Below, piece after piece: positions 1-32,000 of a stretch of 32,000 nt of DNA. Source of the DNA: Candidatus Syntropharchaeum caldarium (GTDB lineage: Archaea > Halobacteriota > Syntropharchaeia > Syntropharchaeales > Syntropharchaeaceae). Location of the stretch: the NCBI GenBank assembly GCA_001766815.1, contig LYOS01000007.1, positions 1 to 32,000 of the forward strand. The letters are read 5' to 3'. The notes beneath the pieces are model-generated. The model did no database searches, was not told where the DNA came from, and was given only the letters and a program-made list of their open reading frames with translations. The first letter of the stretch is position 1. The number at the start of each line of letters is the position of its first letter. Position numbers and translations under genes: made by a program.

Positions 1-185
1 TGCTTGATCTTCTCTGGTATCATTTTAACAGCTTCGCCCAGGATACTGAGGTTTCTTATGACAGCATCTATAATAAGCTCCTCTTCTCTGAACTCCTCAA
101 GAGTAGTGATATTCTGTGTATATTTTTCAATCTTACATGTAGCTTCGAGCATATCCTCAAAATAAGCGCTATAATCCCTTTGCAT
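1..185 (-). CDS. HEPN-domain (DUF86-type) toxin of a HEPN/MNT pair; C-terminal part cut off by the window edge
   Basis: My manual minus-strand translation from ATG 185-183 gives MQRDYSAYFEDMLEATCKIEKYTQNITTLEEFREEELIIDAVIRNLSILGEAVKMIPEKIK. The block DAVIRNL.I.GEA is typical of DUF86/HEPN proteins. The start overlaps the stop of the upstream MNT gene by 17 nt (169-185), the usual operon layout for this pair. Confidence 0.75.
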   Translation of the reverse strand, partial: MQRDYSAYFEDMLEATCKIEKYTQNITTLEEFREEELIIDAVIRNLSILGEAVKMIPEKIK

Positions 186-471
186 ACTTCACACTACCAA
201 GAATATATGGACGAAGTTTGGGTTTCACAGCCTCAGAAATTACAAGATCGATTTTTTTTTTGTACATATCCTCAAGAAAAAGCTTTAGACCGATGTAACT
301 ATCAAACGTCTTCTTATCTTTCTCAAACTCTACCAGTATATCGATATCACTCTCCTCGTTCTCTTCACCTCTTGTATACGATCCAAATATTCCTATTCTT
401 TTAACCCCAAATCTCCGTATCACATCCCTGTGCTCCTCAATTTCCTTCAATATTTCATCTATTGTATTCAT
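169..471 (-). CDS. Minimal nucleotidyltransferase (MNT) antitoxin
   Basis: 100-aa ORF with the pol-beta-type NTase motif GIFGSYTRGEENEESDIDILVEF (GS..RG...SDxD). Translationally coupled to the downstream HEPN ORF. Confidence 0.85.
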   Translation of the reverse strand: MNTIDEILKEIEEHRDVIRRFGVKRIGIFGSYTRGEENEESDIDILVEFEKDKKTFDSYIGLKLFLEDMYKKKIDLVISEAVKPKLRPYILGSVKYAKGL

Positions 472-510
472 ATATTCTTCACATCTTCAATCCATTCCAG
501 CCCACAGGAT

Positions 511-554
511 CTAAAAATATAAATAAAAAGAGATCGAAGGGCTAAAAACCCTTC
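511..554 (-). terminator. Hairpin plus U-rich tract downstream of the surface-protein gene
   Basis: On the minus strand, about 27 nt after the stop at 582-584, lies GAAGGG-UUUUUAG-CCCUUC (554 to 536). It is followed by GAUCUCUUUUUAUUUAUAUUUUUAG. Oligo-U tracts are the known archaeal termination signal. Confidence 0.45.
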
Positions 555-581
555 AAACCACCTGTAAATTCAGGTTTCTAC

Positions 582-2951
582 TTACTCACGCCTCCGTGCA
601 ACCAGGAACGCTACTGCAAAGAGCCCTGCAAGTGCAAAGATCGCCTCAAAACCTGGCGGCTCCTCGGTTGGCTCTGGTGTTGCCTCGGTTGGCTCTGGTG
701 TTGCAGTCGTCTCGGCTGGTGTCGGTACCTCGGTTACAGTCTCCTCAGGCGTTGCCTCGGTTGGCTCTGGTGTCGCTGTCACCGTTGCAGAGACGATGTT
801 GACCGTTGCCTGAACTGTTCTGTCACCATCATCTGCCTTCACGGTGTAGACACCTACCTCAGCACCAGACGTATCGAACGTCGCAGACCATGTCCCGTTT
901 GATGGATAGACGGTCTGTGGCGTAAGTTCAACAGGACCCTTAACGGTGACAATGATCGCTACATCGCTCTTTCTGTTGGATGTACCTGTAATAACAAGGT
1001 CATCCCCGATTGCAACATCATCTATCTTATCGATCGTGAGTGACTGTTCCTCAACCATGATCGGGATGACCGCGAAGAGATCATCAGATCCTGGTTCTGT
1101 GAGCAGGCCTGAAAGAAGCGTTGCGATGTTCTCCTGCGTCTTTGCAATGAGGATATTCTGTGTGTCAGTCTCTAACGCACCTGAAGTGGAATCAGTTACA
1201 CCAAGATATACATCGAGAGCATCGTATATGCTTGCCTTATTGGTCTTGCCGAACTTACCATCCCTTCCAGGGCTTAAGACTGCTATGAGGTAGGTTCCAC
1301 TTGTTGCATCCTCGCTCGTTGAGATCTTCTTCTCGAATGAGTCATCGGTGTCTGATACAGCTGCACTGTAACCAACGATACCAAACGCCTCGTTGTTGTC
1401 GAGACCATCTCCACCGCCACCTTTCGGATCTACGGAAAGGATAGTGATAGTATCACTTCCTGGTGCTGTACCTCTCACCCAGAAATCATCACCGAGAGCA
1501 ACACTTGTTGTAGAGAGTTCGGCATCGAGTGTACCCTCTTTCATAAGAACCGCGGTGGTACCGTCATCATCTTCGCTACTTGAAACTGCACCTACGCCTC
1601 CTGTGGTCCTGTCGATGTAAGCCTTGAGCCTGACCGATCCAGGTACCTTGAACTTGGATATAGATGTTGAGCCTGTATTGATTTCCTTCTCAAACTCACC
1701 GTTCTCATCTATTACAAGGTCATTGAGGCTTGAGTATACATAATCCTCCACAGCAATATCAACCGTATCTCCTGTGTTTGCAGTTCCTTTTATCACAAGC
1801 TTGTCACCAATCGTTGCAACAGAGACCATGTCAAAGGTTACTGCTTTCTCTTCGACTGAGATATCGACAGTTTCTGTCTCACCGGTCACATTATCCCATA
1901 CCGTGATTGTATAGGATCCCGTATCATCAAAATAGACGGCATAGGTCTTCGTCCCATCCTCATCCAGAGTATCACCAAAGGTGTAGGTACTTGCAGTGTT
2001 GGGATTATCCTCCTGCCCCGCAGGGAATATCACATGGCTGTCATTTCCTGAGATCAGTATACCTCTATTTGCAACACCGGTCACGGTGAGCTTTATTGTC
2101 TCAAGCTCAACAGCTGATGTCTTCTCAGCAGAGATATCAATCTCACCCTTGTTCACTGAAAGTGTCTGCTCTGCGCTCACCATTTCCTGGCCCTGTGCAT
2201 ACTCCTCGTTAGTCTCCATATAAATTCTGTACGTACCGACCTGCCATCCTGTTGTGTTTATACCGTTCGAACTGTAGTCCAAAAGCTTGGACATATTGAT
2301 ATCTTTGAAGTCCTGTGTGGAATCAGCCGGGTTCTCTGTTAACTGGACACCGTCTGGGTTGATGATTACCAGATTGACCGAGTCGTTTGCTTCAAGATCC
2401 GGACTTGTCTCAATCTTGAGGGTCGTCCCTTTCGTGATACTCGATACGGTCTTTGTTCCAACCTTCATCTCGAACGTCCATGTAGATGGCTCTGAGACTG
2501 AGATGTTCATTGAATTGTTCGATGGATCTGAGGTATCCCAAATCACCTTGTATTTACCGGTCTTTGTCAGCGTACCGGCGTCGAAGTAAATGCCCTGGAG
2601 ATCTATTGTATCACTCGCGCATGACCCATTTCCTACGCTCTCAGTCCGTGTTGTTGTAACCGTCTTGACATATCCTTCAGTGTTGGTGTCATCATAACCC
2701 TCTATCTTGATTGAACTTGGAAGTGTTCCATTAACGAATAGAATCTCCTGTCCAATTATAACCGAGTCATCGTCACCATTTGTAAGGTTTAGAATCTTAA
2801 CGCCTGGATTGACACAATAGTTACTGACATTCATTGTATAGCTGCCTGTAGAATCTGTTGCCCCCACCGTCGGCACCCATGCTGTAAAGACCGACATCAC
2901 CATTATCCCCGTCAATACTATACTGAGTAATCTCTTACTCATTTTCATCAT
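582..2951 (-). CDS. Secreted surface (S-layer-type) glycoprotein with PGF-CTERM anchor
   Basis: 789 aa with an N-terminal signal peptide (KRLLSIVLTGIMVMSVFTAWVPTVGA). A beta-domain motif recurs three times (GDKLVIKGTANTGDTVDIAV, GDDFWVRGTAPGSDTITIL, GDDLVITGTSNRKSDVAIIV), and there are many N-x-S/T sequons. A Thr/Pro/Glu linker precedes the terminal PGFEAIFALAGLFAVAFLVARRRE, which is PGF-CTERM (archaeosortase A sorting signal). A strong SD (AGGAGG) lies upstream of ATG 2951. Confidence 0.85.
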   Translation of the reverse strand: MMKMSKRLLSIVLTGIMVMSVFTAWVPTVGATDSTGSYTMNVSNYCVNPGVKILNLTNGDDDSVIIGQEILFVNGTLPSSIKIEGYDDTNTEGYVKTVTTTRTESVGNGSCASDTIDLQGIYFDAGTLTKTGKYKVIWDTSDPSNNSMNISVSEPSTWTFEMKVGTKTVSSITKGTTLKIETSPDLEANDSVNLVIINPDGVQLTENPADSTQDFKDINMSKLLDYSSNGINTTGWQVGTYRIYMETNEEYAQGQEMVSAEQTLSVNKGEIDISAEKTSAVELETIKLTVTGVANRGILISGNDSHVIFPAGQEDNPNTASTYTFGDTLDEDGTKTYAVYFDDTGSYTITVWDNVTGETETVDISVEEKAVTFDMVSVATIGDKLVIKGTANTGDTVDIAVEDYVYSSLNDLVIDENGEFEKEINTGSTSISKFKVPGSVRLKAYIDRTTGGVGAVSSSEDDDGTTAVLMKEGTLDAELSTTSVALGDDFWVRGTAPGSDTITILSVDPKGGGGDGLDNNEAFGIVGYSAAVSDTDDSFEKKISTSEDATSGTYLIAVLSPGRDGKFGKTNKASIYDALDVYLGVTDSTSGALETDTQNILIAKTQENIATLLSGLLTEPGSDDLFAVIPIMVEEQSLTIDKIDDVAIGDDLVITGTSNRKSDVAIIVTVKGPVELTPQTVYPSNGTWSATFDTSGAEVGVYTVKADDGDRTVQATVNIVSATVTATPEPTEATPEETVTEVPTPAETTATPEPTEATPEPTEEPPGFEAIFALAGLFAVAFLVARRRE
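662..775. repeat. In-frame 21-nt repeat encoding the TPEPTEA linker
   Basis: cctcggttggctctggtgttg occurs in exact tandem at 662-682 and 683-703. A third copy with one mismatch lies at 755-775. All three are inside the C-terminal linker of the surface-protein gene. Confidence 0.9.
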
Positions 2952-2995
2952 TTAATTCCTCCTTTTATTTTTTTGATATTTACCAAGTTGAGCCA

Positions 2996-3055
2996 CACTC
3001 CCCTTTTATCCCCGCTCTTTGTCCTACCAAAGGTGGACGCAGGGATAAAAGAGTG
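2996..3055 (-). promoter_or_regulatory. Nested hairpin in the predicted 5' leader of the surface-protein gene
   Basis: The minus-strand RNA has an outer stem CACUC-UUUUAUCCC pairing with GGGAUAAAA-(GGG bulge)-GAGUG. This encloses an inner hairpin GUCCACC-UUU-GGUAGGAC. A TATA-like TTTATATAT (minus strand, about 3098-3110) lies upstream, so the hairpin would sit within a leader of roughly 125 nt. Confidence 0.4.
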
Positions 3056-3411
3056 CAACTCCTCTCAGTAAACATTCAAGGAAAGTAATGCAAAGCCAAT
3101 ATATAAACTTTTGTCCTTTATTCCAATATTGTTGCGTACACCTGGCAACAAGATTGTGGTTATCTGCATCACCATCCCCTCGCGACCGCTATTACGGCCT
3201 GTATCCTTATGTGTTACTTCTTATTTATATGCTTTACGGTATTAAGGCGTGTTTTGTGCCTCATCACCGCAAGCTCAAGTTCAATCTTCGTAAACCTGTG
3301 TTTCAGGCAAGCATTTGTATCCTTCTCTTTTCTCTTTTGTACTTGTATTAAATAGCGAACCAAAAAGTTCTTTTACCCAGGAATGTAAGGGAGCGTGGGT
3401 GTGATTTCAGG

Positions 3412-6246
3412 ATGAAAAGATACGAGTTCAAGCAGATAGAATCAAAATGGCAGCGTATCTGGGAAGAGGGACGGGTGTATGAAGTAGATCCGGGCCAGGG
3501 TGAAAAGTTTTACCTGAATGTTGCATATCCATATCCCTCCGGCGCGATGCACATCGGGCATGGTAGAACGTACACTGTACCTGACGTTATAGCGAGGTTT
3601 AAGCGGATGCAGGGGTATAATGTTCTCTTCCCGATGGGTTTTCATGTGACGGGCACACCCGTGATCGGGGTCTCCAACAGGATAGCAAGGGGGGATAAGG
3701 AGGCTATAAAACTTTACAGAGATGTTTACAGGGTTCCAAAGGATGTGATGGAGCGTTTTGTCGATCCAAATGAGATTGTCAGTTATTTCAGCAGCAATTA
3801 TACAGCAATTATGAAATCAATGGGGCTCTCGATCGACTGGAGGCGGAGGTTCACAACGGTTGATCCGCAGTACAGCAGGTTCATCACATGGCAGTACAAT
3901 CAGCTGAAGGCAAAGGGGCTTGTGGCAAAGGGTGAGCATCCTGTTAAATACTGTCCTAACTGTGACAACCCGATAGGGGATCATGATCTTCTTTCAGGTG
4001 AGAAAGCTACAATCAGTGAGTTTACCATTATCAAGTTCCACCTTCCTGACGGAACTGTGATTCCAACTGCAACACTCCGTTCTGAAACGCTTTACGGTGT
4101 TACAAATCTCTGGATAAACCCTGATGGTGATTACGTCACCGTACTCCTTAAAAACAAGAATGAAAGGTGGCTTCTTAGCAGAGAAGCAGCAGAGAAGCTC
4201 AAATATCAGGATTTTGACCTTGAGATCGAGTCACTTGTGAAGGGTTCGAGGTTCATCGACAGGATGGTAAAGAATCCCCTGAATGATGAAATGGTGGAGA
4301 TTTTACCTGCAAAATTTGTTGACGTAGATATGGGCACAGGTATTGTGATGAGCGTCCCTGCACATGCTCCATTTGACTATATCGCACTTCGAGATCTGCA
4401 AGATGCTGGAAAGTACAGGGATATTCATCCAATTCCTGTTATCAGGATCGAAGGTTATGGAAAAATTCCAGCTGCCGATGTTGTGGACAGGATGAAGATC
4501 AAGAATCAGGAGGATGAGAAACTCGCCGATGCAACCGAAGAGCTTTACGCTGCAGAATTTAACCGTGGTGTGATGTTACAGGAGTTTGGTGGAGAAGGTG
4601 TCGCTACGGCGCGAGAGCGGGTTAAAAAAATTCTCACAGGACGCGGGGATGCCGCGGTGATGTATGAGTTCAGTGAGCGCCCTGTTATGTGCAGGTGCAA
4701 CACGTCTGCCGTCATCAAACTCCTCAAGGATCAGTGGTTTGTTAGATATAGTGACAAGGACTGGAAAGCATCTGTGAAAGAGTGCATCCGTAATCGTACA
4801 AAATTGATCCCTGCTGAGCTTGAAAGCGAGTTTTTGAGGACAGTTGACTGGCTCAATGATTGGGCATGCACGAGGAAAGTTGGACTCGGCACACCCCTTC
4901 CATGGGACCCCGCCTGGATCATCGAACCGCTGAGTGATTCAACGATCTACATGGCATACTATACGATCGCTCATCACCTGAAAGAGATCGACCCGGAGCT
5001 TCTTGATGATCAGGTATTTGACAGTATCTTTCTGGGAAAGGATGGTGTATGCAGGATCGACCCGGAGCTTCTCGCTGATATGCAGGCAGAATTTCTGTAC
5101 TGGTATCCCTATAATTACAGGCTTTCTGCAAAGGATCTGATCTCAAACCACCTCACATTTCAGCTCTTCCACCACACGGCGATATTCAGAGACGAACATC
5201 TTCCAGAAGGGATCGTTGTCTTTGGTATCGGACTTCTCGAAGGTGAGAAAATGAGTTCCTCAAAGGGGAACGTAATACTCTTAAGCGATGCAATCGAGAA
5301 GTATGGGGCAGATACAGTCCGTGCTTTTCTGATGGGGTCTGCAGAACCATGGCAGGACTTTGACTGGCGTGATGAGCAGGTTATAGCGACCAGGCGCCAC
5401 CTCGAGCGGTTCTGGAATACAGTAAACGAGATCATCGAGATGGGGGACGGGAAAAAGGAGCTTGAGTCGATCGATTACTGGCTTCTCAATCGGCTTCAGA
5501 ATCGAATAAAAGCTGCAACCGATGCACTTGAGAGATTTTCAACAAGAAGTGCTTTTCAGGAGACTTTCTTTGGTATTGAGAGCGATCTCAGGTGGTACAG
5601 GCGACGGACTGTAATATCACGATCGGGAGCGATATGGACGATGCAATATCTTGTGGATTGCTGGGTCAGGCTTCTTGCACCGTTTGTACCGTTTATAACA
5701 GCAGAGCTTATGAGTTTGATGGGAAAGAGCGATCCGAGCAATGAAAAACTGCCCGTTCTCAACGAAGAGTTTGTAAATCCAGAATTTGAACTTGAAGAAC
5801 GGCTTGTTGAGACAACCTATAACGATATAAATGAGATCCTGAAGGTTACAAAGATCAAACCCCAGCGGATAATACTCTACTCCGCTCCTCTGTGGAAACA
5901 GGAGTTAAGAAAAATCATTCTATCAAAACGAAAAGAAGGTAGGGTTGAGATGGGTGATGTGATGAAGGAAGTTATGAGAGATCCGGTTATGCAAAAACGC
6001 GGTAAAGAAGTATCAAAGCTCATAAAGCGCATGATCGATGAGTATCAGGGGATTGACGAGCAGGAGATCGATCTACTTCTCTCACGTGAGATCAACGAAT
6101 ATGAGGTGCTCAGTGCTGCAGCGGAGTTCTTCCAGCGGGAATTTAATGCGCATGTATCGGTATTCGATGCAGAAGATCCTTCATATGATCCTGCCAGAAA
6201 GAGCATCCATGCATATCCGATGAAACCGGCAATCTTTCTGGAGTGA
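3412..6246 (+). CDS. leuS: Leucyl-tRNA synthetase, archaeal type
   Basis: 944 aa with class I aaRS HIGH motif (PSGAMHIGHGRTY) and KMSKS motif (EKMSSSKGN). Editing-domain insertion and archaeal-type C-terminal extension are present. The sequence reads as LeuRS throughout. Confidence 0.96.
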   Translation: MKRYEFKQIESKWQRIWEEGRVYEVDPGQGEKFYLNVAYPYPSGAMHIGHGRTYTVPDVIARFKRMQGYNVLFPMGFHVTGTPVIGVSNRIARGDKEAIKLYRDVYRVPKDVMERFVDPNEIVSYFSSNYTAIMKSMGLSIDWRRRFTTVDPQYSRFITWQYNQLKAKGLVAKGEHPVKYCPNCDNPIGDHDLLSGEKATISEFTIIKFHLPDGTVIPTATLRSETLYGVTNLWINPDGDYVTVLLKNKNERWLLSREAAEKLKYQDFDLEIESLVKGSRFIDRMVKNPLNDEMVEILPAKFVDVDMGTGIVMSVPAHAPFDYIALRDLQDAGKYRDIHPIPVIRIEGYGKIPAADVVDRMKIKNQEDEKLADATEELYAAEFNRGVMLQEFGGEGVATARERVKKILTGRGDAAVMYEFSERPVMCRCNTSAVIKLLKDQWFVRYSDKDWKASVKECIRNRTKLIPAELESEFLRTVDWLNDWACTRKVGLGTPLPWDPAWIIEPLSDSTIYMAYYTIAHHLKEIDPELLDDQVFDSIFLGKDGVCRIDPELLADMQAEFLYWYPYNYRLSAKDLISNHLTFQLFHHTAIFRDEHLPEGIVVFGIGLLEGEKMSSSKGNVILLSDAIEKYGADTVRAFLMGSAEPWQDFDWRDEQVIATRRHLERFWNTVNEIIEMGDGKKELESIDYWLLNRLQNRIKAATDALERFSTRSAFQETFFGIESDLRWYRRRTVISRSGAIWTMQYLVDCWVRLLAPFVPFITAELMSLMGKSDPSNEKLPVLNEEFVNPEFELEERLVETTYNDINEILKVTKIKPQRIILYSAPLWKQELRKIILSKRKEGRVEMGDVMKEVMRDPVMQKRGKEVSKLIKRMIDEYQGIDEQEIDLLLSREINEYEVLSAAAEFFQREFNAHVSVFDAEDPSYDPARKSIHAYPMKPAIFLE

Positions 6247-6252
6247 TCTCCT

Positions 6253-7155
6253 ATGTATGAGAGTTTCATCTTTGAGGGTGGATCTTATCGACACCGTGAG
6301 CTTGTTGAGCTGATCGAGGATCTTGGTGGATATATCATAACCAGGCGGATCTTTGCTCAGGAAGCGCATATCACATTCACAGCCCCCTCTGAAGATTACG
6401 GGATGATAGAAGAGGTTGCATCAAATCTCAATGGACAGATCAGGGAGGCGCCGCTTCTTGGGACTGAGATAGCGGTTGTAACGCCAACCATCACACGCCA
6501 CCACCTGCCACATTCGGTCTGTGATGTGGCAGAGATGCTGCGTCGCAGGGGTGCACAGACAAACGTTATAGGGCTTGCAAGGGGGGTTGGCAGGCGGACC
6601 GCACAGTTAACATCGAGGGAACGGCAGATCATTGAGGAACACGATCTCTGTCTGATCGGGCTCGGAAATTTCAAAAAATGCATCGAGGAGAAGCTTGAGG
6701 TATTCAGGAGTTTAAAAGTTCCAGTTGTTGCACATGGTCTTCCCGAGTTAGAGGTGGAGGGTATAAGGTACGTAGCATCGCTGGGAAGGCTTCCGTACAC
6801 CTTCAAGCGATTGAATGAGATCGACATCCTTAAAAAAATCTCAGATGAGGTTGCAAAGGCAATCAAAGAACTGAAAGAGGAAATTGCAATCGACCCGCCA
6901 TTTGTTCCGCCATGGGTTGTCACAGATGAACTGCTCCATCAGGTCGAGGACATCAGGTACTCACTCGCACCTGCACCGATTGTACAGCGAATAAACGGAG
7001 TCAGGATCAAGCTTCCCTATGATGATTATCATCGGGCAGTTGAAAATGTGGTGATAAGTGATCGAAAGCTCTCTGAGATAGCCAGGATCAAAAGATCGGT
7101 CAATCGCAGTAGAATACTTGTGGAGCTTATCCCGATGTCACTTTTAAATACTTGA
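6253..7155 (+). CDS. Conserved hypothetical protein, possibly methanogenesis marker protein 7 (Mmp7)-like
   Basis: 300-aa ORF starting 6 nt after leuS, with GGAGTGATC upstream. The N-terminus (MYESFIFEGGSYRHRELVELIEDLGGYI) and the TRHHLPHSVCD block match my recollection of the methanogen-restricted marker-7 family. The family call is from memory only. The CDS call itself is solid. Confidence 0.55.
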   Translation: MYESFIFEGGSYRHRELVELIEDLGGYIITRRIFAQEAHITFTAPSEDYGMIEEVASNLNGQIREAPLLGTEIAVVTPTITRHHLPHSVCDVAEMLRRRGAQTNVIGLARGVGRRTAQLTSRERQIIEEHDLCLIGLGNFKKCIEEKLEVFRSLKVPVVAHGLPELEVEGIRYVASLGRLPYTFKRLNEIDILKKISDEVAKAIKELKEEIAIDPPFVPPWVVTDELLHQVEDIRYSLAPAPIVQRINGVRIKLPYDDYHRAVENVVISDRKLSEIARIKRSVNRSRILVELIPMSLLNT

Positions 7156-7165
7156 AGATCGATGT

Positions 7166-7741
7166 ATGAACATGTTGAGTGAAGAAGAGGGCAAAGAAGC
7201 ACTCAGACTTGCAAGAGATGCAATCGAGGCGTACATAAGGGATGGTAAACGTATAAACCCCGATGAGTACAAACTGTCACCGGTCTTTGATGAGAAACGT
7301 GGTGTATTTGTCACGATAAACAAGCAGGGAGCTTTGAGGGGGTGCATTGGATTCCCATATCCCGTGATGCAACTCAAAAATGCGATTGTGGAGGCGGCAA
7401 TAAGTGCAGCATCAAGTGACCCGCGTTTTCCCTCGCTATCACCCGACGAGCTTGAAAAGATTGAACTTGAGGTTACAGTTCTTACAGAGCCCATAAAACT
7501 TGATGTGAAGCCAAAGGATCGGGCAAATGCGATTATTATAGGTAAACATGGTCTGATCGTTCGAAACGGTCCATACCAGGGGCTTCTCCTTCCACAGGTT
7601 GCACTCGAATGGGGATGGGATGCAGTAACATTTCTGGAGCAGACCTGTCTAAAAGCAGGGTTAACCCCTGATATGTGGCTCGATGAGAAGACTGATGTCA
7701 GCATCTTTGAAGGACAGATCTTCCGTGAAGAACGCCACTGA
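7166..7741 (+). CDS. AMMECR1-domain protein
   Basis: 191 aa. Contains GVFVTINKQGALRGCIGFPYP (the RGCIG signature), DPRFP and GLLLPQV blocks typical of AMMECR1. Confidence 0.9.
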   Translation: MNMLSEEEGKEALRLARDAIEAYIRDGKRINPDEYKLSPVFDEKRGVFVTINKQGALRGCIGFPYPVMQLKNAIVEAAISAASSDPRFPSLSPDELEKIELEVTVLTEPIKLDVKPKDRANAIIIGKHGLIVRNGPYQGLLLPQVALEWGWDAVTFLEQTCLKAGLTPDMWLDEKTDVSIFEGQIFREERH

Positions 7742-7751
7742 ACAGGCCGAG

Positions 7752-8276
7752 ATGGTTAAACGGCTATTTCTGCAGGATAAGCCAGCCGAGATTCTCCTCA
7801 CGATATCGGAGATGAAACACCCCTACACATCAAAGGTGATCAAACAGGTGGATACAACCTTTGCACATGCTTTAAAAATCCTGTCGGCGATGGAAGAGCT
7901 TGGCATTCTCAAATCTGAAAAGACAGGACGGATCCGGATGCTGAAACTCACACCTTACGGCGAAAAGCTTGCAAAATCCATGAACGCACTCCTTATGGCC
8001 TGCAGTCAGGACCTCGATGTGAGGACTGAAAAAAAGATGGATGCTGGAGATCAACTCTGTTTTAAGCTCGATCAGATATACGCCGAGGAGATCGAGGGAA
8101 GAAAGCGTTTACGCCATAAGGATCGTGTTAGAATCTCAAGAAGGCTTGCACCTTATGAGCGCGAACTCAAAAAGCTTGAAAAGATCTCCAAAAACGAAGA
8201 CGATCCTGTAATTACTAAAATAAGAGAAAAAATAAGGGAAATAAAAATAGAAAAGGAAAGACTCACGCATCCTTGA
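7752..8276 (+). CDS. Winged-helix DNA-binding protein with Lys/Glu-rich coiled-coil tail
   Basis: Probable start is ATG 7752 (MVKRLF...); the track ORF from 7683 overlaps AMMECR1. An HTH-like segment is YTSKVIKQVDTTFAHALKILSAMEELGILKSEKTGRIRMLKLT. The C-terminus is a charged helix (KKLEKISK...IREIKIEKERL). Confidence 0.6.
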   Translation: MVKRLFLQDKPAEILLTISEMKHPYTSKVIKQVDTTFAHALKILSAMEELGILKSEKTGRIRMLKLTPYGEKLAKSMNALLMACSQDLDVRTEKKMDAGDQLCFKLDQIYAEEIEGRKRLRHKDRVRISRRLAPYERELKKLEKISKNEDDPVITKIREKIREIKIEKERLTHP

Positions 8277-9576
8277 ACGTCGCTTCTGTCAGCACTTTCA
8301 GGTTCACAGGGATCTTTATGACGCTTCCCATCTTTCCACCAAAGATGTACTCGATCCCCTTATCAGATGCGATGTCAATGATTCGCTGTGTGATTACGCC
8401 ATCAAATACAACGCCTCTGATCTCATCTACACTTTTTAACGCCTGTGTAAGCTCCCTTATCGAAACCTCAGTTACAACTTCATCATCCCTGCCAATCAGC
8501 CTCGCATTCTTTGTACCAAGCAGTTGATTGAAGTGTGTTAGCGGCGCTTTATCCGCCAGAACGAGCTTCACGTTTTCACTTTCTAACGGTTTTGTCACCG
8601 CCTCCTCTTTCTCTTCTGCTTTAGTCGGTGTAGCGAGTGTCCGACGCCTGACGGTAACCTCTCGCCTGGGGGGTCTTCTATTACTTGCGTGCGGATGATG
8701 TTTTGTGGTGTGACTGTTTTCAGCGCGGTTCTTGTTGTTTGCTGCTCGTTTGTCCTGCAAAATCTCCCACTGCTCTGCTGGCAGCTTGTTTCGCAGGGCT
8801 TTCACAATCTCCTTGTAGGTCAGATCTTCCACACCCTTACCTTCTGGAGGTCTCGCAATGTAATCGATCTCTGCAATCTGCATCAACTCACGCAGTATGA
8901 GGTCACCGCCACGATCACTGTCTGTGAATGCGGTAACGGTCTTGATCTTGCTCAATTCACTGATGATCGGAGGTACATTTGTACCCTCAACCGCGATCGC
9001 ATTTTTTATCCCGTATTTAAGAAGTGTCAGAACGTCGGCCCTTCCCTCTACAATTATGATTGCATCTGAATCGTCGATGTGTGGTCCTGCTGGGAGTTTA
9101 TCCGGGCCATACTGGGTTATTTCCTCAACTCTAACCGCCTGCTTTACCTCTTCTGCAATCTCCTGGCTTTCAGGGCTTCCATGCTCAATCATATTCTTCA
9201 AAAGCTCTTTTGCACGCGAGATGATCAGATTACGCTTCTCTGCACGAACATCATCGATCCGATCAAGCGTAATTTTCGCATTGCATGGACCAACCCTGTC
9301 AATCGTCTCAAGCGATGCTGCAAGTATCACAGTCTCGATCCGATCAAGACTTGATGGTATTATGATCTCACCCGTCGCCTTTCCTCCCTTTGACTCGATA
9401 TTCACATCAATTCTTCCAATTCTGCCTGTCTTCTGGAGATCTCTCAGATCCAGTTCATCCCCGATCAAACCCTCGGTCTGACCAAATATCGCACCAACCA
9501 CATCGGGACGTTCAACAATGCCTTCTGCTGTGATCTTTGCATGTATGTTATATTTTGTGGTATCACTACTCTGCAT
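8263..9576 (-). CDS. dnaG: Archaeal DnaG (TOPRIM primase-like, exosome-associated)
   Basis: The N-terminus (KYNIHAKITAEGIVERPDVVGAIFGQTEGL) and the TOPRIM block (AIIIVEGRADVLTLLKYGI ... TDSDRGGDLI) are characteristic of archaeal DnaG. The likely start is the second ATG (9576), preceded by GGGGGAT; the longest ORF reaches 9591. Confidence 0.9.
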   Translation of the reverse strand: MQSSDTTKYNIHAKITAEGIVERPDVVGAIFGQTEGLIGDELDLRDLQKTGRIGRIDVNIESKGGKATGEIIIPSSLDRIETVILAASLETIDRVGPCNAKITLDRIDDVRAEKRNLIISRAKELLKNMIEHGSPESQEIAEEVKQAVRVEEITQYGPDKLPAGPHIDDSDAIIIVEGRADVLTLLKYGIKNAIAVEGTNVPPIISELSKIKTVTAFTDSDRGGDLILRELMQIAEIDYIARPPEGKGVEDLTYKEIVKALRNKLPAEQWEILQDKRAANNKNRAENSHTTKHHPHASNRRPPRREVTVRRRTLATPTKAEEKEEAVTKPLESENVKLVLADKAPLTHFNQLLGTKNARLIGRDDEVVTEVSIRELTQALKSVDEIRGVVFDGVITQRIIDIASDKGIEYIFGGKMGSVIKIPVNLKVLTEATFKDA

Positions 9577-9871
9577 TATCCATCCCCCCATTCCTTTTTA
9601 TGTTCATACTTTAATCCTCCTCTTTTTTTTCAAGCATCGCGCTTCAAAATCAGAAAATCAGCCAGATATTGATCCAATTACCTTTTACGATCCCCTATTT
9701 TGCCATGATCGCTTCATACACTTAACATATGATCCCATCGAATCCAGTACATTGATAGATGAATGGTGAAATATATCTGACTGTGTGATTCTGAAATATA
9801 ATCTTGATCTATGATCACTCTGCTTGTAATATGACTTTCGTTTTCGTTACTTAAGAACTTTACGGTCAGAC

Positions 9872-10567
9872 CTAAAACAACTCCGCACTCGAATGAACAA
9901 CGATCCCCTCGTTTGTGATCGAGTATGGCCTTATCTTTCTTGAATGAGCACTTCGGCGCATCTTGACGATCTCAAGTGCGAGTGAGACCTCCCTCAATTC
10001 ACACTGGCGAATGTACCTCAATGAGATGACGCCATCTGAGACGTACTCAATAAAGCCGTATTTCGAGTGGAGTGAGTCGTCGGTAGCACTCTCTGAGGTT
10101 AGAATCGTTGTAATTCCACTCTGTTTAAATAGGTTTGCGAGAAAAAAGATATGCTCTCTTCTTTCAGCCTCACTTGCAAAGAGTATCTCGAGCAGTGTTA
10201 TAGAATCGAATACAAGCCGCTTTGTCCCGAAGTTCTTAATTATCTCAGGAAGCTCTGAGGCGATCCGCTCGATCGAGACCTTTATATCGGCTGGATTAAA
10301 CCTCACCACAAGCAGCTTACCCTCTCTGATGTACCTCTCAAGATCCCATCCATAATCCGCTGCGGTATCGACGATCTCCTTCTCGCTCTGGTCGAGTGTG
10401 ATGTAGATCGCTGAATCTCCCTGCAGAAGTCCGTGGTATGTATACTGGAGCGAGAACGTCGTCTTCCCTGTTCCATATCCACCAACGAGAAGGACTGTGT
10501 GCCCCCTGGGAAATCCTCCTCCAAGCATCTCATCAATTCCCTCGATCCCAACGCTCAATCGTTCCAT
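9872..10567 (-). CDS. KaiC/RecA-superfamily ATPase (single-domain KaiC-like), canonical P-loop
   Basis: 231 aa. Contains GIEGIDEMLGGGFPRGHTVLLVGGYGTGKTTF (KaiC-type N-terminus plus Walker A) and Walker B KRLVFDSIT. Last gene of a three-gene minus-strand operon. Confidence 0.85.
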   Translation of the reverse strand: MERLSVGIEGIDEMLGGGFPRGHTVLLVGGYGTGKTTFSLQYTYHGLLQGDSAIYITLDQSEKEIVDTAADYGWDLERYIREGKLLVVRFNPADIKVSIERIASELPEIIKNFGTKRLVFDSITLLEILFASEAERREHIFFLANLFKQSGITTILTSESATDDSLHSKYGFIEYVSDGVISLRYIRQCELREVSLALEIVKMRRSAHSRKIRPYSITNEGIVVHSSAELF

Positions 10568-10569
10568 TT

Positions 10570-11355
10570 TTACCCCTTCCCTAAAATCTGTCGGATCGGA
10601 ATGAGGCTCAACCCGTCATACGGCGATATATTCACCTCAAAGTTTACGATATCCTCTTCATCAAGCCTTGATAGCTCTCCACGAAACTTATTTATGGACA
10701 TCAGGCGAGTTCTCGCACCAGATCTCGTATCGCTCCATCTGAATGAGAGAACGCCGTCCACAACATCTGCAACCTCCTCCTCAAGTGCCTTCTCAAAGAT
10801 ATTTGAGGTCAGCATCAGGTACACCAGCCCACCCCACCGCTTCGATACCCGCTGCAGTCCCTGCAGGAATTTTATAAACTCTCCCCAATCGGACGCATCT
10901 GAGTATGCTCTGAGCAGGCTTGTGAGCGAGTCGATGATGACAAGACGCTCACTGACATTCTTCTCATCAAGACACTCCACAATCTCTTTTAGAAGCTCAC
11001 GATCCCGACCTGCATCTTTGAGCAGATTCAGTGTATGATCATTATTATCCGTAATCCATGAGAGTGGGATCTGTGAACGCCTGAAATACGACTCCGAAAT
11101 GTCTCTGATCTCAATATCACCGGGTTCAAGGTTTGCAAAGGATGTGCGCACCTCATCGAGTATATCATCCCGAGATCTCGTCATTGAGATATAGCAGACA
11201 TTCTTCTTTTGATTTGAGAGCGCAATCATCGAGGTATATGCAAACTCATAGTGTCCGCTTCCAACCTCTCCAAGAAGAAGAATGAGCGAACCTTTTCTCA
11301 CCCCGCCATTGAAGATCATATCAAGGGATGGTATCCCGCATGCAACTTTATTCAT
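10570..11355 (-). CDS. KaiC-like paralog with degenerate P-loop
   Basis: 261 aa with the same architecture (GIPSLDMIFNGGVRKGSLILLLGEVGSGHYEF), but Walker A reads GEVGSGHY instead of GxxGxGKT. Walker-B-like LVIIDSLTSLL is retained. It lies 2 nt from the downstream gene and overlaps the upstream gene by 8 nt. Confidence 0.75.
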   Translation of the reverse strand: MNKVACGIPSLDMIFNGGVRKGSLILLLGEVGSGHYEFAYTSMIALSNQKKNVCYISMTRSRDDILDEVRTSFANLEPGDIEIRDISESYFRRSQIPLSWITDNNDHTLNLLKDAGRDRELLKEIVECLDEKNVSERLVIIDSLTSLLRAYSDASDWGEFIKFLQGLQRVSKRWGGLVYLMLTSNIFEKALEEEVADVVDGVLSFRWSDTRSGARTRLMSINKFRGELSRLDEEDIVNFEVNISPYDGLSLIPIRQILGKG

Positions 11356-12916
11356 CCTCTATCCTCTTTTCCACCTCAATCTCCTCCATCTCTCGTTTTA
11401 TGAGATGAAACTCCTGAGTTGTTAGCGTGGCACCATCGAGCGTTACAAGCGCAGATGAATTCGATGGCATCACACAGTCATTCACAAGCTGGAAGAACTT
11501 GTGGATCGAGACGAAGCTGTTCTGTGTCATCAGATACTCAACACCCTCGATCAGGATCAATCCTTTCTCAGCCTGCTTCACGAAATTGTCGATCATCTCA
11601 AAACATAGTGAGAGTTCGTTCGGAGAGAGACAGGTCTCGGGTGGGATCTTATTCTTCACAAGCCAGATGATGGGGGTGTTCTCAAGCCCATACTTCGCTC
11701 TTATCTTTTTAGGGTTCATCCTCGTGATGCACAGCCCTTCCATACCGTGCTTTACACCATCTGCAAATACTTCAAGCGCCAGCGAAGGTTTTTCTTCATC
11801 GAAGATGTAGATTGTGCCTGCATCAATCCTGTATCTCGACTCTCCAAGCTCGGTAACCTCTTTTGATGGCAGAACGATGATGCCCTCAAGATCGGTTATA
11901 TCTGTTAATGTTATCACAACCCCTGTAAGCTCATTCTCACTCTCGAATGTTGAGACCGATGCCATGATCGGGATTGTTACACCACCCCCTCTTGTAAGAT
12001 TTATCCGCTGATACTTTCCGTCTTTTACTTCGATCGGTGTCTTGAAGATGCCTGACAATGTAAGCTCAGATTCGCTCTGTTCCTCAATCTCAAGAAGCTC
12101 TCTTGCTGCAGGATTTATCATCTTCACTCTGCCATCACTATCTGCTGTTATCGTTGCAATCGGCGTTCGGTCAAGAACCATTGATAGATACTCGTTCTCC
12201 ACCCTGATTTTTTCCTCAAGTCGTTTCTTCTCGGTGATATCGATGAAACTCACGACTGTTCCTGCATCTATCTCGTTATCCTCCTCCAGTCTACTTTGAT
12301 TGAGAAGAATTACAGCTTTTTCGCGATTTTTCGGCTCTATCGTGCATTCCCCTTCCATCCCTATCTCATTGAATGGGATCAGATCCTCCAGAGCCTTTCC
12401 AAGTACCTCAGCCTGTGTGTATCCTGTTATCTCCTCTGCTTTCCTGTTCCAGGTCTTGATTTTTCCATTAGAATCTGTCACAGCCACGCCAGATGGCACG
12501 GTTGCAAGCACAGCTTCGAGGTGATTGTTGAGATTTTCAATCTGGTTTGATACGACGAGAAGATCCTCGCGCTGGAGATAGTACTCAAGTGTCATCTCCT
12601 CAAGGGCCTTCTTGCTCGCTGCAAGTTCGTCCTCCATTGCCTTTATTTGATTGAGATCAAATCCATGTAAGAGGAAGAGACGTCTGTCATTCGCACCATC
12701 ATCGAGTTTCAGGGGTGTAAGCGAGATATGATACGCTACCTCTCCTTTTTCAGGATCGTTGACGCTTATATCAAAGCACTCCTGCTTATCAAACCCATCA
12801 GAAAGATTTTTTAAATCATCAATGAATTTGTCGGTTAGGAGTGCCTCAAAGGTGCTGTTCGACATTATTTTCTCCCATCTCTCATCAAATAAAGCCATCA
12901 GATCCATTTTCGACAC
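11348..12916 (-). CDS. Cytoplasmic sensor: PAS domains plus C-terminal DUF835
   Basis: 522 aa with no TM segments. There are two clear PAS modules (LEAVLATVPSGVAVTDSNGKIKTWNRKAEEITGY... and LSMVLDRTPIATITADSDGRVKMINPAAREL...), preceded by a coiled coil. The C-terminal block GLCITRMNPKKIRAKYGLENTPIIWL...LILIEGVEYLM...LVTLDGATLTTQEFHLIKREM matches DUF835. There is no kinase or HTH output domain. Confidence 0.8.
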   Translation of the reverse strand: MSKMDLMALFDERWEKIMSNSTFEALLTDKFIDDLKNLSDGFDKQECFDISVNDPEKGEVAYHISLTPLKLDDGANDRRLFLLHGFDLNQIKAMEDELAASKKALEEMTLEYYLQREDLLVVSNQIENLNNHLEAVLATVPSGVAVTDSNGKIKTWNRKAEEITGYTQAEVLGKALEDLIPFNEIGMEGECTIEPKNREKAVILLNQSRLEEDNEIDAGTVVSFIDITEKKRLEEKIRVENEYLSMVLDRTPIATITADSDGRVKMINPAARELLEIEEQSESELTLSGIFKTPIEVKDGKYQRINLTRGGGVTIPIMASVSTFESENELTGVVITLTDITDLEGIIVLPSKEVTELGESRYRIDAGTIYIFDEEKPSLALEVFADGVKHGMEGLCITRMNPKKIRAKYGLENTPIIWLVKNKIPPETCLSPNELSLCFEMIDNFVKQAEKGLILIEGVEYLMTQNSFVSIHKFFQLVNDCVMPSNSSALVTLDGATLTTQEFHLIKREMEEIEVEKRIEDE

Positions 12917-13018
12917 CCTTTTTTATATCATACTCTATTATGTGTTTCATTCTTTAAATATATTTTTTTATCTTTAAAGATACTTTTTTATATCTTGATA
13001 TTATAAATTATTCATAAG
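12917..13018. promoter_or_regulatory. 102-bp AT-rich divergent promoter region between the sensor/KaiC operon and the pilus operon
   Basis: TATA-like TTTTTATAT (12986-12994) lies about 27 nt before ATG 13019, implying a leaderless or near-leaderless mRNA. On the minus strand, AAATATATTTAAAG (about 12954-12967) is followed by GGGTG 7 nt before ATG 12916. There is a perfect 12-bp palindrome ATCTTTAAAGAT at 12970-12981. TCTTTAAA recurs at 12951-12958 and 12971-12978. Confidence 0.4.
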
Positions 13019-14623
13019 ATGCTAAAAATCTTTAGCAGAAATCGACAAAAAGATGCACAGGTCAAAGAGGACGAAGACCCCTCCGAGCTCGTATCGTTCA
13101 TCGTACCACCTGATAATATCGAGCTTGAGCGTTACGTCCTGAATGATGGAAGAGCGATCGCAGTAATCATCGAGGATGGGGCAACAAAGATTAAAAGATA
13201 CCATCTCATAGAACCAATCCTGACTCAGGAGGAAAAGTTTCTGCTCGAAGAGCTCTATGATAACCTTCAGGATGTTCTGACACTTGAGGATCTGGAAACG
13301 GGTGAAGAAGCGGGTACCCAGCATCGAAGAGAGGTACTTCAGCGAAACATTGCTCGACTCCTGAAGAACTATGGAATTACCTTGAGCCCTGCTGCATCTG
13401 GCAGGATCTCTTATTATCTTGAGCGAAACTTCCTTGGATATGAGCGGATCGATGGGTTGATGGATGATCCATGGATCGAAGATATATCCTGTGATGGTGT
13501 GGGTCTGCCAATATATCTATACCACAGGAAGTACCAGAATCTACCAACAAATATCTCATTTCAGGATGAGGAGACGCTCAATTCGTTCATCATTCGACTC
13601 GCACAGAAAGGCGGAAAACATATCTCAATCGGTGAACCGCTCGTGGATGCAACACTTCCCGATGGTTCAAGACTCCAGATAACGTACGGGCGTGAGGTCA
13701 CATCACACGGCTCAACGTTCACGATAAGAAAGTTCAGAGAAGATCCGTTCACCCCGCCCGAACTTATCAAAAATAACACCTTCTCGGTTGGGATGCTTGC
13801 ATACCTCTGGCTCTGCATCGAGAACAGCAAGAGTCTGATCTTTGCTGGAGGAACTGCTTCTGGCAAGACTTCATCACTAAATGCGGTCTCGTTCTTTATC
13901 CCACCGATGGCGAAGATCGTATCAATTGAGGATACACGGGAGATCACGCTCTACCATGAGAACTGGATCCCTGCTGTTACGAGAAACCCTGTGACAAAAG
14001 GTGGTGAGGGCGAGGTTACGATGTTTGATCTCCTGAAGGCAGCGTTGAGGCAACGACCTGAGTATATACTACTGGGAGAGGTGAGAGGTGCAGAGGCTTT
14101 AACGCTCTTTCAGGCGATGAATACAGGGCACACAACCTACTCAACGATCCATGCAGAGGACCCTCAGAGTGTTGTGAGCAGGCTTGAGAATGAGCCGATC
14201 AACGTCCCGCCTGTGATGCTCCAGGCACTTGATATCATCGTGGTTCAGATCCAGACACGTCTTGGTGGGAAACGGGTGAGGCGTGCAAATACACTTGTTG
14301 AGATCATCGGAATCGATCCGCAGACAAAGAATCTGAGGATAAATGAGCTCTTCAGATGGGATCCTGCAACAGACGACTTCACGCAGCTTGGCGACTCGCA
14401 TAAGTTGCGGGAGATCATGAAAGAGCGGGCATGGACAAGGGATGAACTTATGGATGAACTTCATCGAAGGGAAAAAGTGCTTGAATGGATGGTCTGTGAG
14501 GATACTATGGACTACAGGAAGGTTGCAGAAGTTCTCCAGGCATACAATCTTGATCCTGAGCGTAGTGTGTCTGAAATCAAGGATGGGTGCGAATATGCAG
14601 AACTCGACCTCCAGATTGTTTAG
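13019..14623 (+). CDS. Type IV pilus/archaellum-family secretion ATPase (ArlI/PilB/VirB11-like)
   Basis: 534 aa. Walker A is GGTASGKTSSLNA, Walker B/Asp box is PEYILLGEVRGAEA, and the His box is TGHTTYSTIHA. The N-terminal domain resembles ArlI-type ATPases. Confidence 0.9.
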   Translation: MLKIFSRNRQKDAQVKEDEDPSELVSFIVPPDNIELERYVLNDGRAIAVIIEDGATKIKRYHLIEPILTQEEKFLLEELYDNLQDVLTLEDLETGEEAGTQHRREVLQRNIARLLKNYGITLSPAASGRISYYLERNFLGYERIDGLMDDPWIEDISCDGVGLPIYLYHRKYQNLPTNISFQDEETLNSFIIRLAQKGGKHISIGEPLVDATLPDGSRLQITYGREVTSHGSTFTIRKFREDPFTPPELIKNNTFSVGMLAYLWLCIENSKSLIFAGGTASGKTSSLNAVSFFIPPMAKIVSIEDTREITLYHENWIPAVTRNPVTKGGEGEVTMFDLLKAALRQRPEYILLGEVRGAEALTLFQAMNTGHTTYSTIHAEDPQSVVSRLENEPINVPPVMLQALDIIVVQIQTRLGGKRVRRANTLVEIIGIDPQTKNLRINELFRWDPATDDFTQLGDSHKLREIMKERAWTRDELMDELHRREKVLEWMVCEDTMDYRKVAEVLQAYNLDPERSVSEIKDGCEYAELDLQIV

Positions 14624-16463
14624 CATCGCTTACAGGATCTTTGGGGGAAGTGTGCAGAAAAAGGATCTTTCTGCGCTTTCGCTGGATCTGAGGCGAGCCA
14701 GGATCCCAATTCCAGCGGCAATCTACCTCTCAACCTCGAGACTCATCGCATCTTTCCTTGCAATCTTTGGGGGTTTCATCGGGGTTCTTGCAGGATATGC
14801 AATCGTTCCTTATCCTGATCTTGCAGGTTTCATTCTGATCCTATCTGCTGGATCACTCGGTGCGATTCTCTTCTATCTGCTCACGATGCGAACATGCCTT
14901 GTGTACCCCACCTTCAGGATGAATACGAGGAAGATGAAGATAGAGAGAGGTCTGCTTCATGGGATAAACTACCTCTATGCGATGGCAAAAGGCGGAATGG
15001 GAATGATCGATGCTTTTCGATCTCTACATAGGCATGAGGAGGTATATGGCGAGTGTGCAGTAGAGGCAGGTTATATCGTAAGGGATGTTGAGTACTTCGG
15101 GCTTGACCTTAAAACCGCTCTTATGCGAGCATCGAAGAACACACCGTCCGAGAAGTTCAGGGATTTCATTGAGGGTTTGATCTCGGTGATGAATACAGGT
15201 GGCTCGATCGAGAACTATCTTGCAACCAGGTCAGAGCAGTATCAGGAACTTGCAGAGGAGGATAATAATTTCTTTCTTGATACGCTTGGTATGCTCGCAG
15301 AATGTTATGTTACGGTATTTGTTGCAGCACCATTATTTCTCATCACGATCGTCCTTGTTCTGGGGATGCTGAAATCAGGAACACTTCTGATACTCGCTAT
15401 CATCGTGTATGTCCTTATCCCAATCGGGACTTCACTCTTTATCATTCTGCTTGATGCAATCACAACCAGGACAGATGAAGAGGCACCATCCTTTATCAGG
15501 TTGAAAAAACTCAATGTATTTGATGACGTACACACCATCGAGGGAGATGGGGAAAGTATCGTTGATGCGTTGAAGTGGTATGCGAAGGTCGAGCGTATCA
15601 GGTTCTTCCTGCGCTCTCCATTCCGCTTCTTTATCGAGAAACCATACAGGAGTTTCTATATCTCACTCCCACTAACTCTCATCTATCTCCTCGAACTCCT
15701 GCACCCTTCATGGCAAATCCCAACAGACTTTGACCGCTCGATCTTCTATGCCACCATTCTCTTACTTCTTCCATACTCGCTATTCTTTGAGATTAGAGCA
15801 AAGCGGATAAGGGATATTGAGAGGATGGTACCTGAGTTCTTGAGACGGCTTAAGAGCATAAATGAGACCGGGCTACATCTTGTCGATTCTATACGGGTTA
15901 TGATCAGATCGAACATGGGGGTTTTAACAAGCGAGATAGTAAGGGTTGCAAGCTCGATTGAGTGGGGAAATACCGTTGGGGAAGCATTACGCAAGCTTGA
16001 GGTCAGGGTAAAGACAGGTGCATTATCAAGAGCGATCACGCTGCTTGTCGATGCAGATCGTGCAACAGGAAACCTGAGGGATATACTCTCTATTGCAGCA
16101 TTGAATGCTGAGATCATGCAGCGACTCAGGGAGCGGCGAAGTGCTGCGATGTCGATCTACCTTATAATCGTGTACATTACCTTTGCGGTATTCTTATTTA
16201 CGATATACATAATAACGACGAAGTTTCTTGGTGGAATGCCCAAAATTCCGATTGAAGGTGCCGAAGAGTTCCTCTCAGTTGACTACGATCTCTCCCTCTA
16301 TGAAAAGGTGCTCTTTCATGGATCACTCCTCCAGGGTTTCTTCTCAGGGATCGTTGGTGGACAGATGAGCTCAGGGAATCCATACAGTGGGATCAAGCAT
16401 GCAATTGTGATGATGATCGCAGCATATCTTGTCTTTGTGTTTCTGATATGGGGTGAAGGATGA
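14595..16463 (+). CDS. Polytopic membrane platform protein (ArlJ/FlaJ/PilC/TadC-like, two T2SS-F-like halves)
   Basis: Multiple TM helices are separated by two cytoplasmic helical domains (e.g. TALMRASKNTPSEKFRDFIEGLISVMNTGGSIENYL and EALRKLEVRVKTGALSRAITLLVDADRATGNLRDIL). The probable start is ATG 14595 (or 14583), overlapping the ATPase stop. The track start at 14442 is an in-frame extension through the ATPase gene. Confidence 0.8.
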   Translation: MQNSTSRLFSIAYRIFGGSVQKKDLSALSLDLRRARIPIPAAIYLSTSRLIASFLAIFGGFIGVLAGYAIVPYPDLAGFILILSAGSLGAILFYLLTMRTCLVYPTFRMNTRKMKIERGLLHGINYLYAMAKGGMGMIDAFRSLHRHEEVYGECAVEAGYIVRDVEYFGLDLKTALMRASKNTPSEKFRDFIEGLISVMNTGGSIENYLATRSEQYQELAEEDNNFFLDTLGMLAECYVTVFVAAPLFLITIVLVLGMLKSGTLLILAIIVYVLIPIGTSLFIILLDAITTRTDEEAPSFIRLKKLNVFDDVHTIEGDGESIVDALKWYAKVERIRFFLRSPFRFFIEKPYRSFYISLPLTLIYLLELLHPSWQIPTDFDRSIFYATILLLLPYSLFFEIRAKRIRDIERMVPEFLRRLKSINETGLHLVDSIRVMIRSNMGVLTSEIVRVASSIEWGNTVGEALRKLEVRVKTGALSRAITLLVDADRATGNLRDILSIAALNAEIMQRLRERRSAAMSIYLIIVYITFAVFLFTIYIITTKFLGGMPKIPIEGAEEFLSVDYDLSLYEKVLFHGSLLQGFFSGIVGGQMSSGNPYSGIKHAIVMMIAAYLVFVFLIWGEG

Positions 16464-18058
16464 GGTTTATTCGGGATGAAAACGCGGTATCCGAGATCGT
16501 TGGTGAGATTCTGATGATAGGGGTTGTGGTAATCTCCTTCGGTCTCGTAACAACCTTTGTCTATACGTACCTGTCAGGACCTGATATTTCGCCAGGGATA
16601 GACGTAACGGGAATAGCAGATGATACGCTTGATATGATATATCTCAAGCACAGCGGTGGGGAGTGGGTTGGTGAGAACGAACTCAAGGTTATCCTGCGGA
16701 TAAACGATACAACCTACCAGTATAACTGCACGGATGAGTTCAGGCTCGGGGATGTGATCGAGATCAATACTTCAAGTGAGTATGGTCTTGATCTCAGGCG
16801 GGGCGAAGAGGTAACGATCCTGCTTATTCATGTACCAACGGGACAGATCATATCCTCAGGCGAACTCGGATACAGGGCAGCAGACTGCTCTGAAGATTCA
16901 ACACCCCCGTCATCGGTTACAAACCTCAGGAATACAACCTTTGAACCCTCATACATCATCTGGGCATGGGATAACCCGGCAGACGAGGATTACTCACATG
17001 CAGAGGTCTACATCGATGGCATCTATCAGGGCACAACCTCTGCAAGCTGGTACAATGCAACAGGGTTTGATTCAGGGACGAGCCACACAATATCACTCAG
17101 AACGGTCGATACCTGCGGGAATGTTGATGCAACATGGGTGAATGGTAGCGCGAGAACCTTCAGGCCCTGGTGGGATGCGGGATGGGGATACAGAAGACCA
17201 GTAAACATTACATCCTCTGATGCGCTCTCAGACCACCAGATCAGGTTTTATATTCCCTATGATAGCGATATGCAATCAGACTTTGATGATCTGCGGTTTA
17301 CAACCCAGGATGATTCTCCGATACTCCACTGGCTTGAGCTTAAAAGTAATAGTAACTGGGCAAGTGTGTGGGTCAAGGTTCCGACAATCGCGGATGGAAA
17401 CACCACGATATACATGTACTACGGGAATGCAAGCGCTGGGAACGCATCAAACACCGCGACGTTCGAGTTTTTTGATGACTTTGATGCCTGGAGTGGGTGG
17501 AGCGACTACGGGTCTGGGACGGTTGAATGGACGTCTTATGGCTCTGAGTACGTGCTTAAGAAGAACGGAAGCTGTGATCCAAGTGGAGGATGGAAGAGTC
17601 TCGGGATACAGGTTACAGACTATCGTCTGGTGACAAGAGAGCGAAGGGATGTTGAGGGGTCTGATTGTGGTATGGATCGTTATGGGATCGAAGATTCAAG
17701 CTACAACGGCTATAACATCTACAGGACTGCTTACACATCTGGATCCGGGAGCTTTGGGTTTGAGCGAAGAACAGGAGGGTCTTCCACGGGCAGATGGTAC
17801 ACAAGTCTCAGTCAGCCCTATAACAACTGGTACATCACAGAATTAAAACGAGATGGGTCAAATTTCAATGCATCGTTGTTTGATGGGGATGACAGAGGTT
17901 ATATCGGCTCGCAAACAGGGAGTGATTCAGTCCACTCAGGTCCATTTGACAGGGTTGTGATAAGGGGCGGGAGACCTTATTATGTTGACTGGATTGCGCT
18001 TTGTAAGTACAGCATGCCTGAACCCACTTACGCGATAGGAGATGAGGAGGAATATTAG
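16460..18058 (+). CDS. Large pilin-like protein: archaeal pilin N-terminus, FN3-like domain, DUF2341, ConA-like C-terminal domain
   Basis: The N-terminus MRFIRDENAVSEIVGEILMIGVVVISFGLV resembles the archaeal class III signal and hydrophobic helix (compare DDRAVSPVIGVILMV). It is followed by the beta domain of the Pilin_N/DUF1628 type (YLKHSGGEWV...GDVIEI...VTILLIHVPTGQIISS). Next come an FN3-like segment (PPSSVTNLRNTT...WDNPADEDYSHAEVYIDG) and DUF2341 (WGYRRPVNITSS...FDDLRFT...WVKVPTI..NTTIYMYYGN). The C-terminus begins FEFFDDFDAWSGW (jelly-roll type). An ATGA overlap couples it to the platform gene. Confidence 0.75.
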   Translation: MRFIRDENAVSEIVGEILMIGVVVISFGLVTTFVYTYLSGPDISPGIDVTGIADDTLDMIYLKHSGGEWVGENELKVILRINDTTYQYNCTDEFRLGDVIEINTSSEYGLDLRRGEEVTILLIHVPTGQIISSGELGYRAADCSEDSTPPSSVTNLRNTTFEPSYIIWAWDNPADEDYSHAEVYIDGIYQGTTSASWYNATGFDSGTSHTISLRTVDTCGNVDATWVNGSARTFRPWWDAGWGYRRPVNITSSDALSDHQIRFYIPYDSDMQSDFDDLRFTTQDDSPILHWLELKSNSNWASVWVKVPTIADGNTTIYMYYGNASAGNASNTATFEFFDDFDAWSGWSDYGSGTVEWTSYGSEYVLKKNGSCDPSGGWKSLGIQVTDYRLVTRERRDVEGSDCGMDRYGIEDSSYNGYNIYRTAYTSGSGSFGFERRTGGSSTGRWYTSLSQPYNNWYITELKRDGSNFNASLFDGDDRGYIGSQTGSDSVHSGPFDRVVIRGGRPYYVDWIALCKYSMPEPTYAIGDEEEY

Positions 18059-19546
18059 ATGCTAAAAGATGAGGATGCAATCTCGGTCGTTCTATCGGTC
18101 GTTCTCTTACTCGGCGTGCTTGTTACAGTTCTTGGAATTGTTCATGTTACGTATCTCCCTGAGTGGCGAAAATCTGCTGAGGCAGATCACATGGATGACA
18201 TACTTGAGGATCTTGCAGATCTCAAATCAGGTATCGACCTCGTTGCAGCGGTCTCCCCGGATACATCGTGCACGGTTTCACAGAAGATGCGACTTGGTGG
18301 CGGATCGATCCCTGTTATATCACCCCAAAAAAGTGGTGGAACACTCAGAACAGACCCATCCCTTCCAGATCTCTACATAACTGCGGATAACTATACCGTG
18401 GCTTATGCCTTCCCAGATCTTGGCTCGATCGAGCTTGAAGTGGACAACCTCTATGCTCTGGATCGCATATATGTCTATGAGGACGGGGCACTGATCCTGA
18501 AGGAGGTTAATCGTTCAATAATGGTACTCTCCCCTGGTATAACCCTGCAAAAGTTTAATAACGGAACAAAGGCGCTCACCATTCAGGTCATCAATATGAG
18601 CCTTGAGAGTGAATCTGTTGCAGGCTCAGGTATTGAGGAGGTTTATTTCACATACACCTCGTCCACAACCCATCATGCAGGTACAACCTCGAATGTGACG
18701 CTTACACTCACATCTGAGTACCTTGATGCATGGAAGGCTTTCTTCACCGATCGGGCAAAGAATGCTGGCTTTAATGCGACTGAGTTCAACGTGACCGCAT
18801 CCCAGAATGTTGAGCTTGATATCTATGGAGATGTGTTACTCAACGTGGTTGAGGTTGATGGGGATGCACGGATAAGACCTGTGATCGAGGCGATTGAGCC
18901 GACATGGACGCCTGGCGGTGGGATATCATGGGGTTGTGGAGGATGGTGGAAGCTTGATGCAGGGTCTGGCACAACAGCCACGGATAGTTCTGGAAATGAT
19001 AATCACGGCACGATACATGGTGCAACATGGTCATCTGGATACCTGCACTTTGATGGCTCAAACGACTATGTCAGTATCCCTGACAACGACTCGCTTGAAC
19101 CGCAGGATGCGATCACGCTTGCGGCATGGGTTAAATGGGAATGCGATCCATCCACAGGGCACAGTTGGGCAAATATCATCAGCAAGTACGGGGACAACCA
19201 GTATCTACTCCAGCATAACGTCAACAACCAGTACTTCGAGGTTGCTGTGCGAACAGATACAGGCAGGAGCTATACCTGGTCGAGCACAGAGCCACAGCAG
19301 GGCGTCTGGTACCATGTTACAGGGGTCTATGATAGTTCTGATGTTATAATCTATGTGAACGGGACACAGGAGAACTCAATGGGACGTACAGGAAATATCA
19401 CGACCTCGTCATCGCCTGTGAACCTTGGAAGGCGGGCATGGAGTGGAGATCGGTACTTCAATGGCGTGATTTATGATGCGAGGATATATTGCCGTGCACT
19501 CACACCTTCTGAGATACAGGCACTCGCATCCTCACCACCACCATAA
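18059..19546 (+). CDS. Pilin-like protein with C-terminal LamG (Laminin_G_3-type) lectin-fold domain
   Basis: N-terminus is MLKDEDAISVVLSVVLLLGVLVTVLGIV (short leader plus hydrophobic helix). A domain of about 265 aa is shared with the next gene. The LamG-like block follows (WWKLDAGSGTTATDSSGNDNHGTIHGATW...LHFDGSNDYVSIPD...ITLAAWVKW...FNGVIYDARIYCRALTPSEIQAL). The ATG directly abuts the stop of the previous gene. Confidence 0.75.
   Translation: MLKDEDAISVVLSVVLLLGVLVTVLGIVHVTYLPEWRKSAEADHMDDILEDLADLKSGIDLVAAVSPDTSCTVSQKMRLGGGSIPVISPQKSGGTLRTDPSLPDLYITADNYTVAYAFPDLGSIELEVDNLYALDRIYVYEDGALILKEVNRSIMVLSPGITLQKFNNGTKALTIQVINMSLESESVAGSGIEEVYFTYTSSTTHHAGTTSNVTLTLTSEYLDAWKAFFTDRAKNAGFNATEFNVTASQNVELDIYGDVLLNVVEVDGDARIRPVIEAIEPTWTPGGGISWGCGGWWKLDAGSGTTATDSSGNDNHGTIHGATWSSGYLHFDGSNDYVSIPDNDSLEPQDAITLAAWVKWECDPSTGHSWANIISKYGDNQYLLQHNVNNQYFEVAVRTDTGRSYTWSSTEPQQGVWYHVTGVYDSSDVIIYVNGTQENSMGRTGNITTSSSPVNLGRRAWSGDRYFNGVIYDARIYCRALTPSEIQALASSPPP
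18797..18906 (+). repeat. 110-nt tract, 100% identical to 20271-20380 (copy 1)
   Basis: Base-by-base comparison of gcatcccagaatgttgagc...gcgattgagccgacatg is identical in both genes. It encodes ASQNVELDIYGDVLLNVVEVDGDARIRPVIEAIEPT. Confidence 0.95.
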
Positions 19547-19550
19547 ACAG

Positions 19551-20381
19551 ATGATGAAAATGAGATATATCATGGATGATGCGGCAAACGTTATCATTGT
19601 AGCAACCGTTCTACTTCTGGGACTGCTTGTAGCTGTGACTGCGATCATTAATGCAACATACATCCCTGAATGGAAGAGCGTGGCAGAGGCAGAGCAGATG
19701 GAGGAGGTCTGTGAGGATTTTAAGGATCTTAAAATGGGGATCGATATTGTTACATCCGCATTTCCTGATCGAGTGGTTGCATCATCCCATATAATAGGGA
19801 TGGGAGGGGGTGGAACACTCAGGACAGATCCGGATCTTCCTTCGGTATATATCGCAACCGATGACTATACGCAGACGATGGCGTTTGAGCATCTTGGATC
19901 GATAAGTTTTGAGTCAGATAATCACCATGAGCTTGATCGCACGTACATCTATGAGAGCGGTGCTGTGATTGTGGAGGAGATAAACCGTTCGATGATGAGA
20001 CTCGCCCCAACAATTGATTTTACGAGATTTAACAACGGGACAAAGGCTGTAACAATGCGCATCATCAATATGAGCCTCGATGAAGAGGTGATAACAGGTG
20101 ATAAGATCGCCAATCTCGAACTCGTCCTCATCTCAGAGGATCTTGTATTCTCAGATAATGTCCTGAACATGAGCTTCACGATAACATCCAGACACTCAGA
20201 TGCATGGGAGGAGTTTCTGATAGAGCGTGCAACGTGTGCTGGTTTCAATGAGAGTGAATTTGATATAACAGCATCCCAGAATGTTGAGCTTGATATCTAT
20301 GGAGATGTGTTACTCAACGTGGTTGAGGTTGATGGGGATGCACGGATAAGACCTGTGATCGAGGCGATTGAGCCGACATGA
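19551..20381 (+). CDS. Pilin-like paralog of the 18059-19546 N-terminal module, lacking the LamG domain
   Basis: Contains ...MDDAANVIIVATVLLLGLLVAVTAIINATYIPEW. It aligns along its whole length with residues 1 to about 283 of the preceding protein, with roughly half the residues identical by eye. Candidate starts are 19551, 19554, 19560 and 19572; the track start at 19473 overlaps the previous gene. It ends at a TGA exactly where the paralog has TGG. Confidence 0.7.
   Translation: MMKMRYIMDDAANVIIVATVLLLGLLVAVTAIINATYIPEWKSVAEAEQMEEVCEDFKDLKMGIDIVTSAFPDRVVASSHIIGMGGGGTLRTDPDLPSVYIATDDYTQTMAFEHLGSISFESDNHHELDRTYIYESGAVIVEEINRSMMRLAPTIDFTRFNNGTKAVTMRIINMSLDEEVITGDKIANLELVLISEDLVFSDNVLNMSFTITSRHSDAWEEFLIERATCAGFNESEFDITASQNVELDIYGDVLLNVVEVDGDARIRPVIEAIEPT
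20271..20380 (+). repeat. 110-nt tract, 100% identical to 18797-18906 (copy 2)
   Basis: Same as copy 1. Flanking sequence is divergent on both sides: 11 mismatches in the 33 nt immediately upstream, and no similarity downstream. Confidence 0.95.
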
Positions 20382-20429
20382 ACAGTAGTTTGATGGGATG
20401 AAACCGCAGAAGTCACCAATCTCGAAAAT

Positions 20430-20873
20430 CTATGTGAAGAAGCTCTTGAACCACCGGGTAATGACTTTCTTCGCAGCGTCATATCCACCATCAAGATAAA
20501 TCGCACCGATCAATGCTTCGAGCGTTTCTGCAAGAACTTTTGGCTCTTCGTTTGCTCTATGTTTTTTCTCTCCAGCACCCAGCTTAATGAAAGGTCCAAT
20601 TCCAATATCTTGAGCAATCTTTGCAAGCCCTTCTTCTCTTTCAAGTCTTATCTTTTCGCTTGTTATCTCATCCCTTGTCTTACAGCCTGATTTTATCAAT
20701 AGATCTACCAACACCGCTTTCAATATTGCATCGCCAAGGGTTCGATATATCTCCTGATCTTCGCAATCACGGTTCTGTTGTTTTGCTTCGAGCGCATGTG
20801 CCTTGCGTGTCAATGCACGATCAAGGAGCTCTTTGTTAGAGAACGAATAACCAAGATCTTTCTCGATTGTCAT
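20430..20873 (-). CDS. RNase III catalytic-domain-only protein (no dsRBD)
   Basis: About 147 aa from ATG 20873; GTG 20882 is also possible. RNase III blocks are present: LGYSFSNKELLDRALT, the signature region QEIYRTLGDAILKAVLVD, and VLAETLEALIGAIYLDGG. The protein ends about 25 aa after the last block, so there is no room for a dsRNA-binding domain. Confidence 0.75.
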   Translation of the reverse strand: MTIEKDLGYSFSNKELLDRALTRKAHALEAKQQNRDCEDQEIYRTLGDAILKAVLVDLLIKSGCKTRDEITSEKIRLEREEGLAKIAQDIGIGPFIKLGAGEKKHRANEEPKVLAETLEALIGAIYLDGGYDAAKKVITRWFKSFFT

Positions 20874-20922
20874 GTGGAACACACCATTAAAATCATAGTC
20901 GTTTACAGGAGGAAAGTTGTTA

Positions 20923-20995
20923 GGCCGAGGTCGGGATTCGAACCCGAGTCAAAGGATCCACAGTCCTTTAGCATAACCACTAACCCACCCCGGCC
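20923..20995 (-). tRNA. tRNA-His (anticodon GUG), with genome-encoded G-1 and no encoded CCA
   Basis: Minus strand reads G-GCCGGGG-UG-GGUUAGUGGUUAUGCU-A-AAGGA-CUGUGGA-UCCUU-UGAC-UCGGG-UUCGAAU-CCCGA-CCUCGGC-C. It has a 7-bp acceptor stem (one G-U), a 5-bp anticodon stem with a CUGUGGA loop (GUG, plus-strand cac at 20959-20961), and a 5-bp T stem with UUCGAAU. An extra 5' G pairs with C73, the histidine identity feature. The D stem is weak. Confidence 0.9.
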
Positions 20996-21155
20996 ATTCC
21001 GTGAGATATATCGAATATTAATTTGGGGAGTGTATATAACCCTGTCGTTCAGGCTGCGTGGTTTGAGTGTTAAGAGGTCTATCGGAATTCTTTATATATC
21101 CTTGTGATGAATGTCTCTTTGATAACCTCTTATAATTATCAAATGGAGTGGTTCT

Positions 21156-23750
21156 GTGCAGAATATAGCAAAAGAGTACGATCACAGGCGTATTGAAGCG
21201 AAAGGCATCGAGAATTGGGATGACAGCCTTTATTATTTTGATTGGGAGTCTGATAAAGCACCTTACATTATCGATACGCCTCCACCATATCCAACAGGTA
21301 GCTTTCACATAGGAAATGCACTCAACTGGTGTTATATCGATTTTATAGCGAGATACAGGCGTATGCAGGGGTATAATGTGATGTTTCCTCAGGGATGGGA
21401 CTGTCATGGCCTTCCGACAGAGGTGAAGGTTGAGGAGACACACGAGATAACAAAGAGTGGGCTTGATAGGATTGAGTTCAGAAGACTGTGCTGTGAATTG
21501 ACCTCATCGAACATCGAGAAGATGCGGAATACGATGAAATCACTCGGTCTCTCGATCGACTGGTCGAATGAGTACATCACAATGGATCCTGCTTACTACA
21601 GAAAGACGCAGGTTTCCTTTGTCAGGATGTACGAGAAAGGGCTTATCTATCGTGATGATCATCCAGTGAACTGGTGTCCGAGATGCAAGACTGCGATCGC
21701 ATTTGCAGAGGTTGAGTATGACACGAGAGAGACATCTTTGAATTACATACACTTTGAAGGCGTTGATATCGCAACCACAAGACCAGAACTGATCCCTGCA
21801 TGTGTTGCTGTTGCTGTTAACCCTGATGATGAGCGGTTCACGGATCTTATTGGCAAAGAGGTTGGCGTTCCAATATTTGATTACCACGTGCCAGTTATAG
21901 CAGATCCAGAAGTTGATTCTACGTTTGGTACAGGAATTGTTATGATCTGTACGTTTGGTGATAAACAGGATGTCAGGTGGTGGAAAGAGCATTCATTGCC
22001 CCTTAGAAGGGCTATTGATCGGGATGGAGTGATGACCGAGATTGCGGGTAGATACGCCGGGATGAAGATCAAAGAGACAAGGGATGCTATAATAGAAGAC
22101 CTCAAAAGACTTGGTTTGCTCTATGAGAGCGAGCGAATAGAGCAGAATGTTGGGCTTTGCTGGCGGTGCAAGACACCGATTGAGATACTCTCCGAACGTC
22201 AGTGGTTTGTCAGGATTGAACAGGAGAAGGTGCTTGATGCAGCGGCAAAGATCGAGTGGATACCAGATTACATGATAATCAGGCTCAAAAACTGGGTTGA
22301 GTCGATGGAATGGGACTGGTGTATTTCAAGGCAGCGTCTATTTGCAACACCGATACCAGTCTGGTACTGTAAAGCGTGTGGTAAAGCGCTTGTAGCAAGA
22401 GAGGCTGAACTCCCGGTTGATCCAACAATTGATTTGCCTGAAGAAACATGTTCGTGCGGATCTAATGAGTTTGAGGGTGAAACAGATGTTCTTGATACAT
22501 GGATGGACAGTTCAATCTCTGCGCTTGTTGTTGGGGGCTGGCTTGAAGATAAATTTATTTTTCCGACACAGTTAAGACCGCAGGGGCACGATATCATCCG
22601 TACATGGGCTTTTTACACAATTTTGCGATCGATCGCGCTCACAGACAAGATCCCATGGGAGACGATTGTTATAAATGGTATGGTGCTTGGTGAGGATGGG
22701 CACAAGATGAGTAAATCAAGGAATAACATCACAGCACCTGAAGCAGTGATGGAAAAGTATGGTGCCGATGCCTTCAGGCAGTGGGCCGCAATCGGAGGAT
22801 CAACAGGCTCTGATGTGATGTTCAGGTGGAAGGATATTGTTGCAGCCTCGCGGTTTCTACAGAAACTGTGGAGCATTCTCAGATTCTCATTGATCCACAT
22901 CGATAAAGAAAAAGCCCCTTACAAAAAACCAGAGCAACTTCGTGCAACTGACAGATGGCTTCTTACACGACTCAACATGCTGATTGAGACTGTCACCGCG
23001 AAGATGGATGCCTACAGCTTCGATGAGGCGATGAAGGAGATACGTGGATTTACGTGGAACATACTTGCAGATGACTACATCGAGCTTGTGAAGTCAAGAC
23101 TTTACTCAGCAAACTCTGATGGAAGCGAATCTGCAATCTACACGCTTTACACTACAATGGAAACATTATCAAGGCTCATCGCACCTTTTATGCCATTCTT
23201 TGCCGAGGAGATGCACTCATATCTCGCTGCGGATAGTGTACACGCAAAAGATTGGCCAGTTGTCAACTATGACCTGATCGATGAGCGATCGCTTGAGGAG
23301 GGCGAGCTTATACGAAAGATCGTTGAAGCGGTTCGAAGGTACAAATCAGAGAATAAAATTCCCCTCAACGCACCACTTAAAAATATTGAAATTTACACGA
23401 CCCTCGATCTGGACGTTGATGATATAAAAGGAACCTTGAACAGTGAGGTTGAGATTGTAAGTCCCACAACAACACTCAACATGAAGGCGGTCTCAATCAA
23501 GCCAAGGATGGATGTGATCGGTCCTATGTACAGGAAGCAGGCTGGAGAGATTGCAAAGCGGTTGCGTGAACTTGACGCCGAAGAGGTCGAACAACTCATA
23601 TCAGAAGGAAAGAAGGTCGAGATTGAGGTTGCTGGAGATCACATAGTGCTCGACGATTCAAGTTTTGAGATTGAACATGCTTTTGAATCCAGAGGAGAGC
23701 GGGTCGATCTTTTGGAGGTTTCTGGGATGAAGATTGCGGTTGCAAGGTGA
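21156..23750 (+). CDS. valS: Valyl-tRNA synthetase, archaeal type
   Basis: 864 aa with a GTG start at 21156 and GGAG 8 nt upstream. HIGH-type motif is [14 protein letters not shown] and KMSKS is [11 protein letters not shown]1 editing domain and Zn-type Cys pairs (CPRCKT, CWRCKT, CKACG) are present. Confidence 0.96.
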
Positions 23751-23834
23751 GAGGCGAAACAGGTCACAAAGAAGTGCAGGTAAAATTTTCAAAATCCTCC
23801 TTATTTTTATTCGCAATCCTTATAATCATTTACA

Positions 23835-23876
23835 TTATAAATGGTATGTTATGAGAGCGATCACCACTGGTGGTGA
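23835..23876 (+). promoter_or_regulatory. TATA box plus 16-bp near-perfect palindrome at the predicted start site of the flavoprotein gene
   Basis: TTATAAAT lies at 23835-23842. TCACCAC-TG-GTGGTGA lies at 23861-23876 (7-nt arms), about 25 nt downstream of the TATA box and 47 nt upstream of ATG 23923. Confidence 0.35.
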
Positions 23877-23922
23877 ATGTGCGAATAAGCGTTGTAAAAT
23901 CGAAATCTGAGGTCGAGTAATT

Positions 23923-25266
23923 ATGTCAAAAAGAATTGTGATAATCGGGGGTGGTGATGCAGGAACTTATACACTGGAAGCGATCATGAAAAGAAAGGAG
24001 GATGTGGCGATAACTCTTCTAAAGAAGGACAGATATGGTTCTGTATCTATCTGCGGACTGCCTTTTGCTTTGCAGGGGATTTATCCGCTAAAAGATATTG
24101 AGCTACAGGAACCAGAATTCTTTCAGAGCAGGGGCATCGACTATCGAACCTTAACCGAGGTCACAGAAATTAATTTAGAAGCGAATAGTGTGACGATTCA
24201 GACAGGAGAGGAGTTAGAATACGATTATCTTGTGATAGCAACAGGAAGCAGACCGTTTATCCCATCAATTCCGGGTGTGGAGCTTGAGGGAGTTTATACG
24301 GTAAAAGATATGGAGGATGGCGAGAGGATTGAGGTCGCTATGAATGATCCAGGTGTGAAAAACGCTGTTGTTATCGGTGCTGGAACAATCGCGCTTCAGG
24401 TTGCAGTTGCATTCTCTAAAAATAATATTAAGACCACGGTTACAAAACCCCGCCCTCTGATCCTTCGTTCAATGTTGGATCCTGATATCGCCTCAAAAGT
24501 TCAGAAAAAACTTGAAGAGCTGGAAATAAGGTTTATACTTGGAAAGGAGACGGTAGCTATAAAGGGCGATGGAGATGTTAAGTCAGTTTTGATAGGGGAT
24601 ACTGAGGTTCCTGCTGATATAGTGGTGGCATGCGCGGGAATGCGTCCGAATGTTGATCTTGCGAAAGAAGCTGGGATAGAGATAGGTGAGAGTGGAGGAA
24701 TCGCGACAGATCCATTTTTACATGTTAAAAAGGGAAGAGGATATATAGACAATGTATATGCCGCCGGCGATTGTGTGGAGGTCATAGATGCAATTACACA
24801 CCGCCCGAGGTTGAGCATGCTTGCCTCCACGTGTGTAACACAGGCTAAGGTAATATCCGATAACATATTTGGTGATAATTCATCTTTTGATCCAGTTTTA
24901 AGTCCAACCGTCGCCAATATCGCAGGTCTTCAGGTGGGATCTGTTGGGATCACCTCAGAGACCGCAAAAAGATACGGCATGAAGGTTATAACCGGCAAAA
25001 AGGAGAAGCCTACAAAGCCGAGATATTATCCTGGAAGAAAGTCCATGCTGATGAAATTACTCTTCGATGCCTACTCTGAGCGGTTGGTAGGTGCACAGAT
25101 AATCTCGGAGGATCAGGTTGCAGACCGTATAGATGAACTCAGCATCGCGATAAGGTCTGGCATGAGGGCCAGGGAATTACGTATGATGGAGAAGAGCTTT
25201 GACCCCTCTGTTGCATTGCACAGGGATGTGATGGCCGATGCGGCAGAGGATGCTCTAAATGTATAA
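23923..25266 (+). CDS. FAD-dependent pyridine nucleotide-disulfide oxidoreductase (NADH oxidase / CoA-disulfide reductase family)
   Basis: 447 aa. FAD-binding motif is IVIIGGGDAGT. A single redox Cys lies in the family context SVSICGLPFAL. The second dinucleotide fold is AVVIGAGTIALQ, and a YAAGDC block is present. Confidence 0.85.
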   Translation: MSKRIVIIGGGDAGTYTLEAIMKRKEDVAITLLKKDRYGSVSICGLPFALQGIYPLKDIELQEPEFFQSRGIDYRTLTEVTEINLEANSVTIQTGEELEYDYLVIATGSRPFIPSIPGVELEGVYTVKDMEDGERIEVAMNDPGVKNAVVIGAGTIALQVAVAFSKNNIKTTVTKPRPLILRSMLDPDIASKVQKKLEELEIRFILGKETVAIKGDGDVKSVLIGDTEVPADIVVACAGMRPNVDLAKEAGIEIGESGGIATDPFLHVKKGRGYIDNVYAAGDCVEVIDAITHRPRLSMLASTCVTQAKVISDNIFGDNSSFDPVLSPTVANIAGLQVGSVGITSETAKRYGMKVITGKKEKPTKPRYYPGRKSMLMKLLFDAYSERLVGAQIISEDQVADRIDELSIAIRSGMRARELRMMEKSFDPSVALHRDVMADAAEDALNV

Positions 25267-25286
25267 AAAGAGTAGGTTTTAGATAC

Positions 25287-25293
25287 AAAAAAA
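25287..25293 (-). terminator. T7 tract immediately after the MqnD-like stop codon
   Basis: Plus-strand A7 at 25287-25293 corresponds to U7 on the minus-strand transcript, directly abutting the TGA at 25294-25296. The plus strand also has TTTT at 25277-25280, following the convergent gene's stop. Confidence 0.4.
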
Positions 25294-26124
25294 TCACTCA
25301 GGAAAGATCGAGTGATTGGAGTGGGGTAATATCCCTGCGTCTTCGCCCATTTTAAAAAGGTATTCAACCGCCTTTATCCCCTCATCTCCAATATCGAGCG
25401 TGTTATCATTGACATAAAGATTGATATGTTCAGAAATTACATCATCATCCATCTCCTGGGCGTAAGATCTGATATAGCTCATCGCTTCGTTTGGATTTTC
25501 AAAAGCATACTCGATACTCGATCTGAGCCATCTATTGAACTCATGAATCAGGTTGTATCCAAGCGATCGATCGATCACAATTCCACCAAGCGGTATCAAA
25601 AGCCCCGTCTCATCTTCCCACCACTTTCCAAGATCTATTACCGCTTTCAAGCCATAGATTGGGTATGTGAACCTCCCTTCATGGATTATAAGCCCACAAT
25701 CAACATCCCCTGATCTAACAGCTGGCATGATTCTGTCAAAAGACATCACAACGGTCTCTTTGATCTCAGGCTCAAATAACTTCAGAAGCAGGTTTGCAGT
25801 TGTACAGGTGCCTGGTATTGCGATGCGCTTATTTTTAATCTCCTCCGGGTCGATCACCTCATTTGCAACGATCAATGGACCGCATCCTTCTCCAAGCGCG
25901 GCGCCTGCACGAAGAAGTGCATATCTCTCTCTTAAAAATCCAAAAGCATGAAACGAGACCTTTGTAACATTCAGGGTGTGCTTGAATGCCATCCTGTTCA
26001 GTGTTTCAACATCATCGATCACGGGTTTGAAGGTTACATCCCCTGTCGAGATCCGCCGGTGCATCAGTGCATAGAAGATAAAGGTATCATTCGGGCAGGG
26101 TGAGTATCCAACGCTCAACTTCAC
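25294..26124 (-). CDS. mqnD: MqnD-like protein (MqnA/MqnD periplasmic-binding-fold family; 1,4-dihydroxy-6-naphthoate synthase-like)
   Basis: VKLSVGYSPCPNDTFIFYALMH matches the N-terminal SPCPNDTF signature I associate with MqnD. The ORF has no ATG near its 5' end: the longest ORF begins at TTG 26172, and homology-style reasoning favours GTG 26124 (VKLSVGYSPC...). The start is uncertain and the stop is firm. Confidence 0.6.
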   Translation of the reverse strand: MKLSVGYSPCPNDTFIFYALMHRRISTGDVTFKPVIDDVETLNRMAFKHTLNVTKVSFHAFGFLRERYALLRAGAALGEGCGPLIVANEVIDPEEIKNKRIAIPGTCTTANLLLKLFEPEIKETVVMSFDRIMPAVRSGDVDCGLIIHEGRFTYPIYGLKAVIDLGKWWEDETGLLIPLGGIVIDRSLGYNLIHEFNRWLRSSIEYAFENPNEAMSYIRSYAQEMDDDVISEHINLYVNDNTLDIGDEGIKAVEYLFKMGEDAGILPHSNHSIFPE

Positions 26125-26188
26125 ACTCAGAGAGAGCACACCAGAGGTCTTTAATATTTCGATCTCCTTCAATCGTCTGGTGAACTTT
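26125..26188. promoter_or_regulatory. Very short divergent spacer with one symmetric TATA-like element
   Basis: TTTAATATTT at 26150-26159 reads as a TATA element on either strand. It lies about 30 nt from GTG 26124 (minus strand) and about 35 nt from ATG 26189 (plus strand), implying very short or absent leaders. Confidence 0.3.
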
Positions 26189-27031
26189 ATGGTAAAGGTT
26201 GGTTTTCATGTCTCGATTGCAGGCTCAATCGATCGGGCGGTTGATCGGGCGGTTGAAGCTCAATGTGATACATTTCAGATCTTCTCACGAAATCCCAGAG
26301 GCTGGCAGAGTAAGGAGCTTTCACAAACTGCAATTAATAAGTTTATCGAGAAACTTGAAAGCTCGGGACTCTATCCGCCTGTTGTTCACATGCCTTACCT
26401 TCCAAACCTTGCATCACCCGATGAAGAGGTTTACAAAAAGTCTGTGAATGCACTCATTGCAGAGCTTGTAAGATGTCAGGAGCTCACGATTCCATATCTT
26501 GTCACGCATCTCGGCAGCCACAGAGGTAGCGGGATTGAGAAAGGATATGAGCGAGTTGCAGATGCGATAAAGACCGCGTTTGACGAGGTTGAAAATGATG
26601 TGATTATACTTCTTGAGACTACAGCAGGCACAAAAAACAGCATTGGAGGGTCATTTGAAGATATTAAAGCAATTATGAATCAAATTGATGATATAAACCG
26701 TATTGGCGTCTGCTTTGATACCTGTCATGTCTTTGTTGCAGGCTATGAGATTCGAACGACAGAAGGGCTTGAGAGAACGCTGAAGCATTTTGATGAGGTG
26801 ATCGGGCTTTCAAAGCTCAAACTTCTGCATATCAATGATTCAAAAGGGGATCTTGGCTCGAGGCTTGACAGGCATGAACATATCGGGTTTGGCTATATCG
26901 GTGAGGATGGCTTCAGACTGATCCTGCACGATCCGCGCTTGCGGGATCTACCGATGATACTTGAAACTCCTGTCGATGAACGATGCGATGATCGTTGTAA
27001 CATCGAGAAGGTGCGTGAGCTTGCAGGCTGA
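26189..27031 (+). CDS. nfo: Endonuclease IV (AP endonuclease)
   Basis: MVKVGFHVSIAGSIDRAV...FQIFSRNPRGW aligns with the Nfo N-terminus. Metal-ligand blocks are HMPYLPNL, THLGSH, CFDTCH, LHINDSK and DRHEHIG. The track ORF starts 9 nt earlier at GTG 26180. Confidence 0.9.
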   Translation: MVKVGFHVSIAGSIDRAVDRAVEAQCDTFQIFSRNPRGWQSKELSQTAINKFIEKLESSGLYPPVVHMPYLPNLASPDEEVYKKSVNALIAELVRCQELTIPYLVTHLGSHRGSGIEKGYERVADAIKTAFDEVENDVIILLETTAGTKNSIGGSFEDIKAIMNQIDDINRIGVCFDTCHVFVAGYEIRTTEGLERTLKHFDEVIGLSKLKLLHINDSKGDLGSRLDRHEHIGFGYIGEDGFRLILHDPRLRDLPMILETPVDERCDDRCNIEKVRELAG

Positions 27032-27668
27032 TATCGAGAGGATCATCGAAGGGTTGAGTGAAGCATATCGAGATAAGAAGACTGCAGTTATGAAAGTATC
27101 CCAGGTTAATGATCCATATCTTGTTCTGATCTCGTGTATCCTGAGCCTGCGAACGAAGGATGAGGTCACAGCTTCTGCCTCTAAACGCTTATTTGCTCTT
27201 GCAAGAACCCCGGGGGAGATGGTCAAGCTTGAGGTGCGTGATATTGAAAATGCGATCTATCCTGTTGGATTTTATCGACGGAAAGCTAAACAGATCAAGG
27301 AGATCTCCCGTGTGCTTCTTGAAGATTATGATTCACAGGTTCCTGATGAACTGGATGAACTTCTGAAGTTCAATGGAGTTGGGAGAAAGACCGCAAATAT
27401 CGTTATTACGGTTGGCTTTGGTAAGCCAGGGATTGCAGTTGATACGCATGTTCATCGCATCTCAAACAGGCTCGGGCTTGTTGAAACAAAAGATCCAGAT
27501 GCGACCGAATTTGCCTTGAGGGCGATACTCCCAGAAAAATACTGGATCTCCTTCAATGACCTGCTTGTGATGCACGGACAGACGATCTGCGCCCCCATAA
27601 GTCCAAAGTGTAGCATCTGTCCGATCACAGCCTACTGTAAGAGAAATGGAGTTCTGAGATCACGATGA
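27015..27668 (+). CDS. nth: Endonuclease III (DNA glycosylase/AP lyase)
   Basis: HhH-GPD blocks are LRTKDEVT, FNGVGRKTANIV and VDTHVHRISNRLG. The [4Fe-4S] cluster motif is C-x6-C-x2-C-x5-C (CAPISPKCSICPITAYC). Alignment with E. coli Nth places the start near GTG 27015 or TTG 27021, overlapping the nfo stop. The longest ORF begins at ATG 26961. Confidence 0.9.
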   Translation: MSLQADIERIIEGLSEAYRDKKTAVMKVSQVNDPYLVLISCILSLRTKDEVTASASKRLFALARTPGEMVKLEVRDIENAIYPVGFYRRKAKQIKEISRVLLEDYDSQVPDELDELLKFNGVGRKTANIVITVGFGKPGIAVDTHVHRISNRLGLVETKDPDATEFALRAILPEKYWISFNDLLVMHGQTICAPISPKCSICPITAYCKRNGVLRSR

Positions 27669-27809
27669 GTTTTTAGTAACCAGTCGAATCTTAACTCATA
27701 AGAGATAAATACACCCATTCAAATTAATAACCTCAAAGGGATGATTCAAACGTCCCATCTTTTATTACAGTTCAATCAAGGTGAGTATAGATAGAGGAGG
27801 TTTAAAGGA

Positions 27810-28547
27810 ATGGGTTATGTAATTGCAGTATCTGGTAAAGGTGGGACGGGAAAAACACTCATCTCATCGCTTCTGATACGCCACTTCTCAAAGAAGACTC
27901 CTGTTCTGGCAATAGATGCCGATCCAGATTCGAATCTTCCAGAGGCACTTGGTGTTAAGGTTGAAAGAACGGTAGGTGATATCAGAGAGAGCATAACAGG
28001 GGAAGGTGTCGCTGCGTTTGAGGGAAAAATCCAGGAGGTACTTGTTGAAGAGCGCGACTTCGACCTCTTTGTCATGGGAAGACCTGAACAGGAGGGGTGT
28101 TACTGTGTTGTTAATAATATCCTCAGGGTTGCAATCGATTCACTATCCAAGAATTATGATATAACGATAATCGATTGTGAGGCAGGGCTTGAACACTTAA
28201 GCCGCAGGACAACACGAAATGTCGATTTCATGATTGTGGTTACTGACGCGACACGAAAAGGCATTCTCACCGCAAAGAGGGTGAAAGAGATTGCAGATGA
28301 ACTCAATATAAAGTTCAAGAAAATTCGTGTTATCGTAAACCGTGTTGCACCAGAACTCAGAGAAGAAATGGAGAATGCACTTAATGAGGCGGGGCTTGAG
28401 GTGATTGGCTTCATACCGCATGATCCGATCGTAGCAGAGTATGACCTCAAAGGTAAAACCGTCTTCGAACTCCCGGAGGATACACCTGTAGTTCAATCAT
28501 TCAACGAGATCGTATCAAAGATTGAGGAGGAACTTAAGACCTTATGA
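27810..28547 (+). CDS. cooC: CooC-type P-loop ATPase (MinD/ParA superfamily, Ni-insertion accessory protein family)
   Basis: Deviant Walker A is AVSGKGGTGKT. DADPDSNL, the CxC metal motif in context (PEQEGCYCVVNN) and DCEAGLEHLSRRT match CooC/AcsF-type proteins. A GGAGG SD lies upstream. Confidence 0.7.
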   Translation: MGYVIAVSGKGGTGKTLISSLLIRHFSKKTPVLAIDADPDSNLPEALGVKVERTVGDIRESITGEGVAAFEGKIQEVLVEERDFDLFVMGRPEQEGCYCVVNNILRVAIDSLSKNYDITIIDCEAGLEHLSRRTTRNVDFMIVVTDATRKGILTAKRVKEIADELNIKFKKIRVIVNRVAPELREEMENALNEAGLEVIGFIPHDPIVAEYDLKGKTVFELPEDTPVVQSFNEIVSKIEEELKTL

Positions 28548-29230
28548 CGTACCCCAGAGCACTTGCAATAGATCTTGATGGTACAATCGCTTTCAAAGAC
28601 AGTAGAATAGATCCTGTTTGCATCGATCCACTCAGATCGCTTGTGAAGGATATTCCTGTGATAATCGCCACTGGGAACACGGTCTGCTATGCGATGAGTG
28701 CCGCGGTTCTTCTTGGAACAGATAGGACGGTGATCGCAGAGAACGGAGGAGTGATAAAAGTTGGTCGTGATGGGGTTGAGATTACGAACGGATACGGCGA
28801 GGGATGCAGACGAGCATACAATATCCTCAAAGAGGAGATGGAGCTTGAACCGCTCGACTGGGATCAACGAAGGAGTGATGTTGCGCTGAGACGGAATGTA
28901 TCGGTGGATGAACTTTCAAAACGTCTCCGCCAGATCGATCCGTTTCTCGAGGTTGTCGACTCGGGACTTGCGCTACATATTAAAGATAAGCGCATAAACA
29001 AGGGAGAGGGTTTAAAAATAATATCTGAGATTATTGAGGTTGATCTTGCTGATTTTGCAGCGATCGGTGATTCAAATAACGATATTGAGATGCTGAAAAT
29101 GGTTGGTATGGGATTTGCGGTTGGTAACGCATCGGATGCGCTCAAAGAGGTTGCAGACGTTGTTCTTGAGAATGAGTATGGCAGAGGTGTTCTTGAGGCG
29201 ATCAGAATGTTTAAAACCGACGCAGTATAA
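28544..29230 (+). CDS. HAD-superfamily phosphatase (archaeal phosphoglycolate phosphatase-like, subfamily IIB)
   Basis: HAD motif I is AIDLDGTI, motif II is IIATGN, and motifs III/IV are KGEGLK...AIGDSNNDIEML. An ATGA overlap couples it to the cooC-like gene. Confidence 0.6.
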   Translation: MTYPRALAIDLDGTIAFKDSRIDPVCIDPLRSLVKDIPVIIATGNTVCYAMSAAVLLGTDRTVIAENGGVIKVGRDGVEITNGYGEGCRRAYNILKEEMELEPLDWDQRRSDVALRRNVSVDELSKRLRQIDPFLEVVDSGLALHIKDKRINKGEGLKIISEIIEVDLADFAAIGDSNNDIEMLKMVGMGFAVGNASDALKEVADVVLENEYGRGVLEAIRMFKTDAV

Positions 29231-30398
29231 TTCCTTCTATCACTTTCGGTAGAAATCTGGTTGATTTTTGCGGCAGTGATCTTTTTTGAGTTGCAACTTC
29301 CTCTATAACTCCTATATCTGGTGGTTTAACGATGAAAGAAGCTGTGCATCTGCCCTGATCAACCCTCTCCATAGCATCACGTATCGTAGGCGAAAAAGAG
29401 ATCTTACCACCTTCTTTTATCAACGGATCGATGATCATTTTCTGTAGCTTGAATATATCGAGATTGTTGAGGATCTGAAAACCTGCACCGCAATATACAG
29501 CTGAGTTTGCATCCTTCTCGTTCTTGAATGCTCTGATAAACTCATCATATCTCTCATAGTTAGTGCCCGTGTGCGCTGCCAGAACTCTCGTTAACTGATC
29601 ACGACTCACATCGCTGATGCATCTGTGCCAGGGAAGAAGCAGGAGGTTCGGATCCTGACCCCACACAAGCATCATCATCGTATTCTTCACACCATCGCGC
29701 TCATCGAGCCTGCACGCGGCTGTGTAGCGGTGGTGGCCATCGAGTATCATCAGCTTCTGATTGCTGAGCGAATGAATGATGTATTCACAGATCGCCTGAT
29801 CATTAATCTCCCAGAGTGTGTGGGTGGTTCCGTTGTGTTTTACCTCGACTATAGGCAGGTTTTCCTTTATGTAAGGTTTAAGAAGTTTGGATATTGCCAC
29901 ACCGTCCTCATTATACTCTGCCATAATTGGGGAGAAGTTCATTCGGCATTTTTTCATGAGATAATATCGTTCCTCTGTATTATCATCAAAAACAGACTCG
30001 TGACCCATAATTTCCCTGCCCGTATCATCGACAGAGACCAGTGCGACGATGCCAAGTAGTGTGTACTCATCACGTTCTTCATCCGCATCCACACCAGATT
30101 TCAGGTCATCCGAAATTTTATAGCAGATCCTGTAGATGTAAAGCGATTCTTTCTCACGTTCTTCGAGTATGCGATCCTGAAAGAGCGTCTTTATCGTCGT
30201 ATCTGCAACTTCAATGAAGTTATCGAGATCAGCGCCGTCCTGTCGTCTTGTTGCATGTATAATATTATTCCTGTTTGCGGCATAGATTTTGTATGTCTTC
30301 TCATCGATTGTATCATATATCGGTGCAACATACCGCTCCTTCTCGTCAAGTGCTGGACTTAAGGTCACTGCTTTGAATCGAGCTATCTCTACCATCAA
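29211..30398 (-). CDS. DUF1015-family protein
   Basis: 395 aa. The N-terminus is IARFKAVTLSP...YVAPIYDTID, and the conserved LDGHHRY block recalls DUF1015. Its 3' end overlaps the convergent HAD gene by 20 nt. Confidence 0.65.
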   Translation of the reverse strand: MMVEIARFKAVTLSPALDEKERYVAPIYDTIDEKTYKIYAANRNNIIHATRRQDGADLDNFIEVADTTIKTLFQDRILEEREKESLYIYRICYKISDDLKSGVDADEERDEYTLLGIVALVSVDDTGREIMGHESVFDDNTEERYYLMKKCRMNFSPIMAEYNEDGVAISKLLKPYIKENLPIVEVKHNGTTHTLWEINDQAICEYIIHSLSNQKLMILDGHHRYTAACRLDERDGVKNTMMMLVWGQDPNLLLLPWHRCISDVSRDQLTRVLAAHTGTNYERYDEFIRAFKNEKDANSAVYCGAGFQILNNLDIFKLQKMIIDPLIKEGGKISFSPTIRDAMERVDQGRCTASFIVKPPDIGVIEEVATQKRSLPQKSTRFLPKVIEGIILRRF

Positions 30399-30492
30399 TC
30401 ACCCTTACAGATGAAGTTATATAATGGTTATCCTATAATTACGGGTTAGGGGAGTGAGATAAAGTCTATACCATCTTCAGTGATGCGATTCG

Positions 30493-31098
30493 ATGAGCGG
30501 TGAACCGAGATTCAGGGATCTTATAGAGGAGCTGGTGAGTAAGGATTCACTTTCAATAAGCGCTATTCAGCGGCAACTTGAAAAAAAGGGCGTTAAAGAG
30601 CATCGATTAATAGTTACGGGCTATCTCAGGGCACTCAGAGACATGGGAATTGTTGAAGAACGAAAAGTTCCGCCTTCAAAGGTCTATTCACTAATATCGA
30701 AAGAAGAAAAGTCAGAGACAGATTTTTATAGTTATATAAAACAGGAGATCGAAGATCTTGATGTGGATGCAGAGGTTAAGCTTGCTGTTGCAGTTCTTCT
30801 CATAAATACACTATTCCATCGCCCCTGTTTCAGAATCGAACTTAAACGCCTGGGTACATCGTACGTTGAGAGTGAATTTGTTCGGAAGGTAGATGGAAGT
30901 GCATATATCCGTGCAATCAACCAGAATAAGCTCGCAATATCAGATGATGAACCTGCATTTGAGTGTGTCACCGAGCTTCTCTCTACAGAGGTTGTTGATC
31001 TGATGATCAGGGTCCTATCCAACGTAGTGAAGGAGGTTGTAGATGTCAGCGGGCTGTATGAAAAATATCCTCAGAAGACGCTTGAATTTAATCTCTGA
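30493..31098 (+). CDS. Hypothetical protein with N-terminal winged-helix-like domain
   Basis: 201 aa. SISAIQRQLEKKGVKEHRLIVTGYLRALRDMGIVEERKVPPSKVYS looks like a wHTH. I do not recognise the rest. Confidence 0.5.
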   Translation: MSGEPRFRDLIEELVSKDSLSISAIQRQLEKKGVKEHRLIVTGYLRALRDMGIVEERKVPPSKVYSLISKEEKSETDFYSYIKQEIEDLDVDAEVKLAVAVLLINTLFHRPCFRIELKRLGTSYVESEFVRKVDGSAYIRAINQNKLAISDDEPAFECVTELLSTEVVDLMIRVLSNVVKEVVDVSGLYEKYPQKTLEFNL

Positions 31099-31564
31099 GT
31101 TGCTCTTCGGTTCTCTGGTGATCGATCGAGAGGTCTGTCGCGATATCATTTCTTTTCTGGCCTTTAAGGTGATATTCCATCTGTTTTCTCGTTCCGCGTC
31201 TGACGAGAAAACCCTCCCGACAGAGCCGTGCAAGGTATGTTGATACAGTGCTCAGAGGAATATCGGTGGCGTAATTCAATTCATAACCTAACTTCACATC
31301 TGATGATGTGAACCACCTGTTTTCAAATTCAAACTTTAAAAAAAGCCTTAAACGCTCTTTGAGTGTCATAGAAGATTCATTAACATCTTTTTCGCTATGA
31401 AGATAGGGACTCGATGAAGATCCGCCAATATGGTGCACGGGTATTCCAGCATCCTGCATAAATTTGATCAACTTTGCAGCTGTTTTTGGTGATTTAACAT
31501 CGTTTTCCGTTTCCACTGAGGTTTTAAATCCATCATCATCGATAATCTCAAGGTGGATCTTCAT
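31088..31564 (-). CDS. Hypothetical protein with C-terminal winged-helix-like domain
   Basis: The probable start is ATG 31564, preceded by GAGGGA. The longest ORF extends to 31660 with no convincing RBS. The C-terminus DIPLSTVSTYLARLCREGFLVRRGTRKQMEYHLK is wHTH-like. Its 3' end overlaps the convergent gene by 11 nt. Confidence 0.5.
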   Translation of the reverse strand: MKIHLEIIDDDGFKTSVETENDVKSPKTAAKLIKFMQDAGIPVHHIGGSSSSPYLHSEKDVNESSMTLKERLRLFLKFEFENRWFTSSDVKLGYELNYATDIPLSTVSTYLARLCREGFLVRRGTRKQMEYHLKGQKRNDIATDLSIDHQRTEEQLRD

Positions 31565-31853
31565 CGCAGTCCCTCGCTGGCATCCATCTATCCCCTCAGA
31601 TTGGTTAATCACACATTGTGAAGCTGTTTTCTGAATGCCAGTTAAATTGATATACGTCATACTATTTAAACTTTTAGTGGAAATAAAGGTTTTAACACGT
31701 TATTCACTTAGTGAAAGTTTGTGTTCATGATCTATACTACTTAAAAGTGCTGCATTACCCATTTTATTTCTTTCACAGGATGACTTAAAGAAAAGATCGT
31801 GACGCTTAAATAGTAATAGGTAGAATGAGGGGTAGATAGATGGAGGAATCATT

Positions 31854-32000
31854 ATGAGTGAAACAATGAGTCCGATAGAGCGATTTCATGCAGCGATGGA
31901 GAATAACCCGATTGATCGGGTTTCACTTGCACCTGTAACGCAAACAGGAACAACTGCGCTTATGGAGAAATGTGGCGCATACTGGCCAGAGGCACACAAA
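31854..32000 (+). CDS. Methylcobamide:CoM methyltransferase (MtaA/MtbA/MtsA, uroporphyrinogen-decarboxylase family), N-terminal fragment
   Basis: Not in the ORF track because it runs off the window. My manual translation from ATG 31854 (SD GGAGGA upstream) gives MSETMSPIERFHAAMENNPIDRVSLAPVTQTGTTALMEKCGAYWPEAHK. This matches the MtaA N-terminus pattern (...PVDKVPVCSVTQTGIVELMD.VGAPWPEAH). Confidence 0.75.
   Translation, partial: MSETMSPIERFHAAMENNPIDRVSLAPVTQTGTTALMEKCGAYWPEAHK

Follow-up and report, generated by a model that had tools for sequence, protein, structure and literature searches.

Little is known experimentally, to our knowledge, about the regulation of archaeal type IV pili (T4P) outside the archaellum, and among KaiC-like proteins we know of experimental data only for ArlH and CirA. 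One review describes ArlH hexamers that bind ArlI, with an affinity that is lowered by ArlH autophosphorylation, and CirA genetics indicates control over a T4P-related surface machine. Comparative genomics has found clade-2 T4P ATPases with KaiC-family gene neighbors, some of them inactivated and among these a "DUF835 family" iKaiC, and has located KaiC arCOGs in or beside VirB11/TadC operons, Methanomicrobia included (Makarova, Koonin and Albers 2016, PMC4858521). KaiC, iKaiC and DUF835 genes beside archaeal pilus ATPases are tabulated in that paper and in Makarova, Galperin and Koonin 2017, and by these tabulations the locus described here belongs to a predicted, experimentally uncharacterised kind. 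REC-PAS-PAS-DUF835 proteins are listed for Methanomicrobia and Thermoplasmata (Galperin et al. 2018).

A sequence-only reading of the locus had proposed that a PAS-DUF835 protein and two KaiC-like proteins gate the neighboring pilus ATPase, and had presented this as a phosphorelay-independent signaling route lacking experimental demonstration at loci of this type. That claim of novelty was overstated, as pilus-linked KaiC and iKaiC genes already appear in Makarova 2016 (PMC4858521) and CirA has been studied experimentally. Because the idea is already present in comparative genomics, the value of our analysis lies in sharpening and quantifying it rather than in discovery. Candidatus Syntrophoarchaeum is a butane-oxidizing syntroph. 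In alkane-oxidizing consortia, cell appendages have been linked to the building of the consortium and to direct interspecies electron transfer, which makes the pili of this organism of interest.

Gene order and the divergent control region

The window, which is the whole 32,000-nucleotide stretch of Candidatus Syntrophoarchaeum DNA that was analyzed, carries three coupled minus-strand genes head-to-head with an operon encoding a PilB3-type ATPase, a TadC-like protein and pilins (Table 1). The minus-strand genes encode the PAS-DUF835 protein and two KaiC-like proteins, here called MID and KAIC. Direct reading of the sequence gives an 8-nt overlap of the first two genes at 11348-11355 (ATGAATAA), and KAIC starts 2 nt past the MID stop codon (TAA-AA-ATG, gap at 10568-10569), with GAGG/GGGG Shine-Dalgarno-like motifs preceding both downstream starts. 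The gene coordinates, coupling, overlap and gap originally reported were all confirmed. The window is 97% identical to locus L012 and collinear with it through the pilus genes, starting precisely at the stop codon of KAIC (9874), where synteny breaks; locus L093 independently confirms the arrangement.

The plus-strand ATPase scored 400.7 bits on the FlaI model (NF058587), below the cutoff of 550, and passed PilB3_C (PF23989; 35.8 against a cutoff of 27). Assignment as the archaellum motor ArlI/FlaI was rejected on the sub-threshold equivalog score and the presence of PilB3_C; the PilB3 type is the closest paralogue class to ArlI. A profile search found none of the Arl-specific families (ArlC/D/E/F/G, archaellins) among the locus neighbors. 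The real start of the TadC/PilC-like gene probably lies near 14580-14592, overlapping the end of the ATPase gene, because homologues align from about residue 54. Beyond it, the pilin/adhesin block at 16460-20381 is collinear with loci L012 and L013.

Table 1. Features of the two divergent operons in the window (domain residues in the numbering of the 522-aa ORF)
Feature	Position	Strand	Details
KAIC	9872-10567	-	231 aa
MID (KaiC-like)	10570-11355	-	261 aa
PAS-DUF835 ORF	11348-12916	-	522 aa from GTG 12916
DUF835 (PF05763; "iKaiC")	residues 375-510 (11387-11794)	-	113.5 bits, cutoff 33.1
Second, weaker PAS-like module	residues ~240-340 (11897-12199)	-	profile search
PAS	residues ~131-236 (12209-12526)	-	E 2.7e-16; sensory_box E 2e-22
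Possible third PAS-like N-terminal module	residues 1-87	-	low-confidence model only
Divergent control region	12908-13018	.	82-84% AT, common to both operons
GGGTG Shine-Dalgarno-like motif	~12915-12919		
TATA-like box TTTAAATATATTTT	12953-12966	read on - as AAAATATATTTAAA	~45 nt upstream of ATG 12907
TATA-like box ACTTTTTTATATC	12982-12994	+	~24-37 nt upstream of ATPase ATG
PilB3-type T4P ATPase (T2SSE + PilB3_C)	13019-14623	+	534 aa
TadC/PilC-like membrane platform protein (T2SSF x2)	14442-16463	+	
Pilin_N + DUF2341	16460-18058	+	ATPase operon
DUF7289 + Laminin_G_3	18059-19546	+	ATPase operon
DUF7289	19473-20381	+	ATPase operon

The PAS-DUF835 gene probably starts at ATG 12907, giving 519 aa, and not at GTG 12916. 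In the ortholog at locus L009 the GTG position reads straight into a stop (GTG-TAA) and the counterpart of ATG 12907 is kept; the length of ortholog P0121 is likewise 519 aa. The shared spacer would then measure about 111 bp instead of the 102 bp first described, but its AT-richness stands: positions 12917-13018 are 84.3% AT, compared with 54.5% for the whole window. An AT content this high is reached by only 0.06% of 102-nt windows, and the spacer is the sole stretch of at least 78% AT in the 32 kb. It holds two back-to-back TATA-like boxes that are invariant in the window, L012, L013 and L009, loci whose proteins are ~52-83% identical between species. The distance of the plus-strand box from the ATPase start codon suggests a leaderless or near-leaderless transcript.

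The three minus-strand gene products

KAIC matches KaiC (E 4e-59) and scores 289.7 bits on TIGR03880, KaiC_arch_3 (cutoff 249.45), with residues 7-231 covering profile positions 1-224 of 224. Along its entire length it also matches both KaiC domains, CI and CII (E 7.6e-70); it resembles CI, and the CII phosphosites S431/T432 align to E174-Y175. KAIC retains Walker A (GGYGTGKT) and Walker B (D121) and can probably still bind ATP. The catalytic dyad reads D59-Q60 in KAIC of the window, L012 and L013, and E-E in 65 of 71 orthologues. A catalytically competent site would have GK[TS] in Walker A, the Asp of Walker B and Glu-Glu, and KAIC departs from it at the dyad. The ArlH/FlaH models NF052589 and NF004723 gave KAIC 51.7 and 54.0 bits (cutoffs 215 and 194), and the circadian KaiC models TIGR02655 and NF006799 gave this single-domain protein 129.8 and 151.7 bits (cutoffs 546 and 408); both identities were rejected. 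No KaiA or KaiB family member was found among the locus neighbors by profile search.

MID matches KaiC weakly (PF06745, E 4e-14) and falls below the cutoff on TIGR03880 (33.8 bits against 249.45); on the same two ArlH/FlaH models it reached 36.7 and 49.7 bits, and that identity was again rejected. Comparison of MID with KAIC by hhalign nevertheless gave a probability of 97%. The MID Walker A, GEVGSGHY, lacks both Lys and Thr, and a Walker-B-like LVIIDS is kept. The Lys is missing in all 39 aligned family members, its position being occupied by H, D, N, M, Q, G, E, S or Y, while E37, D142 and S143 are invariant in that alignment. The AF2 model of MID (pLDDT 87.4, pTM 0.86) has SSO2452, KaiC and FlaH/ArlH 4yds (TM 0.70/0.80) as its top PDB matches in Foldseek. 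MID is therefore best described as a pseudo-ATPase of predicted ArlH/KaiC fold that is unable to bind ATP canonically. The description of these proteins as two KaiC-like ATPases holds for the fold of both but not for their chemistry, MID lacking the Walker A Lys and KAIC carrying D-Q for E-E, and the enzymatic activity of the module as a whole may be slight.

The PAS-DUF835 protein was said to lack a kinase, HTH or other classical output, and a profile search indeed finds no HisKA, HATPase, REC or HTH in it. Two-component parts (HisKA/HATPase_c, REC) are absent from all three proteins at E <= 0.01, histidine kinase models matching by their PAS portions only. Because the window protein has no REC, its input would be direct PAS sensing rather than phosphotransfer. 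The DUF835 alignment passes the Pfam gathering score and spans profile positions 3-136 of 136. In hhalign, DUF835 showed weak similarity to the MID family in the Walker-B strand region (E 1.2e-4 at 54% probability; E 2.7e-3 at 11%), and the sole PDB sequence match of the DUF835 profile was FlaH/ArlH (E 0.01), also at the Walker-B strand. The AF2 model of the whole protein has an overall pLDDT of 62.5, about 50-80 over DUF835; in this low-confidence part the order of secondary-structure elements equals that of MID residues 1-200, and Foldseek with the whole protein returned mostly PAS matches. DUF835 has been called iKaiC in the literature, and the domain is a putative truncated, inactivated KaiC/ArlH-like domain, albeit one of weak similarity. 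The relation of DUF835 to KaiC-like ATPases put forward in the sequence-only reading thus stands but was understated: on the hhalign result, the FlaH match and the iKaiC label, the domain itself reads as an inactivated KaiC/ArlH-like one.

Linkage to one pilus ATPase subclade and the proposed role

Linkage was counted over species-representative genomes, which gave 74 informative loci. The T4P ATPase is immediately divergent from MID at 63 of these, and at 65 of 74 with the two Syntrophoarchaeum loci that have PAS-DUF835 in between; the arrangement occurs in 36/36 Methanomicrobiales, 6/6 unclassified Methanosarcinales, 13/15 Methanoperedens and 2/2 Methanocellales. KAIC directly follows MID at 69 of 75 loci, and the two genes overlap by 4 or 1 nt at 46 of 70 loci, with junctions of only a few nt at the others. 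At metagenome loci approached from the ATPase side, MID was present in 29 of 61. A neighbor-joining tree groups every one of the 96 MID-linked ATPases within a single 112-leaf clade, which excludes 27 of the 35 unlinked ones; ATPase paralogues in the same genomes have no MID/KAIC pair. The gene-neighborhood check suggested earlier is therefore positive for the KaiC-like pair and one ATPase subclade (65/74; 96/96). It is negative for PAS-DUF835 as part of a conserved unit, since by profile HMM only 4 of 160 fetched loci carry DUF835, three of them Syntrophoarchaeum-type and one from Methanoperedens. By this distribution the PAS-DUF835 gene is an apparent Syntrophoarchaeum-specific insertion. 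At the Methanoperedens locus (L015) a hybrid histidine kinase, a REC protein and a HisKA-REC-DUF835 protein adjoin the pair, which is a putative independent recruitment of DUF835.

We propose, with a probability of roughly 0.45, that MID and KAIC form an ArlH-like but not orthologous cytoplasmic accessory or regulatory module of one T4P subclade, with a PAS input in Syntrophoarchaeum. We infer that the two proteins form a hetero-oligomer, that it contacts the ATPase and that the PAS signal flows through it. The translationally coupled MID and KAIC would assemble into a mixed KaiC-type ring in which KAIC binds nucleotide and MID is a non-catalytic partner, and the ring would dock on the PilB3-type ATPase or control its hexamer formation, so that pilus assembly is gated by nucleotide state. 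In view of the KAIC Asp-Gln dyad, the module would probably be an ATP-binding or slow-hydrolysis switch and not a timer or autokinase. In Syntrophoarchaeum, where a PAS-PAS-DUF835 gene appears to have been inserted at the operon head, DUF835 would bind or co-assemble with the ring and the PAS-sensed signal would bias the ring and hence the pilus ATPase, a route that would dispense with a His-Asp phosphorelay.

A bolder form, which we consider unlikely, would make the MID/KAIC heteromer the ArlH equivalent of the non-rotary T4P subclade in Methanomicrobiales, Methanocellales and Methanosarcinales, a mixed ring of pseudo-ATPase and ATP-binding partner that licenses the pilus ATPase, with DUF835 as a generic "plug" that joins or poisons the ring on behalf of any input domain (PAS here, HK/REC in a Methanoperedens). 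If it were true, pilus assembly would be under a directly PAS-sensed cue without phosphotransfer, and partner attachment or electron-transfer contacts would possibly be under the same cue. What the counts do describe is a compact and very consistent module, a pseudo-KaiC plus a KaiC_arch_3 protein divergent from one PilB3-type subclade, at about 100 loci in three orders, and the two DUF835-input add-ons, apparently independent, offer a concrete handle on the idea of a KaiC hub and on an adaptor role for DUF835.

It is also conceivable, though somewhat unlikely, that the trio makes no contact with the ATPase and acts in the manner of CirA, as a signaling hub. By modifying or sequestering a transcription factor, or some other target, it would determine how strongly the adjacent pilus operon and perhaps further genes are expressed, and the divergent layout would serve co-regulation from the shared promoter region. 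The KaiC-like cirA gene of Haloferax volcanii is divergent from arlI/arlJ, its deletion raises arl transcripts and locks cells as rods, with overlap with the CsmR regulon, and the same layout is found here with a conserved bidirectional promoter. KaiC-like proteins have been proposed as general hubs (Makarova 2017), and the pair occurs without the ATPase in Thermoplasmatota. However, the conserved neighborhood includes neither a DNA-binding protein nor an obvious substrate, and KAIC lacks the CII-type phosphosites of KaiC, while the clade-specific ATPase pairing and the ArlH-like fold of MID are more simply explained by physical partnership.

No sampled locus from Thermoplasmatota (0/5) or Hadarchaeales (0/1) has a pilus ATPase within 8-10 kb of MID, which KAIC usually follows. 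The pair is therefore not obligatorily tied to pili and has a role for which this ATPase is dispensable. Together with the Methanoperedens loci L015 and L030, which lack the ATPase, and with the abundance of DUF835 proteins (2,451 representative clusters), which often stand alone and in many cases, such as P0127, have no KaiC neighbor, this could point to a general KaiC-type signaling or housekeeping pair whose pilus adjacency is inherited synteny in Halobacteriota-type methanogens and alkanotrophs, the PAS-DUF835 output being unrelated. We regard this as quite improbable, since the linkage holds in three or more orders whose proteins share 33-57% identity and whose far-side flanks vary, the breaks in synteny coincide exactly with the limits of the two-operon block, and the ATPase paralogues of the same genomes lack the pair. 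A role as RadB/Rad55-like recombination mediators, to which the source annotations ("RAD55 family ATPase", "recombinase RecA") and weak RadA/RadB/Rad51 matches in the N-terminal P-loop region alone would point, is extremely improbable given the full-length KaiC match of KAIC above the KaiC_arch_3 cutoff, RadA/RadB scores of 10-30 bits against cutoffs above 170, a MID without canonical ATP binding and no repair genes conserved nearby.

Comparison with known systems

As a candidate ArlH-like accessory module, the MID/KAIC pair shares with ArlH (FlaH)-ArlI the placement of single-domain KaiC-like genes beside an ArlI-type hexameric ATPase and a TadC/ArlJ platform, and the predicted fold of MID resembles that of FlaH 4yds (TMt 0.80). 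Catalysis by ArlH is likewise weak or atypical, and the protein works through binding that depends on nucleotide and phosphorylation. Unlike ArlH, there are two proteins here, one of them dead, neither is an ArlH orthologue by its bit scores, and the pair is divergent from the ATPase, whereas ArlH is co-directional with ArlI and in the same operon. The filament genes also differ from those of the archaellum, being of the Pilin_N, DUF2341 and DUF7289 families, and the ATPase carries PilB3_C and lies below the FlaI cutoff.

Like CirA, the KaiC-like genes are divergent from ATPase and platform genes. CirA, however, lies beside the archaellum and not a pilus, is a single protein in which Walker A matters (G33E suppressor mutation), and has no described PAS-DUF835 partner; its known effects concern cell shape and the levels of transcripts, with no known action on the motor. 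KAIC is comparable to cyanobacterial KaiC in its full-length alignment to both domains and its intact Walker A and B; unlike KaiABC it is a single domain with E-Y at the phosphosites and D-Q for E-E, in a locus without KaiA or KaiB.

The REC- and PAS-DUF835 response-regulator-like proteins (Galperin et al. 2018) resemble the window protein in having DUF835 as a C-terminal output behind sensory or receiver modules, the window protein differing from the REC-DUF835 forms in having no REC. The components are the same as those of the T4P-linked KaiC and iKaiC genes of Makarova 2016 and 2017, a likeness drawn from published descriptions. The Archaeoglobus examples of Makarova are co-directional with the ATPase; in Syntrophoarchaeum the genes are divergent from it, and DUF835 comes with a PAS input.

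Gene layout and control region

Three minus-strand genes, encoding a PAS-DUF835 protein, a KaiC-like middle protein (MID) and a KaiC (KAIC), lie divergent from the gene for a PilB3-type type IV pilus (T4P) ATPase. All four ORFs were as the sequence-only reading had placed them, with an 8-nt overlap between the PAS-DUF835 gene and MID (ATGAATAA), a 2-nt gap between MID and KAIC (TAA-AA-ATG), and Shine-Dalgarno-like motifs preceding both internal starts. The observation behind that reading was confirmed; support for its interpretation is partial, and corrections to it are given below.

Positions of the operon, the divergent ATPase gene and other genes of the window
Feature	Position	Strand	Description
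PAS-DUF835 gene	11348-12916	-	ORF, 522 aa
MID	10570-11355	-	ORF, 261 aa
KAIC	9872-10567	-	ORF, 231 aa
T2SSE ATPase with PilB3_C	13019-14623	+	ORF, 534 aa
PGF-CTERM protein	582-2951		789 aa
McrC-like gene	6253-7155		stand-alone; MCR_C, E 9e-97
Basic, helix-rich ORF	7683-8276		197 aa

In the locus of a relative (L009), a stop codon directly follows the position equivalent to the GTG of the PAS-DUF835 gene, the ATG matching window position 12907 is conserved, and the orthologue P0121 is 519 aa long, so the gene probably starts at 12907, giving a spacer of ~111 bp. The spacer is 84% AT, the AT-richest stretch of the 32 kb, in keeping with the AT-rich shared control region proposed earlier. Cross-species alignment identified a conserved promoter there, with two back-to-back TATA-like boxes that are invariant across four loci from species whose locus proteins are only ~52-83% identical. 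Transcription starts are predicted close to 13016 (plus strand) and 12932 (minus strand). The 12-mer GATATAAAAAAG (minus-strand reading) is present twice in the spacer, at 12918-12929 and 12983-12994, and only the second copy, at the ATPase-side TATA box, is conserved in L009 and in the Syntrophoarchaeum locus L013.

The ATPase matched T2SSE and PilB3_C and scored under the FlaI (ArlI) cutoff in Pfam and NCBIfam searches; its gene is followed by those for TadC, a Pilin_N-DUF2341 protein and two DUF7289 proteins. As listed (from 14442), the TadC ORF shares 182 nt with the ATPase gene (14442-14623). Alignments to TadC homologues begin only near residue 54, and ATG 14580 has an SD-like AAGG ahead of it, so the true overlap is probably ~32-44 nt. 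Further along, the window and the Syntrophoarchaeum locus L012 share 97% identity over ~7.5 kb. Between them, replacement or absence affects the C-terminal part of the Pilin_N-DUF2341 gene and a large part of the DUF7289/Laminin_G_3 region (window 17430-18018 and 18909-20199 against L012 2427-3924). The window pilin protein has 60% identity to its L012 counterpart, yet 81% to the one from Ca. S. butanivorans (L013), which is more distant, and the pattern looks like cassette-type replacement of exposed pilin/adhesin parts.

Elsewhere in the window, the McrC-like gene sits apart from any mcrBGA, with a leucyl-tRNA-synthetase-like gene on one side and an AMMECR1-like ORF on the other. The 197-aa ORF overlaps the ends of the preceding gene and of dnaG, had no Pfam match, and looks like a small DNA-binding protein. 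The 789-aa protein, whose sole Pfam match is a C-terminal PGF-CTERM motif, an archaeosortase sorting signal, is probably a surface or S-layer-type protein.

Linkage of MID and KAIC to a pilus ATPase clade

A scan of one genome per species with an 8-sequence MID alignment returned 80 loci, of which 74 had at least 2 kb upstream and were informative. A T2SSE ATPase gene lies immediately divergent from MID in 63/74, or 65/74 when the two Syntrophoarchaeum loci with PAS-DUF835 in between are added. By taxon, this arrangement was found in Methanomicrobiales (36/36), unclassified Methanosarcinales (6/6), Methanoperedens (13/15) and Methanocellales (2/2), and in the same scan it was absent from Thermoplasmatota (0/5) and Hadarchaeales (0/1). 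KAIC directly follows MID in 69 of 75 loci, mostly with a 4-nt or 1-nt overlap. Sampling from the ATPase side, with 80 metagenome loci of which 61 were informative, placed MID upstream of 29 ATPases, and KAIC was also present in all 23 MID-linked loci with enough room.

In a neighbor-joining tree of 148 ATPases, a single 112-leaf clade held all 96 MID-linked ATPases, and 27 of the 35 unlinked ones lay outside it; of the eight 'unlinked' members within, two are scoring artefacts or co-directional variants. The linkage that the sequence-only reading proposed to examine is therefore supported for the MID/KAIC pair. The window stays collinear with L012 from precisely the stop codon of KAIC through the pilin genes, the two differ beyond both ends, and the two divergent operons behave as one block. 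The synteny break between strains lies at window position 9874; past it, the window and metagenome contig L093 carry a DnaG primase gene, unlike L012 and L013. In the latter two loci, a second ATPase/TadC paralogue pair (~50% identity; 15660-19415) lies ~4 kb past KAIC without a KaiC pair of its own.

Motif states and DUF835 input proteins

MID gave a weak KaiC match in Pfam and NCBIfam, and it is identical to a protein of a Candidatus Syntrophoarchaeum sp. MAG contig whose locus has 97% nucleotide identity. Syntrophoarchaeum is a butane-oxidising syntroph that belongs to the Methanosarcinales, broadly defined. None of the 39 aligned MID members (33-100% identity; GE.G[AS]G[HDNMQGESY]..) has the Walker A lysine; all of them share an acidic residue past the loop and a Walker-B-like hhhhDS. 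The AF2 model is confident (pLDDT 87, pTM 0.86), with SSO2452, KaiC, FlaH/ArlH and PH0284 as its best structural matches (Foldseek). From the family-wide loss of the lysine and the KaiC/ArlH-like model, we conclude that MID is a predicted pseudo-ATPase of KaiC/ArlH fold, as is its whole family.

KAIC matched KaiC strongly, above the TIGR03880 KaiC_arch_3 cutoff (Pfam, NCBIfam), and could be aligned end to end with either half of cyanobacterial-type KaiC (E 7.6e-70), CI being closer. None of the 71 orthologues departs from Walker A GxxGTGK[TS] or lacks the Walker B Asp, and 65 of them keep the catalytic Glu-Glu dyad. Residues 59-60 are Asp-Gln only in three Syntrophoarchaeum sequences, the window's and two others, all with PAS-DUF835, and this change coincides with the PAS-DUF835 insertion; other variants are D-E in loci L016 and L050 and Q-E in L070. 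The positions of the KaiC CII phosphosites S431/T432 are occupied by an invariant Glu and by a Tyr, so KAIC is not expected to run a KaiC-style autokinase cycle. The earlier description of two KaiC-like ATPases is right in that both proteins match KaiC, but MID lacks the Walker A lysine and the KAIC dyad is Asp-Gln.

The PAS-DUF835 protein carries PAS modules and a full-length, C-terminal DUF835, and Pfam and NCBIfam found no HisKA, HATPase, REC or HTH domain, bearing out the claim of a sensor lacking kinase or HTH output. In hhalign, the DUF835 profile matched MID across the core and the Walker-B strand (E 1.2e-4 and 2.7e-3), its sole match among 177,635 PDB sequences was FlaH/ArlH in the Walker-B strand region (E 0.01), and its predicted strand and helix order equals that of the first 200 MID residues. 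Each line is weak by itself, but they agree, suggesting that DUF835 is an inactive KaiC-superfamily module; Foldseek of the full PAS-DUF835 model returned PAS proteins only. The operon would therefore encode three KaiC-superfamily modules, two dead and the third with a degraded catalytic pair.

An exhaustive HMMER search placed DUF835 in 2,451 representative clusters, almost always C-terminal and not always beside KaiC genes. Its HMM matched only 4 of 160 fetched loci, three Syntrophoarchaeum-type and one from Methanoperedens (L015), and full-length PAS-DUF835 orthologues were restricted to Syntrophoarchaeum, with a shorter 409-aa version in L009. The PAS-DUF835 gene is therefore best read as a lineage-specific insertion between ancestral divergent partners, and PAS-DUF835 does not belong to the conserved unit of MID/KAIC and the pilus ATPase. 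In L015, a MID/KAIC pair without an ATPase nearby is abutted by convergent genes for a hybrid HK (HAMP-HisKA-HATPase-REC-REC), a stand-alone REC and a HisKA-REC-DUF835 protein (11520-15911); FtsZ and histone deacetylase genes lie upstream. L015 is a second case, independent of the first, in which an input protein bearing DUF835 was recruited to the pair, which argues that DUF835 communicates with MID/KAIC.

Proposed mechanism and known systems

We propose a mixed KaiC-type ring of MID and KAIC, which would act on the PilB3-type ATPase as ArlH does on ArlI. In Syntrophoarchaeum, DUF835 of the PAS protein may bind or join this ring, so that a PAS-sensed cue would modulate pilus assembly without a His-Asp phosphorelay. 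We put this whole reading, the best supported one, at about 0.45. The analysis shows the gene architecture, the motif states, the fold of MID, the linkage with its clade specificity and the conserved promoter; every contact between the proteins, and the way the signal runs, is what we infer. In the main rival reading, the role is like that of CirA and lies upstream of transcription; the H. volcanii gene cirA, KaiC-like too and divergent from arlI/arlJ, acts on transcript levels and cell shape. We consider this rival rather unlikely. A pilus-independent role of the MID/KAIC pair, kept alive by the Thermoplasmatota loci, is more doubtful still. RadB/Rad55 recombination mediators were rejected and are essentially excluded by scores far under the cutoffs and the dead MID P-loop.

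Compared with known systems, the proposed ring control of the ATPase differs from the archaellum in that neither MID nor KAIC is an ArlH orthologue, because scores are far under the cutoff; an archaellum locus was rejected, with no Arl-specific genes and the ATPase under the FlaI cutoff. A circadian KaiABC system was also rejected, as KAIC is single-domain and has no phosphosites, with no KaiA or KaiB, and so was a two-component system for this locus. PAS-DUF835 and REC-DUF835 architectures were catalogued by Galperin et al. 2018. Makarova, Koonin and Albers 2016 (PMC4858521) described KaiC-family genes, some inactivated, in or beside clade-2 T4P loci, and their supplementary table includes an Archaeoglobus locus with TadC, ATPase, a DUF835-family inactivated KaiC (iKaiC) and an inactivated RAD55. 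We assign our locus to this class, predicted before and uncharacterised. To it we add a quantified, clade-specific and nearly invariant divergent MID/KAIC-ATPase pairing, a middle protein predicted to be a pseudo-ATPase family-wide and translationally coupled to KaiC_arch_3, a lineage-specific D-Q change in KAIC, and two independent DUF835 add-ons to the MID/KAIC pair.

Follow-up and report, generated by a model that had tools for sequence, protein, structure and literature searches.

Five tightly coupled genes on the + strand (13019–20381) of the 32-kb window, as we call the whole stretch of DNA analysed, form one operon. The window derives from Ca. Syntrophoarchaeum caldarius or a near relative. 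We interpret the operon, with a probability of about 0.6, as a euryarchaeal clade 2/system 2 (PilB3-C3-type) pilus assembly operon of Candidatus Syntrophoarchaeum that encodes its own modular minor pilins. The new point is that the lectin heads of these proteins are, by their patterns of sequence identity, recombination cassettes that were recently swapped among co-occurring species.

The products are, in operon order, 534, about 622, 532, 495, and 276 amino acids in length. The ORFs and junctions proposed in a first-pass annotation were borne out by ORF reading. The platform gene starts with the ATG at 14595 (or 14583) and overlaps the end of the ATPase ORF (14623) by 29–41 nt; the platform gene and gene 1 share an ATGA (16460–16463); the TAG of gene 1 (18056–18058) abuts the ATG of gene 2 (18059); and the TAA ending gene 2 (19546) is separated by 4 nt (19547–19550) from the ATG of gene 3 (19551). 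Upstream of the operon is an AT-rich divergent intergenic region (12917–13018), in which TATA-like boxes were read directly from the sequence (TTTATATC twice, and TTTAAATATA). This region presumably holds the promoters that drive both the pilus operon and the PAS-DUF835/KaiC genes on the other strand.

The first gene (13019–14623, +) encodes a PilB3/ArlI-like secretion ATPase of the VirB11 family, with T2SSE (116 bits, E 1.8e-33) and PilB3_C (35.8 bits; cut-off, 27) domains. Domain calls for all five proteins exceed the Pfam gathering score. The ATPase matches the FlaI model at 400 bits, under the cut-off of 550. Its orthologs in L001–L008 are 53–98% identical, with dN/dS of 0.07–0.12. The platform protein (14595–16463, +; start at 14583 or 14595, uncertain) is PilC/TadC/ArlJ-like, is encoded by a single gene, and has two T2SSF domains (E 4.3e-29, two stretches); its matches to the ArlJ and UpsF models are weak and far under the cut-offs.

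ORF and domain searches of the 32-kb window detected no archaellin, ArlC–G, prepilin peptidase (whose absence had already been noted), or small major pilin gene, and the initial view of the locus as one type IV pilus-like operon rather than an archaellum is supported. The accompanying statement that ArlC–H are absent holds for archaellin and ArlC–G, but two ATPases of the KaiC family, a superfamily that includes ArlH, are encoded just upstream. These belong to a divergent module on the − strand (9872–12916), composed of a PAS and DUF835 (inactivated-KaiC-like) sensor protein (11348–12916) and two single-domain KaiC-family ATPases (10570–11355 and 9872–10567), as identified with Pfam and NCBIfam. 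The KaiC pair passes the KaiC_arch_3 cut-off (289.7 bits; cut-off, 249) and fails that of ArlH. Synteny of this module with the pilus operon is kept in L002, L004, and L006, and L001 has one KaiC. An association between KaiC and type IV pili has been noted previously (PMC4858521), and DUF835 has been classed as iKaiC (PMC5847659). The module is likely to be regulatory, and would probably control expression or assembly of the pilus.

Gene 1 (16460–18058, +) encodes a modular pilin of 532 amino acids. It has a Pilin_N domain (amino acids 8–83, 59.7 bits, E 5.2e-16) and a class III signal that is predicted to be cleaved after A9 (DENA|VSEIVGEILM); position −2, which is usually charged, is Asn. 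An α1 helix (amino acids 10–38) and a β pilin body (amino acids 48–138) are followed by a segment (amino acids 145–235) that is possibly, at low confidence, an FN3/Ig-like linker (match to 1k85, weak, E 0.55). DUF2341 (amino acids ~240–345; Pfam match, amino acids 274–343, 68.8 bits, E 5.5e-19) and a ConA-like jelly roll (amino acids ~346–530) make up the head. The AlphaFold2 model has a pLDDT of 77 overall and >90 across amino acids 240–530. Foldseek assigned this latter region to the ConA-like lectin/glucanase fold, with matches to CBM66 (TMt 0.6–0.7), GH16, legume lectin, and the GH43 C-domain. Gene 1 has 12 N-glycosylation sequons.

Gene 2 (18059–19546, +) encodes a modular minor pilin of 495 amino acids, with DUF7289 (Pfam match, amino acids 7–266, 54.3 bits, E 1.8e-14; body drawn at amino acids 7–285) and a LamG/ConA-like domain (amino acids ~290–490; Laminin_G_3 match, amino acids 332–487, 111.7 bits, E 4.5e-32). 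Its N-terminus is class III-like (MLKDEDA|ISVV...). In the AlphaFold2 model the LamG domain has pLDDT >90 and the DUF7289 body <50, with helices predicted at amino acids 5–31 and 40–65. Foldseek matched the LamG domain to the lectin-like Hc-N domain of BoNT and to the C-domain of GH43 AbnA. The match of gene 2 to the TafC model is weak (52 bits; cut-off, 410) and confined to the LamG domain. A copy of gene 2 occurs in the independent assembly L015 (98% identical). Gene 3 (19551–20381, +) encodes a DUF7289 minor pilin paralog of 276 amino acids (45.9 bits, E 6.6e-12) that lacks any added module. Gene 3 matches SCAL_001696 of Ca. Syntrophoarchaeum caldarius at 100% identity, and its 3' end (20199–20383) is an 86% DNA repeat of gene 2 (18725–18909). 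The DUF7289 family has 1189 representatives at E≤1e-3, many of them 400–860 amino acids long with C-terminal PKD, β-propeller, PA14, or Kelch modules. This behavior fits the minor pilin arCOG02911, which is 250–550 amino acids long and prone to duplication (PMC4858521), an equation made by matching descriptions.

The pilin-type N-termini initially proposed for all three proteins are supported by the Pilin_N match in gene 1, by profile-profile alignment of DUF7289 with the gene 1 family (hhalign, E 9.5e-6 across the N-terminal 125 columns), and by the single hydrophobic segment of each protein, which is an N-terminal helix. The suggested profile-HMM searches matched Pilin_N and DUF2341 in gene 1, Laminin_G_3 in gene 2, and DUF7289 in genes 2 and 3, and the suggested structure predictions gave the heads of genes 1 and 2 as ConA-like/LamG folds at high model confidence. 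N-glycosylation sequons are 2–3-fold above composition-based expectation, consistent with surface proteins. That genes 1–3 might instead be unrelated surface proteins with ordinary signal anchors or Sec signals, located beside a pilus motor by chance, is already disfavored and seems exceedingly improbable. The cleavage motif of gene 3 (DDA|AN) is atypical, and the structure search found no solved relative of the DUF7289 body; against this, the Pilin_N and DUF7289 scores are well over cut-offs, the N-termini resemble one another, start and stop codons overlap or abut, and gene order is kept across lineages whose machinery proteins are 37–53% identical.

Alternatively, the operon might build no long pilus but a short pseudopilus or bindosome-like assembly, analogous to the Sulfolobus Bas bindosome, that holds the lectin-fold proteins within the S-layer or immediately over it for display or for substrate or glycan capture. 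The hallmark of bindosomes is that large proteins of the binding type carry class III signals. Widespread functionalization of TFF by binding proteins has been proposed (2026 survey, bioRxiv 10.64898/2026.04.22.720090), the locus has no major pilin, and the ATPase has a secondary NCBIfam match to BasE. We regard this as quite improbable: the BasE and BasF matches (204 and 51 bits) are far under cut-offs (1000 and 1300, respectively), PilB3_C indicates the adhesion-pilus clade, the cargo domains are lectin/CBM-like rather than ABC-type solute-binding proteins, and adjacent ABC transporter genes are absent.

At least six other assemblies, representing four or five lineages, do contain homologs of the three proteins together with the ATPase/platform pair. 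A core of four genes (ATPase, platform, Pilin_N protein, and DUF7289 protein) recurs in L001/L005, L002–L004, L006, and L007, and also in L008, which is more distant (ATPase, 53% identical; DUF7289 protein, 40% identical). In L014, a gene pair encoding Pilin_N-Big_1-DUF2341 and DUF7289 proteins is located away from any ATPase, suggesting that the Pilin_N and DUF7289 types are partners. The genes are under purifying selection (dN/dS 0.07–0.31), indicating that they are functional.

Two stretches of the operon have recombined. Tract 1 (17519–17968, +) lies in the ConA-like head of gene 1; it is 93–95% identical in nucleotide sequence to S. butanivorans, while flanking operon DNA is 60–80% identical (sliding identity). 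For gene 1, dS relative to S. butanivorans is 0.23 across amino acids 353–532 versus 1.2–2.3 across amino acids 1–352. Tract 2 (18719–19669, +) runs from the end of DUF7289 through all of LamG and the intergenic gap into the start of gene 3, and is 90–98% identical in nucleotide sequence to S. butanivorans L007; it may extend further, because the L007 contig ends there. In gene 2, dS is 0.095 for LamG, 0.17 for amino acids 221–290, and 1.2 for amino acids 1–220. Overall, dS is 0.1–0.23 in the heads and 1.2–2.4 in the remaining operon. A 97%-identical population has a different gene 1 head and lacks LamG; in amino acid sequence, the tract 1 segment of gene 1 shares just 26% identity with its counterpart in the 97%-identical relatives L002/L004.

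In our preferred reading, genes 1–3 encode modular pilins that act as minor or tip components and display lectin heads. The class III signal/α1 helix would place the three pre-proteins in the membrane, where a PibD/EppA-type prepilin peptidase encoded elsewhere would trim them, at a predicted site after Ala and before V/I-S. The ATPase/platform motor would then pull the trimmed proteins out of the membrane. The Pilin_N protein and two DUF7289 proteins may constitute a priming complex that finishes at the distal tip of the filament, or sparsely along it, and a small PilA-type pilin whose gene is elsewhere would most likely be the bulk subunit. Two ConA-superfamily heads would be exposed (DUF2341 and jelly roll of gene 1, LamG of gene 2) and might recognize glycans or glycoproteins, whether of other cells or of the matrix, thereby promoting the dense aggregates that this syntrophic archaeon inhabits. 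These heads would be interchangeable through homologous recombination between co-occurring Syntrophoarchaeum populations.

A self-sufficient operon, in which gene 1, together with genes 2 and 3, supplies the repeating subunit of a thick, lectin-coated fiber of a new archaeal adhesive class, is unlikely but merits consideration. The operon and window lack a small pilin, and several lineages have the four-gene core as a self-contained unit, with the Pilin_N protein always its sole PilA-family gene. In the ancestral four-component system the PilA-family protein is taken as the major pilin (PMC4858521); gene 1 holds this position and so could be the bulk subunit. Its Pilin_N body (amino acids 1–140) is orthologous to the 284-amino acid Pilin_N protein of L008 (35% identity). 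However, the processed subunit, at ~520 amino acids and four domains, far exceeds the size of any characterized type IV major pilin. Known modular pilins with such heads are scarce tip proteins (PMC9934059, PMC8179133, PMC11821415), and replacement or loss of a head between 97%-identical populations would be harder to tolerate in a helical lattice than at a tip. The minor-pilin role is favored because genes 1–3 are translationally coupled to low-copy machinery genes, and because, in the archaeal systems studied, pilins encoded within operons are minor and major pilins have genes of their own, as in M. maripaludis and H. volcanii (PMC4858521). Size, coupling, and analogy with studied systems favor a minor or tip role.

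The first-pass annotation had suggested that this could be an uncharacterized fiber for adhesion or surface display. The locus is real, but its pilus core and lectin-headed design have precedents (PMC4858521, S. sanguinis PilC, TafC): bacteria are already known to have such designs, archaea show hints of them, and the assembly operon is an ordinary euryarchaeal one. It matches the clade 2 core, consisting of an ATPase, TadC, a PilA-family pilin, and a duplication-prone minor pilin of 250–550 amino acids (Makarova, Koonin & Albers 2016, PMC4858521). Large adhesin-like proteins have been noted in system 2 loci (Sivabalasarma & Albers 2026, bioRxiv 10.64898/2026.04.22.720090). Like clade 2/system 2, exemplified by the PilB3-C3 adhesion pili of Haloferax volcanii, the operon has a PilB3_C ATPase, a single platform gene, a PilA-family (Pilin_N/DUF1628) protein, a variable-length, duplication-prone all-β minor pilin, and KaiC-family ATPases nearby; this assignment is by Pfam domains rather than by tree. 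Here, unlike there, the PilA-family protein is lengthened to 532 amino acids by FN3-like, DUF2341, and ConA-like modules, one DUF7289 copy carries LamG, a small PilA gene is not linked, and the host is a syntrophic alkane oxidizer, a butane-oxidizing archaeon.

The annotation's claim that no characterized archaeal pilus uses such domains is not supported, as DUF2341 proteins (arCOG03508) occur in clade 1 (Epd-type) loci, where they were proposed to be PilY1-like tip adhesins (PMC4858521). These are likewise large, but clade 1 differs in its ATPase clade and has a pair of platform genes, numerous minor pilins, and its own EppA peptidase, none of which is found here, and in our operon DUF2341 is fused directly to the Pilin_N module. 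Bacterial fusions of N_methyl pilin with DUF2341 were also found by search (P0035, P0043, P0053, and P0054), and the fusion of PF13385 to a pilin ranks with the most frequent architectures of modular pilins (PMC8179133). In S. sanguinis, the glycan-binding modular pilin PilC sits at the tip and carries Ig and ConA-lectin modules (PMC9934059). S. sanguinis PilB/PilC with PilA (PMC8179133, PMC9934059) share with our proteins a short pilin module with grafted Ig-like and ConA-like lectin modules. There, several minor pilins encoded with the machinery form a glycan-binding tip complex, whereas here this function is a proposal; a nonmodular partner pilin stabilizes the modular one, to which gene 3 may be a parallel. 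The S. sanguinis signal is of the bacterial class III type (N_methyl, PilD-processed) rather than archaeal Pilin_N/DUF7289, the pilin parts lack sequence homology, and archaea lack a retraction ATPase. TafC of Haloarcula hispanica tat-fimbriae similarly joins a filament subunit domain to a laminin-G-like domain at its C-terminus and is modelled as a tip subunit present at about 1 per 100 major subunits (PMC11821415); unlike our operon, these fimbriae are Tat-secreted, donor-strand-exchange fibers that have neither an ATPase/platform motor nor a class III signal. Lastly, ETEC CofB and V. cholerae TcpB are large minor pilins with C-terminal β-sandwich/lectin-like domains at the tip, as proposed here, that start assembly and mediate adhesion (PMC8179133, PMC6048534); these are bacterial type IVb proteins acting as trimers, and the likeness is one of architecture.

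The locus at 13019–20381 comprises five co-directional open reading frames on the + strand, and reading the junctions directly in the sequence confirmed the operon anatomy reported in the first-pass annotation. The ATPase gene (13019–14623, stop codon at 14621–14623) overlaps the platform gene (14595–16463), for which ATG 14595 is the most plausible start, with ATG 14583 as the other candidate. The platform gene shares an ATGA overlap at 16460–16463 with gene 1 (16460–18058). The TAG of gene 1 (18056–18058) is followed immediately by the ATG of gene 2 at 18059, and the TAA of gene 2 ends at 19546, leaving a 4-nt gap before the ATG of gene 3 at 19551. The intergenic region upstream of the operon (12917–13018) is AT-rich and has TATA-like boxes, and the genes on its far side are oppositely oriented. 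At the downstream end, a gene for a 150-amino acid protein composed of an RNase III domain only (mini-III-like; 20430–20882, − strand) runs convergently toward the end of gene 3, from which it is separated by just 48 nt that contain no obvious terminator.

All Pfam assignments in the operon lie above gathering scores. The ATPase belongs to the VirB11/PilB family of secretion ATPases (T2SSE, 1.8e-33, 116 bits, cut-off 24.9) and carries PilB3_C (35.8 bits, cut-off 27); PilB3_N reaches only 13.6 bits in this protein and is called in the orthologues from three related loci (L001, L007, and L008). The platform protein is polytopic and matches T2SSF in two stretches (4.3e-29), with both domains in one unsplit reading frame of ~622 amino acids. 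It scores far under the NCBIfam cut-offs for ArlJ, UpsF, and BasF. Together with proteins having a pilin-type N-terminal helix, the ATPase and platform make up the set that defines a generic archaeal type IV pilus (TFF) system. No class III signal peptidase (PibD/FlaK/EppA) was found within the 32-kb window, as had been noted earlier.

Gene 1 has a Pilin_N domain (amino acids 8–83, 5e-16, 59.7 bits) and a DUF2341 domain (amino acids 274–343), gene 2 has DUF7289 (amino acids 7–266, 54.3 bits) followed by Laminin_G_3 (amino acids 332–487), and gene 3 has DUF7289 (45.9 bits). The N-terminus of gene 1 also weakly matches the start of the DUF7289 Pfam model, and the profiles of the gene 1 and DUF7289 families align over their N-terminal 125 columns (hhalign E 9.5e-6). 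Each protein has a single N-terminal hydrophobic segment. The density of N-glycosylation sequons is 2.0–2.3 per 100 amino acids in the three proteins versus 0–0.4 in most cytoplasmic neighbours (up to 1.0), as would be expected for surface glycoproteins. Taken together, these features identify the predicted N-termini as pilin-type rather than generic anchors, and with the N-terminal helices of the AlphaFold2 models they uphold the earlier call of prepilin-type signals. Cleavage is predicted between DENA and VSEIVGEILM in gene 1 and between KDEDA and ISVV in gene 2; the site predicted in gene 3, between DDA and AN, is less canonical. That genes 1–3 are unrelated anchored proteins lying beside a pilus motor is very improbable in light of these N-termini and their profile–profile match.

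The AlphaFold2 model of gene 1, built on a 56-sequence alignment, has an N-terminal helix (amino acids 10–38), a β-domain (amino acids 48–138), a poorly predicted stretch (amino acids 145–235), and a confident C-terminal head (amino acids 240–530, pLDDT >90). By Foldseek, this head has a ConA-like lectin/glucanase fold, matching CBM66 (TMt 0.6–0.7), GH16 glucanases, legume lectins, and the C-terminal domain of GH43. We do not claim an FN3 domain for amino acids 145–235, as matches were marginal (1k85, E 0.55; DUF4959, E 0.14) and pLDDT was low. In the model of gene 2, a helix forms the N-terminus and the LamG domain is predicted with confidence (amino acids ~290–490); this domain is similar to the C-domain of AbnA and to Hc-N of clostridial neurotoxins, which is lectin-like. 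The intervening DUF7289 body (amino acids 58–288) was modeled at pLDDT <50 from a 55-sequence alignment, and found no match in a profile search of PDB sequences. The DUF2341 and LamG domains named in the first-pass annotation are thus borne out by profile scores, and the lectin-like heads of genes 1 and 2 by confident models.

Gene 3 matches SCAL_001696 of Ca. Syntrophoarchaeum caldarius at 100% identity, and gene 1 is 81% identical to a protein of S. butanivorans. The operon core, consisting of the ATPase, the platform, a Pilin_N-DUF2341 protein, and a DUF7289 protein, recurs in Halobacteriota MAG sequence (L001 and L005), in Syntrophoarchaeum sp. loci 97% identical in nucleotide sequence to the window (L002–L004), in S. 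butanivorans BOX1 (L006), and in a second S. butanivorans assembly (L007), which keeps the five-gene order of the window. The same four genes occur in a more distant archaeon (L008; ATPase 53%, platform 37%, and DUF7289 protein 40% identical), where the Pilin_N protein is 284 amino acids long and 35% identical to gene 1 in its first 140 residues. A scan of genome contigs returned only three loci. As homologues accompany the ATPase/platform pair in L001–L008, the operon association is real. In L002 (5413–7018) and L003 (1–859), MAGs from one study, the ATPase orthologue is split into reading frames of 389 and 149 amino acids and is intact in L004; the split could reflect a frameshift, pseudogenization, or sequencing error.

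Other arrangements occur farther afield. In another archaeal lineage (L014, 9001–11332), a Pilin_N-Big_1-DUF2341 protein is immediately followed by a DUF7289 protein, away from any motor genes, and a Methanosarcinaceae MAG (L013, 9001–11012) encodes a stand-alone 670-amino acid Pilin_N protein with two LamG domains. The FN3-like, DUF2341, and ConA-like block of gene 1 recurs in bacteria, in Chloroflexota and metagenome proteins of ~770 amino acids (P0006–P0021), which cover 53–66% of the length of gene 1 at 37–49% identity and are annotated by JGI with SipW-like signal peptides. The block is fused to bacterial N_methyl pilin motifs in candidate-phyla bacteria (P0035, P0043, P0053, and P0054). 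The same head thus moves between different surface-fibre carriers and across domains of life.

The DUF7289 family is large. A profile of the Syntropharchaeia members matched 1189 proteins at E<=1e-3 when 1.84 billion representatives were scanned in full with HMMER; a word-indexed homologue search with the DUF7289 alignment returned 12 proteins, from Syntropharchaeia only. Most of the 1189 are 270–310 amino acids in length, and many are 400–860. We examined 36 long members, 32 of which match DUF7289 itself. Ten have PKD domains and others β-propellers, PA14, or Kelch repeats, and none of the 36 has LamG; within the homologue searches run, the DUF7289-LamG fusion is found in Syntrophoarchaeum only. 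Several distant DUF7289 proteins are on 2–5 kb contigs with little gene context. The variety of grafted modules indicates that DUF7289 acts as a carrier pilin that has repeatedly acquired adhesion-type modules, giving a working role to a large, unstudied family for which our literature search found no paper.

Comparison of the window with L007 showed 60–80% nucleotide identity over the ATPase, platform, and pilin parts, interrupted by two tracts of 92–98%. The first (17519–17968) covers the ConA-like head of gene 1, and the second (18719–19669) runs from the end of DUF7289 in gene 2 through LamG into the start of gene 3, where the L007 contig ends. By the Nei-Gojobori method, dS is 1.2–2.4 for the ATPase, platform, gene 1 amino acids 1–352, and gene 2 amino acids 1–220, but falls to 0.23 for gene 1 amino acids 353–532, 0.17 for gene 2 amino acids 221–290, and 0.095 for the LamG domain of gene 2. 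The size of this difference at synonymous sites rules out protein-level constraint as the cause of the tract identity, and indicates recent recombination between the two species, confined to the lectin-like head modules. The heads are in this sense recombination cassettes. With dN/dS of 0.07–0.47 in all segments, the genes are under purifying selection.

The opposite pattern is seen with the 97% identical populations of L004 and L002. Here, dS is 0.04–0.10 except for gene 1 amino acids 236–532, where it rises to 1.2–1.9, and amino acids 346–532 share only 26% identity, that is, the C-terminal head is a different one. In these loci (L002, 8855–11470; L004, 8384–10997; corresponding to 16460–20381 of the window) the DUF7289 gene lacks LamG, gene 3 is reduced to two short fragments, and the downstream genes differ (DUF61, DAC, and MptE-like). 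The same LamG presence/absence polymorphism distinguishes L007 from L006 within S. butanivorans, with its breakpoint at the end of the DUF7289 domain.

This breakpoint coincides exactly with a 185-bp direct repeat, 86% identical, at the 3' ends of the DUF7289 domains of gene 2 (18725–18909) and gene 3 (20199–20383). Outside the repeat, the two proteins are ~45% identical, which suggests gene conversion between genes 2 and 3 at this site; the repeat is also a plausible substrate for recombination. A simple deletion across it does not fully account for the LamG-less haplotype. The match to L002 and L004 does end at 18909, and the protein there terminates in EAIEPT like gene 3, but these loci hold two internal gene 3 fragments past the stop codon along with other downstream genes, so the history was more complex. 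L015, from an independent metagenome assembly, aligns collinearly with 18247–23824 of the window at 97.9% identity, showing that the gene 2-LamG/gene 3 arrangement is not an assembly artifact; it covers that side of the mosaic, and for the head tract of gene 1 there is no independent copy of this kind. Assembly chimerism was rejected as the source of the mosaic, as the tracts are 92–98% rather than 100% identical, the sequence resembling the donor is from another metagenome, and L015 is collinear.

The operon is of the euryarchaeal PilB3 pilus type, and its modular pilins are archaeal. In the clade 2 systems of Makarova, Koonin and Albers (PMC4858521), the ancestral four components are a secretion ATPase, TadC, a PilA-family pilin, and the signature minor pilin arCOG02911; for system 2 loci, one platform gene is noted along with "large adhesin-like proteins" (Sivabalasarma and Albers, 2026 survey). 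By domain profiles, the window operon shares the PilB3-type ATPase, a type marked by characteristic terminal extensions, and the unsplit platform gene, and the Pilin_N module of gene 1 places it as the PilA-family member. Genes 2 and 3 (495 and 276 amino acids, tandem duplicates), and the DUF7289 family with its variable C-terminal extensions, resemble arCOG02911 as described in print (250–550 amino acids, all-β, duplication-prone).

We consider that genes 1–3 are probably modular minor or tip pilins (a probability of roughly 60%), judging from sequence and from analogy. The proteins are large, they are translationally coupled to low-copy machinery genes, and wholesale swapping of heads is tolerated. 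Every characterized lectin-bearing pilin or fimbrial subunit sits at the tip, and major pilins in the archaeal systems studied are often stand-alone genes that act in trans (PMC4858521). A less probable reading is that gene 1 itself is the repeating subunit of a lectin-coated fibre. We retain it since gene 1 is the member of the four-component core in the PilA-family position, and the operon has no small pilin gene linked to it.

Several other genes in the window bear mention. Divergent from the pilus operon (9872–12916, − strand) are genes for a PAS and DUF835 protein and two single-domain KaiC-family ATPases, whose upstream position is kept in L002, L004, and L006; KaiC-family ATPases are associated with type IV pilus loci (PMC4858521), and these genes are candidates for a sensor/regulator module of the pilus. 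A stand-alone FleN/MinD ATPase is expected to serve clade 2 pili (PMC4858521). The window has a MinD/ParA/CbiA-family ATPase 7.4 kb downstream of the operon (27810–28547, + strand), and its link to the pilus is speculative because it also matches NifH/CooC-type models. A 789-amino acid secreted protein (582–2951, − strand) with a Sec-type signal, a PGF-CTERM archaeosortase sorting motif, and no other recognized domain is probably a glycoprotein of the cell surface or one associated with the S-layer. A lone McrC-like gene (6253–7155, + strand) lies next to LeuRS, fitting an archaeon that uses alkyl-CoM reductase, and a menaquinone gene of the futalosine pathway (VitK2_biosynth) lies at 25294–26172 (− strand).

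Syntrophic alkane- and methane-oxidizing archaea live only in tight consortia, and we know of no account of how cells in such consortia find and hold each other. The operon provides concrete, testable adhesin candidates in the form of two ConA-superfamily heads on pilin modules. In their behaviour the heads resemble specificity cassettes that co-occurring species exchange, as is typical of recognition molecules, and this is a concrete lead on consortium formation. Quite tentatively, and as a doubtful proposition, they might be determinants with which Syntrophoarchaeum cells recognize and hold either their own kind or the sulfate-reducing partner, Ca. Desulfofervidus, in electron-sharing consortia, with cassettes exchanged by co-resident archaeal species so as to go on matching the same surface glycans. 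If true, a "partner-recognition code" borne by an archaeal type IV pilus would be shared horizontally. Discussion of pili has so far centred on a putative nanowire role (PMC7175092, PMC10322722).

Membership in other known systems was rejected on their defining features. The first-pass annotation had argued against an archaellum, and this holds: the window lacks archaellin genes and ArlF/ArlG (plus ArlCDE or ArlX), the KaiC-like neighbours score 37–52 bits against an ArlH cut-off of 215, and the NCBIfam model closest to the ATPase, the archaellum ATPase (FlaI), scores 400 bits, under the cut-off of 550. Clade 1/Epd-type loci combine a pair of platform genes with several short minor pilins and an EppA peptidase of their own. 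The window locus has one platform gene and lacks a peptidase, and its pilin-like genes are just three, all of them large. A bindosome-like display device without a long pilus is unlikely, as scores fall far under the cut-offs (BasE, 204 bits versus 1000; BasF, 51 versus 1300) and the cargo domains are lectin-like rather than solute-binding proteins; we rank both this device and the unrelated anchors below gene 1 as a repeating subunit. Tat-fimbriae are defined by a twin-arginine signal, a TafA-like donor-strand subunit domain, and the taf operon. Only the LamG region of gene 2 matches the TafC family (52 bits versus a cut-off of 410), and its N-terminus resembles class III signals rather than Tat.

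The earlier claim that such domains are absent from the characterized archaeal pili goes too far. Large DUF2341 proteins are described in clade 1 loci and read as PilY1-like tip adhesins (PMC4858521), system 2 has its adhesin-like proteins, and in Haloarcula tat-fimbriae the tip subunit TafC bears LamG and occurs at ~1 per 100 major subunits (PMC11821415). Modular pilins are widespread in bacteria, where PF13385 (LamG-type) is among the commonest grafts; S. sanguinis PilC, composed of pilin, Ig, and ConA-lectin modules, is in a tip complex and binds glycans (Raynaud et al. 2021 and Shahin et al.; PMC8179133, PMC9934059). Genes 1 and 2 fit the definition of Raynaud et al. 2021, an N-terminal pilin module with a non-pilus C-terminal domain, as an archaeal analogue, since that definition used the bacterial IPR012902 motif. 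The modular-pilin principle, structurally established in bacteria, is thereby extended to the archaeal Pilin_N and DUF7289 families. Our literature search found no paper describing this pilus operon in Syntrophoarchaeum, an unusual host for these proteins. The design principle and the link between DUF2341 and pili are already published; specific to this locus are the architectures Pilin_N-(FN3-like)-DUF2341-ConA and DUF7289-LamG.
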